64,000 bases of DNA from Bacteroidota bacterium (GTDB lineage Bacteria; Bacteroidota; Bacteroidia; Bacteroidales; UBA4417), in NCBI GenBank assembly GCA_022711175.1, contig JAKLFM010000003.1:52709-116708 (forward strand), read 5' to 3'. The position numbers and the translations under genes were made by a program. The stretch's first letter is position 1, and the number at the start of each line of letters is the position of its first letter. Under the pieces are notes generated by a model, which was not told where the DNA came from, did no database searches, and saw only the letters and a program-made list of their open reading frames with translations. Below, one piece after another: positions 1-64,000 of this stretch.

Positions 1-10
1 CCAATCTACA

Positions 11-3000
11 ATGACATTAAAATCTACTCTTACTCAATGTTCTCTTATTCTGACTATATGCCTTTCGGTACTAACCCTTGGCGGTTTTGCTGAAAAGGTC
101 ACCTATCAGGAGAACTGGAACAACCCTGGAATTTCGATCAGGCAACAAAGCGCCCAGGGTGTCAGCATTGGCTTTTCGATCAAGGAATTTGACATTGCCA
201 CCCGTGCCTTTAACGGTGAAATGATGCAGGAAATTGAACTCACCGGCAACTTTTTACCAAATGCCGAAGGCGCTCCCAATTTACCGGTAATCAGCAGGTA
301 CATAGCCTTGCCACAAGGAGCACAGGCAACAGTTGTAGTTAAAAGGCAACGCACCGAGGTAATCGACAATGTAAGTCTTGCACCGGCACCACGCATCCCT
401 CTCGATACCGAACGCGGGCCTTTGCAGTACAACAAGGATCTGAGTATATATTCGAGCAACACTTATTATCCGCAGCAACCGGTTATTCTTTCACAGCCCT
501 CAAAACTGCGTGGTGTTGACGTTGTACTTGTCAGCATTACTCCTTACCAATACAACCCTGTTACCAAACAACTGGTTGTAATCCGCGATCTTGATGTGGA
601 GGTGAATTTTACCGGCGGTAACGGACATTTTGGTGAAGACCGTTTGCGCAGTCGTTACTGGGATCCTATTTTGAAAGATAACATTTTCAACAGCGAATCG
701 CTGCCAGCAATTGATTACAGCGCCCGTATGGCTTATCAGTCAAAGAATCGCGAAACCGGCTGCGAATATCTGATCATTGTTCCCAACGATGCAATATTCA
801 GCCAGTGGGCCGATACTATCAAGAAATTTCGCACAGAACAAGGAATTCTAACAAAAATTGTCACTTTGCAGGAGATTGGCGGCAACACAACAACAGCCAT
901 CGAGAATTATATTAACAATGCCTATAACAACTGGGATATTCCTCCTGCCGCATTCCTCATGATGGCCGATCATGGCACCAATGCTTCAACCCAGATTCCC
1001 GCTCCCATTTGGGACAGCTACTGCGTTTCGGATAATATTTATGCCGACGTTGATAACGACGACATGCCTGAAATAGCTCCTGCCCGCATGACTGCTCAAA
1101 ATGCAGATCACCTGAAAACCATGGTTGAAAAGTTTATCGGTTATGAAACCAATCCGCCTACAAGTGCATCGTTCTATAACAGTCCGATTACAGCCCTTGG
1201 CTGGCAAACCGAACGTTGGTTCCAGATTTGCTCAGAAGTTGTTGGCGGTTTCTGGAAAAATTCATTGGGCAAAACGCCTATACGCATCAACGCTGTTTAC
1301 CAGGGCAACCCGGCTTCCGACCCCTGGTCAACGGCCAGTAATACTGCTACGGTGGTTAATTATTTCGGCCCTACCGGTTGTGCTTACATACCGGCTACTC
1401 CACAGGAACTTGGTGGTTTCGACGGTGGCACTCCAGCCATGGTGAACCAGGCACTTAACAATGGCTCTTTTATGCTTCAACACCGCGATCATGGCTTTGA
1501 ACAAGGCTGGGGCGAACCAGGTTACACTTCTACGCACATTTCGAGTCTTACCAATGTTGGTAAACTTTCATACATCATGTCGGTTAACTGCCTTACCGGG
1601 AAATACAATTACAGCAGTGAGGTTTTTGCCGAAAAGTTCCATCGCTACAAGTATAATAATCAATATGCCGGGGCTGTCGGTATACTTGCCGCATCCGAAG
1701 TGTCGTATTCATTCGTTAACGATGCTTTCGTTTGGGGTATGTATGATAATATGTGGCCCAACTTCCTGCCATCATACGGAGCGCTTTACGAAGAAAGAGA
1801 CCTGACGCCGGCTTTTGGAATGTGTGCAGGAAAAATATTTCTTCAGCAGTCTTCGTGGCCATATAACAGCGGAGATAAAGAAGTTACCTATCACCTGTTT
1901 CATCATCATGGTGATGCCTTCCTGAATGTCTATTCCGAAGTTCCACAGCAACTTACTGTCAGTCATAACGAAGTTATGCTGCAAGGCCTCAGCACTTTTG
2001 ATGTAACGGCAAACGAAGGTGCATTCATTGCCCTTACTGCTAATGGTCAGATCATTGGTACAGGTGTTGGGACCGGCAGTCCTGTTGCCATACCGGTTAA
2101 TACACCTGCTATTGGAACCATTGTGAAGATTGTTGTAACCAAGCAGAATTATTTCAGGCATACATCAACCGTTATTGTTATTTCACCCGAAAATCCTTAT
2201 GTGATAACATCGGGAGTGAGTGTTGACGATCCAGCAGGCAACAATAACCAAAAACTCGACTTCAGCGAAACAGCTTTCCTTGCGCTAACGCAGGAAAACT
2301 TAGGCAATACCGATTCGCAAAATACAAATGTAACCATCAGTCTAAGTGATCCTTATGTTACCATTGTTGATAATACCGAAAACTATGGAACAGTTCCGGC
2401 ACATCAGTCGGTCACCGTTAACCAGGGATTCCAGGTACAGGTTGCCAGCAATATTCCCAATGGATACACTGCGAACGTGCAAGCGACGGCCACCAATGGT
2501 ATTGATACATGGGTAAGCAATTTTGCCCTCATCTGTTTTGCACCTCAGTTATCGGCTACTACCCTGGTAATTGATGATTCGCAGAACGGCAACAACAATG
2601 GACGGCTCGATGCAGGTGAGACCGCAGATGTAATAATCTCAAACATCAACTCAGGGGGTGCCACTGCTCTAAATGCCATTGGAACAATGCTCGCAGGTAG
2701 TAACTGGGTTACAGTTAATACCGGTACCTATACAATTGGCGATATTGCACCACTTTCAGCACCTACAGCTGTATTTAATATTACAGTAAATCCCAACACA
2801 CCAGCAGGTTTACAAATCCCGCTCCAATATGCTGTTACTGCCGGCGCTTATTCGGCTGAACGCATATATAATATACAAGCAGGCATTATAGTTGAAGATT
2901 GGGAAACCGGCGATTTTTCGAAATTCAGTTGGATTGGCGGTGGCAACCAACCCTGGACCATCACCACTACTCAGCCTTATGAAGGCACTTATTCTGCAAA

Positions 3001-4861
3001 ATCAGGGACAATTAATAATGGTCAAACATCACAGCTGATCCTCAACTTCCAGGTACCGGCCAACGACACTGTAAGTTTCTATTACAAAACCTCATCGGAA
3101 GCATCAAAGGATAAACTGCGCTTTTATATTGATGTAAATGAGAAAGGTTCGTATAGTGGCAGTACCAGCTGGACCAACGCGAAATTCCCGATTACCGCCG
3201 GGTCTCACACCCTGAAATGGATTTACAGCAAAGATGCCTCCGGAAGTTCGGGCAGCGACTGTGCCTGGGTTGATTTCATCGTATTGCCCGCATCACCCAC
3301 AACCGCCTGCATTGCCGGCCCCGATGGATATTCATGCCAGGGTGAACCCTATCAGTGCAATGCTGAAGCCGTTAACTACAACACAATAGCATGGTCAACT
3401 TCAGGAAGCGGTACATTCAGCAATTCAACCATTCTGAATCCTGTTTATACACCCAGTGCAGGCGATATTGCCGATGGCCAGGTAACATTAACGGTGGCTG
3501 CTACAGGCGTTTCGGGTACTTCGGTTGACAACATGATACTCGCCTTTATGGATCCCGCTACCGCCAATGCCGGCGCTAACGGTTATACCTGCGAATCAGG
3601 GTATTATGTTCATTCGGGCGCTTCGGCTTCAAATTACAATTCGGTTTACTGGACAACAAGCGGTACCGGTACATTCAATAATATAAACCAGTTAAATCCT
3701 GTTTACACCCCGAGTGCTGCCGACGCCGACGCAGGCAGCGTTACCCTCACACTTAATGCAGTTAACCTGGGATGCGGAAACACTTCCTCAGCGATTACGC
3801 TTACTATTTATCAATCGCCCGAACCATCTGTTGCCGGCGAAATAACACTGTGTCAGCAATCGCAAAATGTACCGTATTCAACACCTTTTGTTGCCGGTAA
3901 CTCTTATAACTGGACAGTTACAGGTGGAGAAATGGTAGCCGGTACCAATCCCAACGAAATAACAGTGAACTGGAATGAAGCCGGTATTGGAAGCGTAACA
4001 GTAGCTGAGACAACGCCAAATAATTGTATGACTTCATCGGCTGTGAATGTGGTGGTGAATGAAATTCCGATGCCCACAATTAATGGCAGTGATCAACTTT
4101 GTGCAGGTGAAACCATTACCTATACAACACCACTGGTTGCAGGCAACTCATACAACTGGGAAGCAGCAGGTGCTGTAATTTCAGCAGGCCAGGGAACCAA
4201 CGAAGTACAGGTACTGTTCGAAAACCCGGGCAGTTATAACGTAACGGTGACCGAAACCAACGGTACAACATTATGTGGCAATACCGACATTGCTGCTGTT
4301 GCTGTAAACGCTCAGCCCTCGGTGCCTGAAACACCTCAGGGTGACGACCGCGCCGACTTATACTATGTCACTGCAACTGATTTGACTGTTACGGCTGTTC
4401 CTTATGCCGCTGAATACACATGGCAAATCTCCCCTGCCAATGCAGGTACAATTGCCAATACCGGAAATGTAGCCACAATAACCTGGAATTCATCCTTCCG
4501 TGGCACTGCTGAAGTTACCGTTAAAACCGGAAATAACTGCGGCGAAAGCACCTGGTCGCCAGTAAAATCAATTGAGGTTCTTAACTCAACAGGAATCATA
4601 GAACCAGGTAAGGCTTTGGGTATTAGCATTACACCTAATCCGAACGACGGTAAATTCTACCTCACCGTTTCCACCCCCGGTATCCAAAACTTCGACTACC
4701 AGATCGTTAATTCAAATGGTGCTGTAGTTCTGGAAAACCGCAATCTGCAATCAATGGGCAAATATGCTGCTCAACTTGATACAAAGCTTGCCCCTGGCGT
4801 TTACAGCCTGATTGTGACCACAGTATCGGGTCAGGAAACTGAGCGCTTCATTGTTAAATAA
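11..4861 (+). CDS. Large secreted peptidase C25 (gingipain-family cysteine peptidase) with a MAM-like jelly-roll domain, repeated Ig/PKD-like modules and a T9SS C-terminal sorting domain
   Basis: 1616-aa ORF with an N-terminal signal peptide (MTLKSTLTQCSLILTICLSVLTLGGFA). The His...Cys catalytic dyad has gingipain-like spacing: HRDHG (His codon nt 1490-1492) and SVNCLTG (Cys codon nt 1589-1591). The C-terminal ~80 aa (ITPNPNDGKFYL...GVYSLIVTT...RFIVK) fit the T9SS CTD pattern. A hairpin terminator follows. Confidence 0.9.
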   Translation: MTLKSTLTQCSLILTICLSVLTLGGFAEKVTYQENWNNPGISIRQQSAQGVSIGFSIKEFDIATRAFNGEMMQEIELTGNFLPNAEGAPNLPVISRYIALPQGAQATVVVKRQRTEVIDNVSLAPAPRIPLDTERGPLQYNKDLSIYSSNTYYPQQPVILSQPSKLRGVDVVLVSITPYQYNPVTKQLVVIRDLDVEVNFTGGNGHFGEDRLRSRYWDPILKDNIFNSESLPAIDYSARMAYQSKNRETGCEYLIIVPNDAIFSQWADTIKKFRTEQGILTKIVTLQEIGGNTTTAIENYINNAYNNWDIPPAAFLMMADHGTNASTQIPAPIWDSYCVSDNIYADVDNDDMPEIAPARMTAQNADHLKTMVEKFIGYETNPPTSASFYNSPITALGWQTERWFQICSEVVGGFWKNSLGKTPIRINAVYQGNPASDPWSTASNTATVVNYFGPTGCAYIPATPQELGGFDGGTPAMVNQALNNGSFMLQHRDHGFEQGWGEPGYTSTHISSLTNVGKLSYIMSVNCLTGKYNYSSEVFAEKFHRYKYNNQYAGAVGILAASEVSYSFVNDAFVWGMYDNMWPNFLPSYGALYEERDLTPAFGMCAGKIFLQQSSWPYNSGDKEVTYHLFHHHGDAFLNVYSEVPQQLTVSHNEVMLQGLSTFDVTANEGAFIALTANGQIIGTGVGTGSPVAIPVNTPAIGTIVKIVVTKQNYFRHTSTVIVISPENPYVITSGVSVDDPAGNNNQKLDFSETAFLALTQENLGNTDSQNTNVTISLSDPYVTIVDNTENYGTVPAHQSVTVNQGFQVQVASNIPNGYTANVQATATNGIDTWVSNFALICFAPQLSATTLVIDDSQNGNNNGRLDAGETADVIISNINSGGATALNAIGTMLAGSNWVTVNTGTYTIGDIAPLSAPTAVFNITVNPNTPAGLQIPLQYAVTAGAYSAERIYNIQAGIIVEDWETGDFSKFSWIGGGNQPWTITTTQPYEGTYSAKSGTINNGQTSQLILNFQVPANDTVSFYYKTSSEASKDKLRFYIDVNEKGSYSGSTSWTNAKFPITAGSHTLKWIYSKDASGSSGSDCAWVDFIVLPASPTTACIAGPDGYSCQGEPYQCNAEAVNYNTIAWSTSGSGTFSNSTILNPVYTPSAGDIADGQVTLTVAATGVSGTSVDNMILAFMDPATANAGANGYTCESGYYVHSGASASNYNSVYWTTSGTGTFNNINQLNPVYTPSAADADAGSVTLTLNAVNLGCGNTSSAITLTIYQSPEPSVAGEITLCQQSQNVPYSTPFVAGNSYNWTVTGGEMVAGTNPNEITVNWNEAGIGSVTVAETTPNNCMTSSAVNVVVNEIPMPTINGSDQLCAGETITYTTPLVAGNSYNWEAAGAVISAGQGTNEVQVLFENPGSYNVTVTETNGTTLCGNTDIAAVAVNAQPSVPETPQGDDRADLYYVTATDLTVTAVPYAAEYTWQISPANAGTIANTGNVATITWNSSFRGTAEVTVKTGNNCGESTWSPVKSIEVLNSTGIIEPGKALGISITPNPNDGKFYLTVSTPGIQNFDYQIVNSNGAVVLENRNLQSMGKYAAQLDTKLAPGVYSLIVTTVSGQETERFIVK

Positions 4862-4880
4862 TTTTTATCCTGATATGTTG

Positions 4881-4915
4881 AAAAGCCGGTGACGAATCAC
4901 CGGCTTTTTATTTTT
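4881..4915 (+). terminator. Rho-independent terminator after the first C25 gene
   Basis: Perfect 12-bp stem aaaagccggtga / tcaccggctttt (4881-4892 / 4897-4908) with loop cgaa, followed by a T-rich tail. Confidence 0.7.
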
Positions 4916-5037
4916 CTGCCTCACTCATCAGTACCTGAATGTAAAAACAAAGTTTTTTTCAATTAATATGTATTCAGACTATTACTTCCGGGTAAAGGAG
5001 CTATTAATTAATACACTGCTCGTATACTCCTTTACTC

Positions 5038-8000
5038 ATGAAGAAACTCCTGGTACTCAACCTGCTCGTTGTACTTATCTTATCCTTACGGATAGATGGT
5101 TTCGGAGCAAAAACATGGGTGGAAATTACCCCCGGCACTCCCCGGCCTGCAACCGTCCTCACTCGTTCAACAGCTGATGGAGGCTTTATTGTAGATGTTT
5201 CTTTTACCGGATTTTATCTTAACCCTGTTGTTATCAATAGCAGTGAATATCAACAGGTAAGCTTGCCGGGAGCATATCCCCTGCTTGATGCCGGCAATCC
5301 CGACCTGCCTTTCCTCAATGCAACGCTAAATATCCCGGCAACAGGCCACTTTATGAGCCGAATTAGCAGTGCCGAATATGTTGAGTATGAAAATGTTCTG
5401 ATTGCCCCGTCAAAAGGCAATCTCCCGATTACCGGGGAAGCTTCAACAACACCTTTTAATTTTAGCGATAGCTATAATGACGATTTATTTTACCCCGGCG
5501 CCCTAACTACCGATCAACAGGCATTTATCCTGCGTAATCTGCGCGGCCAGTCATTCAACTTTCAGCCATTCCAATATAATCCGGTCACCCGCACATTAAG
5601 GGTTTATTACAGTCTGTCAGTAGAGGTATTCAAATCAGGCAACCAGGGTGACAATGAACTCACTACATACGACAGCAATATAAAAGGTTTCAGGGAGATG
5701 GCTGCTTCGTTTCAATCGTGTTTTGCCAACAATCAAACACGTTCAGGCCAGCTGCCCGACGAAAATGGTAGTATGCTGGTAGTCTGTCCGGCTGATTTCA
5801 TGTCTGCAATTAAACCTTTTACCGATTGGAAAAATGCGTGCGGAATCACAACCAGTGTGGTTGATGCCGGACTTTTCAGCACCCCTGAAGAGCTTCGCAA
5901 CTTCATTCAGCAACACTACTATGCTGTCGGCAACCTGGCTTACCTGTTATTGGTCGGCGATGCTGATCAGGTTCCTCCGTTTATGATTGGCGAAGATGCC
6001 TCTGATAATTACTATGGCTACCTGGCCGGCGACGATCATTATCCCGAAGTTTATGTCGGACGTTTTTCGGCTGAAAATGCTGATGAACTCATGACCCAGG
6101 TAAACCGGACACTTGAATACGAAAAAGCAACAGACGGTGATTCGAAATATCTTTCGGCGGTTACAGGAGTTGCATCAACACTTGAATATGGTGATGATAA
6201 TGAAAGCGACTTCCAGCATATAAGGAACCTGCTGAATACACTTAAGGATTCAGGATACGATAACCTGGCCGAACTTTATGATGGCTCGCAGGGCGGCTTA
6301 GATGCCGATGGTTATCCCACAGCACAAATGGCTTCTGACCGTTTCAACCAGGGAACTGGGGTGATTTTGTATTCCGGACATGGCGGAATAAATTCCTGGC
6401 TTACATCACAAATTTCTTCATCACTCGTTAACGGGCTAAACAATCATGGCCGTTATCCTTTTATCTGGTCAGTGGCCTGCGAAACAGGCAATTTTGTTGA
6501 TCATACCTGCCTGGCTGAAACCTGGCTCCGCGCAACCGACGATAACGGTAAACCTGCCGGTGCCGTTGCTGCCCTTATGGCTTCGGGTGTACAAACTTCG
6601 ATGCCGCCAATGGAAGCCCAGGATGAAATGGTAAACCAGCTTGCAAAGGGCACCCTGAAAACTTTTGGCGGCGTTTCGCACAGCGGGCTCATCAGTATGA
6701 ACAACGTTTATGGCAGATTCGGTTATGCGATGTCCGATTCATGGATTCTCTTCGGCGACCCATCGCTTACTCTGCGTACCAAAGCCCCGGATTCAATCCA
6801 TGCAAACCACAAACCCTACATTGGTAAAGGCAACATCATGTTTACTGTAAGTGCTAATGTTGCCAATGGATCAGCCTGCCTTTCGCAGGATGGTATAACA
6901 CTTGGATATGCCCCGGTGGTGCAGGGCAATGCACAAATCGTACTCAATGTACCGGCAGCAGGCACTTCGATGCTGCTTACCATAACTTCGGCCAATTACT
7001 TTCCCTATTCGGCAGAGCTCGAAGTAATGAACACGCCTGCTGATGCTGTTGCCGTTACCCCTGTAAATCACAGCAAACTCGTTCCTGTAAACCCGGTCTT
7101 TGAATGGAATCCCGGTGACGGTGCAAAGCCTGATAACTACAGGTTTTTTATTGGAACTGACTATCCTCCGACCAACATAGTCAATGGAGCCACAATCATC
7201 AATGCCAGCTATAGTCCTGAGATTCGCCTCCACTACAACACCACCTATTACTGGCGTGTTGAATCATCAAACAGCCATGGAAATGCTGCAGGTATTATCA
7301 ATGATTTCACCACAGTGTTTCGTCCGGATGAGGATTTTGAAGCAGGCTCAATCAAGAGTTCCCTGGCATGGATCAGCGAAGGTGGTTCATGGACAACAGA
7401 CAATCACGGTGCTTTTGACGGCGATTATTGTGGCCGTTCGGCCGAAATTCCTGATAATGGTTTCTCGTCGCTAAAATATACCTGCAATGTGATTTCGTGC
7501 GATTTTGTGAGCTTCTGGAGAAAGACATCGACCGAGAGCAATCGCGATAAACTTATTTTCCTGGTTGACGGACTTATCATCAATGAATGGAGTGGCGAAA
7601 CCACCTGGGGCCGCGAGTCATATTCCATTGCACCCGGACTGCACGAACTTGAATGGCGATATACCAAAGATGTGAACATTAATTGCGGAGAAGATGCGGT
7701 GTGGCTCGATGATATTCACCTTCCGGTTCACGATGCAATGCTGGCCTCAACAACGCCTGTTAGCAGTGTTTGTTCAGGAATGTGCTTCTCGCCTGAATCA
7801 TCAGCAGCAAACTTTAACAGCATTACCTGGCAAACATCAGGCGATGGCACTTTTAACGATGCAAACCTGCTTACCCCGCAATACACACCTGGCCCCAACG
7901 ATCTGTCAACCGGTGCGTTTCTGTTAACCATGAATGTTCAGGGTTATGAAGGATGTCCCGATTTTGCCGGGCTTGTGATGAGCATGGTCAATCCCGTTCC

Positions 8001-8490
8001 GCAAATTAACCTGCCGGCTGATACAATGGCCAATGCCGATGGCAGCCTGTTTCTCGATGGCACCTGCGAAAACGGCGTGAGTTACGAATGGATCCAACCG
8101 GGTGTTAATACTCCTTACATCACGGTAAATGAATCGCTCGCTGTTGATAACCAAATTGAGCTGACCCTCAAAGTCAGCAATGAATTCGGCTGCTCCTCCG
8201 AGAAAACCACCACAGTCCACTTTGTAAAACCCGACGAAAAGCCTTCGTTCGAAATATACCCGAACCCTTGTACCGATTACTTCACCATTCAGCCTCAGAA
8301 CGGCTTTATGCCATTAAACCGCCTGTATATGGTTAATGCCCAGGGAGCCATTTTATGGCAACAGGATTCGGAGATGGTGATAAACGGAAGCTTAACTTTC
8401 GATTTGCCACAATTAGCTTCGGGCTTGTATATGGTTGTAGCCGAAACCGATGGTGGCACTGTTGCACAACCCATACTCATCAAACCATAA
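5038..8490 (+). CDS. Secreted peptidase C25 (gingipain-family cysteine peptidase) with a MAM-like domain and T9SS C-terminal sorting domain
   Basis: 1150-aa ORF with signal peptide MKKLLVLNLLVVLILSL. The segment SGHGGINSWLTSQ...YPFIWSVACETGNF closely parallels the gingipain R catalytic His/Cys segment as I recall it (His codon nt 6379-6381, Cys codon nt 6478-6480). The C-terminus (YPNPCTDYFTIQP...GLYMVVAETDGG...ILIKP) fits a T9SS CTD. Confidence 0.9.
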   Translation: MKKLLVLNLLVVLILSLRIDGFGAKTWVEITPGTPRPATVLTRSTADGGFIVDVSFTGFYLNPVVINSSEYQQVSLPGAYPLLDAGNPDLPFLNATLNIPATGHFMSRISSAEYVEYENVLIAPSKGNLPITGEASTTPFNFSDSYNDDLFYPGALTTDQQAFILRNLRGQSFNFQPFQYNPVTRTLRVYYSLSVEVFKSGNQGDNELTTYDSNIKGFREMAASFQSCFANNQTRSGQLPDENGSMLVVCPADFMSAIKPFTDWKNACGITTSVVDAGLFSTPEELRNFIQQHYYAVGNLAYLLLVGDADQVPPFMIGEDASDNYYGYLAGDDHYPEVYVGRFSAENADELMTQVNRTLEYEKATDGDSKYLSAVTGVASTLEYGDDNESDFQHIRNLLNTLKDSGYDNLAELYDGSQGGLDADGYPTAQMASDRFNQGTGVILYSGHGGINSWLTSQISSSLVNGLNNHGRYPFIWSVACETGNFVDHTCLAETWLRATDDNGKPAGAVAALMASGVQTSMPPMEAQDEMVNQLAKGTLKTFGGVSHSGLISMNNVYGRFGYAMSDSWILFGDPSLTLRTKAPDSIHANHKPYIGKGNIMFTVSANVANGSACLSQDGITLGYAPVVQGNAQIVLNVPAAGTSMLLTITSANYFPYSAELEVMNTPADAVAVTPVNHSKLVPVNPVFEWNPGDGAKPDNYRFFIGTDYPPTNIVNGATIINASYSPEIRLHYNTTYYWRVESSNSHGNAAGIINDFTTVFRPDEDFEAGSIKSSLAWISEGGSWTTDNHGAFDGDYCGRSAEIPDNGFSSLKYTCNVISCDFVSFWRKTSTESNRDKLIFLVDGLIINEWSGETTWGRESYSIAPGLHELEWRYTKDVNINCGEDAVWLDDIHLPVHDAMLASTTPVSSVCSGMCFSPESSAANFNSITWQTSGDGTFNDANLLTPQYTPGPNDLSTGAFLLTMNVQGYEGCPDFAGLVMSMVNPVPQINLPADTMANADGSLFLDGTCENGVSYEWIQPGVNTPYITVNESLAVDNQIELTLKVSNEFGCSSEKTTTVHFVKPDEKPSFEIYPNPCTDYFTIQPQNGFMPLNRLYMVNAQGAILWQQDSEMVINGSLTFDLPQLASGLYMVVAETDGGTVAQPILIKP

Positions 8491-8516
8491 CTCGTAATAC
8501 TCCACCTACTTCCTTC

Positions 8517-8549
8517 AAAGCCGGTACTGAAACCGGCTTTACTATTTTA
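8517..8549 (+). terminator. Probable rho-independent terminator after the second C25 gene
   Basis: 9-bp stem aaagccggt / accggcttt (8517-8525 / 8532-8540) with loop actgaa. The T tail is weak and interrupted (actatttta). Confidence 0.5.
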
Positions 8550-8617
8550 TGGCTTTTCCGTTCATACGAATTTCACCGCGAATGAATGGCCAATGCTGCG
8601 AAGAGATGAAAAATAGC

Positions 8618-8625
8618 TACTTTTG
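8618..8625 (+). promoter_or_regulatory. Bacteroidota-type -7 promoter element (TAnnTTTG) upstream of the deiminase gene
   Basis: tacttttg matches TAnnTTTG, 24 nt upstream of the ATG at 8649. Confidence 0.5.
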
Positions 8626-8648
8626 ACCTATACTCCAAACTGAACTCT

Positions 8649-10667
8649 ATGAGGAAAAAATTGTACCTCGCCATCTGCATCCTGCTTTCAGCAATTCCGG
8701 GCTTTGCTCAGCAAACCGATCCAAACAACGGGCTCAAACACTGGATGACTCCTGAAGAGGCATTACAGCGTGATTTGATTGGACGCGGTTTTGTTGAAAC
8801 TGATCCTCCTACCGGTATTATTCGCAATGTTGAGGAATTTGGCCCTGCCGAGGGTGTTCTCATCCGCTATCCTTTCGGAATACCTCTTAACCTGATCAAA
8901 GAAATGGCCGAAAGCGACACCGTTACTACCATTGTTTCAAGTTCATCGCAACAGGCTACCGTCACTTCGCAGTATCAGGCCAACGGGATGAACCTGAACC
9001 ATTGCAAATTTCTTATTGCTCCTACAAATACTTACTGGACAAGAGATTATGGCCCATGGTATGTTACTTATGGCGACAAGGAAGTTGGCATTGTTGATTT
9101 CCCTTATAACCGCCCGCGTCCCAACGACGATGAAATCCCGAAGAAAGTTGCCACTTCATTAGGAATAGAGTGGTTTGGTATGAATGTAATTCATACCGGC
9201 GGCAATTATATGACCGATGGAACCGGCCAGGCTTCTTCAACAACACTTGTTTGGGATGAGAATCCCTCGCAAACACATGAGCAAATAGCTCAAAAAGTGC
9301 ATGATTATCTGGGGATTGACAATTACATGGTTGTTGCCGATCCAAACGGAACGTACATTGACCATATCGACTGCTGGGGTAAGTTTCTTGCACCAGATAA
9401 AGTGCTAATCCGTAAAGTTCCGTTTTCTCATCCGCAGTACTCATTAATCGAGAGCACTGCTGCTTATTATGCAACGCAAAACTCATCGTACGGCACACCT
9501 TACCGGGTTTACCGCGTGAATACGCCTAATGATGAACCTTATACCAACTCATATATCCTCAACAGGAAAGTATTTGTTCCCATCATGGGAAACAGCAATG
9601 ATGCCGCAGCCATACAGGCATACCAGGCTGCCATGCCGGGATATGAAGTGCTGGGTTTCCTTGGCAATCCATCAACTCCCTGGGAATCTACCGATGCATT
9701 GCATTGCCGTACCCATGAGATGGCCGATCGGGGTATGCTATACATTGAACATTTGCCCCTGACGGGTGTAAAACCTGCACAGTTTGAATTCGACATTGAT
9801 GCCGAAATCACCGCTTTCAGTAATCAACCTGTTTATACCGATTCAACCTGGGTTATATACAAGGTGAATTCAGCCGGGTGGGACACTCTTGCACTTACCC
9901 ATATTAGTGGTAATCACTGGCATACTGCTCTGCCGGGACAAATGGAAGGCGATACTGTATCATACTTTATCACGGCAGCCGATGCTTCGGGACGCAGGCA
10001 GAACCACCCGTATATCGGCGCCCCCGATCCGCATGTTTTTATCATCAAAATTTCAAATCCGCCGGATGTGGTTTGCGCACCCGACACCCTGAAGTTTACT
10101 ACATGGGAGGATATGTTTTATGGCAAATCATTCATTACCAGGAACTTTTCAACACAGCCGGTAGTAATCAGCCATATCGACCAGGAAGACCTGATTCCAT
10201 TTTCCTGGAACATTGATCCATGGAATATAAGTTTGCCATACACGATAAACAGCGGCGATTCGCTTGCACTAAATGTGAGGATTAATATACCAGCAAGCAG
10301 GAGCGATGTGCAGTGCGACAGTCTTCGAGTGGTAACCAGCGAATCTTTGGTACATAACATTCAGCTCTGTCTCGACCTTGATTTGTTCACCGGGACAAGC
10401 CAATTACCGGAATCGCAATCCGGATTGAAGGTTTTCCCAAATCCTGTAAATGGAGAAGCCACAATACAGCTTCCTGCCTCGCTTATCGGGAACTCTCACA
10501 TTGAGGTATTTTCATCAGACGGCACACTTATGCAAACGCTTAATGTTAATAGCAAGAACAGTCATCAGATGAACTGGACTACAGCTTCGTTACCGGAAGG
10601 AATTTATTTGTTAAAATTGAATGACAGGAATCACGTCAGCACAACAAAGGTGTTGATAAACAGATAG
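8649..10667 (+). CDS. Secreted Porphyromonas-type peptidylarginine deiminase (PPAD-like, PAD_porph/agmatine deiminase superfamily) with Ig-like region and T9SS C-terminal domain
   Basis: 672-aa ORF with signal peptide MRKKLYLAICILLSAIPGFAQ. Guanidino-modifying enzyme motifs are present: YWTRDYGPW, YNRPRPNDDE, GGNYMTDGTG, DHIDCWGK and the catalytic TDALHCRTHE. The C-terminus (VFPNPVNGEATIQLP...GIYLLKLNDRNH...VLINR) fits a T9SS CTD. Confidence 0.85.
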   Translation: MRKKLYLAICILLSAIPGFAQQTDPNNGLKHWMTPEEALQRDLIGRGFVETDPPTGIIRNVEEFGPAEGVLIRYPFGIPLNLIKEMAESDTVTTIVSSSSQQATVTSQYQANGMNLNHCKFLIAPTNTYWTRDYGPWYVTYGDKEVGIVDFPYNRPRPNDDEIPKKVATSLGIEWFGMNVIHTGGNYMTDGTGQASSTTLVWDENPSQTHEQIAQKVHDYLGIDNYMVVADPNGTYIDHIDCWGKFLAPDKVLIRKVPFSHPQYSLIESTAAYYATQNSSYGTPYRVYRVNTPNDEPYTNSYILNRKVFVPIMGNSNDAAAIQAYQAAMPGYEVLGFLGNPSTPWESTDALHCRTHEMADRGMLYIEHLPLTGVKPAQFEFDIDAEITAFSNQPVYTDSTWVIYKVNSAGWDTLALTHISGNHWHTALPGQMEGDTVSYFITAADASGRRQNHPYIGAPDPHVFIIKISNPPDVVCAPDTLKFTTWEDMFYGKSFITRNFSTQPVVISHIDQEDLIPFSWNIDPWNISLPYTINSGDSLALNVRINIPASRSDVQCDSLRVVTSESLVHNIQLCLDLDLFTGTSQLPESQSGLKVFPNPVNGEATIQLPASLIGNSHIEVFSSDGTLMQTLNVNSKNSHQMNWTTASLPEGIYLLKLNDRNHVSTTKVLINR

Positions 10668-10873
10668 ATATATCTACAACAGGATTGATCTGAACTTCGC
10701 CTGAATATTGTTTTGGTTGAAGAAAAAGCAATCAAAGAGCATCGCTTTTGTATTGTTTTGATGAAGTTTTACCATCAGGAGATATTTCTTTTCTGTTGAA
10801 ACAGAACCGGTGCTTGCAGGATTAGCATAAAATTGTCATACATTAGCAACATGTAACCCAAAAATCCCGCATT

Positions 10874-12202
10874 TTGCTAAAGAGAAAAGATGTACAAGCC
10901 ATTAAAAAAGGTGACCGCAGGGTTGTTAATGGCTGGGTAATGTACGACTGGGCTAATTCGGTTTACCAGCTTACCATTGCCTCCGCGATTTTCCCAATTT
11001 ACTATAATTCAGTAACCCGATCCGATGGCGGTTTTGTCGTTTCGTTTTTCGGGGCACCGGTTATTAACACAGTGCTCTATTCGTGGGCAATAGCAGCGGC
11101 ATATCTCATTGTTGCCGTGGGCTCGCCCTTGTTATCATCCATGGCCGATTATACCGGCCGCCGGAAAGGATTTATGAGAACATTCACCATAATTGGCGCT
11201 GTTGCCTGTGGTGCATTGTTCTTTTTCAACAAGGACACCGTTGAGCTGGGTATCATTGCTTTTACCCTTGGAACCATTGGTTACGGCGGGAGCATCGTTT
11301 TTTACAATTCGTTCCTGCCGGTTATTGCCCGCCCCGAAGACCAGGACCGTATTAGCGCCAGGGGTTATTCGATGGGTTACCTCGGGGGTGTGGTTTTGTT
11401 GCTGATCAACCTGCTTATGATTATGAAACCTTTGTGGTTCGGCTTACCCACTGACAGCAGTCTGCCCGCAAGGATTTCGTTTGTTACCGTTTTCCTTTGG
11501 TGGCTGGGGTTTTCGCAAATCACTTTCAGCAGGCTGCCCAAATACACTTTCCGTAAAAGGATGCACCGGGCAAAAGTGCTGACAAACGGCTATCGCGAAC
11601 TACGGCTGGTATTTAAACAGGTACGTAAGTCGTTTCAGCTGCGTACTTACCTGCTGGGCTTCTTTTTTATGATGATGGGGTTGCTTACAACCATGTTTAT
11701 GGCCGCAACTTTTGGCGAGAAAGAGGTGGGCGTGCCCGAAGATATGCTCATACTTACAATCCTCATCATACAACTTGTTGGTATGTTCGGCGCATGGCTG
11801 TTTTCGCGCTTATCAGGCAAAATCGGTAACCTCAGGGCGCTGGTAATTTCAATCGTGACGTGGGTGCTTATATGCGTATATGCATATACCATCAAAGATA
11901 CCATAGGTTTTATGATTGCGGCTTTCTTTATCGGTATTGTAATGGGCGGTTCGCAATCGCTTGCCCGGTCAACCTATTCAAAAATGCTGCCCGAAACTAC
12001 CGACCATACATCTTTTTTTAGTTTTTACGATGTAATGGAAAAACTGGCTACAGTAGCAGGTACCTTCAGTTTTGGAATTATTGAAGCCATCACCGGCAGT
12101 ATGCGCTTTTCGGTACTTGCTATAACCGGTTTCTTTATTGTTTCGCTGATTTTCATGTTGTTACTGCTTCGCAGAAACGAAAGAAACAAAGTGGTGATCT
12201 GA
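10874..12202 (+). CDS. MFS transporter, UMF1 (Atg22-like) family
   Basis: 442-aa polytopic membrane protein. The N-terminal VNGWVMYDWANSVYQ motif is typical of the UMF1 family. The start appears to be TTG at 10874, since there is no in-frame ATG before the conserved motif. Confidence 0.75.
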   Translation: MLKRKDVQAIKKGDRRVVNGWVMYDWANSVYQLTIASAIFPIYYNSVTRSDGGFVVSFFGAPVINTVLYSWAIAAAYLIVAVGSPLLSSMADYTGRRKGFMRTFTIIGAVACGALFFFNKDTVELGIIAFTLGTIGYGGSIVFYNSFLPVIARPEDQDRISARGYSMGYLGGVVLLLINLLMIMKPLWFGLPTDSSLPARISFVTVFLWWLGFSQITFSRLPKYTFRKRMHRAKVLTNGYRELRLVFKQVRKSFQLRTYLLGFFFMMMGLLTTMFMAATFGEKEVGVPEDMLILTILIIQLVGMFGAWLFSRLSGKIGNLRALVISIVTWVLICVYAYTIKDTIGFMIAAFFIGIVMGGSQSLARSTYSKMLPETTDHTSFFSFYDVMEKLATVAGTFSFGIIEAITGSMRFSVLAITGFFIVSLIFMLLLLRRNERNKVVI

Positions 12203-12391
12203 TAATCTCGCGAATTTGTACTCCTCTGCATTTGATTTCAAACCAAGCCGGCAATACTTTTTGCAGGTTCAAAAGAAGAACTTTCACAGACGGGGAAGTT
12301 GTCTCTAACGTTCAGATCTTTTATTCCGGACTGGCTATCACTGGCCCTGGCCTAATTAAGGATTTCGACCGGCTTAGAATGGTGTGTATCT

Positions 12392-12428
12392 TAAAAAATA
12401 AAAAACCGGCTCCTCGCGAAGCCGGTTT
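12392..12428 (-). terminator. Rho-independent terminator for the minus-strand LVIVD gene
   Basis: 9-bp stem aaaccggct / agccggttt (12403-12411 / 12420-12428). The plus-strand A-run at 12394-12405 gives a T-run after the hairpin on the minus strand. Confidence 0.6.
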
Positions 12429-12444
12429 CATCCCAGGTAACCAA

Positions 12445-13749
12445 TTAACCACCAATGGGAATTTTGCTGATCAGGGTTATATTATTGAGGTTTGAATAAT
12501 CGTATTGATAAATTCCGTCAGCCGCCAGCAGAATGAGTACATTCCCCATAGGAATAACATCGTGTGCCGTTACATCGGTGAAGGTTTTCAGCAGGTGTTC
12601 GTCAATTCTCAGCCGGTCGGTGGCATCGTAAATCTTAAGTCCCGCACTGCCATCGCAGATAAACAGTTTGTTGTTATCTATTCCCAGCCCCCAGGGCTCG
12701 GTCATGGCATAGCTTTTAACAAGTTGCGGGCTTGTAATCACGTGAATGTCTATCACTTCCATCAGGTTTTGCCAGTTTCCGCAACGGTTGCCTGCCCGTT
12801 CGGTCACATAGGCATAACCATCCTGCACAACAACGGGGTCGCAGCTTTGAAAGTGATTATATTCCGAAACATATGTCGGATTCGAGGGTACTGAAATATC
12901 ATATACGAGCATGCCCGTTTGGGTTCCGATGAACAGATAAATGCCTTCGATAAACACCGTTTCGGCCACCCTTTGAAGCGCTATTTTTTTACCAACAACA
13001 GGATTTTCGGGCGATGCAATATCAATCACCTGCATATCGGTTTGGTTTAAGCCATAGAATTGTCCGTTATTGATGATGAAACGGGCAAGCGAGCCGCCGA
13101 CACCGATGGTTTGGGTAGAAGTGAATGATCCACCTCCACCACCGCTAATGGCATTGGTTTCGGTCTTGGCGAACGAATTGAGGGCAAAATCATAGAAATA
13201 AACAGGGTGCGAATAATCCTCTATCTCTTCTGTAATTGATTGTACTTTCCATCCGGTGATCACACCTTTGCTTTGGTCAATTGAAGCGATGGGGTACGAA
13301 GAGTTTTCGCTGTTCAGTTCGGGAATGGTGTAAGGGAAAATGTCCTTTATCCTGGCCACTTCCCGCGGGCTTTCCATGTCGCTGATGTCAATCACCACCA
13401 GGTCAACATAGCTGTCGGCATATAGATAATTGCCAATTATGGCAAGGTCAACATTGCCGGGAATCCAGATTGTAGTCACGTTCAGCGGGTTTGCCGGGTC
13501 GGAGTTATCAAAAACGTGTATTCCCTTGTATTTTTCGTTTACATACAGGTAGTTGTCCTTAATATATATCTTCCCCTGAACTTCTACCTCGGTGGCTGCC
13601 GATGACTTAACCGGCTGTCGCATTTCGTCGTACGACATATACTCAGGCACATTGGCGGTATAAGTGCGCTTTTCGATAAATGTATCTTTGCAGCCTGTCA
13701 AAAAGCCTGCAATCGCCAATACCAGGAAAGCTAATTGTTTTGTTTTCAT
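12445..13749 (-). CDS. LVIVD-repeat beta-propeller lipoprotein
   Basis: 434 aa with a lipoprotein signal (MKTKQLAFLVLAIAGFLTGC). Repeated LVIVD-type strands are visible: DLVVIDISDMESP, MQVIDIASPENP, MLVYDISVPSNP, LMEVIDIHVITSP, LKIYDATD. Confidence 0.7.
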   Translation of the reverse strand: MKTKQLAFLVLAIAGFLTGCKDTFIEKRTYTANVPEYMSYDEMRQPVKSSAATEVEVQGKIYIKDNYLYVNEKYKGIHVFDNSDPANPLNVTTIWIPGNVDLAIIGNYLYADSYVDLVVIDISDMESPREVARIKDIFPYTIPELNSENSSYPIASIDQSKGVITGWKVQSITEEIEDYSHPVYFYDFALNSFAKTETNAISGGGGGSFTSTQTIGVGGSLARFIINNGQFYGLNQTDMQVIDIASPENPVVGKKIALQRVAETVFIEGIYLFIGTQTGMLVYDISVPSNPTYVSEYNHFQSCDPVVVQDGYAYVTERAGNRCGNWQNLMEVIDIHVITSPQLVKSYAMTEPWGLGIDNNKLFICDGSAGLKIYDATDRLRIDEHLLKTFTDVTAHDVIPMGNVLILLAADGIYQYDYSNLNNITLISKIPIGG

Positions 13750-13807
13750 CGTTTTATGTTGAGTTAGGGTTTACTGAATAATGATGGTACAACCTTGAAG
13801 AAAGTTT

Positions 13808-14536
13808 TCAGTTGAACACAATTCCAACCGAAAGAGCAATGCGGTTAAATTTGTCGATACGCTCGGTTCGGTACTCCTCAGACCACCAGTAATAATATTG
13901 GTTGACTGTTTTGGTTTGTTGATAACGATATCCTATGCTGAAAATGAAAGCATTGCGATTGGCAAAGTCTTTCCGCAGCCCAATGCCGGCTCCAAAAAGA
14001 GGACCTCCGTGAAATTTGGTGTTTTCGCCTTCCTGGTTAGTCGCCAATGGCAAAGCAAAACCGGCATGAGAATAAATAAATGGTGTAAATCCGCCTTTGA
14101 GGATGTTGTACCTGACATCGGCAAAAACAGGAAGCCCGGCAGTTTTAAAACATTCAACCCCAATCCCTGCCCCTGCTGATAGCCTGCAAGGGAACCTGTA
14201 TGAAGTAATGGTGGTAAATCCTCCGTTCGAAGCACTGCCACCAAAAATTGACACAAGCGGTGTTACTTCAACCGCAGCAGGCTTCGATTCTCTCTCTCTG
14301 AATGGGAGTTTTTCACGAAGAAGCAGATGATCTATCTCTTCTTCAGGAATTACGACAATATTTGAACCAACAATTTCAATTTTTGTGTACCTGCCTATTT
14401 CATTTTCAATGATCCTGCCCCGCAGAATACTTCCGTTTTTGAGGTAAACTGCATCCTGCTTTATTGGCTGTGCTTTGAGCATATTCATCGAAAGTAAGAT
14501 CACAGACAAAACAAGGGTGATTAACGATAATTTCAT
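13808..14536 (-). CDS. Hypothetical secreted protein, probable outer-membrane beta-barrel
   Basis: 242 aa with signal peptide MKLSLITLVLSVILLSMNMLKAQ. The C-terminal half has alternating Gly/aromatic-rich strands and ends in an aromatic residue region (GIVFN). No family was recognised. Confidence 0.5.
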   Translation of the reverse strand: MKLSLITLVLSVILLSMNMLKAQPIKQDAVYLKNGSILRGRIIENEIGRYTKIEIVGSNIVVIPEEEIDHLLLREKLPFRERESKPAAVEVTPLVSIFGGSASNGGFTTITSYRFPCRLSAGAGIGVECFKTAGLPVFADVRYNILKGGFTPFIYSHAGFALPLATNQEGENTKFHGGPLFGAGIGLRKDFANRNAFIFSIGYRYQQTKTVNQYYYWWSEEYRTERIDKFNRIALSVGIVFN

Positions 14537-14604
14537 TAAGGTGGCTAATTGGTATCATTAAAGGGCGTTGCTTTCGAAGTAAGGTTGTATGCCTGACAAT
14601 AATT

Positions 14605-14637
14605 TAATAAAAAACCCGGAAGTTTTTAGTTCCGGGT
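14605..14637 (-). terminator. Rho-independent terminator for the tryptophanase-family gene
   Basis: 8-bp stem acccggaa / ttccgggt (14614-14621 / 14630-14637). The plus-strand A-run just upstream gives a T-run after the hairpin on the minus strand. Confidence 0.6.
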
Positions 14638-14660
14638 AATTCAAGCTAGTCTCAAATCAG

Positions 14661-16040
14661 TTATTCGGCCCGTTTGAGCCTGACGGTAAAATGCCTCAGG
14701 ATAGGAGCCTCATATTCAATGGTAAAGCCTTTCCTGATTCCTTCTTTGCGCTCAAAAACATTGGCAAGCGAGGCAGCGATATAGTCCATATGGTTAAAGG
14801 TATAAACCCGCCTGGGTATTGCCAGCCGAACCAATTCCAGCGCCGGGAACCGGTTTTCGCGTGTCACGGGATCGCGGTCGGCCATGATGGCTCCTATTTC
14901 AACACCACGTACACCACCTTCAATATATAATTCTACAGCCAAAGTCTGGGCCCTGAATTCCTCCTTCGGGATATGGGATAGGAATTTATTGGCATCAATA
15001 AAAATGGCATGCCCGCCGTATGGTTTTTGAACTGCTATGCCATATTCGGTGAGTTTTGTGCCAAGATGAGCAACCTGCCTGATGCGCGATTCGAGGTATT
15101 CGAATTCGGTGGCTTCGTAAAGCCCTCGCGCAAGAGCACCCATATCGCGCCCGGCCTGGCCTCCATAAGTAATGAAGCCTTCGAACATGATATTGTAAAC
15201 CGATGCCTGCTGGTGCAGTTCCTTGCTTCGCATACCAATAAGCCCGCCGATGTTAACAATTCCGTCCTTCTTGCTGCTCATGGTCATGGCATCAGCAAGC
15301 GAAAACATATCGGCAACAATTTCACGAATGGTACGTTGTTCCTGACCTTTTTCACGCACTTTGATGAAATAGGCATTTTCGGCAAAACGGGCAGAATCGT
15401 ATATCAGCGGAATACCATACTTTTTTGCCAGGGCACTTACTCCGCGCAAGTTTTCGAGCGAAACCGGCTGCCCTCCTGATGAATTGCAGGTGAGGGTTAC
15501 AATAATGAAGGGAATTCGCTCCTTGGGGTTGATTTTAAGGATTCTCTCAAGCTTGTCCAGATCAACATTGCCTTTAAAAGGATGTTCGATGGTGGTATCG
15601 AAAGCCTCGTCAATGGTGCAATCAATGGCTGTTGCCTGCCTGAATTCGATGTGACCCTTTGTAGTGTCGAAATGCGAATTGCCCGGAACCAGGTCGCCGG
15701 GTTTTACCAGCACGCTGAAAAGCACATTTTCGGCTCCCCGCCCCTGGTGTGTAGGCAAAAAATATTCGAAACCGAAGATATCGGTAACTGCGTCTTTCAA
15801 TTTGAAATACGACGATGATCCGGCATAGCTTTCGTCACCAAGCATAATTTCGCTCCACTGACGGTCGCTCATGGCGCCGGTACCTGAATCGGTAAGCAGG
15901 TCAATATAAACCTGGTCGCTCTTAAGGTTAAACAGGTTATAGCCGGCTTCTTTAATCCAATGGAGGCGTTGCTCGCGCGTACTGCAGCGAATGGGCTCAA
16001 CCATTTTTATTTTGTAGGGTTCTGCAAAGGGTAGTTCCAT
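14661..16040 (-). CDS. tnaA: Beta-eliminating lyase: tryptophanase / tyrosine phenol-lyase family (PLP-dependent)
   Basis: 459 aa. The N-terminus (FAEPYKIKMVEPI...YIDLLTDSGTGAMSDRQWSEIMLGDESYAGS) and the PLP-lysine segment (MSSKKDGIVNIGG) match TnaA/Tpl sequences from memory. I cannot separate the indole-forming from the phenol-forming subtype by eye. Confidence 0.85.
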   Translation of the reverse strand: MELPFAEPYKIKMVEPIRCSTREQRLHWIKEAGYNLFNLKSDQVYIDLLTDSGTGAMSDRQWSEIMLGDESYAGSSSYFKLKDAVTDIFGFEYFLPTHQGRGAENVLFSVLVKPGDLVPGNSHFDTTKGHIEFRQATAIDCTIDEAFDTTIEHPFKGNVDLDKLERILKINPKERIPFIIVTLTCNSSGGQPVSLENLRGVSALAKKYGIPLIYDSARFAENAYFIKVREKGQEQRTIREIVADMFSLADAMTMSSKKDGIVNIGGLIGMRSKELHQQASVYNIMFEGFITYGGQAGRDMGALARGLYEATEFEYLESRIRQVAHLGTKLTEYGIAVQKPYGGHAIFIDANKFLSHIPKEEFRAQTLAVELYIEGGVRGVEIGAIMADRDPVTRENRFPALELVRLAIPRRVYTFNHMDYIAASLANVFERKEGIRKGFTIEYEAPILRHFTVRLKRAE

Positions 16041-16195
16041 TTTTTTACTTTTAATAAGATGATAATAAGTTGCACTAAATGAAATAGTTGATCTTAGAAA
16101 GGGAAGTTGTCCCGTTCCTTGATATTCAGGAAAATTGTCTTTTTTGAGGCACTTACTTGCATGATCAGTACCTTTAGAAATAGTATGGAACGAGT

Positions 16196-16203
16196 CAAAT
16201 ATA
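16196..16203 (-). promoter_or_regulatory. Candidate -7 promoter element for the tryptophanase-family gene
   Basis: Plus-strand caaatata is tatatttg on the minus strand and matches TAnnTTTG. It lies ~156 nt upstream of the ATG at 16040, implying a long leader. Confidence 0.3.
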
Positions 16204-16282
16204 CAATATTTTATACGAATGCAATAAATTTAGATTTTTACAGTATAAAAATGATGTGATTTTGAAAAATAAGCTATTGAAT

Positions 16283-17662
16283 ATGAAATCATTAATTCAA
16301 ATCCTGTTGTGTTTATCGGTTGCATTCGCATTCTATCCGGCATGTAAACCGCAGCAAAACCGACCCAATGCCGTAATTGAAAAAGGTAAGGTGATTACCG
16401 AAATCAAGTGCGCCGCCGATACAACCGTTAGTTATGCGTTGTTTCTTCCCTACAATTACGATAATGCATCCGCATGGCCTGTCATCATTGCTTTTGACCC
16501 TCATGCAGCAGGTCACTTACCGGTAGAACTGTTCGCGGCCGAAGCCGGAAAATGTGGTTTTGTGGTTGCCGGCTCTAATAACTCAAAGAACGGAATGGAT
16601 TTCAATCAGGTAACTGAAATTTATAAAAAGATGCTGAGCGATCTGGTATCAAGGTTTAACATTGATACAGGATGCATTTATACGTTAGGTTTTTCAGGTG
16701 GGGGCAGAATTGCGGGCTCACTGGCTATGACCGAAAGGGGAATTTCCGGGGTCGTAAGTTGTGGCGCAGGGTTGCAGGCTACGGGACAACCGCCGGTACA
16801 ACCCTTTAGTTTTCTTGGCGTTGCCGGTAATGGCGATTTCAACTGGACCGAACTTGCCATCATTGATCCGCAACTTGAGCAAGCCGGGTTTGTGCATCAT
16901 TTTCTTGATTTTTCCGGCAAACATGAATGGCCACCCAGTGAAATTTTGACCCAAATAATGGATTGGATACAGTTCGATGCCATGCGCAAGGGCAAAATAC
17001 CGATTAACAGGAATGCGATCAACCGGTTCATTGATCAAAACGACAGTATTGCCAATCTGCCTTATGTTGCAGAAAATCCTTATGAACAGTGGAAAGTATA
17101 TGTGAAAATGAAACATTATCTGCAAGGATTAACTGATGTTTCGGCGCTGGAAGGAATGCTTGTCCGGCTCGAAAAAGATCCTGTTTTAAAGCAAAAGCAG
17201 CAGGAAATTCAGGAACAGATAAAACTCGAACAAAATCGGAGAGAACATTACGCTTCAATGCTCCCTGCTCCCGATCCGGAATTCTGGAAAACCGAATCAA
17301 TAAAGCTCCGGACCTTGTCTCAAAATATGCAAGAAAATAATAATGCGCAGGTTTACAGCAGATTGCTCGGATTTTTGAGTTTATCATCGTATATGTATTG
17401 CAACAACGCGCTGAAACAAAACAACCTTGAATCAGCCGGCAAATATGTTGAAATATACGGCCAGGTCGATCCGGGGAACCCTGAGCATCAATATCTCGCA
17501 GCGATAATCGCAGCCAGGAAGCAGAACAAGCATGCTGTTATCAAGGCACTTACTTCAGCCCTAGAACTGGGTTTTAAAGACAAAGCCCGCTTGATGGCTG
17601 ATCCTGAGTTTGCAGATTACCATGGTAAGAGTGAATTTGAGGCTATTCTGCGACAGTTATAA
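16283..17662 (+). CDS. Lipoprotein with an alpha/beta-hydrolase (esterase-like) N-domain and a helical TPR-like C-domain
   Basis: The track ORF starts at GTG 16256, but the ATG at 16283 gives a lipoprotein signal (MKSLIQILLCLSVAFAFYPAC). GFSGGG is a nucleophile-elbow GxSxG motif. The C-terminal ~170 aa are helical and repeat-like. Confidence 0.6.
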   Translation: MKSLIQILLCLSVAFAFYPACKPQQNRPNAVIEKGKVITEIKCAADTTVSYALFLPYNYDNASAWPVIIAFDPHAAGHLPVELFAAEAGKCGFVVAGSNNSKNGMDFNQVTEIYKKMLSDLVSRFNIDTGCIYTLGFSGGGRIAGSLAMTERGISGVVSCGAGLQATGQPPVQPFSFLGVAGNGDFNWTELAIIDPQLEQAGFVHHFLDFSGKHEWPPSEILTQIMDWIQFDAMRKGKIPINRNAINRFIDQNDSIANLPYVAENPYEQWKVYVKMKHYLQGLTDVSALEGMLVRLEKDPVLKQKQQEIQEQIKLEQNRREHYASMLPAPDPEFWKTESIKLRTLSQNMQENNNAQVYSRLLGFLSLSSYMYCNNALKQNNLESAGKYVEIYGQVDPGNPEHQYLAAIIAARKQNKHAVIKALTSALELGFKDKARLMADPEFADYHGKSEFEAILRQL

Positions 17663-17877
17663 GATGGTTCAACAGTTAGATTTCAAGATTTTGAAGCGAA
17701 CAAGTTGCTTATCGAACACCCATCTAATCGCCTCTCTTAATAATACCGTGAAAATCAGTTGTATTTGCTGATAATTAATGAGTTAAATGTACTTTGGTCG
17801 AATACCCTCACAACTCTTTTGTTTTTCCGTTGCCTCTAAATTCTTTGTAATTTCGTTCAAAATTCATCCCTAAACTC

Positions 17878-19146
17878 ATGAAAAAATTTCTCATTATAAT
17901 CGCCCTTCTTGCCACACTATCGGCGCAGGCAGCTTTTACTGACTGGTTTCTCGATAAAACGCTTCGGGTTGATTACTTTCATTCAGGCGACCGCAACACT
18001 GAATATTACTCTATTGATCAGCTACGCATGGAACCATACTGGGGCGGTTCGAAAACTCTTCTTATCGATACCACGCAATATGGCGCCTATTATGTAAAAG
18101 CCTATGATAAAAAGACCGGACAGCTTATCTATAGTCATGGCTATTGCGCACTTTTCGACGAGTGGAGATTTACTGATGAAGCCCTGAAAACACAGCGAAC
18201 ATTTACCGAAACATTTACTATGCCTTTTCCAAAGCAGGAAACCATTCTCGACTTTTACAGCCGCAACGATCAGGGTGCATATGAAAAGAAATTCAGTTAC
18301 CCGGTTGACCCTAATAGCGCATACATTCACCAGGAGCTGCAACAGCAATATCCTGTTTATGAGACGCTTAACAATGGCGATCCGTCAGTAAAAGTTGACA
18401 TTGTTATTATTCCCGAAGGTTATACTGCTGCCGAAATGGATCGCTTTAAAGCCGATTGCGACAAATTTGCGAACGAACTTTTTACCTTCATGCCATACAC
18501 CATTAACCGCGATAAGTTTAATATCCGCGCAGTGCTGGCGCCATCGGATGAAAGCGGCACCGACATACCTGAAGAAAATGTATGGAAAAGGACCTTGCTT
18601 AATTCAAATTTTTACACCTTCGCTTCGGAGCGCTACCTCATGACGCCCGACCATCGGAGTGTGAGAAACGTGGCGGCCAATGCTCCGTACGACCAGATAT
18701 ACATTCTGGTTAACAGTACAAAATACGGCGGTGGGGCTATTTACAATTTTTACAGTGTATCGGTCAACAGCAACGCATCCGCTGCAAAGATATTCGTTCA
18801 CGAATTCGGGCACGGTTTTGCCGGTCTCGCCGATGAATACGACGATGGTTCAACCTCATTCAACGACATGTATCCACTGGCTACCGAACCCTGGGAGCCT
18901 AATATCACCACACTGGTTGATTTCGGGAGCAAATGGAAGAATTTGCTGCCTGCCGAAACGCCAGTCCCCACCCCTCTGCAGGGAGCAGCTCCACTTAAAA
19001 TTGGCGTTTACGAAGGAGCCGGCTATGTGACCAAAGGCATATACCGTCCTGTTCCCGACTGCCTTATGCGTTCGTTTAAAGGTAACGAATTCTGCCCGGT
19101 TTGCAGCAAAGCTATCCAGGACATGATTGACCGGTTCACCCGTTAA
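17878..19146 (+). CDS. Peptidase M64 (IgA-peptidase-like zinc metallopeptidase)
   Basis: 422 aa with signal peptide MKKFLIIIALLATLSAQA. The zinc motif FVHEFGHGFAGLADEYD is characteristic of family M64. Confidence 0.8.
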   Translation: MKKFLIIIALLATLSAQAAFTDWFLDKTLRVDYFHSGDRNTEYYSIDQLRMEPYWGGSKTLLIDTTQYGAYYVKAYDKKTGQLIYSHGYCALFDEWRFTDEALKTQRTFTETFTMPFPKQETILDFYSRNDQGAYEKKFSYPVDPNSAYIHQELQQQYPVYETLNNGDPSVKVDIVIIPEGYTAAEMDRFKADCDKFANELFTFMPYTINRDKFNIRAVLAPSDESGTDIPEENVWKRTLLNSNFYTFASERYLMTPDHRSVRNVAANAPYDQIYILVNSTKYGGGAIYNFYSVSVNSNASAAKIFVHEFGHGFAGLADEYDDGSTSFNDMYPLATEPWEPNITTLVDFGSKWKNLLPAETPVPTPLQGAAPLKIGVYEGAGYVTKGIYRPVPDCLMRSFKGNEFCPVCSKAIQDMIDRFTR

Positions 19147-19209
19147 TTATAGCATTTCTAAATAATACAAAATACTCCGTGAAACCCTTACAAAAAATAG
19201 GGCTTTTAC

Positions 19210-19217
19210 TAATTTTG
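19210..19217 (+). promoter_or_regulatory. Bacteroidota-type -7 promoter element upstream of ptb-buk
   Basis: taattttg matches TAnnTTTG, 70 nt upstream of the ATG at 19287. Confidence 0.4.
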
Positions 19218-19286
19218 CCATTGATATATCGAATACAACGATATTTTCCCGTATAAAAGCGATAACAATCTAAAAATCTGACAGTC

Positions 19287-20189
19287 ATGGCCATTACAAA
19301 GCTGGAACAACTATTTGAATTACTTAAAAGCAAATCTCGCAAACGCCTTGTAGCTGCTTTTGCAAACGACGCTCATACCATTGAAGCCGTATATGCTGCT
19401 GTGGAAAAGGGTATAATTGATGCAACCCTTACCGGCGATGAAGCTAATATCCGCAAGATATGCCAGGAACATGGTATGGATGCTGCCAAATTTGAGATTG
19501 TAAATGAGCCAAACGAACTGAAAGCTGCAGCGCTTGCCGTTCAGCTAATCAACGACGGTAAAGCCGCCCTGCTCATGAAAGGCTCACTGAGTACCGACAA
19601 ATACATGCGTGCCATTCTCAATAAAGAAAAAGGTCTTTGTAACGAAGGCGCCGTGCTGAGCCATGTCACCATCATGGAAATCCCGGGTTTCCCGAGGTTA
19701 CTTACACTTGCCGACGTAGCCATCATTCCGGCTCCCGATCTCAAGCAAAAGATCAAAATGATCGATTACATCGTGAAAACGGCCAAAGCCATTGGCGTTG
19801 AAAAACCCAAAGTAGCATGTATTGCAGCCACCGAGCAGATGTTGCCGGCTATGCAGGCTTGTGTTGATGGCGCTATACTCGCCAAAATGAGTGACCGCGG
19901 TCAAATATCAGGGTGCATTGTTGACGGCCCTCTCAGCCTCGATTGTGCCATCGACCAGGAATCGGTTGATATTAAGAAAGTTGCCGGACCGGTTGCCGCC
20001 AATGCCGATTGCCTCCTGTTCCCGAATATTGAGTCAGGAAATGTGTTTTTTAAAGCCGGCACCAAGCTCTCAGGTGGCGAACTGGCTGCTTATGTTGCAG
20101 GCGCCCGCGTTCCATGTGTGCTCACTTCGCGCGGCGACAGTGCTCTTACCAAAACATATTCCATCGCTCTGGCAGCACTCATGGCTTAA
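19287..20189 (+). CDS. ptb: Phosphate butyryltransferase (phosphate acyltransferase family)
   Basis: 300 aa with the typical Ptb layout (LVAAFANDAHTIEAV...LMKGSLSTDKYMRAILNKEKGL...). It lies directly upstream of butyrate kinase with a 15-nt gap. Confidence 0.85.
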   Translation: MAITKLEQLFELLKSKSRKRLVAAFANDAHTIEAVYAAVEKGIIDATLTGDEANIRKICQEHGMDAAKFEIVNEPNELKAAALAVQLINDGKAALLMKGSLSTDKYMRAILNKEKGLCNEGAVLSHVTIMEIPGFPRLLTLADVAIIPAPDLKQKIKMIDYIVKTAKAIGVEKPKVACIAATEQMLPAMQACVDGAILAKMSDRGQISGCIVDGPLSLDCAIDQESVDIKKVAGPVAANADCLLFPNIESGNVFFKAGTKLSGGELAAYVAGARVPCVLTSRGDSALTKTYSIALAALMA

Positions 20190-20204
20190 TACCCTCACCA
20201 CCTC

Positions 20205-21281
20205 ATGGACGATTTTCGAATTCTTGCTATAAACCCGGGATCCACATCCACCAAAATCGCTGTGTTTCACAACGCCAACCCGGTATTTGTCAAGAATATC
20301 ACCCATACAACCGAAGAACTCGCAGCATTTGAGCATATTGCCGACCAGTTTTCGTTCAGGAAAGAGATCATTTATAAAGAACTTCTGAATGCTGAAGCGG
20401 AACTTGATCTGATACGTGCCATTGTCGGCCGCGGCGGAATGCTGAAACCTATTCCTTCGGGTGTTTACGAGGTAAATGAAGCCATGCGGAACGACCTCCT
20501 CTATCACCCGATAAAAGAACATGCCAGCAACCTCGGAGGACTGATCGCCGATGAAATCGCCCGATCGTTGCCTGATGCCAAAGCCTTTATTGCCGATCCT
20601 GTTGTAGTGGATGAACTTGATGAAATCGCCAGGGTTTCAGGGCATCCTGATTTCAAAAGAATCTCCATTTTCCACGCCCTCAATCAAAAATCAATTGCCC
20701 GTCAGCATGCAAAAAGTATCGTAAAGCGCTATGAAGACCTGAACCTTATCGTAGTTCATATGGGTGGAGGTGTAACCGTTGGCGCTCATGAAAAAGGACG
20801 CGTAATTGATGTAAACCAGGGACTTGACGGAGAGGGCCCGTTTTCGCCCGAACGAAGCGGCACACTGCCTGTTGGCGACCTTGTGAGATATTGCTTCAAC
20901 AGTAACAAAACAGAGAAAGAGATAATAAAAATGGTTGTTGGCAATGGTGGCATTGTTGCTCACCTTGGTACCAACAGCATGTATGATGCCGAACAAAGAG
21001 CTTTGAACGGCGATGCAAAGGCAAAATTCATTCTCGAAGCCTTTGCTTACCAGGTCGCCAAAGCAATAGGCTCCATGGTTCCGGTACTCAAAGGGCAGGT
21101 CGATGCCATACTGCTTACAGGAGGCGTTGCACACAGCAAATGGATCACAAACCTCATCATCGAACGTGTTTATCGTTTCGCCCCGGTGTATATTTATCCG
21201 GGCGAGGACGAAATGCGGGCTCTTGCCCTCAATGGACTGATGGTACTGAAAGGCGAAATTGAGCCAAAAGTTTACCTTTAA
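20205..21281 (+). CDS. buk: Butyrate kinase
   Basis: 358 aa. It has the ASKHA N-terminal motif ILAINPGSTSTKIAVF, plus HASNLGG and HMGGGVTVGAH segments typical of Buk. Confidence 0.9.
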   Translation: MDDFRILAINPGSTSTKIAVFHNANPVFVKNITHTTEELAAFEHIADQFSFRKEIIYKELLNAEAELDLIRAIVGRGGMLKPIPSGVYEVNEAMRNDLLYHPIKEHASNLGGLIADEIARSLPDAKAFIADPVVVDELDEIARVSGHPDFKRISIFHALNQKSIARQHAKSIVKRYEDLNLIVVHMGGGVTVGAHEKGRVIDVNQGLDGEGPFSPERSGTLPVGDLVRYCFNSNKTEKEIIKMVVGNGGIVAHLGTNSMYDAEQRALNGDAKAKFILEAFAYQVAKAIGSMVPVLKGQVDAILLTGGVAHSKWITNLIIERVYRFAPVYIYPGEDEMRALALNGLMVLKGEIEPKVYL

Positions 21282-21395
21282 TCCCGACAGTTTAAAGGTT
21301 CAGAGCCTTTGTCTTAACAAATGAAATACCTGCGGTTAAGCGGAAAACAGTAAATTCGTCAAATCCGCTTTGGTAATCTCAGGCTCTTTATTCCG

Positions 21396-22808
21396 CTATT
21401 TTATCATCCGCAGGTAAATCACCTCTTTCTCCGTAAGGAAACGCCAGTGTCCGCGCGGGAGGTCTTTTTTGGTGAGCCCGGCAAAAATCACACGGTCGAG
21501 TTTCACTACATCGTAACCCAGTGACTCAAATATGCGGCGTACAATGCGATTACGTCCGGAGTGCAGTTCAACACCAAGTTCGCGTTTACTGCCGCTGCCT
21601 TCGGCATAGGCGATCTCATCAACCTGTGCCATTCCGTCTTCGAGTTCCACCCCTTCGGCAATAGTAAGCATGTCGGCTTTAGTAAGCGGTTTATCGAGTT
21701 CTACATGATACACCTTGCGAACATCGTGTTTTGGATGTGTGAGCTTCTTGGCCAATTCGCCGTCGTTAGTAAGCAGAAGCAGGCCTGATGTATTGCGATC
21801 GAGGCGGCCAACAGGATAAATGCGCTCCTTACAGGCGTTTTCAACCAGAGCCATCACCGTTTTACGGTCAAACGGATCGTCAACCGTGGTGATATAGCCT
21901 TTGGGCTTGTTAAGCAGCACATATACGAGCTTTTCGCTGCGGATGGGCTGATCTTCGTATTGAACTTTATCGCCGGGATTAACCTTATATCCCAGTTCTG
22001 TAATCACAATACCGTTCACTTTGATAACTCCAGCTTGTATGAGTTCATCGGCTTCGCGGCGTGAACAGATACCTGCATTGGCAATGAACTTGTTTAGTCG
22101 GGTAAGCCCGCCTGCTGACGGTTTTCGTGTATTCCTCGGTTGCGAAGGATTCTCCTTTTTGTCAAAAGGCTTTTTATAATATCCCGGTTTTTGTGAGTGT
22201 TCGCCGCGCTCCCTGCGGAATGGTTTTTCTTCTGAATGCTCGCTGTCTCTCTTCCTGTATGTTTTTGGCTTCGATTCCGAATCGAACGGTCGTTCGCTGC
22301 GCTCCCTGCGGAAAGGTTTTTCGTCGGGACGATCGCTGTCTCTTTTTCTGTATGCTTTTGGCTTCGATTCCGGATCGTAAGGACGTTCGCTGCGCTCCCT
22401 GCGGAAAGGTTTTTCGTCGGGACGATCATTGTCTCTCTTCCTGTATGTTTTTGGCTTCGATTCCGGATCGTAAGGGCGTTCGCTGCGCTCCCTGCGGAAA
22501 GGTTTTTCGTCGGGACGATCAATGTCTCTCTTCCTGTATGCTTTTGGTTTCGATTCCGAATCGTAAGGACGTTCGCTGCGCTCCCTGCGGAAAGGTTTTT
22601 CGCCGGTACCGTCATCTGATGTTTTTCGGAATGGCTTGGTTGGCCGTCCCGGTATACTTCCTTTTTTACTGAAAGGTTTCGATTCACGACCTTCTTCAGG
22701 GCTTTGGTCATCAAATTTCCTGCGCGGAGCACGTCCTCCGCCGTGTTCTCGCTTTTTGCCCGGCGCCTTGTCGGGACGGTTGCTGCCTCTGCTGTTTGTG
22801 TTCCGCAT
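21396..22808 (-). CDS. rluB: 23S rRNA pseudouridine synthase (RsuA/RluB family) with a long repetitive basic N-terminal extension
   Basis: 470 aa. The C-terminal ~240 aa carry an S4 domain (RLNKFIANAGICSRREADELI) and the catalytic motif VGRLDRNTSGLLLLTND. The N-terminal ~225 aa are low-complexity Arg/Lys/Glu/Pro-rich with 31-aa tandem repeats. Confidence 0.85.
   Translation of the reverse strand: MRNTNSRGSNRPDKAPGKKREHGGGRAPRRKFDDQSPEEGRESKPFSKKGSIPGRPTKPFRKTSDDGTGEKPFRRERSERPYDSESKPKAYRKRDIDRPDEKPFRRERSERPYDPESKPKTYRKRDNDRPDEKPFRRERSERPYDPESKPKAYRKRDSDRPDEKPFRRERSERPFDSESKPKTYRKRDSEHSEEKPFRRERGEHSQKPGYYKKPFDKKENPSQPRNTRKPSAGGLTRLNKFIANAGICSRREADELIQAGVIKVNGIVITELGYKVNPGDKVQYEDQPIRSEKLVYVLLNKPKGYITTVDDPFDRKTVMALVENACKERIYPVGRLDRNTSGLLLLTNDGELAKKLTHPKHDVRKVYHVELDKPLTKADMLTIAEGVELEDGMAQVDEIAYAEGSGSKRELGVELHSGRNRIVRRIFESLGYDVVKLDRVIFAGLTKKDLPRGHWRFLTEKEVIYLRMIK
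22190..22610. repeat. Tandem repeat, 93-bp unit, about 4.5 copies, in-frame within the rluB-like gene
   Basis: The anchor gcgctccctgcggaa recurs at 22206, 22299, 22392, 22485 and 22578, an exact 93-nt period. The encoded unit is EKPFRRERSERPYD(S/P)ESKPK(A/T)YRKRDxDRPD. Confidence 0.9.
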
Positions 22809-22906
22809 GAATGTTGAATTTCGGCAAAGGTACGAAGTTATATGGTGCAGAATAATAACCCGTTCGTTTCATGTAAGTTGCATTTGCCGGGTTGTGTATG
22901 AAAAGA

Positions 22907-23269
22907 TCACAGCCGTGGTGTGAAAGCGTCAACAATATGATTGAGCCTAACCTTTCCATGATCCAGCAAGATACCTATTACATCGAACCGCGTTTCGCCC
23001 CTGAAATCAGTTGCAAAAATGTAAGCTTCAGCCGCCCTCACCAGCGATTTTTGCTTAGCCGGAGTTACGGCGGTTTCCGGTTCACCGAAATATTCTGAAG
23101 TACGGGTTTTAACTTCCACAATTACAAGCCATTCGCCGTCGCGGGTAATGATGTCAATTTCATCACGGCCATTTCGCCAGTTGCGCGCCAATATCGGGCA
23201 CCCAATACTCTCAATATGTTTGGCAGCAAGGTCTTCACCAAGTTTTCCAAGTTCATTGTGCTGAGCCAT
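22907..23269 (-). CDS. YraN-family endonuclease (UPF0102)
   Basis: 120 aa. GEDLAAKHIESIGCPILARNWRNGRDEIDIITRDGEWLVIVEVKTR matches the YraN pattern. Confidence 0.8.
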   Translation of the reverse strand: MAQHNELGKLGEDLAAKHIESIGCPILARNWRNGRDEIDIITRDGEWLVIVEVKTRTSEYFGEPETAVTPAKQKSLVRAAEAYIFATDFRGETRFDVIGILLDHGKVRLNHIVDAFTPRL

Positions 23270-23275
23270 AATTTA

Positions 23276-24301
23276 TCAGTGTGGTTTCAAAATAAGAGAA
23301 TATAACAAATATATCAGTAGGAAAAACACCAGGAATAGCAGGGCGGGCTTCAACATCCGGAAAATACTACGGCCGGTAAAATCAGGTTTTTTTGCTTTGG
23401 AAAACGACAGTGAAACAATATCAGCCTGCACATTCAGCGTGACATTACGTCCCATGATGAGCGCCATATTTTTGTCAATATGCCCGGCAGGTAATCCAAA
23501 ACAAACAGGGAAGTTGTAACCGGCAACAGCTTCGGAAATAATTTCTTCGGCTTGCTTACCGAAAGGAATGCTATTATCGTTCATTTTTGTCGTTCCGCCA
23601 ATCACCAAACCGGCCAGATTTGCAAGTTTACCTGCCCTTTTCAGGGTCATCATCATGCGGTCAACATGATAAAGGTATTCGTCGAGATCTTCAATAAATA
23701 ATATCTTCCCGTCATAATTTACTTCCGATGAAGTTCCGTTCAGGGCGTAGAGGATTGAAAGATTCCCTCCGGCAAGTTCGCCTTCGGCTTTGCCGGTTCG
23801 GTTCAACGACACAGAGGGCATTGTAAATTCAGGAATTGCTCCCCACAGCACATCATGCAGAGAGCGAACAGCTTCGTTTTCCGAACCATCGGCCGGAAAA
23901 TTGATTAGCATGGTGGCGTGAAGCGTTTCAATTCCGAAGTTGCTTTGCACATGCGAAAGAAGAACTGTTGCATCGCTGTAGCCTATAATCCATTTAGGCT
24001 TGCGGGCAAACTTTTCGAAATCAAGGTTATCAATAATCCTGACAGTACCATAACCGCCTCGTGCACAAATAATTGCACTTACCTCGTCCCTGTCGAGCAT
24101 CATCTGCAGGTCAGCCGTTCGTTCCTCATCCGTACCAGAGTATTGATTGAATGATCCGAACAGGTGCGGCCCTGTGATCACCTTTAATCCCCAGCCTGCA
24201 AGGATTTTAATAGCCGGATCCATTTCGGCCGTTGAAACTTTGCGTCCCGGGGCAACTATGGCAATGGTGTCGCCGGGTTTCAGGTAAGGCGGAGTAATCA
24301 T
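23276..24301 (-). CDS. LD-carboxypeptidase (peptidase S66, LdcA-like) with a C-terminal hydrophobic tail
   Basis: Ser-Glu-His triad contexts are present (GYSDATVL, IEDLDEYLYHVDRM, LPAGHI). The preferred start is the ATG at 24301 (MITPPYLKPGDTIAIVAPG). The track start at 24373 would overlap the metG promoter and start region. Confidence 0.8.
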   Translation of the reverse strand: MITPPYLKPGDTIAIVAPGRKVSTAEMDPAIKILAGWGLKVITGPHLFGSFNQYSGTDEERTADLQMMLDRDEVSAIICARGGYGTVRIIDNLDFEKFARKPKWIIGYSDATVLLSHVQSNFGIETLHATMLINFPADGSENEAVRSLHDVLWGAIPEFTMPSVSLNRTGKAEGELAGGNLSILYALNGTSSEVNYDGKILFIEDLDEYLYHVDRMMMTLKRAGKLANLAGLVIGGTTKMNDNSIPFGKQAEEIISEAVAGYNFPVCFGLPAGHIDKNMALIMGRNVTLNVQADIVSLSFSKAKKPDFTGRSIFRMLKPALLFLVFFLLIYLLYSLILKPH

Positions 24302-24389
24302 CAGGTTGCTATTTCCCTGTAAAATTAATGAAATCGAATTAAAATGAGGAGCGGGGAGTGCCGTCAATTTCACTCTTTCAGATAATCAG

Positions 24390-24397
24390 TATCTTTG
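24390..24397 (+). promoter_or_regulatory. Bacteroidota-type -7 promoter element upstream of metG
   Basis: tatctttg matches TAnnTTTG, 30 nt upstream of the ATG at 24427. It lies inside the over-extended track ORF that starts at 24358. Confidence 0.5.
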
Positions 24398-24426
24398 CAC
24401 CTCTTTTCTTGATTTATCCATTGTTC

Positions 24427-26484
24427 ATGAGCGATCAGTCAAATTTTAAGCGGTACACCGTCACTTCGGCACTCCCCTATGCCAACGGGCCTATCCATAT
24501 CGGCCATCTTGCCGGAGTTTATGTGCCTGCCGATATTTATGTGCGTTATCTGCGGTCGAAAGGCGAGGATGTCCTGTTCATTGGCGGCAGCGACGAACAT
24601 GGCGTTCCCATCACCATACGTGCCCGCAAGGAAGGTTTGGCGTCGCAACAGGTAGTTGACAAGTACCACGAAATGATCAAAAAGTCGTTCGAAGAACTAG
24701 GTATTTCGTTTGATGTTTACAGCCGCACTTCGGCACCTATACACCACGAAACGGCTTCCGCTTTTTTCCGCAAGCTTTATGAACAAGGAGAATTTATCGA
24801 AAAATACAGCGACCAGTATTTTGACGAAGAAGCAAAGCATTTCCTTGCCGACCGCTACATCACAGGAACCTGCCCCAAATGCGGTTTCGAAAAGGCATAT
24901 GGCGACCAGTGCGAAAGCTGTGGTTCATCATTAAGCCCTACCGAACTCATCAATCCGAAATCAGCCCTTAGCGGCAATACTCCGGTGCTGAAAGAAACAA
25001 AACATTGGTTCCTTCCGCTCGACAAACATGAAGGATGGTTGCGCGAATGGATACTTGAATCGCACAAAGATGACTGGAAAACAAACGTTTACGGTCAGTG
25101 CAAATCGTGGCTCGACGGAGGACTGCAACCCCGTGCCGTTACCCGCGACCTCGACTGGGGCGTGAAAGTGCCTGTTGAAGGTGCTGAGGACAAAGTGCTG
25201 TATGTGTGGTTTGACGCACCCATTGGCTACATTTCAGCTTCGCGCGAATGGTCGCTGAAAACCGGGAAAGACTGGGAACCTTACTGGAAATCGGCCGACA
25301 GCAAGCTTGTGCATTTCATCGGCAAGGATAACATTGTTTTTCACTGCATCATCTTCCCGGCCATGCTGAAAGCCGAGGGAACCTACATACTGCCCGACAA
25401 TGTTCCGGCCAATGAATTCCTCAACCTTGAAAACGATAAAATATCCACTTCACGAAACTGGGCTGTCTGGCTTCATGAATACCTCGAAGAGCTGCCCGGC
25501 AAGCAGGATGTGTTGCGTTATGTGCTGGCAGCCAATGCTCCCGAAACAAAGGATAACGACTTCACATGGAAGGATTTTCAGCTTAAAAACAACAGCGAAT
25601 TACTGGCCATCTTCGGCAACTTTGTAAACCGCACCATGGTGCTTACCCATAAGTATTTTGAAGGAAAAGTGCCGGCCGTTGGTGAAATGGATGATTATGA
25701 CAAGCAGGTGATTGCAGAGATCGGCCGATACCCGGGAAGCATCGCGCTGAGTATCGAAAATTACCGTTTTCGTGAAGCGCTTGGTGAACTGATGAACCTG
25801 GCACGGCTCGGCAACAAGTACCTTACCGATACCGAACCCTGGAAAAACTTCCCTGCAAATCCGGCAAGGGTAGCCACCAACCTGAATATTGCACTGCAAA
25901 TTTGTGCCAACCTGACGGTGCTTTGTGAACCTTTTCTGCCATTCACAGCTACAAAATTGGCCAATATGTTGAATATTAAACAATTCAAGTGGGGTGAAGC
26001 CGGCAATGCAAACCTTCTGGCTGCCGGACATTTGTTGAATGCACCTGCTTTATTGTTCGAAAAAATTGAGGATACTGTTATTGAAGCGCAGGTTAAAAAA
26101 CTGCTCGACACCAAAAAAGCGAATGAAGCATCGCAGTGGAAGCCAATGCCCCAAAAACCGACGATCACTTTCGACGACTTTACAAAACTTGACCTGCGCA
26201 TCGGGACAATTGTTGCCGCCGAAAAAGTAGCCAAAGCCGATAAACTGCTCAGGCTCACTGTTGATACAGGGCTGGACAGCCGTACTGTAGTATCCGGCAT
26301 CGCTGCCCATTATTCTGCTGAAGACATTATCGGCCGCAAGGTTACCATTCTCATCAACCTGGCGCCACGCAGCCTTAAAGGCATTGAATCGCAGGGGATG
26401 ATACTGATGGCCGAAAACAGTGAAGGAAAGCTTTGTTTTGTTGAGCCATCGGAGCCTTTTGGCAGCGGTAGCGAGATTCGTTAA
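24427..26484 (+). CDS. metG: Methionine--tRNA ligase with a C-terminal tRNA-binding (Trbp111/EMAP-like) domain
   Basis: Class I motifs are present: [15 protein letters not shown] (HIGH) and KISTSRN (KMSKS-like). The zinc knuckle is [18 protein letters not shown], and the C-terminal segment is [28 protein letters not shown]. The start is set at [10 protein letters not shown]. Confidence 0.95.
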
Positions 26485-26499
26485 TCATCAGAAAAATTG

Positions 26500-26507
26500 T
26501 ATTTTTG
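26500..26507 (+). promoter_or_regulatory. Bacteroidota-type -7 promoter element upstream of tRNA-Arg
   Basis: tatttttg matches TAnnTTTG, 20 nt upstream of the mature tRNA 5' end. Confidence 0.45.
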
Positions 26508-26527
26508 CACCCCTGGAAACAGTAAAT

Positions 26528-26599
26528 GGCCCTATAGTTCAACGGATAGAACGGAAGTTTCCTAAACTTTAAATTCAGGTTCGATTCCTGGTGGGGCTA
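26528..26599 (+). tRNA. tRNA-Arg (anticodon CCT)
   Basis: Hand-folded cloverleaf. The acceptor is GGCCCTA/TGGGGCT (two G-U pairs). The D arm is GTTC-AACGGATA-GAAC. The anticodon arm is GAAGT-TTCCTAA-ACTTT with CCT at positions 34-36. The variable region is AAAT and the T arm is TCAGG-TTCGATT-CCTGG. The discriminator is A and no CCA is encoded. Confidence 0.85.
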
Positions 26600-26609
26600 C
26601 AAAATCCTA

Positions 26610-26645
26610 AAGCCTTGTAAGCAAAAGACTTACAAGGCTTTTTCT
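26610..26645 (+). terminator. Rho-independent terminator after tRNA-Arg
   Basis: 12-bp stem aagccttgtaag / cttacaaggctt (26610-26621 / 26629-26640) followed by ttttt. Confidence 0.75.
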
Positions 26646-26698
26646 TTAATTATCGCATTGTTGCGCTGGAGTATTTTGATTAAATCGCAGCAGTTCAT

Positions 26699-26706
26699 TA
26701 TCTTTG
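26699..26706 (+). promoter_or_regulatory. Bacteroidota-type -7 promoter element
   Basis: tatctttg matches TAnnTTTG, 44 nt upstream of the ATG at 26750. Confidence 0.45.
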
Positions 26707-26749
26707 GTATAGCATTTGTAAATTATAAACAGCTTATAACAAAATCATT

Positions 26750-27385
26750 ATGAAAAAACTTTTTACTCTTTTGGCCGTTATCGGGCTTGCCAACGTTTTG
26801 AAAGCTCAGGTTGCTGACGGCACTGCTGTTTTTAACCGCGTTGAACAACCGGCGGTTATCGCCGAATTTAATTACTCGCCGGCAGTTGTCGAAGCAGTAC
26901 TTATGGATGATATGAAATCCCGTGGCTTTGGCAAAGGCAGCGTTACCAAAGGTTACCACAAATTTGAAGGCATAATGTTTCCATACTTAAGCTCCGACAA
27001 AATTGATTTTTACTTTAAAGTGAGTGAAAAAAACAAGGAAAAGGGTAAGAGCATGGTGTCGGCGCTGGTAAGCAAAGGCGGTGAAATGTTTGTTTCAAGT
27101 GCTTATGACCCCGCCATCATGGATTCGACAAAGGCTTACCTGATGGGCTTTACAGAAGCATTTGATCAGAAAAAACTGGATTTTGATATCGAAGACCAGC
27201 GGCAGGTGTTAGCTAAAGCCGAAAAGAAATATGAAAACCTTGTGGGTGACGGCGAATCAATGGTGACCAAACTTAAGAACCTGGAGTCTGATATTGAGAA
27301 AAACAAACAGGAACAAGCGAAACAAAAAGATCTGCTCGATAAGGAAAAGCAGCTTCTGGAAACACTAAAAAGTCAGAAGAAGTAG
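26750..27385 (+). CDS. Hypothetical secreted protein with a C-terminal coiled coil
   Basis: 211 aa with signal peptide MKKLFTLLAVIGLANVLKAQ. The C-terminal ~70 aa are Lys/Glu/Leu heptad-like. No family was recognised. Confidence 0.55.
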   Translation: MKKLFTLLAVIGLANVLKAQVADGTAVFNRVEQPAVIAEFNYSPAVVEAVLMDDMKSRGFGKGSVTKGYHKFEGIMFPYLSSDKIDFYFKVSEKNKEKGKSMVSALVSKGGEMFVSSAYDPAIMDSTKAYLMGFTEAFDQKKLDFDIEDQRQVLAKAEKKYENLVGDGESMVTKLKNLESDIEKNKQEQAKQKDLLDKEKQLLETLKSQKK

Positions 27386-27462
27386 AAAAGTTCAAAGTTT
27401 TGTGTTCCAGGTTCTTATAGAGCCAATAAACGCTCTCAGCGGGAACTTTCAAGCTCTCAAAC

Positions 27463-28923
27463 TCATTTCGCTGCTTCCTCCAGCACCACCGAAACCTTTC
27501 CCTCAAAAGCCAGTGGTGCAAGCACATAACCTTTCGTCAGCACAGGCTGCTGCACTTCGAGTTTACTGAGTTTCCCATTGAGGAAAAAGCCTTCACCGAG
27601 GCTGTAATGGCTTATGTTTTCCTGCACAAGGTTGTAAGCGCTGCGGATGTCGGCGCCTATGGGATAAACCATCTTTTTCTGCATTATTTTTTCAATTCCA
27701 CCATTGTATAACCAGTTAGCCGTTTTGAGCAGGAAACTCTGCGTGTCGATATGAAAAGCCAGGCTTTGAAGTACAATGGCCGAGTCGGAAGCCCTGAATG
27801 CAGGTATTCCTTCGAAGTATAGTTTCCCTTTAATGCTGCCTGTTACCGCAGTTTCAATAATCATGTTTTCGTTGCTTCCATAAACAGTTATACCGGTGAT
27901 GGTTATGCTCTTCCTGCCAAAAGTGTAGGTTGTATTGAGCATCATAGCTTTCGAAACGGAGTCTATATAATCGAAAGGAGTATATGACATCAGGTTCACA
28001 ATGAAATTGTCTGTCAGCTTTTTATCGGGTGTGATGTTAGGAATCCGCGGATTTATTTTATAGGCGGGTTCCTTACCTGCATAACACTCAGCAATTCCCT
28101 GTATGGCTGATGTTTGCCTTACTATGCCGTTAATCACGGTGATGGGTGAAGCAAAAACAGCCTGTGGTGAGATTTTGAGCCACAGTTTGTATTCTTCATC
28201 AAGAAGCATTGGCTTTTGCACCTCCTCCCATGCCTGTTGCGCTGTTGTTTTCAGGTCGAGGCTCGATACCAGTCCCTCGTCAATGGCCTCGTTAATGGTT
28301 GCCATATTGTTTTTTATAATGAGGTCGGCAATAAAAGTGATGGGAAGGTTTACCGGCCCGATTTTTAACACAGGGCTGCTGAGCCATTCATACCCGTCGG
28401 AGACTGTTTGGGTTACCAGGGTCCAGTCTTTGTTGATGGCCACTGCTGTTTTGAATTTCAGGGCGATTTCGGCATTTACTTCACGATAATCCGACAGGCT
28501 GATACCGAATTTCTCGATTTTCCATCCAGCTTTTATCCAAAGTTTAAGCGGAACACGATAAACAAACTGACCTTTTTCGAATCCGAGTCTGATGTTCTCC
28601 TTTTTCCATGCCTTGATCGCAAGGTTATCATCGGCAAGTATGGAATCCTCGTAAATGATACCCGTTAGTTGTTTGTTCAGCAGGTTCTCAAGGCTTGCAA
28701 GCCGCATCTCCACGGGAATATTGATGAGCGACGGCTTTGCCTGCGGTATTGAATCGTGGTACGATTCGGCCGGTCCGACCGGCAAGGTGGTGCGGCACGA
28801 TGCCAGAAATCCAAAGGCTAAAAGGCAAAAAACGTATTGTGTTATGCGCTTTAATAAAGATTTTCTGTTACTTCTGAACATTTTATTTTGGTTTAGAAGG
28901 TGTTTTGAGGAAGAATGAAGCAT
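27463..28923 (-). CDS. Hypothetical lipoprotein (possibly DUF4403-like; not verifiable here)
   Basis: 486-aa ORF with a lipobox (FLASC) after a hydrophobic segment. The true start may be the ATG at 28881 (MFRSNRK). The size and composition are my only basis for the DUF4403 guess. Confidence 0.5.
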   Translation of the reverse strand: MLHSSSKHLLNQNKMFRSNRKSLLKRITQYVFCLLAFGFLASCRTTLPVGPAESYHDSIPQAKPSLINIPVEMRLASLENLLNKQLTGIIYEDSILADDNLAIKAWKKENIRLGFEKGQFVYRVPLKLWIKAGWKIEKFGISLSDYREVNAEIALKFKTAVAINKDWTLVTQTVSDGYEWLSSPVLKIGPVNLPITFIADLIIKNNMATINEAIDEGLVSSLDLKTTAQQAWEEVQKPMLLDEEYKLWLKISPQAVFASPITVINGIVRQTSAIQGIAECYAGKEPAYKINPRIPNITPDKKLTDNFIVNLMSYTPFDYIDSVSKAMMLNTTYTFGRKSITITGITVYGSNENMIIETAVTGSIKGKLYFEGIPAFRASDSAIVLQSLAFHIDTQSFLLKTANWLYNGGIEKIMQKKMVYPIGADIRSAYNLVQENISHYSLGEGFFLNGKLSKLEVQQPVLTKGYVLAPLAFEGKVSVVLEEAAK

Positions 28924-28957
28924 TCTTTTTACGTTCGCCTGATAACTGGTGCTGTTG

Positions 28958-30304
28958 TCAAAAACGGATAAGCTTATGTATCTTCTTGTTTTTCAGGTGG
29001 CTGCGAATGATTTGCTGGGTGTCGCGGTTATCGGTATAAGGCCTGATACATTCACGGATAGAGGTTAAATCGTTTCCGGCATATTCCGGATCGAACCAGC
29101 CGAAACCTATATAACGCCCGTTTTCGACCAGTATTGCTGATTTTTCGTCGTCGCTGCGTCCACGATCAATGATGAGCATGTTTTCACCGGGCAGTTTCAT
29201 TGAGCCAAGGGCCGCTGCCACACGAAGGTTGTATTCGTTGGGAGCTTCTTCGCCAATACAGGCGCCTTTACATTGCCCTACAGAGTAATGAAAACAGCTC
29301 CCCTGGTTGTGATAGAGTCCGCATAGTTTCTGGCAAAGAGAATAACGGCGGCAAAGGTTTGACATAAATGCTGATGCCTCTTCGTACGACGTGAAAACAT
29401 AATGAGGTTCGCCTGATGAGGTGAGCTTGCCTATTTGCAGGTTTTTATAGCCACCCTGGCTGGTGAATGATTGAATTCCATATTTGTATAATGTGCGTCG
29501 CTGTGCCCTGTTAAAAGGCGGCATATGGCTTTTTATCTCATCCGATTCGAGCAATAAAGCGATAAGTTCGCTCCCTGTTTCCTCGTATGAGATTGAAGCA
29601 ATGCCGGCACGTAGTTCAAGAGCTCTGGAACCATTGGTATTACTGATGTGCGACAGTATCCTAGCCCGCAAATCGCGGCTCTTGCCGATGTACAAAATGC
29701 TGCCTTTTTCATCATGAAAGTAGTAAACACCGGCTGTTGACGGCAGGGAGGAAAATATGTCCTTGTTGAGCGCCGGATGCAGTCCGTCGAGCGGCACACC
29801 ATGGAGTGAAGGATCGATATTCAGGAGCCGCCGTAATACCTCAACAGTAGCCCTGGCATCGCCGGCAGCTCGGTGGCGGTCTTCAATCTGAATGCCAAGA
29901 CTGTTGCATAGATTGCCAAGGCTGTACGACCTGAAGCCGGGCATTAGCTTTCGTGCCAGCTTCACGGTGCAGAGCACCGGACGCTTGTAATTATAGCCCA
30001 GCTGCTTAAATTCATGCTTCACAAAACCGTAGTCGAACAAAACGTTATGGCCTACAAATATGCAGTCTTCGGTAGCCTCAATAATGTTTCGGGCAACTTC
30101 GTAAAACTTGGGAGCGTCTTTCACCGTTTCGTCCGAAATACCGGTAAGCCTTGTGATGAAAGGGGGAATTGCCTTTTCGGGATTGATGAGTGTAACGTAC
30201 TCGCCGGTGATCTTTTCACCATCGAAAAGGAAGATAGCTATTTCGGTGATTTTTTCATGAAGGGCACTACCCCCTGTGGTTTCGATGTCAATTACAGCGT
30301 ACAA
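28958..30304 (-). CDS. DnaQ-like 3'-5' exonuclease fused to a GIY-YIG (UvrC/Cho-like) nuclease domain
   Basis: The Exo I motif is MYAVIDIETTGG. Exo II/III contexts are FVGHNVLFDYGF and HRAAGDARAT. The GIY-YIG segment is GVYYFHDEKGSILYIGKSRDLRARILSH, and a UvrC-like Cys cluster CFHYSVGQCKGAC follows. Confidence 0.8.
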   Translation of the reverse strand: MYAVIDIETTGGSALHEKITEIAIFLFDGEKITGEYVTLINPEKAIPPFITRLTGISDETVKDAPKFYEVARNIIEATEDCIFVGHNVLFDYGFVKHEFKQLGYNYKRPVLCTVKLARKLMPGFRSYSLGNLCNSLGIQIEDRHRAAGDARATVEVLRRLLNIDPSLHGVPLDGLHPALNKDIFSSLPSTAGVYYFHDEKGSILYIGKSRDLRARILSHISNTNGSRALELRAGIASISYEETGSELIALLLESDEIKSHMPPFNRAQRRTLYKYGIQSFTSQGGYKNLQIGKLTSSGEPHYVFTSYEEASAFMSNLCRRYSLCQKLCGLYHNQGSCFHYSVGQCKGACIGEEAPNEYNLRVAAALGSMKLPGENMLIIDRGRSDDEKSAILVENGRYIGFGWFDPEYAGNDLTSIRECIRPYTDNRDTQQIIRSHLKNKKIHKLIRF

Positions 30305-30359
30305 GTGGCGTATAGGTGAGGGTTAAGTGAGGTTGGTGAGATAACCGCCCTGCAGAGGC

Positions 30360-31259
30360 TTATTTTAGTTCGAAGCTGCCCTGGCCTATGGCATAGTCAT
30401 CGGTAAATACATCCACCATATAACGCCCTTTTGGCAGCTCGCCCATGCTGGAGGGCTTCTCAAAATAGGTACAGATGTCCATGGCTTCGCCGCTGTAACT
30501 TACTGATTCCATGGCCGAGAACTGAAGTGTTTCGCCCTGGTAGCTCCAGGTGTAATTAGCGCCACGCGTAAGAATGGCATTGTCGCCCGGGCGTGCAATG
30601 CGCACAAAGAAACGGCGATACGAAGTTGGCACAAGCTGGTTCTCGCTTACCGTAAAGCAAACTTTTATCTTATCGGCGCGGGCAGCTTTGTCAGTTATTT
30701 TTTCCTTGCTGATGTCGCCGGCTTTGTATGCGGTGCATCGCACATTGTATGCCTTGAGGACGGCAGCACTATTGATTTTTTTATTCAATTCTTCCTTTTC
30801 TTTCGACAAGTCGGCGGTTTTAACCTGTTCGTGCTGATAGCTTATTTTTATTTGCTCGTTTTCGGCTTTCAGTTCACGGTTTACGGTATAGAGCGAGTCG
30901 ATTTGTTTTTCGTAGCCGCGGGTAACAAGCCGCAATTGCTCAAGTTTGTTCTTTACCTGTGCAAGCTCGTATTTCGTCCCGAGTAGCTTTTTTATTTCAA
31001 GCGATTTAGCCATGATGATGCTATCCTTCTCCGAAAGCGAATCGCTCAGGGTTCCATAGGTAGCCTTCACCCGTTCGTGTTCGGCTACCAGCGAATCGAG
31101 TTCACCCTGCAGGGCAATTTTCTGTTCATCACCGGTTTGTGTTAATGATGTCAGCTGTTTTCTTTGGTTCAATAAAAGAAAACCCAAAACCAGAATAATG
31201 GCTCCCATTACTCCGATGGTAATCTTATAACCGATGTTGCCTGATGATGTTTCGCTCAT
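30360..31259 (-). CDS. Hypothetical membrane-anchored coiled-coil protein
   Basis: 299 aa with one N-terminal TM helix (ITIGVMGAIILVLGFLLL), about 140 aa of coiled coil, then a globular C-domain. No family was recognised. Confidence 0.5.
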   Translation of the reverse strand: MSETSSGNIGYKITIGVMGAIILVLGFLLLNQRKQLTSLTQTGDEQKIALQGELDSLVAEHERVKATYGTLSDSLSEKDSIIMAKSLEIKKLLGTKYELAQVKNKLEQLRLVTRGYEKQIDSLYTVNRELKAENEQIKISYQHEQVKTADLSKEKEELNKKINSAAVLKAYNVRCTAYKAGDISKEKITDKAARADKIKVCFTVSENQLVPTSYRRFFVRIARPGDNAILTRGANYTWSYQGETLQFSAMESVSYSGEAMDICTYFEKPSSMGELPKGRYMVDVFTDDYAIGQGSFELK

Positions 31260-31432
31260 GATCGTCTGAATTAAAACTGAAATTACACAAAAATAAGAAA
31301 ATATTCAGGGTTTGGCGAAAAAGCAACTGACCGACCTTTATTAACTGTAAGGTGGTAGGATTGTTGTCCTTTCACTTTACCTGCAGCATTTCGGATTTGT
31401 CCAATTAATTTCTTGATAATGAGAGTTTATGG

Positions 31433-32113
31433 TCATGTTTGTTTATTTAACCTTTTCAGGTACACCTCCGCCAAATCAATATCACCCGGTAAAGTGATTT
31501 TGATGTTCGATGATTCCCCGTCAACCAGGTGCACCTGCTGAGAGAGTGCCTCTACCACTGAGGCATCGTCGGTAAATGTTTGCCGGTATAGCTGCTGATA
31601 TGCCCTGAGCAGCAATGATATATCAAATACTTCAGGGGTTTGGGTAATGCGCAGTGTGGTGCGGTCAAGCAGTTTTACAATGCCGTTTTCAATACTACGG
31701 ACGGTTTCGTTTACCGAAATGCAGGGAATGGCCGTGTTATTTACTGACGCTTCCGCAAAAGTCCGTTTCACCAGGTCAATCGAAGCCAATGGCCTTGCTG
31801 CATCGTGCACAGCTACCAGTCCGCTTCCCGAAACCAGAGCCAGCGCATTTTTCACCGAATGAAACCGGGTTTCGCCCCCCGGAACCAGTTGGTGTGGAAT
31901 TGTGAAATGTGATTCGGCGCATAATTCCGTCCACATTCCGGTGTAAACCGGATGCATGGCAACGATAATGATTATCTGCGGGTCGTAGCTGTAAAATGTT
32001 TCGATGGAATGCATTAAAAGCGGCTTGCCATCGAGCATCAGAAACTGTTTAGGGATGTCGCTTCCCAGCCTGCTGCCGGTTCCTCCGGCGACTATGACAG
32101 CGAATTTCTTCAT
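31433..32113 (-). CDS. ispD: 2-C-methyl-D-erythritol 4-phosphate cytidylyltransferase
   Basis: 226 aa with the N-terminal AVIVAGGTGSRLGSDIPKQF nucleotidyltransferase motif, plus VHDAARP and ITLPGD contexts. Confidence 0.85.
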   Translation of the reverse strand: MKKFAVIVAGGTGSRLGSDIPKQFLMLDGKPLLMHSIETFYSYDPQIIIIVAMHPVYTGMWTELCAESHFTIPHQLVPGGETRFHSVKNALALVSGSGLVAVHDAARPLASIDLVKRTFAEASVNNTAIPCISVNETVRSIENGIVKLLDRTTLRITQTPEVFDISLLLRAYQQLYRQTFTDDASVVEALSQQVHLVDGESSNIKITLPGDIDLAEVYLKRLNKQT

Positions 32114-32115
32114 GA

Positions 32116-33309
32116 TTATTTGATTTGAATGGCAAGTCCACCTTCCGAAGTTTCCTTGTAAATATCAGGCAGGTCGTGTCCTGTTTGTTTCATGGCCAAT
32201 AAGGTTTTGTCGAAACTCACACGGTGCTGCCCATCGGAAAGAATTGCATAGGCTGAAGCATCCATAGCCCTGCCGGCACCAATGGCGTTGCGTTCGATAC
32301 AGGGTATCTGCACCAAACCGGCCACCGGATCGCAGGTAAGCCCGAGGTGATGTTCCAGTCCCATTTCGGCGGCGTATTCCACCTGTGAAGGGGTTCCGCC
32401 AAACAACTGGGCGGCAGCGCCGGCAGCCATGGAACATGCCGTCCCGACCTCGCCCTGGCATCCTACCTGGGCGCCTGATATGGAAGCATTTTCCTTTACC
32501 AGGTTCCCGATAAGGCCTGCCGTAGCAAGCGCACGCAAAATCCTTGCATCGGAATAGGAATAGGTGTTTTGAATGTGATATAAAACCGCGGGCACCACAC
32601 CGCACGACCCGCAGGTGGGCGCTGTGACAATCATGCCGCCCCCGGCATTCTCTTCCGAAACGGCAAGAGCATATGCAAACACCAATGCCCTGCGTTGCAG
32701 CGAACCGGCGGTGCTTTTGGCTTTGATGTAATATGAAGATGCTTTGCGAGGCAGGTGCAGAATCCCCGGCAATACTCCTTCGTGCTCAATGCCCCGGGCA
32801 ATGGATTCTTTCATGGTTTTCCAGGTTTCGGCAAGGAATTCCCATATCTGTTCGCCTTCGTGTATCTCAACATATTCCCATAGTGTGCGGCCGTTTTGCT
32901 GGCACCATTTGAGGATATCGGTCATTTTGGAATGAGGATAAACCGCAACTTTCTGGTTTTTGGTCACATCGTCTTCAATATCTCCGCCACCAACGCTAAA
33001 AACCGTCCAGTCGTCAAGTCGATTTCCGTTATCGTCAAAGGCTTCGAATTTCATTCCGTTGGGGTGTTGAGGAAGAACCGTATCCTTTTCCCAGGAAATT
33101 TTTACCTTGTCTTCGGGGAAAGATTCGCGCAATACTTTATCGGTAAGATGTCCTTTGCCGGTAGCAGCAAGGCTTCCGTAAAGTGTGATATGTATGTGCG
33201 TGGCAGCGTCGTTTTTTGCCCTGAACTTCTCGGCTGCAAAGCGTGGCCCCATGGTGTGGCTGCTCGATGGGCCAAGACCAGTTTTATATATTTTTCGGAT
33301 GGTTTCCAT
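32116..33309 (-). CDS. sdaA: L-serine ammonia-lyase (iron-sulfur dependent, single-chain)
   Basis: 397 aa with the N-terminal GLGPSSSHTMGP motif and TAPTCGSCGVVPA and CDPVAGLVQIPCIERN cysteine contexts. The stop is 2 nt from the ispD start. Confidence 0.85.
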   Translation of the reverse strand: METIRKIYKTGLGPSSSHTMGPRFAAEKFRAKNDAATHIHITLYGSLAATGKGHLTDKVLRESFPEDKVKISWEKDTVLPQHPNGMKFEAFDDNGNRLDDWTVFSVGGGDIEDDVTKNQKVAVYPHSKMTDILKWCQQNGRTLWEYVEIHEGEQIWEFLAETWKTMKESIARGIEHEGVLPGILHLPRKASSYYIKAKSTAGSLQRRALVFAYALAVSEENAGGGMIVTAPTCGSCGVVPAVLYHIQNTYSYSDARILRALATAGLIGNLVKENASISGAQVGCQGEVGTACSMAAGAAAQLFGGTPSQVEYAAEMGLEHHLGLTCDPVAGLVQIPCIERNAIGAGRAMDASAYAILSDGQHRVSFDKTLLAMKQTGHDLPDIYKETSEGGLAIQIK

Positions 33310-33426
33310 AATTTCTGTTCTAAAACAGTATAATAAACCAGTATTCTCTGAGAGTTAAAGAACCATCATGCAGAAAAAAAAGCTCCAATTATGGAGCTAA
33401 ATTATAGTTTTTCGGTGTACTGACTA

Positions 33427-34482
33427 TTATAATATCAGCATCGCATCTCCATAGCTGAAAAACCTGTATTTCTGCTGAACAGCTTCCTTGTAGGCTTTCA
33501 TCAGGAAATCATACCCGGCATAAGCAGCCACCATCATCATCATGGGTGATTGGGGAAGGTGGAAATTGGTGACAAGGCTGTCGGCTATGCTGAAATCGTA
33601 GGGCGGAAAGATGAATTTGTTACTCCATCCGCGGAAAGGCTTCAGTAAGCCCGAAATAGTAACCGATGATTCAACGGCTTTCATCGTGGTTGTGCCAACA
33701 ACGCAAACGTTTTTTCTTGCCTCTTTGGCTATGTTAACCACCCTTGCCGTTTCGTCTTCAATAATCACCTCTTCGGAGTCCATCTTGTATTTGGTAAGGT
33801 CTTCCACATCAATGGCACGGAAATTCCCTAACCCGGCATGCAGTGTAACTTCGGCAAACGAAACACCCTGCAATTCAAGGCGTTTCATCAGTTCACGGCT
33901 GAAATGCAGTCCTGCCGATGGTGCAGCAACGGCTCCTTCGTTTTTCGCATAAATGGTTTGATAACGCTCCTTGTCTTCGGGTTCAATTTCGCGTATCCGC
34001 TGCAATTCTTCAGGAATGGGTGTTTTACCCAGCGATTCGATGGTGCGCTTGAATTCATCGTACGACCCGTCGAAAAGAAAACGCAGTGTACGCCCCCGCG
34101 AAGTTGTGTTATCAATTACTTCGGCAACCAGCGAATCGTCATCACCAAAGTATAATTTGTTGCCGATACGTATTTTACGGGCAGGATCAACCAACACATC
34201 CCACAACCGGGCTTCACTATTGAGTTCTCGCAGGAGGAATACTGTGATTTTTGCCCCTGTTTTCTCTTTCTCGCCGGTAAGGAGAGCCGGAAATACCTTT
34301 GTATTATTGAGAATGAACACATCGCCGTCTTTGTAATACCCCAGGATATCGGTAAACATTTTGTGTTCAATCGTCTTTGTTTTACGGTCAATGACCATCA
34401 AACGCGATTCATCCCGGTTTTCGAGCGGCCTTTCGGCAATCAGATCACTCGGTAAATGGTATCGGAACTGCGAGAGTTTCAT
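33427..34482 (-). CDS. queA: S-adenosylmethionine:tRNA ribosyltransferase-isomerase
   Basis: 351 aa. [50 protein letters not shown] and [10 protein letters not shown] are typical QueA segments. Confidence 0.9.
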
Positions 34483-34514
34483 ATAGAGTTTAAATTATTT
34501 TTAAAAAAGGTGTG

Positions 34515-34522
34515 CAAAGGTA
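34515..34522 (-). promoter_or_regulatory. Bacteroidota-type -7 promoter element for queA
   Basis: Plus-strand caaaggta is tacctttg on the minus strand and matches TAnnTTTG, 33 nt upstream of the ATG at 34482. Confidence 0.45.
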
Positions 34523-34730
34523 ATGAATTTTAAGCTGAAAATCAAGTGTTTTCATCATCTGACTTCGTTCATTTTAACGATTTTTAAGAAGTTGCACCAT
34601 CTTCGTTTCAATAAATCAAAGAACCTTACTGATATGTTTGCTGATAAAAATCTCCGTATTTCACTGATAATTAGAACACATCTCAGCAGTTGCTCATGCA
34701 AGTCGGTTCTCCGACTCCATTGCTTTTTCT

Positions 34731-34738
34731 TATCTTTG
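34731..34738 (+). promoter_or_regulatory. Bacteroidota-type -7 promoter element for aspS
   Basis: tatctttg matches TAnnTTTG, 23 nt upstream of the ATG at 34761. Confidence 0.5.
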
Positions 34739-34760
34739 CCCACTCATAAATATTGCTTAT

Positions 34761-36506
34761 ATGCTTCGTACACATACCTGTGGAGAATTGTCCAGTGCTT
34801 TTATAGGCCACACAGTAACCTTAACCGGATGGGTTCAGCGTTCGCGCGACCTTGGCGGGATGACTTTCATCGACCTGCGCGACCGTTATGGCATCACCCA
34901 ACTGGTTTTTAATATGGAAACCCATTCGGCCTTGTGCGAACAGGCGCGTAAACTGGGGCGTGAGTATGTTATCGAAGCAACAGGATTGGTAGCCGAAAGG
35001 AGTAGTAAAAATCCGAAAATGGCAACTGGCGATATCGAGATCATTGTTGAAAAACTCGAAGTGCTCAACGAATCCAAAACGCCGCCATTTACCATTGAGG
35101 ACAATACCGACGGCGGCGATGAACTGCGTATGAAGTACCGCTATCTCGATTTGAGGCGCCCTGCCGTGAAACGCAACATGGAACTGCGCCACCGTATGGC
35201 ATTTCAAACTCGCAACTACATGGACAGCATCAACTTCATTGAAGTTGAAACGCCGGTTCTCATAAAGTCAACACCCGAAGGCGCCCGCGATTACGTTGTG
35301 CCTTCGCGCGTGAATCCGGGCGAATTTTACGCTCTCCCGCAGTCGCCGCAAACTTTTAAACAACTGCTCATGGTAGCAGGTTACGACCGCTATTTTCAGA
35401 TCGTGAAATGCTTCCGCGACGAAGACCTGCGTGCCGACCGCCAGCCGGAATTCACGCAGATTGACTGCGAAATGTCGTTTGTAACGCAGGAAGACATTTT
35501 TAACACTTTCGAAGGCCTTGTGAGGCATTTGTTCCGAACAGTTAAAAATATTGAAATAGACCATCTTCCGCGCATGACATGGGCTGATGCCATGAAAAAT
35601 TATGGCAGCGATAAACCCGATATCCGTTTCGGGATGACATTTGTTGAACTCACCCAACTGGTCAAGGGAAAAGATTTCAAGGTTTTTGATGATGCGGAAC
35701 TCGTTGTCGGGATAAATGCTGCCGGTTGTGCCGAATATACCCGTAAGCAACTCGATGAGCTGACCGATTTTGTGAAAAAACCGCAAATTGGCGCCGGCGG
35801 GCTTATTTATGTGCGCTGTGCCGCCGATGGTTCGTTAAAATCGTCCGTTGATAAATTCTACTCTCCACAGGAACTGCAGAAATGGGCAGACGCCTTTGGC
35901 GCCAGGCCCGGCGACCTTATGCTGATACTGGCCGGCAAAGCCAATAAAACCCTTAAAGCACTCAGTGAATTGCGACTCGAAATGGGCACACGCCTCGGTT
36001 TTCGCAATCCCACCACCTTTGCCCCCCTTTGGGTTTACGATTTTCCGCTGCTTGAGTGGGACGAAGAAACACAGCGCTTTTATGCCATGCATCACCCTTT
36101 TACATCGCCCAAACCCGAAGACGTTCCCCTGCTTGATACCGACCCGGGAGCTGTACGTGCCAATGCTTACGATATGGTTATAAACGGCGTGGAAGTGGGC
36201 GGGGGCTCAATACGTATATACAACAAACCTATGCAGCATAAAATGTTGCAGTTGCTCGGGTTCAGTGAAGAAGATGCCCTGGCCCAGTTTGGCTTCCTGA
36301 TGAATGCTTTTGAGTATGGCGCTCCCCCGCATGGCGGAATTGCTTTTGGTTTCGACCGTCTTTGTTCACTCTTTGGCGGCAGCGAATCCATCCGCGACTA
36401 CATTGCCTTCCCCAAGAACAACAATGCCCGTGATGTTATGATTGATTCACCGGCACGTATTTCGGAGGAACAATTAAAGGAACTGAGTTTGAGGGTATCT
36501 ATCTGA
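34761..36506 (+). CDS. aspS: Aspartate--tRNA ligase
   Basis: 581 aa. The segments [50 protein letters not shown] and GGGSIRI...[12 protein letters not shown] correspond to class II motifs 1-3. Confidence 0.95.
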
Positions 36507-36571
36507 GAGAGTCGCTGGTTATTTCTCAATACATTTAATATCTTTTATGAGAGTTTTAACCTGTTTCTGCT

Positions 36572-37267
36572 ATGAAAGGTAGATTTCTGATTACTATTCT
36601 GTTATTCGTTTCATTATCAGGCTTTAATCAAAATCTGCAACTTCATTACGATCTTGGAAAAGCCCGTAACGGCACGGACCGCGATCGTGGCTTTTTCACT
36701 TCAACGGTTGAAATGTTCCGCACCGATGGGTATGGAAGTACTTTTTTCTTTATCGACCTTGACTATAACGGCGATAAAGGTATTTCGCGCGGTTACATGG
36801 AAATGGCGCGAAACATTGGTTATGGCAAATTCCCGTTGCAGGCCAGAGTTGAGTACAATGGTGGATTATTGCTCAGCGATACTGCCAAAGGCGCTTCAAT
36901 TCCCAATGCCTGGCTTTTTGGTGTTAATTATCCGGTAAAAATCGGTGCCGCTTCGCTGGGTACATATTTGGTTTACAAACACATAGCGCATAATATAAAC
37001 GGGCCCGATTTCCAATGGACCATCAACTGGAATTATCCTATCCTGAAAGGAAAATTCACTTTCAATGGCTTTTTTGATATTTGGAGTACCGATAAAACCG
37101 GCAATGGTAAAAAGTTGGTGATACTCAGCGAACCACAGCTGTGGTACAATATAAAGCCCTATATATCAATAGGTTCGGAAGTTGAAGTGAGCCGGAATTT
37201 TTATTTCTGGATGTCGGGACTTCGGGCCTTTCCCACAGTAGCATTAAAAGCTACGTTCAGGAAATAG
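36572..37267 (+). CDS. Outer-membrane beta-barrel protein, Tsx-like (DUF5020-like)
   Basis: 231 aa with a signal peptide. The mature N-terminus (QNLQLHYDLGK) and aromatic-rich alternating strands resemble DUF5020/Tsx-like proteins from memory. Confidence 0.55.
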   Translation: MKGRFLITILLFVSLSGFNQNLQLHYDLGKARNGTDRDRGFFTSTVEMFRTDGYGSTFFFIDLDYNGDKGISRGYMEMARNIGYGKFPLQARVEYNGGLLLSDTAKGASIPNAWLFGVNYPVKIGAASLGTYLVYKHIAHNINGPDFQWTINWNYPILKGKFTFNGFFDIWSTDKTGNGKKLVILSEPQLWYNIKPYISIGSEVEVSRNFYFWMSGLRAFPTVALKATFRK

Positions 37268-37279
37268 AATCAATACCAG

Positions 37280-37654
37280 CTACACCGGATTTTCAAATTC
37301 CATAAGTTCGATGGGAGCGCCGTTAGAAACGATCATGGCGACTTTTAGTCCGGGTGATGGTGAGTTTACTTCGCCCAACAGTTCTTTCCCGATGAGCGCC
37401 TGAATGAGGTCATCAACCACGAAGGCTACATGAGGAACTTTTTTCACGAGGTCGTGTATCTTACATTCAGGAGTAAACCGCATAAACTCAATGCCATACG
37501 GACTTTTGGTAAACCCGGACACATAAATGCCGAGATGCGGAATATACTCTTCGCCCGGAAAAGGTTCGGCCATCGGCACACCTATGTGATGGTATTTCCA
37601 GCCCCAATCTGCCGTAGCAAGCGGAAGATCATTGTTGTTTCTCGAATATTCCAT
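37280..37654 (-). CDS. VOC (glyoxalase/bleomycin-resistance fold) family protein
   Basis: 124 aa. The call rests on size and beta-alpha-beta-beta-beta-like segments (HHIGVP...HVAFVVDDL...IELMEF). Its position next to a carboxyltransferase would fit an epimerase-like role, but that is only a guess. Confidence 0.45.
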   Translation of the reverse strand: MEYSRNNNDLPLATADWGWKYHHIGVPMAEPFPGEEYIPHLGIYVSGFTKSPYGIEFMRFTPECKIHDLVKKVPHVAFVVDDLIQALIGKELLGEVNSPSPGLKVAMIVSNGAPIELMEFENPV

Positions 37655-37743
37655 GAATAAGCCTTGTAAATTTTTTGCAGCAGTGGACTGCTTTATTTAG
37701 CGAAAGAAATTCGCCGGAGGCTTGAATCCTAATCAGACAAACT

Positions 37744-39480
37744 TTATGAGTGCCCGATTTCAGAATCTTCGTCAAATGTTGACCACGAATAATTGTAAAG
37801 GCCGTCGAGCAGGCGTTTTTCTTTCTGCTCAGGTGTCAGGGCTTCATATTCCCGCTTTTCCTCGTCAATTTTTCGTTGTTTCTCGGCTTCAATGGCATGT
37901 ATTTCAGCAAGATATGCATTTTCCATCCGCTTTTTCAGAAAATCGTGGGCTACCGATGGAAACAGTTCAAGTAAAAGTTCTTCTTTTTCACTTTTTGCCA
38001 GCTTTACACCTCCATATTCCTCATAAACAGGATTCTCCTGCTTCTTATAGTACCTGGGATCGTAAGGAGTTTCATCCTTTACCCCGGCAATTTTAAACCT
38101 GAATTCCGGATCAATGGCAACGGGTGTTTTTCCATAGCTGCCCTTCACCAGGTTGACAAACTGAATGGATTTTGTTGAATAGATAGGGTCGCCCTTTGAT
38201 TCATCAATGGCACAGTTTACAGCCTGTACGCCAACGATCTGGCTTGTAGGAGTAACCAGCGGAGGACAGCCGGAAGCAACACGTACCAAAGGAATGAGTT
38301 CGAGAGCCCGCGGCAGAAGCTTTTCGAGTTTTAACTGTTTAAGTTGAGCCAGCATATTGCTGTACATTCCGCCGGGAACTTCAGCTTCGCGGATGATATC
38401 GTCGGCTTCGGGTAAACCGAACCAGCTTTCGATACGGTGGCATGTTTCGAGAAGATCGTCTTCCTTATCGGCTTTTGCATATGCAATGGCCAGCTCTACC
38501 ATCTGATCAATATCATGCGGAAGTTTATCTTCCAGGAAGTTGAACTCACGCGGAAATGCCTTTGTAGCATCAAATTCGGCCAACTCATGCCTTATTTCGC
38601 GCAGTTCTTTGTCGATCAGCTGAACGGCCTGCTTGTTTACACCTGTTTCTATATTCATGCGATCGCAAAACAACTGGATAAGTTCGAAAGGCGGGGCTGC
38701 AGTACCGCCCGAAAAACTCATTACAGCCGTATCAACGATATCAGCGCCGTTAACAATGGCCATCAAAGTTGAAGCCAGTCCGAACCCGGGTGTGCAGTGC
38801 GTATGAAAATCGAGAGGAATCGAAAGGTTTTCTTTCAGCATCCGCACCAGTCGCCCGGTTTTTCCGGGAGTTGCCAGTCCAGCCATATCTTTGACCGAAA
38901 TCATATCGGCACCCATTTTTTCGAGCTCCCTGGCTTTGTTAACGAAGTAGGCCTTTGTGAAAATATTGGCCGGCAGCATTTTAGCATGCAATAAAGCACG
39001 CAGGCGTTCTCGGGTTGAATATTTAGGGTCAACTGTATAAACAATGCAGCAATCGGCTATTCCGCCACTTTCCTTAACAAAACGAATGGTAGATTCCATG
39101 TTCGACACATCGTTGAGGGCATCAAAAATGCGCATGATGCTAACACCAGATTTGATGGCATTGCGGTTGAAACCTTCGATCACCGAATCAGGATAAGGAT
39201 TATAGCCGAAAAGATTGCGCCCCCTTGAAAGTGCCGTAAGCAATGAATTATCACCAATAACCTCGTGAATTTTTTCCAAACGCCTCCACGGATCCTCATG
39301 CAGATAACGCATCACCGAATCGGGTACGGCTCCGCCCCATACTTCCATGGCATAAAAGCCTGCTTGTGCAAAAAACGGCAGCACTTTGTCGACCTGTTGC
39401 TGCGACATGCGGGTGGCAAAAAGCGACTGTTGTCCGTCGCGGAGAGTAACATCACGGATCAGAAGGCGTTTACCGGCCAT
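37744..39480 (-). CDS. Carboxyltransferase of the oxaloacetate decarboxylase alpha / pyruvate carboxylase B / transcarboxylase 5S type, lacking a biotinyl domain
   Basis: 578 aa. The N-terminal LIRDVTLRDGQQSLFATRM (HMGL-like TIM barrel) and HTHCTPG metal site are present. No AMKM biotinylation motif is visible. The C-terminal ~70 aa are a charged helical tail. Confidence 0.8.
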   Translation of the reverse strand: MAGKRLLIRDVTLRDGQQSLFATRMSQQQVDKVLPFFAQAGFYAMEVWGGAVPDSVMRYLHEDPWRRLEKIHEVIGDNSLLTALSRGRNLFGYNPYPDSVIEGFNRNAIKSGVSIMRIFDALNDVSNMESTIRFVKESGGIADCCIVYTVDPKYSTRERLRALLHAKMLPANIFTKAYFVNKARELEKMGADMISVKDMAGLATPGKTGRLVRMLKENLSIPLDFHTHCTPGFGLASTLMAIVNGADIVDTAVMSFSGGTAAPPFELIQLFCDRMNIETGVNKQAVQLIDKELREIRHELAEFDATKAFPREFNFLEDKLPHDIDQMVELAIAYAKADKEDDLLETCHRIESWFGLPEADDIIREAEVPGGMYSNMLAQLKQLKLEKLLPRALELIPLVRVASGCPPLVTPTSQIVGVQAVNCAIDESKGDPIYSTKSIQFVNLVKGSYGKTPVAIDPEFRFKIAGVKDETPYDPRYYKKQENPVYEEYGGVKLAKSEKEELLLELFPSVAHDFLKKRMENAYLAEIHAIEAEKQRKIDEEKREYEALTPEQKEKRLLDGLYNYSWSTFDEDSEIGHS

Positions 39481-39769
39481 AAATTTCTATTGTTCAACGG
39501 TTTAGCGAAAACGATTAGTTTTAAATATCAAAACAGGGAACCAGTCAACCTGTTAATCAGTTCACAATTAAATCTGTGAATTAATTCACAATGCAAAACT
39601 ACTAATATTAAATGGATTCAAAGTATTAAACCAGGCTGAATATTTTTGAAAAAGCGTTTAATATTCAAACCTTCGGGCAGTTTTGTGAACTGGTTTTCTG
39701 TTTTGCCTGCTTTTAAAATATGTACCTTTATGACCTTCAACAACCATTACCGTTTTAACGACAAAAACC

Positions 39770-41425
39770 ATGAAAAAGTTTATCCTTTTACCGGCACTCA
39801 TCCTCCTTGCCGTATGGGTTAATACCGGATGCAAACAAAAACAGAACACAAACCAGGCGAACAACACCGACACCATCAGCGAAATGCAGAAAAAGGTAAA
39901 TGAATACGCGGTTGTAAAGCTCACCACCGATATGAGCAAACTAACCGATAAAGAAAAACAAATGATTCCTGTTCTGCTGGAAATTTCGCAGATCATGGAC
40001 GACCTGTACTGGATGGAAACACTTGGTAACAAATGGGCCTTTCTCGATACCATCAAAGATGCAGCAACCAAACAGTTTGCCATTATCAACTACGGCCCAT
40101 GGGACCGGCTCGACGAAAACTTACCCTTTATTGCCGGCATAGGCAAGAAAGCCCCCGGCGCCAATTTTTACCCGGCCGATATGACCAAGGATGAATTTGA
40201 AAAATGGAACGATAAAAACAAAGCCAGCCAATATACCTTAGTGAAACGCGAAACCGACGGGAAACTTAAGAGCATATGGTTTCACGAAGCTTTTGAAGGA
40301 AAAATCAAACAGGCTTCGGAATTGTTGCTCAAAGCCGCAGCGCTGGCCGAAGACCCGGGCCTGAAGAAGTATCTTGAACTTCGTTCGAAAGCACTTCTCA
40401 CCGATGATTATTTTGCCAGTGATATGGCCTGGATGGATATGAAAACCAACACCATAGACTTTGTTGTCGGGCCTATCGAAAATTATGAGGATGAATTGTT
40501 CGGATATAAAGCAGCCCACGAAGCCGCAATACTTGTAAAGGATAAGGAATGGAGCAAAAAGCTCGAAAAATATGCCGCCATGTTGCCGGCTTTACAAAAA
40601 GAACTGCCCTGTGACCCTAAATACAAACAGGAAGTTCCGGGCACCGATTCGGACCTGAATGCATATAACATTCTTTATTATGCTGGCCATACCAACTGCG
40701 GGGGCAAAACCATTGCCATTAACCTGCCCAACGACGAAAAAGTGCAGCTTGCCAAAGGCAGCCGCAGGCTTCAGCTTAAGAATGCCATGCAGGCCAAATT
40801 CGACAAAATACTGGTGCCAATAGCCGATGTTCTGATTGACCCGTCGCAAAGGGCAAATATCAAATTCGACGCCTTTTTCGGCAATGTGATGTTTCACGAA
40901 GTGGCTCACGGCCTCGGCATTAAAAACACCATCAACGGCAAAGGCAACATCCGCGAAGCGTTGAAAGAACAATATTCGGGCTGGGAAGAAGGAAAGGCTG
41001 ACATCCTGGGCTTATACATGGTTACCAAACTCATCGAAAAAGGCGAATTACAGGGAATAACCGTTGAAGATGCTTTTGTAACCTATATGGCCGGGCTTAT
41101 CCGATCGGTACGATTTGGAGCCGCCGAAGCCCATGGTAAAGCCAATATGATGTGTTTCAACTTTTTTGAGGACAAAGGCGCCTTTAAACTCAATCCTGAT
41201 GGAACTTATAAGGTAGATATGGAGAAAACCCGCCAAGCCATGAACGAATGGAGCGCATTTATCCTTCAGATCGAAGGGGAAGGCGATTATCAGCAAGCGG
41301 TGGATTACATGGCAGCCAATGGCAAAGTCCGTGACGAACTGAAAACAGGCCTTGAGAAACTCAAAACCGCCAATATTCCGAAAGATGTGGTTTTTGAACA
41401 GGGCTTAGCCACCCTTGGACTATAA
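39770..41425 (+). CDS. M49-like zinc peptidase (dipeptidyl-peptidase III-related, short form) lipoprotein
   Basis: 551 aa with a lipoprotein signal (MKKFILLPALILLAVWVNTGC). The zinc motifs are FHEVAHGLG (nt 40895-40909) and EEGKAD (nt 40985-41002), spaced as in the M49 family. Confidence 0.7.
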   Translation: MKKFILLPALILLAVWVNTGCKQKQNTNQANNTDTISEMQKKVNEYAVVKLTTDMSKLTDKEKQMIPVLLEISQIMDDLYWMETLGNKWAFLDTIKDAATKQFAIINYGPWDRLDENLPFIAGIGKKAPGANFYPADMTKDEFEKWNDKNKASQYTLVKRETDGKLKSIWFHEAFEGKIKQASELLLKAAALAEDPGLKKYLELRSKALLTDDYFASDMAWMDMKTNTIDFVVGPIENYEDELFGYKAAHEAAILVKDKEWSKKLEKYAAMLPALQKELPCDPKYKQEVPGTDSDLNAYNILYYAGHTNCGGKTIAINLPNDEKVQLAKGSRRLQLKNAMQAKFDKILVPIADVLIDPSQRANIKFDAFFGNVMFHEVAHGLGIKNTINGKGNIREALKEQYSGWEEGKADILGLYMVTKLIEKGELQGITVEDAFVTYMAGLIRSVRFGAAEAHGKANMMCFNFFEDKGAFKLNPDGTYKVDMEKTRQAMNEWSAFILQIEGEGDYQQAVDYMAANGKVRDELKTGLEKLKTANIPKDVVFEQGLATLGL

Positions 41426-41962
41426 GGAAGAGAGCAATTTCCGCCCTGTGCTTTTAAGAAGCATGTAACTGTCGTGATACGAAATCGGCTCTTCGGAACC
41501 GGTTTCGGTAAATGACCACTCCACAAGATCACCCTCTTTCCAGCCGGGCTTCAAATCGCTGAGTGAGAATGAAAAAATGCTGAGATTCCTGTTGATTAAG
41601 TTGCAATCGAGCTCCTGCCCGTTTACGCTTATTTTTATTGCAGACGACTCAAGTGATTGATAATCTGCGGTGTAGTATGTCAGTTCTACAACAAAGACTG
41701 TTTCGGTATTGTAGGTCTCAAAATAAACTGACTTCAGCCGATTCCCGTTCCTCCCTTTAACCGAACCGGTAGTTGACCGCAGTATATTTTGCTCACCCGG
41801 GTAATTAATATTTCTATTTTCAATGTTTCTGTTTGCTGTCCGAACGTCAGCAGCATATTCCTTATGTGTGCCTTGCGACATTTCATCCCTTTTACAGGAA
41901 TAAAAAATGCCGTTAACAACACCAACTGATGTTAATAATAATATGATCAGCAATTTTTTCAT
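41420..41962 (-). CDS. Hypothetical lipoprotein
   Basis: 180 aa with a signal peptide followed by Cys (GIFYSC). Its stop overlaps the convergent M49-like gene by 6 nt. No family was recognised. Confidence 0.45.
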   Translation of the reverse strand: MKKLLIILLLTSVGVVNGIFYSCKRDEMSQGTHKEYAADVRTANRNIENRNINYPGEQNILRSTTGSVKGRNGNRLKSVYFETYNTETVFVVELTYYTADYQSLESSAIKISVNGQELDCNLINRNLSIFSFSLSDLKPGWKEGDLVEWSFTETGSEEPISYHDSYMLLKSTGRKLLSSL

Positions 41963-42285
41963 TGCCTTGAATAGTTTACGGGCGATTATTTAAAAATTCT
42001 CCCTTCCGAGCTAAGGACTGGATCTGTAAATGATTTTCAAAACACATGCCATCTTATGTAACAAGCTCACTAATAAGCTATTAACCTCAATTTGCAAATC
42101 AGTTGATCCTCTGATTTTGCTTTAAGCGGACAGCTATTTTGCTGCAAGTATGAAAACAGGATTCTCCGGAATAATTTTCGTTCATCTCACAGGCTTTTAT
42201 CAGCCTTTTACAGAAAATTTGCCACGACACACAGAACAATTCAGGCAATTAGAAGATTATGGAGTACTGTTTTAGCCATTTCCTT

Positions 42286-42293
42286 TACTTTTG
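42286..42293 (+). promoter_or_regulatory. Bacteroidota-type -7 promoter element for the S46 peptidase gene
   Basis: tacttttg matches TAnnTTTG, 32 nt upstream of the ATG at 42325. It lies inside the over-extended track ORF starting at 42259. Confidence 0.5.
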
Positions 42294-42324
42294 CCTGACA
42301 AATCTTAAACCAATCACCCGATTT

Positions 42325-44481
42325 ATGAAAAAATACTTACTGGCATTATGTATGCTTACAGCTGTATTTGCGAATGCAGCCGAAACTCCTGATGAAGGCA
42401 TGTGGCTACCCATGTTTGTTGAAAGGCTCAACTATGTTGACATGCAAAAAATGGGACTGCGCCTCACTCCTGACGAGCTTTACAGCATCAATCATTCGAG
42501 TCTCAAAGACGCCATTGTAAGCCTTGGCGGTTTTTGCACAGCCGAAGTGGTTTCTCCCGAAGGATTGCTTTTTACGAACCATCACTGCGGATATGGCAAC
42601 ATTCAGAAACACAGCACGGTAGATCACGATTATCTTACCGATGGATTTTGGGCTATGAGCAAAGCCGAAGAGCTGCCCAACGAAGGCCTCACCGTATCGT
42701 TTCTCGAACGCATGGAGGATGTCACCGCTGATGTGTTGAGTGTTGTTACCGGCGACATGGACGAAACGGCCCGCCAATCGGCTATCAATAAAAAGGTCGA
42801 GGAGCTGAAGAAAAACGCTTCGGAAGATGGCAAGTATGAAATTGAGTTGAAAAGCTTTTTCAATGGCAACGAGTACTATATGTTTGTTTACCAGGTTTAT
42901 AAAGATGTTCGCCTGGTGGGTGCACCGCCTTCGAGCATTGGAAAATTTGGCGGCGATACCGATAACTGGATGTGGCCACGCCACACAGGCGATTTTTCAA
43001 TTTTCCGCATTTACACTGCCCCCGACGGATCGCCGGCTGAATATGCCAAGGAGAATGTACCGTTAAAACCGAAGCACTTCCTGCCTGTTTCGCTAAAAGG
43101 TTACCAGAAAAACGACTTTGCCATGATCTGGGGATTCCCCGGCCGCACCGACCGTTACCGTACATCATGGGGCGTTGAAGCAACAATGAATGATATTAAC
43201 CCGGTGATTATTAAAGTTTTAGGAAAAGTTCTTGAGCTGCAGAAAGCCGGCATGGATAAGGATAACGCTGTACGTATTGCATATGCCGATAATTATGCCG
43301 GACTTGCAAATTACTGGAAATTACAGCTTGGCGAAAACCGTGATCTCAAACGCCTCAGCGTGATTGCAAAAAAACAGGAACTGGAAAAACAATTTGCAGG
43401 TTGGGTGAACGCAACCGATGCACGCAAACAAAAATATGGCGATGTGCTTAACACCTTTGCCAATGTTTACGGCAAATACAAAGAGCAAAACCTCTACACC
43501 GTTCTGTATCACACACAGTTAGCCATGTATGGCTCGCAGGCATTTACTGCTCCCGGGCAGGCCATGGGCATTGAAACCGCGCTGAAAAGCGGAGTAAAAG
43601 GCGAAGAACTCACCAAGCAACTTGAGAAATACAAGGAATTTGGCACCGAGCATTTCAAGGAGTACAATATTGATATTGAGCGCAATGTGCTGGCCGCCGT
43701 TCTCGAACTCTTCTACAACGGAGTACCGAAAGCACAACATCCCGAAGTCCTTGAGACCGTTTATACCAAATACAAAGGTGATTTTAAGGCTTATGCCGCC
43801 GATCTTTTTGAGAAATCAATATGGTACACACCCGAGAACTTCAGCGCTTTCCTCGCAAAACCATCGCTCAAGAAACTGCAAAACGATCCGGCAGGTAAAC
43901 TCTATGCTTCCTTCATGGACATTTTCAGGAAAATACAGGAATCGAACAAGCAACTCTCGAACCAGATAAAAGTGGCACAAAGACTTTATGCCGAAGGCCT
44001 GCGTGAAATGGAACCCGATAAAAGTTTTTATCCTGATGCCAACAGCACTATGCGTATGACATACGGAAAAGTGCTTGATTACTATCCTGCCGATGCCGTT
44101 CACTACAAGTATTACACCACACTCGACGGTGTGATGGCCAAGGAAGATCCTTCCAATGAGGAATTCATTGTACCGGCTAAACTAAAAGAGCTGTACCAGA
44201 AGAAAGACTATGGTCAGTATGGAGTAAACGGCACAATGTACACCTGTTTCCTTACTGATAATGACATTACCGGCGGCAATTCCGGAAGCCCTGTCCTTAA
44301 TGCTGACGGCCACCTGATTGGCCTAGCTTTTGACGGTAACTGGGAAGCCATGAGCGGAAACATATTATTTGAGCCGGAGCTACAGCGGACGATCTGTGTT
44401 GATGTACGTTACGTGCTTTTCGTTATCGACAAATATGCCGGGGCTACCAATCTGATCAACGAACTCACTTTGGTGAAGTAA
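42325..44481 (+). CDS. Peptidase S46 dipeptidyl-peptidase (DPP7-type)
   Basis: The start is set at MKKYLLALCMLTAVFANA (signal peptide). The mature N-terminus is DEGMWLP. The catalytic His context is FTNHHCGY and the catalytic Ser context is TGGNSGSPVLNADGHLIGLAFDGNWE. Confidence 0.9.
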   Translation: MKKYLLALCMLTAVFANAAETPDEGMWLPMFVERLNYVDMQKMGLRLTPDELYSINHSSLKDAIVSLGGFCTAEVVSPEGLLFTNHHCGYGNIQKHSTVDHDYLTDGFWAMSKAEELPNEGLTVSFLERMEDVTADVLSVVTGDMDETARQSAINKKVEELKKNASEDGKYEIELKSFFNGNEYYMFVYQVYKDVRLVGAPPSSIGKFGGDTDNWMWPRHTGDFSIFRIYTAPDGSPAEYAKENVPLKPKHFLPVSLKGYQKNDFAMIWGFPGRTDRYRTSWGVEATMNDINPVIIKVLGKVLELQKAGMDKDNAVRIAYADNYAGLANYWKLQLGENRDLKRLSVIAKKQELEKQFAGWVNATDARKQKYGDVLNTFANVYGKYKEQNLYTVLYHTQLAMYGSQAFTAPGQAMGIETALKSGVKGEELTKQLEKYKEFGTEHFKEYNIDIERNVLAAVLELFYNGVPKAQHPEVLETVYTKYKGDFKAYAADLFEKSIWYTPENFSAFLAKPSLKKLQNDPAGKLYASFMDIFRKIQESNKQLSNQIKVAQRLYAEGLREMEPDKSFYPDANSTMRMTYGKVLDYYPADAVHYKYYTTLDGVMAKEDPSNEEFIVPAKLKELYQKKDYGQYGVNGTMYTCFLTDNDITGGNSGSPVLNADGHLIGLAFDGNWEAMSGNILFEPELQRTICVDVRYVLFVIDKYAGATNLINELTLVK

Positions 44482-44499
44482 CATCTGGCATTTTTTCAC

Positions 44500-44535
44500 A
44501 AAAAAACAGGCGCTTTCGGGCGCCTGTTTTTTTTA
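44500..44535. terminator. Bidirectional rho-independent terminator between convergent genes
   Basis: GC-rich stem acaggcgc / gcgcctgt (44506-44513 / 44520-44527), flanked by an A-run upstream and a T-run downstream. Confidence 0.75.
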
Positions 44536-44546
44536 TTTATCTTGCA

Positions 44547-45065
44547 TTACTTTGTTTTGTTTTCCGCTTTGGATTTCTTAATAGCCTCTGCCTTAGCGGG
44601 AGTCATTTTCGTGCCCGTTTTCACCTGAACGGTTTTGGTATCCTTTATTTCTGTAGCCGGTTTGGCTTTTGGTGCAGTAGTCGGTTTCCCTGATTTATCC
44701 AACGATTTTACGTCGTTCACCGATTTATTGGTTGTGCGGGCATTGACCGAGGTGGGATTTACAGGCTTTGTTTTTACTGGAGCAACCGCGGTTTTTGACT
44801 TTACTCCCGGGCCGGTAGCGGTAGTTTTTGGCTTTGTGGCTGTGGCCGGTTTGGTTGTAACTGCTTTGTTTGATGTAGAGGATTTTGTACTCTGAATTAC
44901 CGGCATGGCTTCCTTTTTTTGAACCGGAGGCATGGGTTTGGTTTTTTGAACCGTTTGTTTCTTCTCGTTTGTAACCGCATTATCAGCCGATTGGGCAAAT
45001 ACGGCATTCATCGAAATGGCTGCGCCGGCAAATAAGGCCAGTGCGATAAATACTCTTGTTTTCAT
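44547..45065 (-). CDS. Secreted low-complexity Lys/Thr/Pro-rich protein
   Basis: 172 aa with signal peptide MKTRVFIALALFAGAAISMNAVFAQ. The rest is dominated by K, T, P, A and V (TKPATATKPKTTATGPGVKSKTAVAPVKTKP...). Confidence 0.5.
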   Translation of the reverse strand: MKTRVFIALALFAGAAISMNAVFAQSADNAVTNEKKQTVQKTKPMPPVQKKEAMPVIQSTKSSTSNKAVTTKPATATKPKTTATGPGVKSKTAVAPVKTKPVNPTSVNARTTNKSVNDVKSLDKSGKPTTAPKAKPATEIKDTKTVQVKTGTKMTPAKAEAIKKSKAENKTK

Positions 45066-45126
45066 AATGATGTTTTACTTTTTTGCCATTCTTTCTCAAA
45101 AATCATTCCAGACTAATATCGTCTCA

Positions 45127-46278
45127 TTATTTCAGCCTCTTTTCCCAAACCAGGCTGCCATCAGCTCCTGATTTCCCGATATAGTAAAAGCTACCTCCCG
45201 TGTTGCTTAATCCGGCCCAGGTAAACGAGCCGTCGGAGTTTTGCACAAGGCCGTAACCCTGTTCAACATTATCACCGCCATAACTCTTTTGCCAGCTTTC
45301 GGTACCTGAGGCATCCACTTTAAGTAATCGCACCTGCATGTCATCAGAAATGGTTGAGTTACCACTCAAGGCAAAACCGCCATCTGTGGTTGGCACTACC
45401 GTTGTACCATAATCATAACCGGCTCTGGTGTAATGGTTTTCCCATTGCTTGACACCGTCAAAACCCGTTTTCAGCAGGTAGAAATCCTGTTCGGTCCCGT
45501 TGAAGTATGTTCCGCCGATGATGATACTATAGTCAGCGGTGGGCTCAAGTGAATAACCGATGGCTGAGCTGTATGTTTTTTGCCAAAGGCTGTCGCCACT
45601 GGCACTGGTGCGCATCAGAAATGCATTGCCACAGCAATTTGAGTAACCATCGGTAGAACCAGTAACAAAGTAATTGCCACCCGAAGCTATGATATCGTAA
45701 GCTTCGTCGTAATTATTGGCTGAAGTGCTTTTGCCGCCGAAACGTTTAACCCACAGTTTATTACCGGTTGGCCCAAATTTGGCAATGAGAATATCGCGGT
45801 CGTCAGTGAGCGACTCCATCATGTATCCGCAAACCACATAACCGCTGTCAATTGCAGGAATAACGCTTATGCCCTGCGAACAGGCAAAATCAGTCAGCAC
45901 CGAGAGCCATTCCTGGTTGCCTGCGGCATCGGTTTTAACAAGGAGCAAATTCGGGTAATTATAATCGGCTGAATAGGAGTAGCCGGTTGCTATAAAACCG
46001 CCGTTGGCCGTGTTGGCTGCACCGAAAAAGCCGTCAGAGTTGCTGGTCCCGTAACTAAAACTCCAGAGTATATTTCCATCGTTGTCGAGTTTGGTAAGGC
46101 AGCCCTGGTAGTTGGCGCCCGTAACCATGTTATACCCCGAAGCAAGCAGGTTGCCATCGGTAGTTTTGATGAGGCTGTTTGCACCTCGTAGCCAGGCTTC
46201 GGTTACTTCGTCCTTTTTACAGCTGGCGATGAGGAGCGTTGCGGATAAGGCAATGAACAGTATAAAGTGATTTTTCAT
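45127..46278 (-). CDS. Lipoprotein with about seven ~48-aa beta-propeller-like repeats
   Basis: 383 aa with a lipoprotein signal (LLIASC). The blade motif recurs seven times as hhKhDxxGxxxW: LTKLDNDGNILW, LVKTDAAGNQEW, IAKFGPTGNKLW, LMRTSASGDSLW, LLKTGFDGVKQW, LLKVDASGTESW, IGKSGADGSLVW. Confidence 0.6.
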   Translation of the reverse strand: MKNHFILFIALSATLLIASCKKDEVTEAWLRGANSLIKTTDGNLLASGYNMVTGANYQGCLTKLDNDGNILWSFSYGTSNSDGFFGAANTANGGFIATGYSYSADYNYPNLLLVKTDAAGNQEWLSVLTDFACSQGISVIPAIDSGYVVCGYMMESLTDDRDILIAKFGPTGNKLWVKRFGGKSTSANNYDEAYDIIASGGNYFVTGSTDGYSNCCGNAFLMRTSASGDSLWQKTYSSAIGYSLEPTADYSIIIGGTYFNGTEQDFYLLKTGFDGVKQWENHYTRAGYDYGTTVVPTTDGGFALSGNSTISDDMQVRLLKVDASGTESWQKSYGGDNVEQGYGLVQNSDGSFTWAGLSNTGGSFYYIGKSGADGSLVWEKRLK

Positions 46279-46397
46279 AGCAGTTTAAAAATAAAGTCAT
46301 GAGAAGTACAAAGGTAGAATTTCCCTCCTGACAGGGACTTTTTTAACGTGTTAAAGAATGCAAAAAGAGCCGGAACGTCATGGAGTCCTCACACATT

Positions 46398-46934
46398 CTA
46401 CCATTCACTGAAAGGCTTTTGTGCCAGCGTGGAGTTTTGGTAGCGCGAATCGCCCGATACTTCCTCAGCAATCCAGGGCGGAAGTTCGAATATTTCGTCA
46501 GGATCAGAAAGCTCAATTTCGGCAACCCATAAACCGGCATTTTGTTCCTCAAATTCATCTATCTGCCAGGTTTTTCCGCAATAGATTACCTGGAAACGTG
46601 TTTTCCTCACGGGAGCAAAAGGACTAAGTTCATAAGCCATAAAGAAGGCATCTTCGAGTGGTATGGGATATTCAAATTCGGGTCTTGAAATACCTTTTTG
46701 TGATCCTTTAACGGTGATAAACGCTGAATTTTCGGTAAACCGCACCCTAACTGTCACCTGCCGGCTTATGTGCAGGTAAGCCTGTATAATATGCTCGCCA
46801 CCAGTAAGCTGAGGAAGCATCTCTTTGTTAACCAAATATTTGCGTTCGGTTTCGGTTGCCACAAAACTTGGTTTTATGATGTTAGCATGAGCGGTTGAAG
46901 CTAAGAAACCTTCATCGGAAGGCAATATCTTCAT
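46398..46934 (-). CDS. CYTH-domain protein (triphosphate tunnel metalloenzyme family)
   Basis: The ETERKYLV motif is the canonical ExExK start of CYTH domains. A GTG at 46862 would give MATETERKYLV and a typical ~154-aa product, so the ATG at 46934 may be over-extended. Confidence 0.7.
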   Translation of the reverse strand: MKILPSDEGFLASTAHANIIKPSFVATETERKYLVNKEMLPQLTGGEHIIQAYLHISRQVTVRVRFTENSAFITVKGSQKGISRPEFEYPIPLEDAFFMAYELSPFAPVRKTRFQVIYCGKTWQIDEFEEQNAGLWVAEIELSDPDEIFELPPWIAEEVSGDSRYQNSTLAQKPFSEW

Positions 46935-46967
46935 ACTAAAGCCCGATCCGATTGCTGCAGTTTCTTT

Positions 46968-49118
46968 TTATTCCTTGATCGTAAGTTCCTGTATGAGGTT
47001 TTGCGCCCCGGCATACTTATCGATGATAAACAATACATAACGGATATCAACGCAGATGGTACGCTGCAAATCGGGTTCAAAAGCGTAATTGCCGCTCATG
47101 GCTTCCCAATTGCCGTCGAATGCCAGCCCGATAAGTTCGCCATCGGCATTCAGAACAGGGCTGCCTGAATTTCCTCCCGTTATATCATTGTTGGTTATGA
47201 AAGCCACCACCATTTTGCCGTTTTTGCCATACCGGCCGTAATCCTTTCCCAGGTAAAGCTTTTTTAATTTTTCGGGCACAACAAACTCCCAACTGCCGGG
47301 ATCTTCTTTCTGCATAATGCCTTCGAGGGTGGTAACATAGTCAAAATCAACAGCATCCTGCGGACTGTAATCATCCACCTTGCCATAGGTAAGCCTCATG
47401 GTGCTGTTAGCGTCGGGATAGAAAGTTTTATTACTTTCCATCTGACGCAAACCCTTTACAAAAAGCCTGCGGCCTTTGGCAAGCAAATCGTTTGATGGTT
47501 TTACGATGCTGTCAATTTTGTCGGCATTTTCGGCAAACGCTTTCTGCAAATACCATACAGGATCTTTCTGCAGCTTTTTCAGGGTTGGAGTTTCTAAAAA
47601 GGCCAGTAATTTTTGCTGGTCGGCAAACATGGTCTTACTGAAAACATAAGCTGCATAAGCACCAAAGTCGCCTTTATACTTGCTGAAAACTGTTTTTAGG
47701 AATAACGGCTGCTGTTCACGGGGCACGTCGTTGTAATACAGCCGGAGCATGGCAGCCATTAGCTTTTCATCCGTTGGAGCGTTATAGTTTTTGAAGTACT
47801 GATCGATTGCGGTTTTGAGCTTTTCACGAATTTTTTCCAAAGCGCCGGCATCAGGATTGCCTGATTCGAGTTCTTTGGCTAAGGCCATGAATTGCCTGCT
47901 GAAACTGATAATTTCGCAACCCCGGTTGATGGCTTCGGAATTATACACTGTGGCAAGCTCATAGCGGTTGATGGTTTCGTAAGCCTTGGAAATGTTGAAA
48001 AGTGCATCGCGGTAAGCCAGATTGCGGTCGCGGTTGGTGTTTATCCAATCGGCAAAACGGTCTTCGATTTCACGCTTGCGATCGGCAACATTTAGTTTTT
48101 TGAGTCCCTTGTTCTGCCCTATGAAAAACTTCCAGTAATTGGCAGTGCCTGCATATTTCGAAGCATATTTAATGCGTGTGGCTGCATCGGCATCCATATC
48201 CTGTTTCATGATGTTCAGTTTTTCGGTTCTGATTTTTACTATGGCAGGGTTATGGGTTTTGAGTGCCCAGTCAATAGTGTAGGATGTGGCAAACCTGTCG
48301 GTTGATCCGGGATAGCCCATGATCATAGCAAAATCGCCTTTACTCACACCTTTGATTGACACCGGCAGGTAATGTTTAGGTTTGAGCGGAATGTTCTCAG
48401 GAGAATAGTCGGCAGCAGCCCCGTCTTTGGCGGTGTACACCCTGAAGATGGAGAAATCGCCGGTATGGCGGGGCCACATCCAGTTGTCGGTATCGGCGCC
48501 AAATTTACCTATGGATGATGGTGGCGCCCCTACCAGACGCACATCGCGAAAAACCTCGTAAACAAACAGGTAATACTCGTTGCCGTTGAAGAACGACGAC
48601 ACACGCGCTTCGAAGCTTGTGCCTTTTGTAATGTTTTGTTCCAGTTCACGGCAGGTTTTCCTGATCTTTTCAAGGCGCTGGTCTTCGCTTAGGGATTCGT
48701 TGATATTTCCCAGCACTGTGTTTGTAACATCCTGAATGCTGATAAGGAATCGAGCTGTGAGTCCGGGTGTGGCCAGTTCTTCCTCTTTTCGCATTGCCCA
48801 GAAACCATCTGTAAGATAATCGTGCTCAACCGTGCTGTGCGATTGAATAGCGCCGTAACCGCAATGATGGTTAGTGAAAATCAGCCCTTCGGGCGACACG
48901 ATTTCGCCGGTACAGCCTCCGCCAAACATTATAATGGCATCTTTGAGACTTGAGTGGTTAACGCTGTAAATTTCTTCGGCAGTAAGATGGAGTCCCTCTT
49001 TCTGCATATCAACATAATTGAGCCTTTCGATAAAGAGCGGCAACCACATACCCTCATCGGCACGCAAATTAAGCTGAAGCACAAAAGCAATTACAAATAC
49101 AAGTGACAGTTTTTTCAT
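46968..49118 (-). CDS. Peptidase S46 dipeptidyl-peptidase (DPP7-type), paralog of 42325-44481
   Basis: 716 aa with a signal peptide. The mature N-terminus is DEGMWLP, and the FTNHHCGY and TGGNSGSPVLNADGELIGLAFDGNWE contexts are present. It aligns along its whole length with the other S46 ORF. Confidence 0.9.
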   Translation of the reverse strand: MKKLSLVFVIAFVLQLNLRADEGMWLPLFIERLNYVDMQKEGLHLTAEEIYSVNHSSLKDAIIMFGGGCTGEIVSPEGLIFTNHHCGYGAIQSHSTVEHDYLTDGFWAMRKEEELATPGLTARFLISIQDVTNTVLGNINESLSEDQRLEKIRKTCRELEQNITKGTSFEARVSSFFNGNEYYLFVYEVFRDVRLVGAPPSSIGKFGADTDNWMWPRHTGDFSIFRVYTAKDGAAADYSPENIPLKPKHYLPVSIKGVSKGDFAMIMGYPGSTDRFATSYTIDWALKTHNPAIVKIRTEKLNIMKQDMDADAATRIKYASKYAGTANYWKFFIGQNKGLKKLNVADRKREIEDRFADWINTNRDRNLAYRDALFNISKAYETINRYELATVYNSEAINRGCEIISFSRQFMALAKELESGNPDAGALEKIREKLKTAIDQYFKNYNAPTDEKLMAAMLRLYYNDVPREQQPLFLKTVFSKYKGDFGAYAAYVFSKTMFADQQKLLAFLETPTLKKLQKDPVWYLQKAFAENADKIDSIVKPSNDLLAKGRRLFVKGLRQMESNKTFYPDANSTMRLTYGKVDDYSPQDAVDFDYVTTLEGIMQKEDPGSWEFVVPEKLKKLYLGKDYGRYGKNGKMVVAFITNNDITGGNSGSPVLNADGELIGLAFDGNWEAMSGNYAFEPDLQRTICVDIRYVLFIIDKYAGAQNLIQELTIKE

Positions 49119-49157
49119 TGAGTGGTGTGATTATTTGTTGTGGTGGAAATAAGTCTG

Positions 49158-50249
49158 TTAAACAAATTTATCTCCTTTTTCAATTTTTACGGTTTCAACA
49201 AATTCGCGGATGCGCTGTTCGTCGCCACGCCGGCAAATCAGGAGCAGGTTATCGTCTTCGGCTACAATGTAGTCGTTGAGGCCGTCGATTACAGCAACTT
49301 TGTCACCGGGCATGAGGATGATACTGTTCTGAGTTTCCCAGGTAAGCACGTTGGCGCCCTGAATTGAATTGCCATGTTCGTTTTTTTGCCGGGCATCGTA
49401 GAGCGATGACCAGGTTCCCAGGTCGCTCCATCCGAAATCGGCAGCCACAACATACACATTATCGGCCTTTTCCATTACGCCATAGTCAATCGAGATGCTT
49501 TTACACAAGGTATAGGCTTTGTTCACGAACTCCTTTTCGGCCGGAGTGCCGTATATTTTTATCCCTTCGCGGAAGAGCGAATCAACCTCGGGTAAATGTT
49601 TTTCGAAAGCCTGCAGGATGCTTTTCACCGACCATATAAAAATTCCCGAGTTCCAGAGGAAGTCTCCGCTTTGCAGGAATTTAACGGCCAGGTCATATTG
49701 CGGTTTTTCCGTAAACGTGATCACTTTGTTCAGCCGGCCTTCGGGCCCTAACGAAACGCTGTCGTTAAACTGTATGTAACCGTAACCTGTATCGGGACGG
49801 CTTGGCGTTATTCCCAGCGTGATGAGCCAGTCGTTTTTCTCAGAAGCTCCCAGCGCGAGATTGATTACACTTGTAAAAACATCTTCGCGCAGGATGATAT
49901 GGTCGGATGGTGCAACTACAATATTTGCTGCGGGATTTTCGACAGCAATTTTATGACAGGCATAAGCAATACAAGGAGCAGTATTGCGCCTTACCGGTTC
50001 GTATAAAACCTTGGACGGGTCAACATCGGGCAGTTGTTTGAGTACCAGGTTGCGGTAGTTTTCGTGGGTTACAACATAGATGTTTTCGGGAGGGCACGAA
50101 GCCGTGAGTCGCCTGAATGTTTGCTGTATCAGCGTTTCTCCTGTTCCCAGGATATCGATAAATTGTTTTGGATGGTTGGTACGGCTGAGCGGCCAGAAAC
50201 GTGCTCCTACTCCGCCAGCCATAATAACACAGTAATTGTTTTTATTCAT
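49158..50249 (-). CDS. Mannose-1-phosphate guanylyltransferase
   Basis: 363 aa. The N-terminal VIMAGGVGARFWPLSR motif is typical of GDP-mannose pyrophosphorylases. No C-terminal isomerase (cupin) domain is apparent. Confidence 0.8.
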   Translation of the reverse strand: MNKNNYCVIMAGGVGARFWPLSRTNHPKQFIDILGTGETLIQQTFRRLTASCPPENIYVVTHENYRNLVLKQLPDVDPSKVLYEPVRRNTAPCIAYACHKIAVENPAANIVVAPSDHIILREDVFTSVINLALGASEKNDWLITLGITPSRPDTGYGYIQFNDSVSLGPEGRLNKVITFTEKPQYDLAVKFLQSGDFLWNSGIFIWSVKSILQAFEKHLPEVDSLFREGIKIYGTPAEKEFVNKAYTLCKSISIDYGVMEKADNVYVVAADFGWSDLGTWSSLYDARQKNEHGNSIQGANVLTWETQNSIILMPGDKVAVIDGLNDYIVAEDDNLLLICRRGDEQRIREFVETVKIEKGDKFV

Positions 50250-50321
50250 GATTATGCAAATAAATCAAAGGGTTAACAATCTGATTTTAAAGCTTTGTTG
50301 ACAAATATAAAGATTGCCTTG

Positions 50322-50948
50322 CTAATGCCCGTCGCTCACGCGAAATATTTGAGCATTACAGGCAACATCGTAGTACCTTTTATTGTCGAGGCAAAGGCAG
50401 CGGCAGCGGGTTCTGCGTTTTTCGAGTTTTACAAACCTCATCCCGTTAGCCAGGGCAAAGACCGATTGCAGGGGAATGTCGTTCAATACGTCCCCGGGTT
50501 TTTTGCCGTCGAGTTGATTGATTACTTTCATCAGCTCGGTTTGCCGGATGAATGTGGCAGCAGGATTGACTAAATATTTACGTAGCGGTTTTTCGAGGCC
50601 GGCGGGAAGCATGCCTGAGTCAAGCATCGGAATAATCATCTGGCTGAAGGTTGCTTTCCACTCTTTGCCATGCGACAGTACCGCGCGGCCGTGTTGAGAA
50701 TGCACCTTCAGGTGGGCGATTTCGTGCATGAATACCAGGAAAAACATATACTTCCCGAGATCGCTGTTTACAGTGATTAGCGGCTTACTGTCCTTTTGTC
50801 CGGCCCTGTAACTGCCAAGCTTATTCTTCCGCGGTTTTGAGATGCGGAGGTCAAACCGGAAATCGCGAAAACAGGCCTCAACAGTGCTGAAGGTTTCGGG
50901 AGGAAAATACTGGTTCAGAACCTGCTGTGTGTTAATTTTTTTGTACAT
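50322..50948 (-). CDS. SprT-like zinc metalloprotease domain protein
   Basis: It has an HExxH motif (FMHEIAHLKVH) and a C-terminal Cys-rich ribbon (RCRCLCLDNKRYYDVAC). The start is set at MYKKINTQQ (ATG 50948) rather than 51002. Confidence 0.6.
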   Translation of the reverse strand: MYKKINTQQVLNQYFPPETFSTVEACFRDFRFDLRISKPRKNKLGSYRAGQKDSKPLITVNSDLGKYMFFLVFMHEIAHLKVHSQHGRAVLSHGKEWKATFSQMIIPMLDSGMLPAGLEKPLRKYLVNPAATFIRQTELMKVINQLDGKKPGDVLNDIPLQSVFALANGMRFVKLEKRRTRCRCLCLDNKRYYDVACNAQIFRVSDGH

Positions 50949-51153
50949 CAATGCAGGCGTAATCGGCAGTGGATAATGTTTTTTGAGGAACCAGACAGCC
51001 ACAGCGATTCCGGCCCGTGCTGGGCGGCGTGCGCATGTATCCGCGGCTTCTCGAATTGTAATGATAAGTGTTACACGACTCCAAAAGCACCATCGCCAGA
51101 AACAATATCGGCAACAGTCGAAGCGATTTAAACAACATGTTTGTTTTCAACAT
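50932..51153 (-). CDS. Possible small lipoprotein (hypothetical)
   Basis: The short ORF has a good lipoprotein signal (MLKTNMLFKSLRLLPILFLAMVLLESC). It fills the otherwise empty sprT-mlaE gap and overlaps the SprT-like start by 17 nt. There is no homology support. Confidence 0.3.
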   Translation of the reverse strand: MLKTNMLFKSLRLLPILFLAMVLLESCNTYHYNSRSRGYMRTPPSTGRNRCGCLVPQKTLSTADYACIDVQKN

Positions 51154-51251
51154 TTTATAAAAGTGCTGATTGGTGAGCAGCAGCAAAGTTATCCGACAAA
51201 AAGCAATTTTCGTAATATTTACGCTAATTTAGCGCTTATTATTGTTCCACC

Positions 51252-51992
51252 ATGAAGTTTTTATACCATCTGGGCAGGTATTTTCAACTGTTGCAACAGG
51301 CATTTAAACGTCCTGAGAAACAGTCGATTTACTATCGCCAGGTATTCATCGAAATGGAGCACCTCGGGCTGGCCTCGGTGGGTATAGTGGCTATTATTTC
51401 GGTGTTCATGGGGGCTGTTCTTACCATACAACTTGCCTTTAACATTGATACGCCTTTTGTACCACTTTATACCATTGGCTTCTCGGTAAGGCAATCGGTG
51501 GTGCTGGAGTTTTCGCCAACCATCATCAGCCTTATCCTTTGTGGAAAAGTTGGTTCGCGAATTGCTTCGGAACTCGGCACCATGCGTGTAACCGAGCAGA
51601 TCGACGCCCTTGAAATTATGGGTATTAACCCGGCCACTTACCTTGTTTTGCCGAAAATAATCGCTTCCATGATCATCAACCCGATCCTGATCCTGCTCAG
51701 CATGATTGTTGCTGTTTTTGGCGGATGGCTTTCGGGCGTTTTAACCGGGCTGGTTTCTTCGTATCAGTACATTTATGGCATTCAGTCGTTCTTTCACATG
51801 TACGACATCTGGTATGCCATCATCAAAACCATAGTTTTTGCTTTTCTCATCACTTCCATTTCGGCTTATCACGGGTACAATACGCGCGGCGGGGCGCTCG
51901 AAGTTGGTGAAGCAAGCACCAATGGAGTTGTGCACAGCAGTATTGCCGTTATTTTCATGAATCTGATCCTCACCCAACTGCTGCTGTCATGA
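51252..51992 (+). CDS. mlaE: MlaE-family ABC transporter permease
   Basis: 246 aa. Multiple TM segments and the MRVTEQIDALEIMGINP motif are typical of MlaE/YrbE. It overlaps the downstream ATPase gene by 4 nt. Confidence 0.85.
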   Translation: MKFLYHLGRYFQLLQQAFKRPEKQSIYYRQVFIEMEHLGLASVGIVAIISVFMGAVLTIQLAFNIDTPFVPLYTIGFSVRQSVVLEFSPTIISLILCGKVGSRIASELGTMRVTEQIDALEIMGINPATYLVLPKIIASMIINPILILLSMIVAVFGGWLSGVLTGLVSSYQYIYGIQSFFHMYDIWYAIIKTIVFAFLITSISAYHGYNTRGGALEVGEASTNGVVHSSIAVIFMNLILTQLLLS

Positions 51993-52738
51993 TTGAGGGA
52001 ATTGACATATCAAAGAAATTTGGCGACCGTTGGGTATTGGAGCATGTGAATGTATCCTTCGAAAAAGGCAAGACAAACCTGATAATCGGGCAAAGCGGCA
52101 TGGGAAAAACAGTATTGCTGAAATGCTTAGTGGGATTGTTTGAATCGGACAGCGGACAGGTAAAGTTCGACGGAAGGCCGTTTTCAAAAATGTCGTACGA
52201 CGAAATGAAACAGATACGGCAGGAAATAGGAATGCTTTTCCAGGGAGGTGCGTTGTTCGATTCGATGACGGTGGAAGAAAATGTGATGTTCCCGCTTACC
52301 ATGTTTGCCGAAATGAGTCCTGCCGAGAAACTCGAACGCGCCAACTGGTGCCTTTCGCGTGTAAACTTAGTGAACTCAAATAAACTGCTGCCTTCGGAAC
52401 TGAGTGGAGGCATGAAGAAACGCGTCGGTATTGCCCGTGCCATTGCCCTCAACCCGAAGTATTTGTTTTGCGACGAGCCAAATTCGGGCCTTGACCCTGT
52501 AACGGCAACTCTCATCGATGACCTCATCGGTGAAATCACGCATGAATCGGATATCACAACGGTGGTGGTGACGCACGATATCAGTTCGGTTTTAAAAACC
52601 GGTGAAAAAATATACTTCATGTACAACGGCCGTATCGCGTGGCAGGGCGATAAAAACAACATACTGCAATCCGATTGCCCTGAACTCCACGAATTTGTAT
52701 ATGCCACCGAACTCACGCGGCGGCTTCGGCCCGACTAA
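51989..52738 (+). CDS. mlaF: ABC transporter ATP-binding protein (MlaF-like)
   Basis: 249 aa with Walker A (GQSGMGKT), signature (LSGGMKKRV) and Walker B (YLFCDEP) motifs. Confidence 0.85.
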   Translation: MIEGIDISKKFGDRWVLEHVNVSFEKGKTNLIIGQSGMGKTVLLKCLVGLFESDSGQVKFDGRPFSKMSYDEMKQIRQEIGMLFQGGALFDSMTVEENVMFPLTMFAEMSPAEKLERANWCLSRVNLVNSNKLLPSELSGGMKKRVGIARAIALNPKYLFCDEPNSGLDPVTATLIDDLIGEITHESDITTVVVTHDISSVLKTGEKIYFMYNGRIAWQGDKNNILQSDCPELHEFVYATELTRRLRPD

Positions 52739-52822
52739 GCCTGCAGTAGTCTCTATTCTTGTATTGCTTGTTTCCTCTTTCAATTAATTGCATACTTTTT
52801 ACCTGAAAAGCATTATAAAACC

Positions 52823-53374
52823 ATGAATATCATTGATATAATCATCCTGATACCGATAGCCTTTTATGCTTACAAGGGATTTACAAAAGGCTTCTTCGTG
52901 AGCATAGCGATGCTGGCGGGCCTGCTGTTTGGTTTTTATGCAGCCATTAATTTTTCGGAATACATGGCTGATTTTCTTACACAAAAAATGAACCTTGCCG
53001 GCAACAACATCAGGTTTATTGCTTACATCACAACTTTTGTGCTGGTGGTTGTGCTGGTTTACCTCCTTGGACAGTTTTTATCGAAAGTGGCGAAAACGGC
53101 AGGACTGGGATTGGTGAACAGGCTGAGCGGCGCAGCCCTTGGCATTGTAAAAGCGTTAATTATTGTGAGCACGTTTCTGTTGCTATTGGCCAAAATCGAT
53201 CCAAAAGCCCACCTGGTGAGCCAGAAAACCCGCGATGAATCCATCTCCTTTAAACCGGTGCTATCCATTGCCCCGGCCATCTATCCCATATTAAAAAAAT
53301 ACTCCGACAGGGTGCTGGAACTGATGAAGGACAAAAGTGAGAATACAGGCGAGCCGATGACTAATACTCAATGA
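52823..53374 (+). CDS. cvpA: CvpA-family membrane protein
   Basis: 183 aa with an N-terminal MNIIDIIILIPIAFYAYKGFTKGF and four TM helices, typical of CvpA. Confidence 0.75.
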   Translation: MNIIDIIILIPIAFYAYKGFTKGFFVSIAMLAGLLFGFYAAINFSEYMADFLTQKMNLAGNNIRFIAYITTFVLVVVLVYLLGQFLSKVAKTAGLGLVNRLSGAALGIVKALIIVSTFLLLLAKIDPKAHLVSQKTRDESISFKPVLSIAPAIYPILKKYSDRVLELMKDKSENTGEPMTNTQ

Positions 53375-53382
53375 ATTATAAA

Positions 53383-55713
53383 TCATGGCCGCTTTTTTGG
53401 CTTAGCCGACATATAAAACGTTATAGTTCCTCCGTCTGTGATATCATTATGCGTTAAGTAATTCCTTTTCAATTCCTTGTCGTTCAGTAGCACTTTCTGC
53501 ACGTACACATTTCCACTCGCTTGATTTACAGTGTTAACAGTGAACGTTTTGCCGTTTTCGAGCGAAACCGTCGCTTGCACTATTGCAGGGCTGCCGATGG
53601 CATATTCATCGGAACCAGGTACCACAGGGTAAAATCCCAGCGCACTGAAAACATACCAGGCTGACATTTGCCCGGCATCGTCGTTCCCGCAAAGGCCGTC
53701 AGCTTTATTGCCGTACATTGTATTCATGATCATGCGCACCCTTTCCTGCGTTTTCCATGGAGTTCCTGCATAATTATAGAGGTAAGGAATGTGATGTCCC
53801 GGTTCATTGCCCTGCACATAGTTGCCAATAATGCCGTCGCGGGTGATGTCTTCGGTTTTCTCGATATACTTGTCGTCGAGCTTCATGGTAAACAATGAAT
53901 CGAGATGGGCAATGAATTTTTTATTACCGCCGTTCATTCCAATAAGCCGGGGAATATTGTGCGGTACAAACAGGCTGTAGGTCCAGGCATTGCCTTCAAT
54001 ATAGCCCTGGCCGTGTGTATCAAGCGGGTCGAAAGGCTGCTTCCAGGAACCATCGGCAAGGCGGGGGCGCAGGAATACCGAAGCAGGGCTGTAGTGATTT
54101 TCAAAGTTATTCGACCGTTTAAGGTATTCATGGTACATTGTGTTGTCGCCGGCAGCTTTTGCCATTTGGGCGATGCACCAGTCATCGTAAGCAAATTCGA
54201 GTGTCTTTGAGACCGACGAAGAACTTTTATCCTCCGGCACATAGCCTTTGCCCATGTATTCATCCAACCCGTCGAAATATTCCCGGGTGGATGTGCTTAC
54301 CGAAGCTTCGAGCGCTTTCGTTCTGTCGAAGCCGGTAATACCTTTAGCCATTGCATCAGCAAGAACCGAAACGGCATGATAGCCGATCATACACCAGTTT
54401 TCGTTGGCATAGTGGCTCCACATGGGCAGCATATGATGCACACTTTGGCTGTAATGCGCCAGCATGGAGTTGATCATGTCGGCATTGCGCCCGGGCTGAA
54501 GAATATTGAATAGCGGGTGTAGTGCCCTGTAAGTATCCCACAATGAGAAAATTGTGTAGTTGGTAAACCCGTCAGAAGTGTGAATTTCCTGGTCCAGTCC
54601 GCGGTATTGCCCGTCAACATCCTCAAAAACAACAGGACTGAGCATGGTGTGGTACAGGGCGGTGTAAAACGTCACCATGTCTTCGGGAGTGGTCGTCAGT
54701 ACCCTGACTTTCGATAATTCACGGTTCCATTTGTCATGGCTCCCGGCTTTCACTTTATCAAAATCCCAGTGAGGAATCTCCGCGTCCAGGTTCTTCATGG
54801 CGCCCTCCACGCTCACTGCCGACAAGGCGAATTTCACCCTGATCTTTTCGTTAGACGCAGCTTTGAAATTGAACCAGGCACGAATTTGTCGCCCTGCCAT
54901 TTCGGGGAAATTTTCACTTTCGTTGAAACGCCGGTAAAAACCTTTGTAAGGCGTCTTGTCGTACTTTTTGTGTCCGTACGAAACGAAAGGTTTTGAAAAC
55001 TTCATCACGAAATAGAGCGTTCGTGTACGCGCCCAACCGCTCGTGGTGCGGAATCCGGTAACCGTGGAGTCGTTCTCTACCCTCACAAATGTCCACACAT
55101 TTTTTTCATCGTAGGGATAAATGTTCGAAACCAGGTCGAGGATAATGTGGGCGCTGTCGGTTTTCGGGAAGGTATATTGATGAAAGCCAACCCGCTCGGT
55201 AGCAGTGAGTTCGGCAAGGATGCTGTAATCGTCGAGCAGAACGCTGTAATACCCGGGCGACGCCTTTTCGTTTGCATGGTTGAATTGCGAATGGTAACCG
55301 CTGCGAGGCTTTGCAGCATCGCCGGGTTCGAGGTTCAGTTTGCCGGTTGTTGGCATTACCAGGAAATCGCCAAGGTCGGAATGGCCGGTGCCGCTGAAAT
55401 GGGTGTGGCTGAAGCCAAAAATGGTATTATCGTCGTACTGGTAGCCGGAACAGTATTTATACACATCGGGATTGTACTTTCCGTTGATGAACATCGGCGG
55501 ATTATTGGTTTCGGGGCTGAGTTGCACCATGCCGAAAGGCACGGCTGCGCCGGGAAAAGTGTGGCCCATCCGAAGAGTGCCAATAAAGGGATTTACATAA
55601 TTGCAGTAATCCTGAGCATCAGTAATTGTTGGTGGTGCTGATGCTATTGATTGCGCTTTGCCTGATAGAGAAAATAAGCCGAATAAGGCCGCTAACATTA
55701 AAAGTTTCTTCAT
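53383..55713 (-). CDS. Glycoside hydrolase family 92 (alpha-mannosidase)
   Basis: The start is set at MKKLLMLAALFGLFSLSGKAQ, because the track start at 55764 runs into the upstream terminator. YVNPFIGTLRMGHTFPGAAVPFGMVQLSP is the hallmark GH92 N-terminal segment. Confidence 0.85.
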   Translation of the reverse strand: MKKLLMLAALFGLFSLSGKAQSIASAPPTITDAQDYCNYVNPFIGTLRMGHTFPGAAVPFGMVQLSPETNNPPMFINGKYNPDVYKYCSGYQYDDNTIFGFSHTHFSGTGHSDLGDFLVMPTTGKLNLEPGDAAKPRSGYHSQFNHANEKASPGYYSVLLDDYSILAELTATERVGFHQYTFPKTDSAHIILDLVSNIYPYDEKNVWTFVRVENDSTVTGFRTTSGWARTRTLYFVMKFSKPFVSYGHKKYDKTPYKGFYRRFNESENFPEMAGRQIRAWFNFKAASNEKIRVKFALSAVSVEGAMKNLDAEIPHWDFDKVKAGSHDKWNRELSKVRVLTTTPEDMVTFYTALYHTMLSPVVFEDVDGQYRGLDQEIHTSDGFTNYTIFSLWDTYRALHPLFNILQPGRNADMINSMLAHYSQSVHHMLPMWSHYANENWCMIGYHAVSVLADAMAKGITGFDRTKALEASVSTSTREYFDGLDEYMGKGYVPEDKSSSSVSKTLEFAYDDWCIAQMAKAAGDNTMYHEYLKRSNNFENHYSPASVFLRPRLADGSWKQPFDPLDTHGQGYIEGNAWTYSLFVPHNIPRLIGMNGGNKKFIAHLDSLFTMKLDDKYIEKTEDITRDGIIGNYVQGNEPGHHIPYLYNYAGTPWKTQERVRMIMNTMYGNKADGLCGNDDAGQMSAWYVFSALGFYPVVPGSDEYAIGSPAIVQATVSLENGKTFTVNTVNQASGNVYVQKVLLNDKELKRNYLTHNDITDGGTITFYMSAKPKKRP

Positions 55714-55762
55714 GGAAGTGTTTTTGAGCACGTTCAAAAGTAGGAACTTTACCTGTGCAGAC

Positions 55763-55790
55763 AAAAAAAGACCGGCAATACAGCCGGCCT
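55763..55790 (-). terminator. Rho-independent terminator (copy 1 of an identical 28-mer)
   Basis: On the minus strand aggccggctgtattgccggtcttttttt forms a GC stem (ccggc/gccgg) followed by a T-run. It lies downstream of the gene ending at 55825. Confidence 0.65.
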
Positions 55791-55824
55791 TCTGATATGA
55801 ATCGGGACTAACTCCTTTTAGAAC

Positions 55825-56775
55825 TTATTGTTTGATGAATTTAACGGATTCCATTTCTTTCCCGTTTGTCACCTGAACAATGTAGGTGCCTGTTTCCAGA
55901 TTACCAATGTTAATATCGGTTGTTTTGGCTGCAGGTTGCTGAACAGTCATTAAAATCAGACCGCTGGCCGAAATAACTTTTATTTCGGATTTACCGGATG
56001 AAAATTTCCCCAAACTGATGTTCAACTTATCGTTGCCGGGATTTGGATAAACCGAAACCGTGCTGTTAATTTCAGGTTGTTTATTATCGGTAATTATGCA
56101 CTCTGGCAGTTCTGTGAAGATAAGCTGCCCCTGGTTGCTGAGCGTTCCGCGCCAGCATTTGCCATCGGGCGATTTCATGATGATTCCGCGATCTATATTC
56201 TCGATGAAAATATCCCCTTCGGTAACCTGGAGTTTGGCTTTGGGTTCTCCGGTGCCTATCCCGATATTTCCATTATTTGCCAGGAAAAGGTTGAAATTAA
56301 TACGGGTGTCAGTCAAGCTTGACTTGGGTTTGAAGAAATTCAATCCGCCATTGCTATACATATCATCATATTCAATGCCCCATTTGCCATGAATGTAATC
56401 CAGAGCCTCTGTCACATTATCACTAAAAAGTATTGCGCCATTGCGCGATGTCGGATTTATATCCGGTGATGTTGATAAATTATTATTTCGGTAAAGAAGA
56501 ATATTACCGCCCCGGAGTTGTAATTTTTGAACAGGAATTCCAGGATCGTTATATAGCTGATTTTCAATATTGAAATAGGCTGAAAGAGACACATAGCCAG
56601 TTGCATAATTGATTCCATTATAAGTATATTGCTTTGGAACAAATTTCATGAACTCTGTGGTTGTTCCCGAAGGTGTCAATACAAAACCATTTAACTGGGC
56701 AAAAGAAGTGTTGTAGAATAAACTGATTGCGATCAGAGCAACAGTTACTTTGAAAGAAAAACGAAAGGATTTCAT
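55825..56775 (-). CDS. Hypothetical T9SS cargo protein (tail-fibre-like motif plus T9SS C-terminal domain)
   Basis: The start is set at MKSFRFSFKVTVALIAISLFYNTSFAQ. The internal NGNIGIGTGEPKAKLQV and IMKSPDGKCWRGTLSNQGQL motifs resemble Bacteroidota tail-fibre-domain proteins. The C-terminus (VYPNPGNDKLNISL...GTYIVQVTNGKE...KFIKQ) fits a T9SS CTD. Confidence 0.65.
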   Translation of the reverse strand: MKSFRFSFKVTVALIAISLFYNTSFAQLNGFVLTPSGTTTEFMKFVPKQYTYNGINYATGYVSLSAYFNIENQLYNDPGIPVQKLQLRGGNILLYRNNNLSTSPDINPTSRNGAILFSDNVTEALDYIHGKWGIEYDDMYSNGGLNFFKPKSSLTDTRINFNLFLANNGNIGIGTGEPKAKLQVTEGDIFIENIDRGIIMKSPDGKCWRGTLSNQGQLIFTELPECIITDNKQPEINSTVSVYPNPGNDKLNISLGKFSSGKSEIKVISASGLILMTVQQPAAKTTDINIGNLETGTYIVQVTNGKEMESVKFIKQ

Positions 56776-56883
56776 GGTGGAAGGGTTTAGTAAAACATTA
56801 ATAATATGATTAGCTGTGATCAAATTGTCAGTAAAGTTAAAACCTAATAACCAAAATTATAAAATTGTTTTCAAGGAATATCA

Positions 56884-56911
56884 AAAAAAAGACCGGCAAT
56901 ACAGCCGGCCT
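56884..56911 (-). terminator. Rho-independent terminator (copy 2 of an identical 28-mer) after pgk
   Basis: The same 28-nt string aaaaaaagaccggcaatacagccggcct as at 55763-55790, located 22 nt downstream of the pgk stop. Confidence 0.65.
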
Positions 56912-56932
56912 CTTTTCATTGCAAGTGTATGA

Positions 56933-58189
56933 CTAGTCTTCGAGTATGGCTTTTACGCCGGGAAGTTCTTTGCCCTCGATGCTTTCAAGCATGGCGCCGC
57001 CGCCGGTTGAAACATAGCTCACTTTGTCAGCCAGTTTGAATTTATTGATAGCTGCCACGGAGTCGCCGCCGCCAATCAGAGAAAAAGCGCCTTTGCCTGT
57101 TGCTTCGGCTACTGCCAGGGCCAGTTCCTTGGTTCCGGTCTGGAAGCTGCACATTTCGAATACCCCCATAGGGCCGTTCCACAAAATGGTTTTCGAATTA
57201 TTGAGCACATCGCTGAACAGTTTGATGCTTTCAGGTCCAATATCCAACCCCATCCATCCGTCGGGAATTTCGTCGGCTTTTACAAGCTGCTTGCTGGCGT
57301 TGTCGGCAAAAGCATCAGCAGCAATGGCATCCACGGGAAGGATGATTTTAACGCCTAATTCCTTTGCACCGGAGAGAATGTTTTTAGCCAGTTCGATAAA
57401 ATCGGGTTCTACCAGCGAGCCGCCTATTTTCCCGCCCTGGGCTTTGATAAAGGTGAACATCATGCCGCCGCCTATGATGAGGTTATCAACCTTGTGGAGC
57501 AGGTTGTTGATGATTTCAATCTTACTCGAAACCTTGGCGCCGCCAAGCACAGCCGTAAACGGACGCTGGGTATCGTGCAGCACTTTCTTAATGCTGGCCA
57601 CTTCGTCGCGCATCAGGTAGCCAAACATTTTATCGTTGGGAAAATATTTGGCAATCAGCGCTGTAGATGCATGAGCGCGGTGTGCTGTACCAAATGCATC
57701 GTTAACATAGCAATCGGCCAGACTTGCCAGCTTTTTGGTGAACTCTTTCTGGGATTCTTTTACTTTGGCTTTGGCAGCTTTCTTTTCTTCTTCGGTTACG
57801 GTATCAGGCAGGTTGGGCTTTCCTTCTTCTTCTTCGTAGAAGCGGAGGTTTTCGAGCAGCAACACTTCACCGGGTTTCAGTGCTGCTGAAAGGTCAACAG
57901 CAGACTGCCCGATACAATCATCAGCAAATTTCACCTGTAAGCCAAGCTTTACGCTGAGGTATGGTAACACGTGAATGAGTGATAGCTTTTTCGACGGTCC
58001 TTTGGGCCTGCCCAGGTGCGACATCAGGATAACCGAGCCGCCCGAAGCCAGGATTTTTTTGATGGAAGGAATAGCGGCATCAATACGGGTTGTATCAGTA
58101 ATGTTGAAGTTTTCGTCCAGCGGAACATTGAAATCAACACGCATGATAGCGCGCTTTCCGGTAAAATTATAATCGTCTATCGTCTTCAT
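56933..58189 (-). CDS. pgk: Phosphoglycerate kinase
   Basis: 418 aa with [30 protein letters not shown] and STGGGA motifs. Confidence 0.95.
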
Positions 58190-58427
58190 ATTAAGTGATT
58201 TATATGTGTGTGCGAAAACATTTTCGGATTGCGAAATTATAAAAATTAAAGCTTCTTTGTCGGGGGACAGGCTTTAAATTATCAGAAACATATATCTCTA
58301 TCGTATTAAATTCAGACTCCCTTTCTAATAAGATAATGGAGTTTATATTAAGATATTCTTAATCAAATCAGGAAACCACAATATTTTTCTTGTAACAGGC
58401 AGGTATCCAAAAGTTTAATCGAAATAA

Positions 58428-59663
58428 TCACTGTATTATTACCTTTTTTATTATCATATTATTTTTTGTTTGTGCTTCTATAAAATATATTCCTGTATTC
58501 AATTGGCTAACATCTAACGTAATTTTGTTCTGGTTGTAAAATTGACCAGATATAAGTCTTCTGCTTTGCACATCATAAACATTAATCGATACTAAACCAT
58601 TTGAAATAACTGATCCTTCAATAGTGATCTCATCTTTTGCGGGATTAGGATATAAATTATAAGAGATTTTTGAGCTTTGAGGTTCAATAATTGTAAATAT
58701 TTCATTTATTGGTCTTCTATACATTATATTTGACCAGGTTCCTATATAAATATAATCACCGATTTTACACATTGATCGGATACTAGCCTCTCCTGTATAG
58801 ATTGTCAAACCTTCATTTAATGCAGTCCAGGTTAATCCTAAATCTTCTGTCTTATGAATTCCTGTTCCATCATGACCAGTAAGAAGTGTAAAATCTGAAG
58901 TCAGGGTTTTCCATATCCAATAATTTGGTGTCGGAATCGCATTCCAGGAAAGACCTAGATCATCAGAACGTAAAATTCCTGCTTCATGTGATGATGCGAA
59001 AATAACATCACCAATATTCGCAAATGAACTTATATACACATATTTGTTAGTGTCTGCATACATTTTAGGTACTCCACGATTTCTGGAAACCCAGGTTTGC
59101 CCGTTATCTTCTGATTCAATTATGCCACCTCCAATGGGTGATCCAGCAAATAACAAGCCTCCACATTCATAGATGCAATCAAGATATAAATTTCCTATGC
59201 CATTATTGATCGGACTCCAGCTCATTCCAAAATCGAGTGATAAAAAAATTCCATTGCCCCATGTGGCCACTAAAACAGAATCGCCCCTTAATATTAATTC
59301 TCCGACGTTGCTTTGAATATTTGCCGGTATTCCTGTCCCGGCACGGCTCCATGTATTCCCATAATCAGTTGATCTAAAAACCCCTGTTCTTGTTCCAAGT
59401 AAAAGAAGACTGTCTTTGATTATTAAATCACGGGTATTAATATCATCTAAACCTAAATTGGTTTCACAAAATGTCACTCCCAAGTCTGTCGATACATATA
59501 TGCCGTTGACAGCAGTACATACAAAAATTTTATCTTCTATAGTTTTAATACTTAATGGGCAACTTGGAAAGATATATACTGGAGACCATTGAGCTACAGA
59601 AATTTTAACAATCACTAAAAGAATAAATGCAACAAAATTTAATTTGAGATTTTTCATGGTCAA
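58428..59663 (-). CDS. BNR/Asp-box repeat beta-propeller protein with T9SS C-terminal domain
   Basis: 411 aa with a signal peptide. Six Asp-box-like SxDxGxTW repeats are visible: STDLGVTF, STDYGNTWS, SLDFGMSWS, SEDNGQTWV, SDDLGLSWN, TEDLGLTWT. The C-terminus (LYPNPAKDEITIEG...GIYFIEAQTKNN...VIIQ) fits a T9SS CTD. Confidence 0.75.
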   Translation of the reverse strand: MTMKNLKLNFVAFILLVIVKISVAQWSPVYIFPSCPLSIKTIEDKIFVCTAVNGIYVSTDLGVTFCETNLGLDDINTRDLIIKDSLLLLGTRTGVFRSTDYGNTWSRAGTGIPANIQSNVGELILRGDSVLVATWGNGIFLSLDFGMSWSPINNGIGNLYLDCIYECGGLLFAGSPIGGGIIESEDNGQTWVSRNRGVPKMYADTNKYVYISSFANIGDVIFASSHEAGILRSDDLGLSWNAIPTPNYWIWKTLTSDFTLLTGHDGTGIHKTEDLGLTWTALNEGLTIYTGEASIRSMCKIGDYIYIGTWSNIMYRRPINEIFTIIEPQSSKISYNLYPNPAKDEITIEGSVISNGLVSINVYDVQSRRLISGQFYNQNKITLDVSQLNTGIYFIEAQTKNNMIIKKVIIQ

Positions 59664-60088
59664 ATTTCTTTAAATTTATTATTATCTGATGATTGAAATT
59701 GAGCTGTTGTTTTTTTTAAAACAGATAGATCAACCAGCTTTTATAATTAATAAATTTGTTTATCTATCCCAATGAAGCTGGTAAATAAATTTTTCTCATC
59801 AACTTACATCTAATGCTGATCCCACTGCATTATTTTACCTTCAAAATAAACATCGTCTTTACTTTTAAACGAAGGAACATGCAATCGTATTACATATCAG
59901 AAAGAAAAATTTTAAGAAATATTTGATATGACAAAACAAATAATCTTGGAGTTTAGTTAGTAGGAGTGATGTTATATGTCCTTTTGATGGATAGGCAAAG
60001 AGCATTTCTTTTAAATTTGATGTGAAAACCACTAAACATAAGATTACCTAATAAATTTCCCTGTATTTAGCCTATAATAATCAATGTT

Positions 60089-60880
60089 ATGAACAGCCTT
60101 ACGGTCACGGTAATACAATCTGACCTTGTTTCGGAAGACAAGCTGAGGAACTTTGAGAAGTTCGGGAAGATCATCTCAAAACTTAAAACCAGACCTGACC
60201 TGATCGTTCTTCCTGAAATGTTTAACACAGGCTTTGTAGTTGACCCACAGCATGTTGCCGAAGAAGCTGAAGGGCAAACCTTTCACTGGCTGAAGTCGAT
60301 GGCACTGAATAACGGAAGTGCAATTACCGGGAGTTATGTTGTAAAAACCGGCAGTGGGTTTTACAACCGGCTTGTATGGATGCGTGCGGATGGGAGTGCT
60401 GAGTTTTATGACAAAAGACATTTATTCAGGTTTGGCGACGAGCACCTTCATTTTTCGCATGGCAAAAACAAGCTTATTGTGGACCTGAAAGGCTGGAAAA
60501 TTTGTCCGCTGATATGCTACGACCTGCGTTTCCCCGTATGGAGCAAAAACCGTTACCTCAGCGGCTCTTATGAATATGACCTGCTGATTTATGTTGCCAG
60601 CTGGCCTGGAAAGCGGAGCTTTGCTTTCAGGCATCTGCTCATCGCCCGGGCTATCGAAAACCAGGCATACGTTATCGGAGTCAATCGGGTGGGAACCGAT
60701 GGAAAGGGAACTCTTCACCAGGGCGACTCGGCGGTGATTGATTTTAAAGGAAAACACATCATTGAAATACCACCCGGTGCCGAAGATGTTGAAACTGTTG
60801 AACTTTCGTATGACAGTCTCCGCGATTACCGTGAAGGTTTCAAGGTTGCTCTTGACTGGGACGACTTTAGCATCGGGTAA
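60089..60880 (+). CDS. Carbon-nitrogen hydrolase (nitrilase superfamily; omega-amidase YafV-like)
   Basis: 263 aa with Glu-Lys-Cys triad contexts: LPEMFNTGF, YDKRHLF and ICPLICYDLRFP. Confidence 0.75.
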   Translation: MNSLTVTVIQSDLVSEDKLRNFEKFGKIISKLKTRPDLIVLPEMFNTGFVVDPQHVAEEAEGQTFHWLKSMALNNGSAITGSYVVKTGSGFYNRLVWMRADGSAEFYDKRHLFRFGDEHLHFSHGKNKLIVDLKGWKICPLICYDLRFPVWSKNRYLSGSYEYDLLIYVASWPGKRSFAFRHLLIARAIENQAYVIGVNRVGTDGKGTLHQGDSAVIDFKGKHIIEIPPGAEDVETVELSYDSLRDYREGFKVALDWDDFSIG

Positions 60881-60956
60881 AATACTTTAAGCAATCAAAT
60901 ATTCCGGACTTTTTCCCGTTCGTTGACGAACAAATTAATTAACACTACTTCCTGTT

Positions 60957-62291
60957 TTGAATCCTGAAATACCATCTATAAGAAGAATCTGGGGAATAGC
61001 CTGGCCGATTATCATAAGCCTGCTAGCCCAGAACATTGTTGGCGTTACTGATACTGCTTTCCTGGGCAGGGTGAGCGAGGTGGCCCTTGGCGCTTCGGCC
61101 ATTGGCGGACTTTTTTATATCATACTGTTTATGATTGGCCACGGCTTTACAACAGGGGTTCAAATTCTCATTGCCAGGCGTTTCGGGGAGAAAAACTATA
61201 AAGAGATAGGCCATATTTTCGACAACAGTTTCTATTTTCTGGCCATAGCGTCAATCATTATCACGGCATTTATCTATTTCCTGGGAGCGGGCATTCTTAA
61301 ACCGGTTGTGTCGTCCGATGCCATTTACCAGGGTGCATCAACCTACCTGAGTTACCGGGTTTTCGGCCTCTTTTTTGCTATGATCGGGCTGTTGTACCGT
61401 GCTTTTTACACGGGTATCGCTTACACGCGTTACCTCAGCATAAGTTCGGCCATCATGGCGGTTGTGAATATTGTACTTGATTATCTTCTCATTTTCGGCA
61501 AAGCCGGTTTCCCGGAAATGGGAATTGCCGGCGCCGCCATTGCTTCGGCTATCTCGGAATTCTGTGCACTGGTATTTTTTGTGATTGTTACACAAAAAAC
61601 ATCGCGGGTTAAGCCGTTTGGGCTTTTCCGGATGCTGAAACCCAATTTTGCCATTATTAAGAGCACATTAGGTATATCGGTTTTCATCATGATACAGTTT
61701 GTGCTTTCACTGAGCGTTTGGTTTGTATTCTTCCTTATTATCGAAAAAATGGGCGAACGGCCCCTGGCAATTTCAAATATTGGCCGGTCGGTGTATATGT
61801 TCCTGATGATCCCCGGCTGGGCATTGTGTTCGGTAACCAATACGCTGGTGAGCAATGCACTGGGCGAAGGCAAACCCTCGCTGGTGCTGCCTATAACTTT
61901 CAGGATCATGAAATTCAGTATGGCGATGTTGCTGAGTATCATTGTAATTGCCGCGCTGGTACCAAAATTTATCCTGGGCGTTTTTACCAATGATGCCGCA
62001 TTGGTACAGGCTGCTATTCCTACGTTTTATGTTATTCTCACAGCCCTTTTCTTTTTCTCACTCATGAGTGTGCTTTTTAATGCAGTGCTGGGCACGGCCA
62101 ATACAAAAGTGACGTTGCTCATCGAGGTGATAACACTTGCTTTTTATGTGTTATATACCTGGTTCATCGCGATTAAGCTTCATCAACCCGTTGAAATTGC
62201 CTGGACCGCCGAATGGATTTATGCCTTTATACTGGGCCTCCTGTCGTTCATCTACCTGAAAAAGGGCAAATGGCAATATAAAAACATCTGA
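60957..62291 (+). CDS. MATE-family efflux transporter
   Basis: 444 aa with about 12 TM helices. The N-terminal IWGIAWPIIISLLAQNIVGVTDTAFLGR is typical of MATE proteins. The start is an apparent TTG. Confidence 0.75.
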   Translation: MNPEIPSIRRIWGIAWPIIISLLAQNIVGVTDTAFLGRVSEVALGASAIGGLFYIILFMIGHGFTTGVQILIARRFGEKNYKEIGHIFDNSFYFLAIASIIITAFIYFLGAGILKPVVSSDAIYQGASTYLSYRVFGLFFAMIGLLYRAFYTGIAYTRYLSISSAIMAVVNIVLDYLLIFGKAGFPEMGIAGAAIASAISEFCALVFFVIVTQKTSRVKPFGLFRMLKPNFAIIKSTLGISVFIMIQFVLSLSVWFVFFLIIEKMGERPLAISNIGRSVYMFLMIPGWALCSVTNTLVSNALGEGKPSLVLPITFRIMKFSMAMLLSIIVIAALVPKFILGVFTNDAALVQAAIPTFYVILTALFFFSLMSVLFNAVLGTANTKVTLLIEVITLAFYVLYTWFIAIKLHQPVEIAWTAEWIYAFILGLLSFIYLKKGKWQYKNI

Positions 62292-62507
62292 CCAGTCCTC
62301 TAAGCATTCTGATCTTGATTCCGGATTCGTCTTCCGGCAGTTCACAACTGTATGATTGCAGCGATATTTCATATGTAATTCTTTGGAAATTATGGATTAT
62401 ATAATCTTTTTGATTCTGATAACCAATGTTTTTTTACTTTTAAGGCTTCTAATAAGAATTTGCCAATTCTGGTTGATGCAATACACTTGTGACTTAACAC
62501 AGTAACG

Positions 62508-63437
62508 ATGTCAGTTGAATGGTTTGTAATTGTGAATCCAAATGCCGGTAAGCGCAAAGGTCAGCATGACTGGCTAACAATAGCCCGATTACTGGAGGAT
62601 GCCGGGATAGAATTCACCAACGTTTTCACCGAACACCGCGGACATGCCATGAAACTGACGCGGAAATATATTGAAAGCGGCTTCCGGAAAATCATTGTAG
62701 TTGGTGGAGACGGCACCCTCAACGAAGTGGTAAACGGCATATTCACACAGGAACATGCCCGGCCGGCTGATATCACCCTGGCTATGATACCGGTAGGAAC
62801 CGGCAACGATTGGTGCCGCATGTTCGAAATACCTTTTAATTATAAGGATTCAATAAAACTCATTGTGCGGGGAAAAGTTTTCCTCCAGGATATCGGTGTA
62901 CTTGAATATGTTTCGAGCGAAGGGCTGAAAAAGAAACGGCATTTTGCCAATATGGCCGGCATGGGTTTCGATGCCCTGGTTGCCAAAAAAACAAACAAAC
63001 AGAAAGATGAGGGTAAAAGCAATCCTTTATCCTATTTTATAAATATCTTTTCAAGCCTTTTTGCTTTTAAAATCACGCGCACAAGCATTACCCTTGACGA
63101 CCGAGAGATACGTTCCGAAATTTTCAGCATGAGCGTGGGAATATGCATGTATAATGGTGGCGGCATGAAGCAAGCCCCCAATGCGGTTGCCGACGACGGC
63201 CTTTTCGACCTCACCATAATCCGGTCAATCGGCAAATTTAAAGTTATCAGGAATGTACTGAAACTGCTCGACGGCTCTTTTACCCGCCTTCCCGAAGTAA
63301 GCACGTTTAAATCGGCTTTTATAGCAATTGATTCAGAACCTCCGCTCTATGTTGAAGTTGACGGCGAATCGCTCGGCCATTCGCCTTTTGAATTCAACAT
63401 CAAAAAACAGAGCCTCCATATCATTACCGGAAAATAA
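62508..63437 (+). CDS. Diacylglycerol/lipid kinase family protein (YegS/BmrU-like)
   Basis: 309 aa with the DAGK catalytic-domain motif IIVVGGDGTLNEVVNG and the IPVGTGNDW context. Confidence 0.8.
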   Translation: MSVEWFVIVNPNAGKRKGQHDWLTIARLLEDAGIEFTNVFTEHRGHAMKLTRKYIESGFRKIIVVGGDGTLNEVVNGIFTQEHARPADITLAMIPVGTGNDWCRMFEIPFNYKDSIKLIVRGKVFLQDIGVLEYVSSEGLKKKRHFANMAGMGFDALVAKKTNKQKDEGKSNPLSYFINIFSSLFAFKITRTSITLDDREIRSEIFSMSVGICMYNGGGMKQAPNAVADDGLFDLTIIRSIGKFKVIRNVLKLLDGSFTRLPEVSTFKSAFIAIDSEPPLYVEVDGESLGHSPFEFNIKKQSLHIITGK

Positions 63438-63564
63438 TTATTGGTCAGCACTTTATCTTCTTGATTTTCAATAAATCTCCTGAAATCGCTCGCTTTTAAC
63501 AACTCTTTAACAGCATTGTTGCCGGTATTCAATAGCTTGTAACTAATTTTGCATCAAGATTACC

Positions 63565-64000
63565 ATGAACATGAGGCAAGGAAAGCGTAAGTATATATCA
63601 TCCTTTGTTGCTGCCAGTCTTGCAATTCTGTTGGTTACCGGACTTACAGGAATTTCGGTGCATGTTCATTACTGTCATGGAAACAGGTCGTCAGTCCATT
63701 TTTTTCCGGAACTTATCAGTGAAAACAGTACCTGCAAATGTGAAACAGAGGAAACTGATCAATGCCATACAGCAGGTAAGGATGCACATTCGATCAAACA
63801 AAAACCATGCTGTACTGATTTGCGTTATTTCAAGAAGTTAGTTTTGGATACCAACATCCAGTTTTCGGCATCTTCCGCCAAAGACATTTATACCCTGCCG
63901 GTGAAACTGCTGCCTGTTCAGGTACAAAATCATGCTGCGCTATACAAAATCTGTACAAGGCCGCCACCTGACCGGCATTGTACCTCAGGCAAAAACCGTA
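63565..64000 (+). CDS. Partial ORF (3' end outside the window): small membrane-anchored Cys/His-rich protein, probably the HYC_CC_PP family
   Basis: This ORF is not in the supplied track because it runs off the window. I translated it by hand from ATG 63565. The product begins MNMRQGKRKYISSFVAASLAILLVTGLTGISVHVHYCHGNRS... and continues ...CKCETEETDQCH...KPCCTDLRYFKK...CTRPPPDRHC, with no stop through 64000. It has one N-terminal TM helix. Confidence 0.55.
   Translation, partial: MNMRQGKRKYISSFVAASLAILLVTGLTGISVHVHYCHGNRSSVHFFPELISENSTCKCETEETDQCHTAGKDAHSIKQKPCCTDLRYFKKLVLDTNIQFSASSAKDIYTLPVKLLPVQVQNHAALYKICTRPPPDRHCTSGKNR

What the first reader, a model, noticed from the sequence alone, without database searches (positions are those of the whole stretch)
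11..10667. Two gingipain-family C25 peptidases followed directly by a PPAD-type peptidylarginine deiminase, all T9SS cargo
Three consecutive same-strand genes (11-4861, 5038-8490, 8649-10667) each encode a signal peptide and a T9SS C-terminal sorting domain. The first two keep the gingipain His/Cys catalytic dyad. The third matches the Porphyromonas-type peptidylarginine deiminase rather than a cytosolic agmatine deiminase.

In Porphyromonas gingivalis, Arg-gingipains create C-terminal arginines that PPAD then citrullinates. As far as I recall, those genes are not adjacent there, and PPAD has been treated as nearly genus-specific. A physically linked protease-plus-deiminase surface module in a different Bacteroidota lineage would therefore be a notable candidate proteolysis-coupled citrullination locus.

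One caveat applies. Hairpin terminators at 4881-4915 and 8517-8549 and a -7 box at 8618-8625 suggest three separate transcription units, not one operon.
Basis: partly seen in the sequence, partly recalled or inferred. Interest (0 to 1): 0.75.

Follow-up and report, generated by a model that had tools for sequence, protein, structure and literature searches.

The report
Gingipain-like proteases beside a PPAD-type deiminase
An uncultured sludge bacterium (family Lentimicrobiaceae) carries, side by side, secreted relatives of the gum-disease enzymes Arg-gingipain and PPAD. This pairing is conserved across its relatives, which suggests that the [quoted passage not shown] chemistry is an old protein-feeding tool and not a Porphyromonas speciality.

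Summary
Three same-strand ORFs sit at 11-4861, 5038-8490 and 8649-10667. Each has a signal-peptide-like N-terminus and a type-A T9SS C-terminal sorting domain.

- **Gene 3** is a true PPAD relative. It is 51% identical to P. gingivalis PPAD over 416 residues, scoring 481 bits against at most 61 bits for any agmatine deiminase. It keeps every catalytic residue and every residue that binds the substrate's C-terminal carboxylate.
- **Gene 2** is RgpB-like (37% identity). It keeps His/Cys and the arginine-binding Asp163 of the S1 (P1 side-chain) pocket.
- **Gene 1** is a divergent C25 peptidase. It keeps His/Cys, but no Asp163 equivalent could be identified.

The window edge cuts the cluster. On the source contig, a third C25 gene, an Omp28-like cargo protein and an M14 carboxypeptidase lie upstream.

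The C25-deiminase adjacency occurs in all 15 informative genomes of one Lentimicrobiaceae clade. It recurs in other arrangements in four further loci. It is absent from about 55 more distant homologues.

PPAD-type genes are not rare: at least 574 species genomes and thousands of metagenomic clusters carry them. The searchable literature still lists only three Porphyromonas species.

Verdict: a new member of a known kind, with a conserved and apparently unreported gene linkage. Function is inferred, not shown.

The parts
11..4861 (+). P1: a 1616-aa divergent C25 cysteine peptidase and T9SS cargo. It comprises a signal peptide, Propeptide_C25 (aa 34-201), Peptidase_C25 (aa 253-639) with His494/Cys527, the C25 Ig-like domain (aa 645-715), a long C-terminal region of jelly-roll and repeated Ig-like modules, and the sorting domain (aa 1542-1615).
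   Evidence: It reaches only E 1e-19 against RgpB, in a split hit. The Asp163 column reads Thr/Ser in a weak alignment. Orthologues of 65-90% identity occupy the same position in 10 related genomes.
4879..4916 (+). Intrinsic-terminator-like hairpin after P1: a 14-bp stem (6 G-C pairs), a 4-nt loop and a T-rich tail.
5038..8490 (+). P2: a 1150-aa RgpB-like C25 peptidase and T9SS cargo. It comprises a signal peptide, a prodomain (aa 61-218), a catalytic domain (aa 246-579) with Asp391 (= RgpB Asp163), His448 and Cys481, an Ig-like domain (aa 599-660), a C-terminal extension, and the sorting domain (aa 1073-1146).
   Evidence: It scores E 2e-71 against 1cvr and is 37% identical to RgpB. Asp163, Gly210, His211, Gly212, Cys244 and Gln282 are invariant in 15 orthologues. 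Trp284 is replaced by Ser. An Arg lies at the pro/mature junction (QTR|SGQLPDENG).
8517..8549 (+). Terminator-like hairpin after P2: a 9-bp stem, a 6-nt loop and a weaker T tail.
8618..8625 (+). Bacteroidota-type -7 promoter box, TACTTTTG (consensus TAnnTTTG), 24 nt upstream of the P3 start codon.
   Evidence: It is the only + strand match in the two intergenic gaps of the three-gene region, and none lies upstream of P2. Window-wide the motif is not above chance, but many copies sit just upstream of start codons.
8649..10667 (+). P3: a 672-aa PPAD-type deiminase and T9SS cargo. It comprises a signal peptide ending ...GFA|QQ, a short pro-segment ending in Arg (LIGR|GFVETDPP), a catalytic domain (aa 48-359), an Ig-like domain (aa 360-465), an extra beta-sandwich (aa 466-594) that P. 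gingivalis PPAD lacks, and the sorting domain (aa 595-670).
   Evidence: It is 51% identical to PPAD over 416 aa. Trp130, Asp133, Arg155, Arg157, Tyr236, His239, Asp241, Asn300 and Cys353 correspond to PPAD W127, D130, R152, R154, Y233, H236, D238, N297 and C351.
10874..12202 (+). ATG22/UMF1-type MFS transporter (442 aa). It is a conserved downstream neighbour of the deiminase and a possible part of the module.
   Evidence: Pfam ATG22, E 7e-67. It lies directly downstream of the deiminase on the same strand in 13 related loci across two clades, at 69-90% identity.

Best explanation
This is a conserved extracellular protein-degradation locus of a Lentimicrobiaceae (Bacteroidales) anaerobe. Its products are exported by Sec, then moved across the outer membrane and probably anchored on the cell surface by the type IX secretion system.

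P2 is made as a zymogen with a gingipain-type prodomain. After activation it cuts proteins after arginine, or after basic residues more generally, using the His448/Cys481 dyad and the Asp391 S1 carboxylate. P1, and a third paralogue just outside the window, are further C25 endopeptidases of unknown P1 preference.

P3 is a PPAD-type exo-deiminase. Arg155, Arg157 and Tyr236 clamp the free C-terminal carboxylate of a peptide, Asp133 and Asp241 hold the guanidinium group, and Cys353/His239/Asn300 hydrolyse it to citrulline plus ammonia. The peptides ending in Arg that P2 releases are therefore its natural substrates, as with Rgp and PPAD in P. gingivalis.

Shown here: domain architectures, residue conservation and conserved synteny.

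Inferred: enzymatic specificities, surface location, and that the two activities act in sequence.

The genes are probably transcribed separately but kept together by selection.
For: **P3 is PPAD-like.** It scores 481 bits (E 4e-143) against PPAD structures over both the catalytic and Ig domains, and at most 61 bits against agmatine deiminases. It scores 66 bits on the agmatine-deiminase equivalog TIGR03380, whose cutoff is 382. All nine catalytic and carboxylate-binding residues are kept and are invariant in 16 homologues. Their roles are taken from PMC4893104 and PMC4487231. Foldseek's best hit is PPAD at 6.5e-45.

**P2 is RgpB-like.** It scores E 2e-71 against RgpB. Asp163, Gly210, His211, Gly212, Cys244 and Gln282 are invariant in 15 orthologues, with roles from PMC4357240. 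An Arg or Lys sits at the pro/mature junction in every orthologue where the junction could be located, and the inhibitory-loop Arg126 is kept in 10 of 14 orthologues.

**All three are T9SS cargo.** The sorting domain scores above its cutoff in each.

**Synteny.** A C25 gene lies directly upstream of the deiminase in 15 of 15 informative genomes of one clade, and it is the P2 type in 14 of them. Independent arrangements exist: an Rgp-like gene downstream in L071 and L080, a C25 gene upstream in L084, and C25 plus an S8 peptidase upstream in L076.

**Genomic context fits a peptide fermenter.** The window also holds two S46 DPP7-type peptidases, an M64 peptidase, a Porphyromonas-type tryptophanase and butyrate-pathway genes.
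Against: - No biochemical data exist for any non-Porphyromonas member.
- In the window's own P2, the Trp284 lid of the S1 pocket is Ser and the prodomain's inhibitory Arg126 column is Ile. Most orthologues have Lys, not Arg, at the pro/mature junction. Strict Arg specificity is therefore unproven.
- P1 has no identifiable Asp163 equivalent.
- Terminator-like hairpins separate the genes, so they are not one operon.
- About 55 of 80 homologous loci have only housekeeping neighbours. The deiminase therefore does not need an adjacent C25 gene.
- Within the linked clade the adjacency could be one inherited event.
- The AF2 model is only of moderate quality (pLDDT 69.7) and its active-site loops are of low confidence.
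Confidence: 0.68

Rival explanations
1. The adjacency is non-specific. T9SS cargo and peptidase genes simply cluster in these genomes, and the arrangement was inherited once in a Lentimicrobiaceae clade. Under this view P3 works independently of the neighbouring C25 enzymes. It might act on free arginine, or on any C-terminal Arg made by other proteases, to release ammonia or buffer pH.
For: - Each gene has its own terminator-like hairpin, and P3 has its own -7 box.
- The neighbourhood also holds unrelated T9SS cargo, such as an Omp28-like protein and BNR proteins.
- Most PPAD-type genes (about 55 of 80 loci) have no peptidase neighbour.
- All main-clade loci form one branch of the tree.
- PPAD itself also accepts free L-arginine (PMC4893104).
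Against: - The linkage recurs in at least three other gene orders, on separate branches (L071/L080, L084, L076).
- The gene directly adjacent is almost always the Rgp-like, Asp163-bearing paralogue (14 of 15) and not a random cargo gene.
- The neighbourhood survives rearrangements that move the M14 gene from upstream to downstream.
Confidence: 0.25
2. P2 and its orthologues are not Arg-specific. They might be Lys-specific or prefer basic residues broadly. They would then supply few substrates for a strictly Arg-directed deiminase, and the pairing would have another rationale, such as P2 processing the P3 precursor.
For: - Trp284 is replaced by Ser or Thr in the whole linked clade.
- The pro/mature junction is Lys in most orthologues, and the window's P2 lacks the inhibitory-loop Arg.
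- P3 has an Arg just before its mature N-terminus, as PPAD has Arg43 (the PPAD position is from my memory). This site could be a P2 processing site.
Against: - Asp163 is the only side chain that bonds the P1 guanidinium in RgpB (PMC4357240), and it is invariant.
- P2 scores far closer to Rgp (2e-71) than to Kgp (3e-15).
- Ten of 14 orthologues keep Arg at the inhibitory-loop position.
- The basic residue before the mature start of P3 is Leu, Met or Ile in most members of the linked clade.
Confidence: 0.15
3. P3 is a mis-named agmatine deiminase of polyamine metabolism.
For: NCBI and JGI name its homologues "agmatine deiminase family protein". Pfam PF04371 covers both kinds of enzyme.
Against: - It has a signal peptide and a T9SS sorting domain, so it is not cytosolic.
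- It scores 66 bits on TIGR03380 (cutoff 382) and 55 bits on NF010070 (cutoff 483).
- It scores 481 bits against PPAD and at most 61 bits against agmatine deiminases.
- It keeps the two arginines and the tyrosine that bind a carboxylate, which agmatine lacks.
Confidence: 0.02

Closest known systems
Porphyromonas gingivalis peptidylarginine deiminase (PPAD, PG1424; PDB 4YT9, 4YTB, 4YTG, 5AK7, 6I0X)
   Same: - P3 is 51% identical over the catalytic plus Ig-like domains.
- The catalytic residues D130, H236, D238, N297 and C351 are identical.
- The carboxylate and side-chain binders W127, R152, R154 and Y233 are identical, and the Michaelis loop (the active-site loop that closes over the substrate) is nearly identical (DPNGTYIDH versus DPNGEYINH).
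- The layout is the same: a Sec signal followed by Gln, a short pro-segment ending in Arg, and a type-A T9SS sorting domain.
   Different: - P3 is 672 aa against 556 aa for PPAD (the PPAD length is stated in PMC4893104).
- It carries an extra beta-sandwich of about 130 aa between the Ig domain and the sorting domain.
- It comes from a different family (Lentimicrobiaceae, from a sludge or environmental metagenome) and is not host-associated.
- It sits next to an Rgp-like gene. In P. gingivalis, PPAD (PG1424), RgpB (PG0506), RgpA (PG2024) and Kgp (PG1844) are dispersed.
- Its activity is untested.
Arg-gingipain B (RgpB, PG0506; PDB 1CVR, 4IEF)
   Same: - P2 has the same order of prodomain, catalytic domain, Ig-like domain and sorting domain.
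- It is 37% identical over the catalytic plus Ig domains.
- Asp163, Gly210, His211, Gly212, Cys244 and Gln282 are conserved.
- An Arg lies at the pro/mature junction.
   Different: - The Trp284 lid is Ser, and Glu152 is Leu.
- The inhibitory-loop Arg126 is Ile in this copy.
- An extra region of about 410 aa (jelly-roll-like and Ig-like modules) lies between the Ig domain and the sorting domain.
- Pfam found no haemagglutinin/adhesin domains.
- P1 is much more distant, with large insertions and no Asp163 equivalent.
The Rgp-PPAD two-step in P. gingivalis (Rgp exposes C-terminal Arg, PPAD citrullinates it), with CPG70 (PG0232) as the Arg/Lys carboxypeptidase
   Same: Homologues of both enzymes are present and are T9SS cargo. 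An M14 carboxypeptidase with a sorting domain stays close to the locus in the window's organism and in 6 related genomes.
   Different: Here the genes are physically linked and the linkage is conserved. In P. gingivalis they are scattered. The setting is environmental, so any role is nutritional or physiological and not virulence. The specificity of the M14 enzyme is untested.

Membership tests
PPAD-type (Porphyromonas-type) peptidylarginine deiminase | The five guanidino-modifying catalytic residues: Asp130, His236, Asp238, Asn297 and Cys351. | tested here: met
   They correspond to P3 Asp133, His239, Asp241, Asn300 and Cys353. All are invariant in the 16-sequence alignment. Roles are from PMC4893104.
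PPAD-type (Porphyromonas-type) peptidylarginine deiminase | The determinants of C-terminal-Arg (exo) specificity: Arg152 and Arg154 bind the free carboxylate, Tyr233 sits on the Michaelis loop, and Trp127 forms the pocket wall. | tested here: met
   They correspond to P3 Arg155, Arg157, Tyr236 and Trp130 and are invariant in alignment A1.
PPAD-type (Porphyromonas-type) peptidylarginine deiminase | An Ig-like domain packed against the catalytic domain, which other guanidino-modifying enzymes lack. | tested here: met
   The phmmer alignment to 4yt9 and 6i0x runs through P3 residue 465, equal to PPAD chain residue 418. The model shows beta strands from 364 to 466.
PPAD-type (Porphyromonas-type) peptidylarginine deiminase | Secreted T9SS cargo, with a signal peptide and a type-A sorting domain. 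| tested here: met
   TIGR04183 scores 42.5 bits (cutoff 23) and PF18962 scores 44.7 bits. The signal-like N-terminus was judged by eye only.
PPAD-type (Porphyromonas-type) peptidylarginine deiminase | Citrullination of C-terminal arginine in peptides, without a calcium requirement. | not testable with these tools
   This needs an enzyme assay.
Agmatine deiminase (AguA) | Score above the curated equivalog or subfamily cutoffs (TIGR03380, NF010070), and a cytosolic location. | tested here: not met
   P3 scores 66.2 bits against a cutoff of 381.8, and 55 bits against 483. PDB agmatine deiminases score at most 61 bits, against 481 bits for PPAD. P3 also has export signals.
Arg-gingipain (C25, Rgp type) | The architecture Propeptide_C25 + Peptidase_C25 + Ig-like domain + sorting domain, with the His211/Cys244 dyad. 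| tested here: met
   Both P1 and P2 meet this. The dyad is P2 His448/Cys481 and P1 His494/Cys527.
Arg-gingipain (C25, Rgp type) | The S1 pocket Asp163, which forms a salt bridge with the P1 arginine. | tested here: met
   P2 has Asp391, invariant in 15 P2-type orthologues. This applies to P2 only. In P1 the aligned column is Thr/Ser, in a poorly aligned region with large insertions, so the result for P1 is not met or inconclusive.
Arg-gingipain (C25, Rgp type) | The Trp284 lid over the S1 pocket. | tested here: not met
   It is Ser in P2, and Ser or Thr throughout the linked clade. Trp is kept only in the L071 and L080 homologues.
Arg-gingipain (C25, Rgp type) | Prodomain inhibitory-loop Arg126, and Arg at the pro/mature junction (Arg229). 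| tested here: inconclusive
   The junction Arg is present (QTR|SGQLPDENG). The Arg126 column is Ile in the window's P2, but Arg in 10 of 14 orthologues. Most orthologues have Lys at the junction.
Arg-gingipain (C25, Rgp type) | Exclusive cleavage after Arg. | not testable with these tools
   This needs an enzyme assay or cleavage-site profiling.
Single operon | Co-transcription of the three genes. | tested here: inconclusive
   The intergenic gaps are 176 and 158 nt, with terminator-like hairpins after P1 and P2. A -7 box lies before P3 only. No RNA data are available.

The most novel reading that the evidence does not exclude
The Rgp-type protease and PPAD-type deiminase pair, together with an M14 carboxypeptidase and an ATG22-type MFS transporter, may be an ancestral nutrient-acquisition module of proteolytic Bacteroidales. 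In this reading, citrullination of newly exposed C-terminal arginines is a dedicated processing step. It could neutralise the peptide end to route peptides to uptake, protect them from the carboxypeptidase, or release ammonia. The role of PPAD in P. gingivalis virulence and autoimmunity would then be a later re-use of this housekeeping chemistry.
Probability: 0.3. Interest if true: 0.75.

Novelty: new member of a known kind. Interest (0 to 1): 0.55.

Why it matters
PPAD is studied almost only as a P. gingivalis virulence factor linked to rheumatoid arthritis. Reviews up to 2026 call it unique, or list homologues only in P. gulae and P. loveana. What PPAD does for the bacterium itself remains unsettled.

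This work shows three things:
- PPAD-type enzymes with the full set of C-terminal-Arg-binding residues are common in free-living Bacteroidales.
- In Lentimicrobiaceae they are kept next to an Rgp-like protease, a transporter and a carboxypeptidase.
- These organisms live outside any host.

Together these give a host-free setting and concrete gene partners for testing the native physiological role of bacterial C-terminal citrullination. They also mean that database labels of "agmatine deiminase family protein" on secreted Bacteroidales proteins are probably wrong.

Tried and rejected
1. **Agmatine-deiminase reading of P3.** Rejected on curated cutoffs, PDB scores, residues and export signals.
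2. **The Arg before the mature N-terminus of P3 as evidence for Rgp processing.** In 67 homologues the position is Arg or Lys in 47. It is Leu, Met or Ile in most members of the C25-linked clade, so it is not diagnostic.
3. **AlphaFold2 model of P3 from a 16-sequence alignment.** Quality was only moderate (pLDDT 69.7, pTM 0.47), with low confidence at the active-site loops. Foldseek merely repeats the sequence result, and the extra domain (aa 466-594) matched nothing more specific than generic Ig/FN3 sandwiches.
4. **A conserved partner in the non-linked clade.** The flanking genes there are housekeeping genes on the opposite strand, a lytic transglycosylase and a class II (Asp/Lys/Asn-type) aminoacyl-tRNA synthetase. 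They offer no functional clue.
5. **Assigning P1 specificity by alignment to RgpB.** The region around Asp163 has large insertions and the alignment is unreliable.
6. **Calling the upstream M14 enzyme basic-residue-specific like CPG70.** Its best PDB match is carboxypeptidase D domain II. By my own reading of the alignment, the specificity Asp of CPD does not appear conserved, so I make no claim.
7. **Sigma-70 promoter scan.** The number of hits was at chance level, and this promoter type is not appropriate for Bacteroidota.
8. **Literature searches for non-Porphyromonas PPAD homologues or Lentimicrobium gingipains.** These found nothing. Only open-access papers were searched.

Full report
**1. 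Observation**

Pfam assigns P1 and P2 the domains Propeptide_C25, Peptidase_C25, the C25 Ig-like domain and the T9SS sorting domain. It assigns P3 PAD_porph plus the sorting domain. NCBIfam's type-A sorting-domain model TIGR04183 scores above its cutoff in all three. The N-termini look like Sec signal peptides, and in P3 the predicted cleavage site is followed by Gln-Gln, as is usual for T9SS cargo. This was judged by eye, because no predictor was available.

Terminator-like hairpins follow P1 (4879-4910, a 14-bp stem plus a T run) and P2 (8517-8540, a 9-bp stem with a weaker tail). A Bacteroidota -7 box, TACTTTTG, lies at 8618-8625, 24 nt before the P3 start. No such box precedes P2.

**2. 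The deiminase**

Pfam PF04371 covers both PPAD and agmatine deiminases, so it cannot decide between them. Other evidence does.

- Against all PDB sequences, P3 matches P. gingivalis PPAD at E 4e-143 (481 bits) over residues 48-465, which spans the catalytic domain and the PPAD-specific Ig-like domain. The best non-PPAD entry (1xkn) scores 61 bits, and genuine agmatine deiminases score 20-35 bits.
- On the curated agmatine-deiminase models it scores 66 and 55 bits, against cutoffs of 382 and 483.
- A pairwise alignment gives 51% identity over 416 residues.
- The alignment conserves the catalytic residues Asp130, His236, Asp238, Asn297 and Cys351. It also conserves Trp127, Arg152, Arg154 and Tyr233, which hold the substrate's side chain and free C-terminal carboxylate. 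The roles come from the two crystal-structure papers. All nine residues are invariant in a 16-sequence alignment of homologues.
- An AlphaFold2 model was of moderate quality only (pLDDT 69.7). Foldseek ranks PPAD first (6.5e-45, against 1e-11 to 5e-14 for agmatine-deiminase-type structures), which adds little to the sequence evidence.

P3 differs from PPAD in having an extra beta-sandwich of about 130 residues (aa 466-594) before the sorting domain.

**3. The two proteases**

P2 is close to RgpB: E 2e-71 against 1cvr, compared with 3e-15 against Kgp, and 37% identity over the catalytic plus Ig domains. I aligned 15 P2-type orthologues with RgpB. His211, Cys244, Gly210, Gly212 and Gln282 are invariant. 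So is Asp163, the only side chain that bonds the P1 arginine in RgpB (PMC4357240). In the window's P2 the corresponding residues are Asp391, His448 and Cys481.

Three features differ from RgpB:
- The Trp284 lid is Ser.
- Glu152 is Leu.
- The prodomain's inhibitory-loop Arg126 column is Ile in this copy, although it is Arg in 10 of 14 orthologues.

The pro/mature junction is basic in every orthologue where it could be located. It is Arg here and Lys in most others. P2 is therefore very probably specific for basic P1 residues and probably for Arg, but strict Rgp-like specificity is not proven.

P1 is a divergent C25 paralogue (E 1e-19 against RgpB, in a split hit). It keeps His494 and Cys527, has large insertions and has no identifiable Asp163 equivalent. 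Its specificity is unknown.

**4. Source and true extent of the locus**

The exact P3 and P1 proteins occur on contig Ga0116241_10003016 of JGI metagenome 3300010429. The closest genomes are Lentimicrobiaceae MAGs, with P3 at 71-73%, P1 at 88% and the downstream transporter at 90% identity. Lentimicrobiaceae is in the same order as Porphyromonas (Bacteroidales) but a different family.

The window begins 10 nt before P1 and so cuts the cluster. Upstream on the contig lie, in order:
- an M14 carboxypeptidase with a carboxypeptidase-D-type regulatory domain and a sorting domain;
- an Omp28-like T9SS cargo protein;
- a DUF4153 protein;
- a third C25 peptidase (1146 aa), a P1-type paralogue.

Elsewhere the window encodes two DPP7-type S46 peptidases, an M64 peptidase, a Porphyromonas-type tryptophanase and butyrate-pathway enzymes. 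This is the gene set of a peptide fermenter.

**5. Is the adjacency conserved?**

A scan of one genome per GTDB species found at least 574 genomes with a relative of P3, and the best 80 loci were retrieved with 10-kb flanks. I searched them by tblastn and blastp with the C25 domains and built a neighbour-joining tree of the deiminases. The tree is midpoint-rooted and has no bootstrap support.

All loci closest to the window (L005-L021, at least 57% identity) form one clade. Each of the 15 members with enough upstream sequence has a C25 gene directly upstream. In 14 of them it is the Rgp-like P2 type, and 10 also carry the P1 type.

The linkage also appears in different gene orders on other branches:
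- In L071 and L080, a longer deiminase (about 1010 aa) is followed by an Rgp-like gene that retains Trp284.
- In L084, a truncated C25 gene lies directly upstream.
- In L076 (Lentimicrobium sp.), the order is C25, response regulator, S8 peptidase with sorting domain, deiminase, Omp85, ATG22 transporter, M3 peptidase.

An ATG22/UMF1-type MFS transporter follows the deiminase in 13 loci. An M14 carboxypeptidase homologous to the one upstream of the window lies just beyond the transporter in six loci.

In contrast, about 55 more distant homologues, from Prolixibacteraceae and other Bacteroidales, sit between housekeeping genes on the opposite strand.

**6. How rare is the deiminase?**

It is not rare in the databases. 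At least 120 full-length homologues of 47-73% identity were listed, and 4,861 90%-identity clusters scored E <= 1e-30. At that database size, the level of similarity that agmatine deiminases show to P3 cannot reach this threshold. Where a name is given, almost all are labelled "agmatine deiminase family protein" or a close variant.

All 80 retrieved homologues are 44-53% identical to P. gingivalis PPAD, and PPAD nests inside this environmental radiation.

The literature I could search still calls PPAD unique, or lists homologues only in P. gulae and P. loveana. No paper connected Lentimicrobium with gingipains or described non-Porphyromonas PPAD homologues.

**7. Interpretation**

The best-supported reading is a conserved locus for extracellular protein breakdown on the cell surface. 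P2 exposes C-terminal arginines, and P3 converts them to citrulline, releasing ammonia. Further C25 peptidases, a carboxypeptidase and a transporter may belong to the same module. The parts list and the synteny are shown here. The specificities, the sequential action and the physiological purpose are inferred.

The main rival is that these are merely co-inherited, clustered T9SS cargo genes without enzyme-to-enzyme coupling. The separate terminators and the many unlinked homologues favour this rival. The recurrence of the linkage in several gene orders, and the consistent choice of the Asp163-bearing paralogue as the immediate neighbour, argue against it.

**8. Verdict**

This is a new member of known kinds (PPAD-type deiminase, Rgp-type gingipain) with a conserved gene linkage that appears to be unreported. 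It is of moderate interest. It does not reveal new chemistry. It does move the Rgp-PPAD axis out of the Porphyromonas/virulence frame and provides a tractable, host-free system for asking what C-terminal citrullination is for.

Noticed in passing
L085:1-9633 (same JGI contig, immediately upstream of window position 1): The window edge cuts the cluster. Upstream lie an M14 carboxypeptidase with a CPD-type regulatory domain and a T9SS sorting domain, an Omp28-like sorting-domain protein, a DUF4153 protein, and a third C25 peptidase (1146 aa, 32% identical to P1). Homologues of the M14 gene (52-55% identity) lie just downstream of the deiminase-transporter pair in six related genomes. This recalls CPG70, the Arg/Lys carboxypeptidase of P. 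gingivalis.
   Followed up: partly
window 10874-12202 (+): An ATG22/UMF1-type MFS transporter lies directly downstream of the deiminase. The same arrangement occurs in 13 related loci across two clades. Its substrate is unknown, and it could be a functional partner of the deiminase.
   Followed up: partly
window 3300-4630 (P1 residues about 1100-1540): The C-terminal half of P1 holds tandem Ig-like repeats of about 80 aa. They match the repeats of GhpA, the Aureispira 'grappling hook' protein (PDB 9flp, E 1e-27), and a phage tail protein (9c2d). All three C25 proteins of the cluster also share a jelly-roll-like module (EDFE[TA]GD...W...PW...YSA.SG) before these repeats.
   Followed up: no
window 14661-16040 (-): A tryptophanase scores above the cutoff of the NCBIfam equivalog built on P. 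gingivalis TnaA (PG1401): 815 bits against a cutoff of 750. In P. gingivalis the locus tags of TnaA (PG1401) and PPAD (PG1424) are also fairly close. This may be coincidence.
   Followed up: no
window 42259-44481 (+) and 46968-49118 (-); 17878-19146 (+); 19287-21281 (+): The window holds two S46 dipeptidyl-peptidases (DPP7-type, below the equivalog cutoff), an M64 peptidase, and a phosphotransbutyrylase/butyrate-kinase pair. This is a Porphyromonas-like peptide-fermenting gene set in an environmental Lentimicrobiaceae genome.
   Followed up: partly
window 58000-60000, gene 58428-59663 (-): GC content drops sharply to 0.33, against about 0.46 elsewhere. The drop spans a BNR-repeat protein with a T9SS sorting domain, which may be recently acquired DNA.
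   Followed up: no
P3 residues 231-239 (window 9339-9365): The Michaelis loop of P3 reads DPNGTYIDH. It carries two of the three substitutions (E232T, N235D) that define the P. gingivalis clinical PPAD variant crystallised as 6I0X, which was the top PDB hit.
   Followed up: no
P. gingivalis W83 table in PMC5445135: In P. gingivalis the RefSeq tags of PPAD (PG_RS06255) and periodontain, a C10 cysteine peptidase and T9SS cargo (PG_RS06260), are consecutive. PPAD therefore seems to have a secreted cysteine-protease neighbour there too, though of another family. I did not verify this on the genome sequence.
   Followed up: no
L069, L070, L073, L075, L079 (about 12000-15600, +) and L010:1688-5653: In another branch of the deiminase family, the same-strand downstream neighbour is a BNR-repeat protein of about 1,190 aa that shares the C-terminal modules of P1 and P2. 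In L010 a BNR protein with a sorting domain takes the place of P1.
   Followed up: partly
L084 (record titled Candidatus Cloacimonadota bacterium): A full PPAD-type gene with a sorting domain, and a C25 gene upstream of it, sit on a contig binned as Cloacimonadota. T9SS cargo is a Bacteroidota trait, so this contig is probably mis-binned.
   Followed up: no
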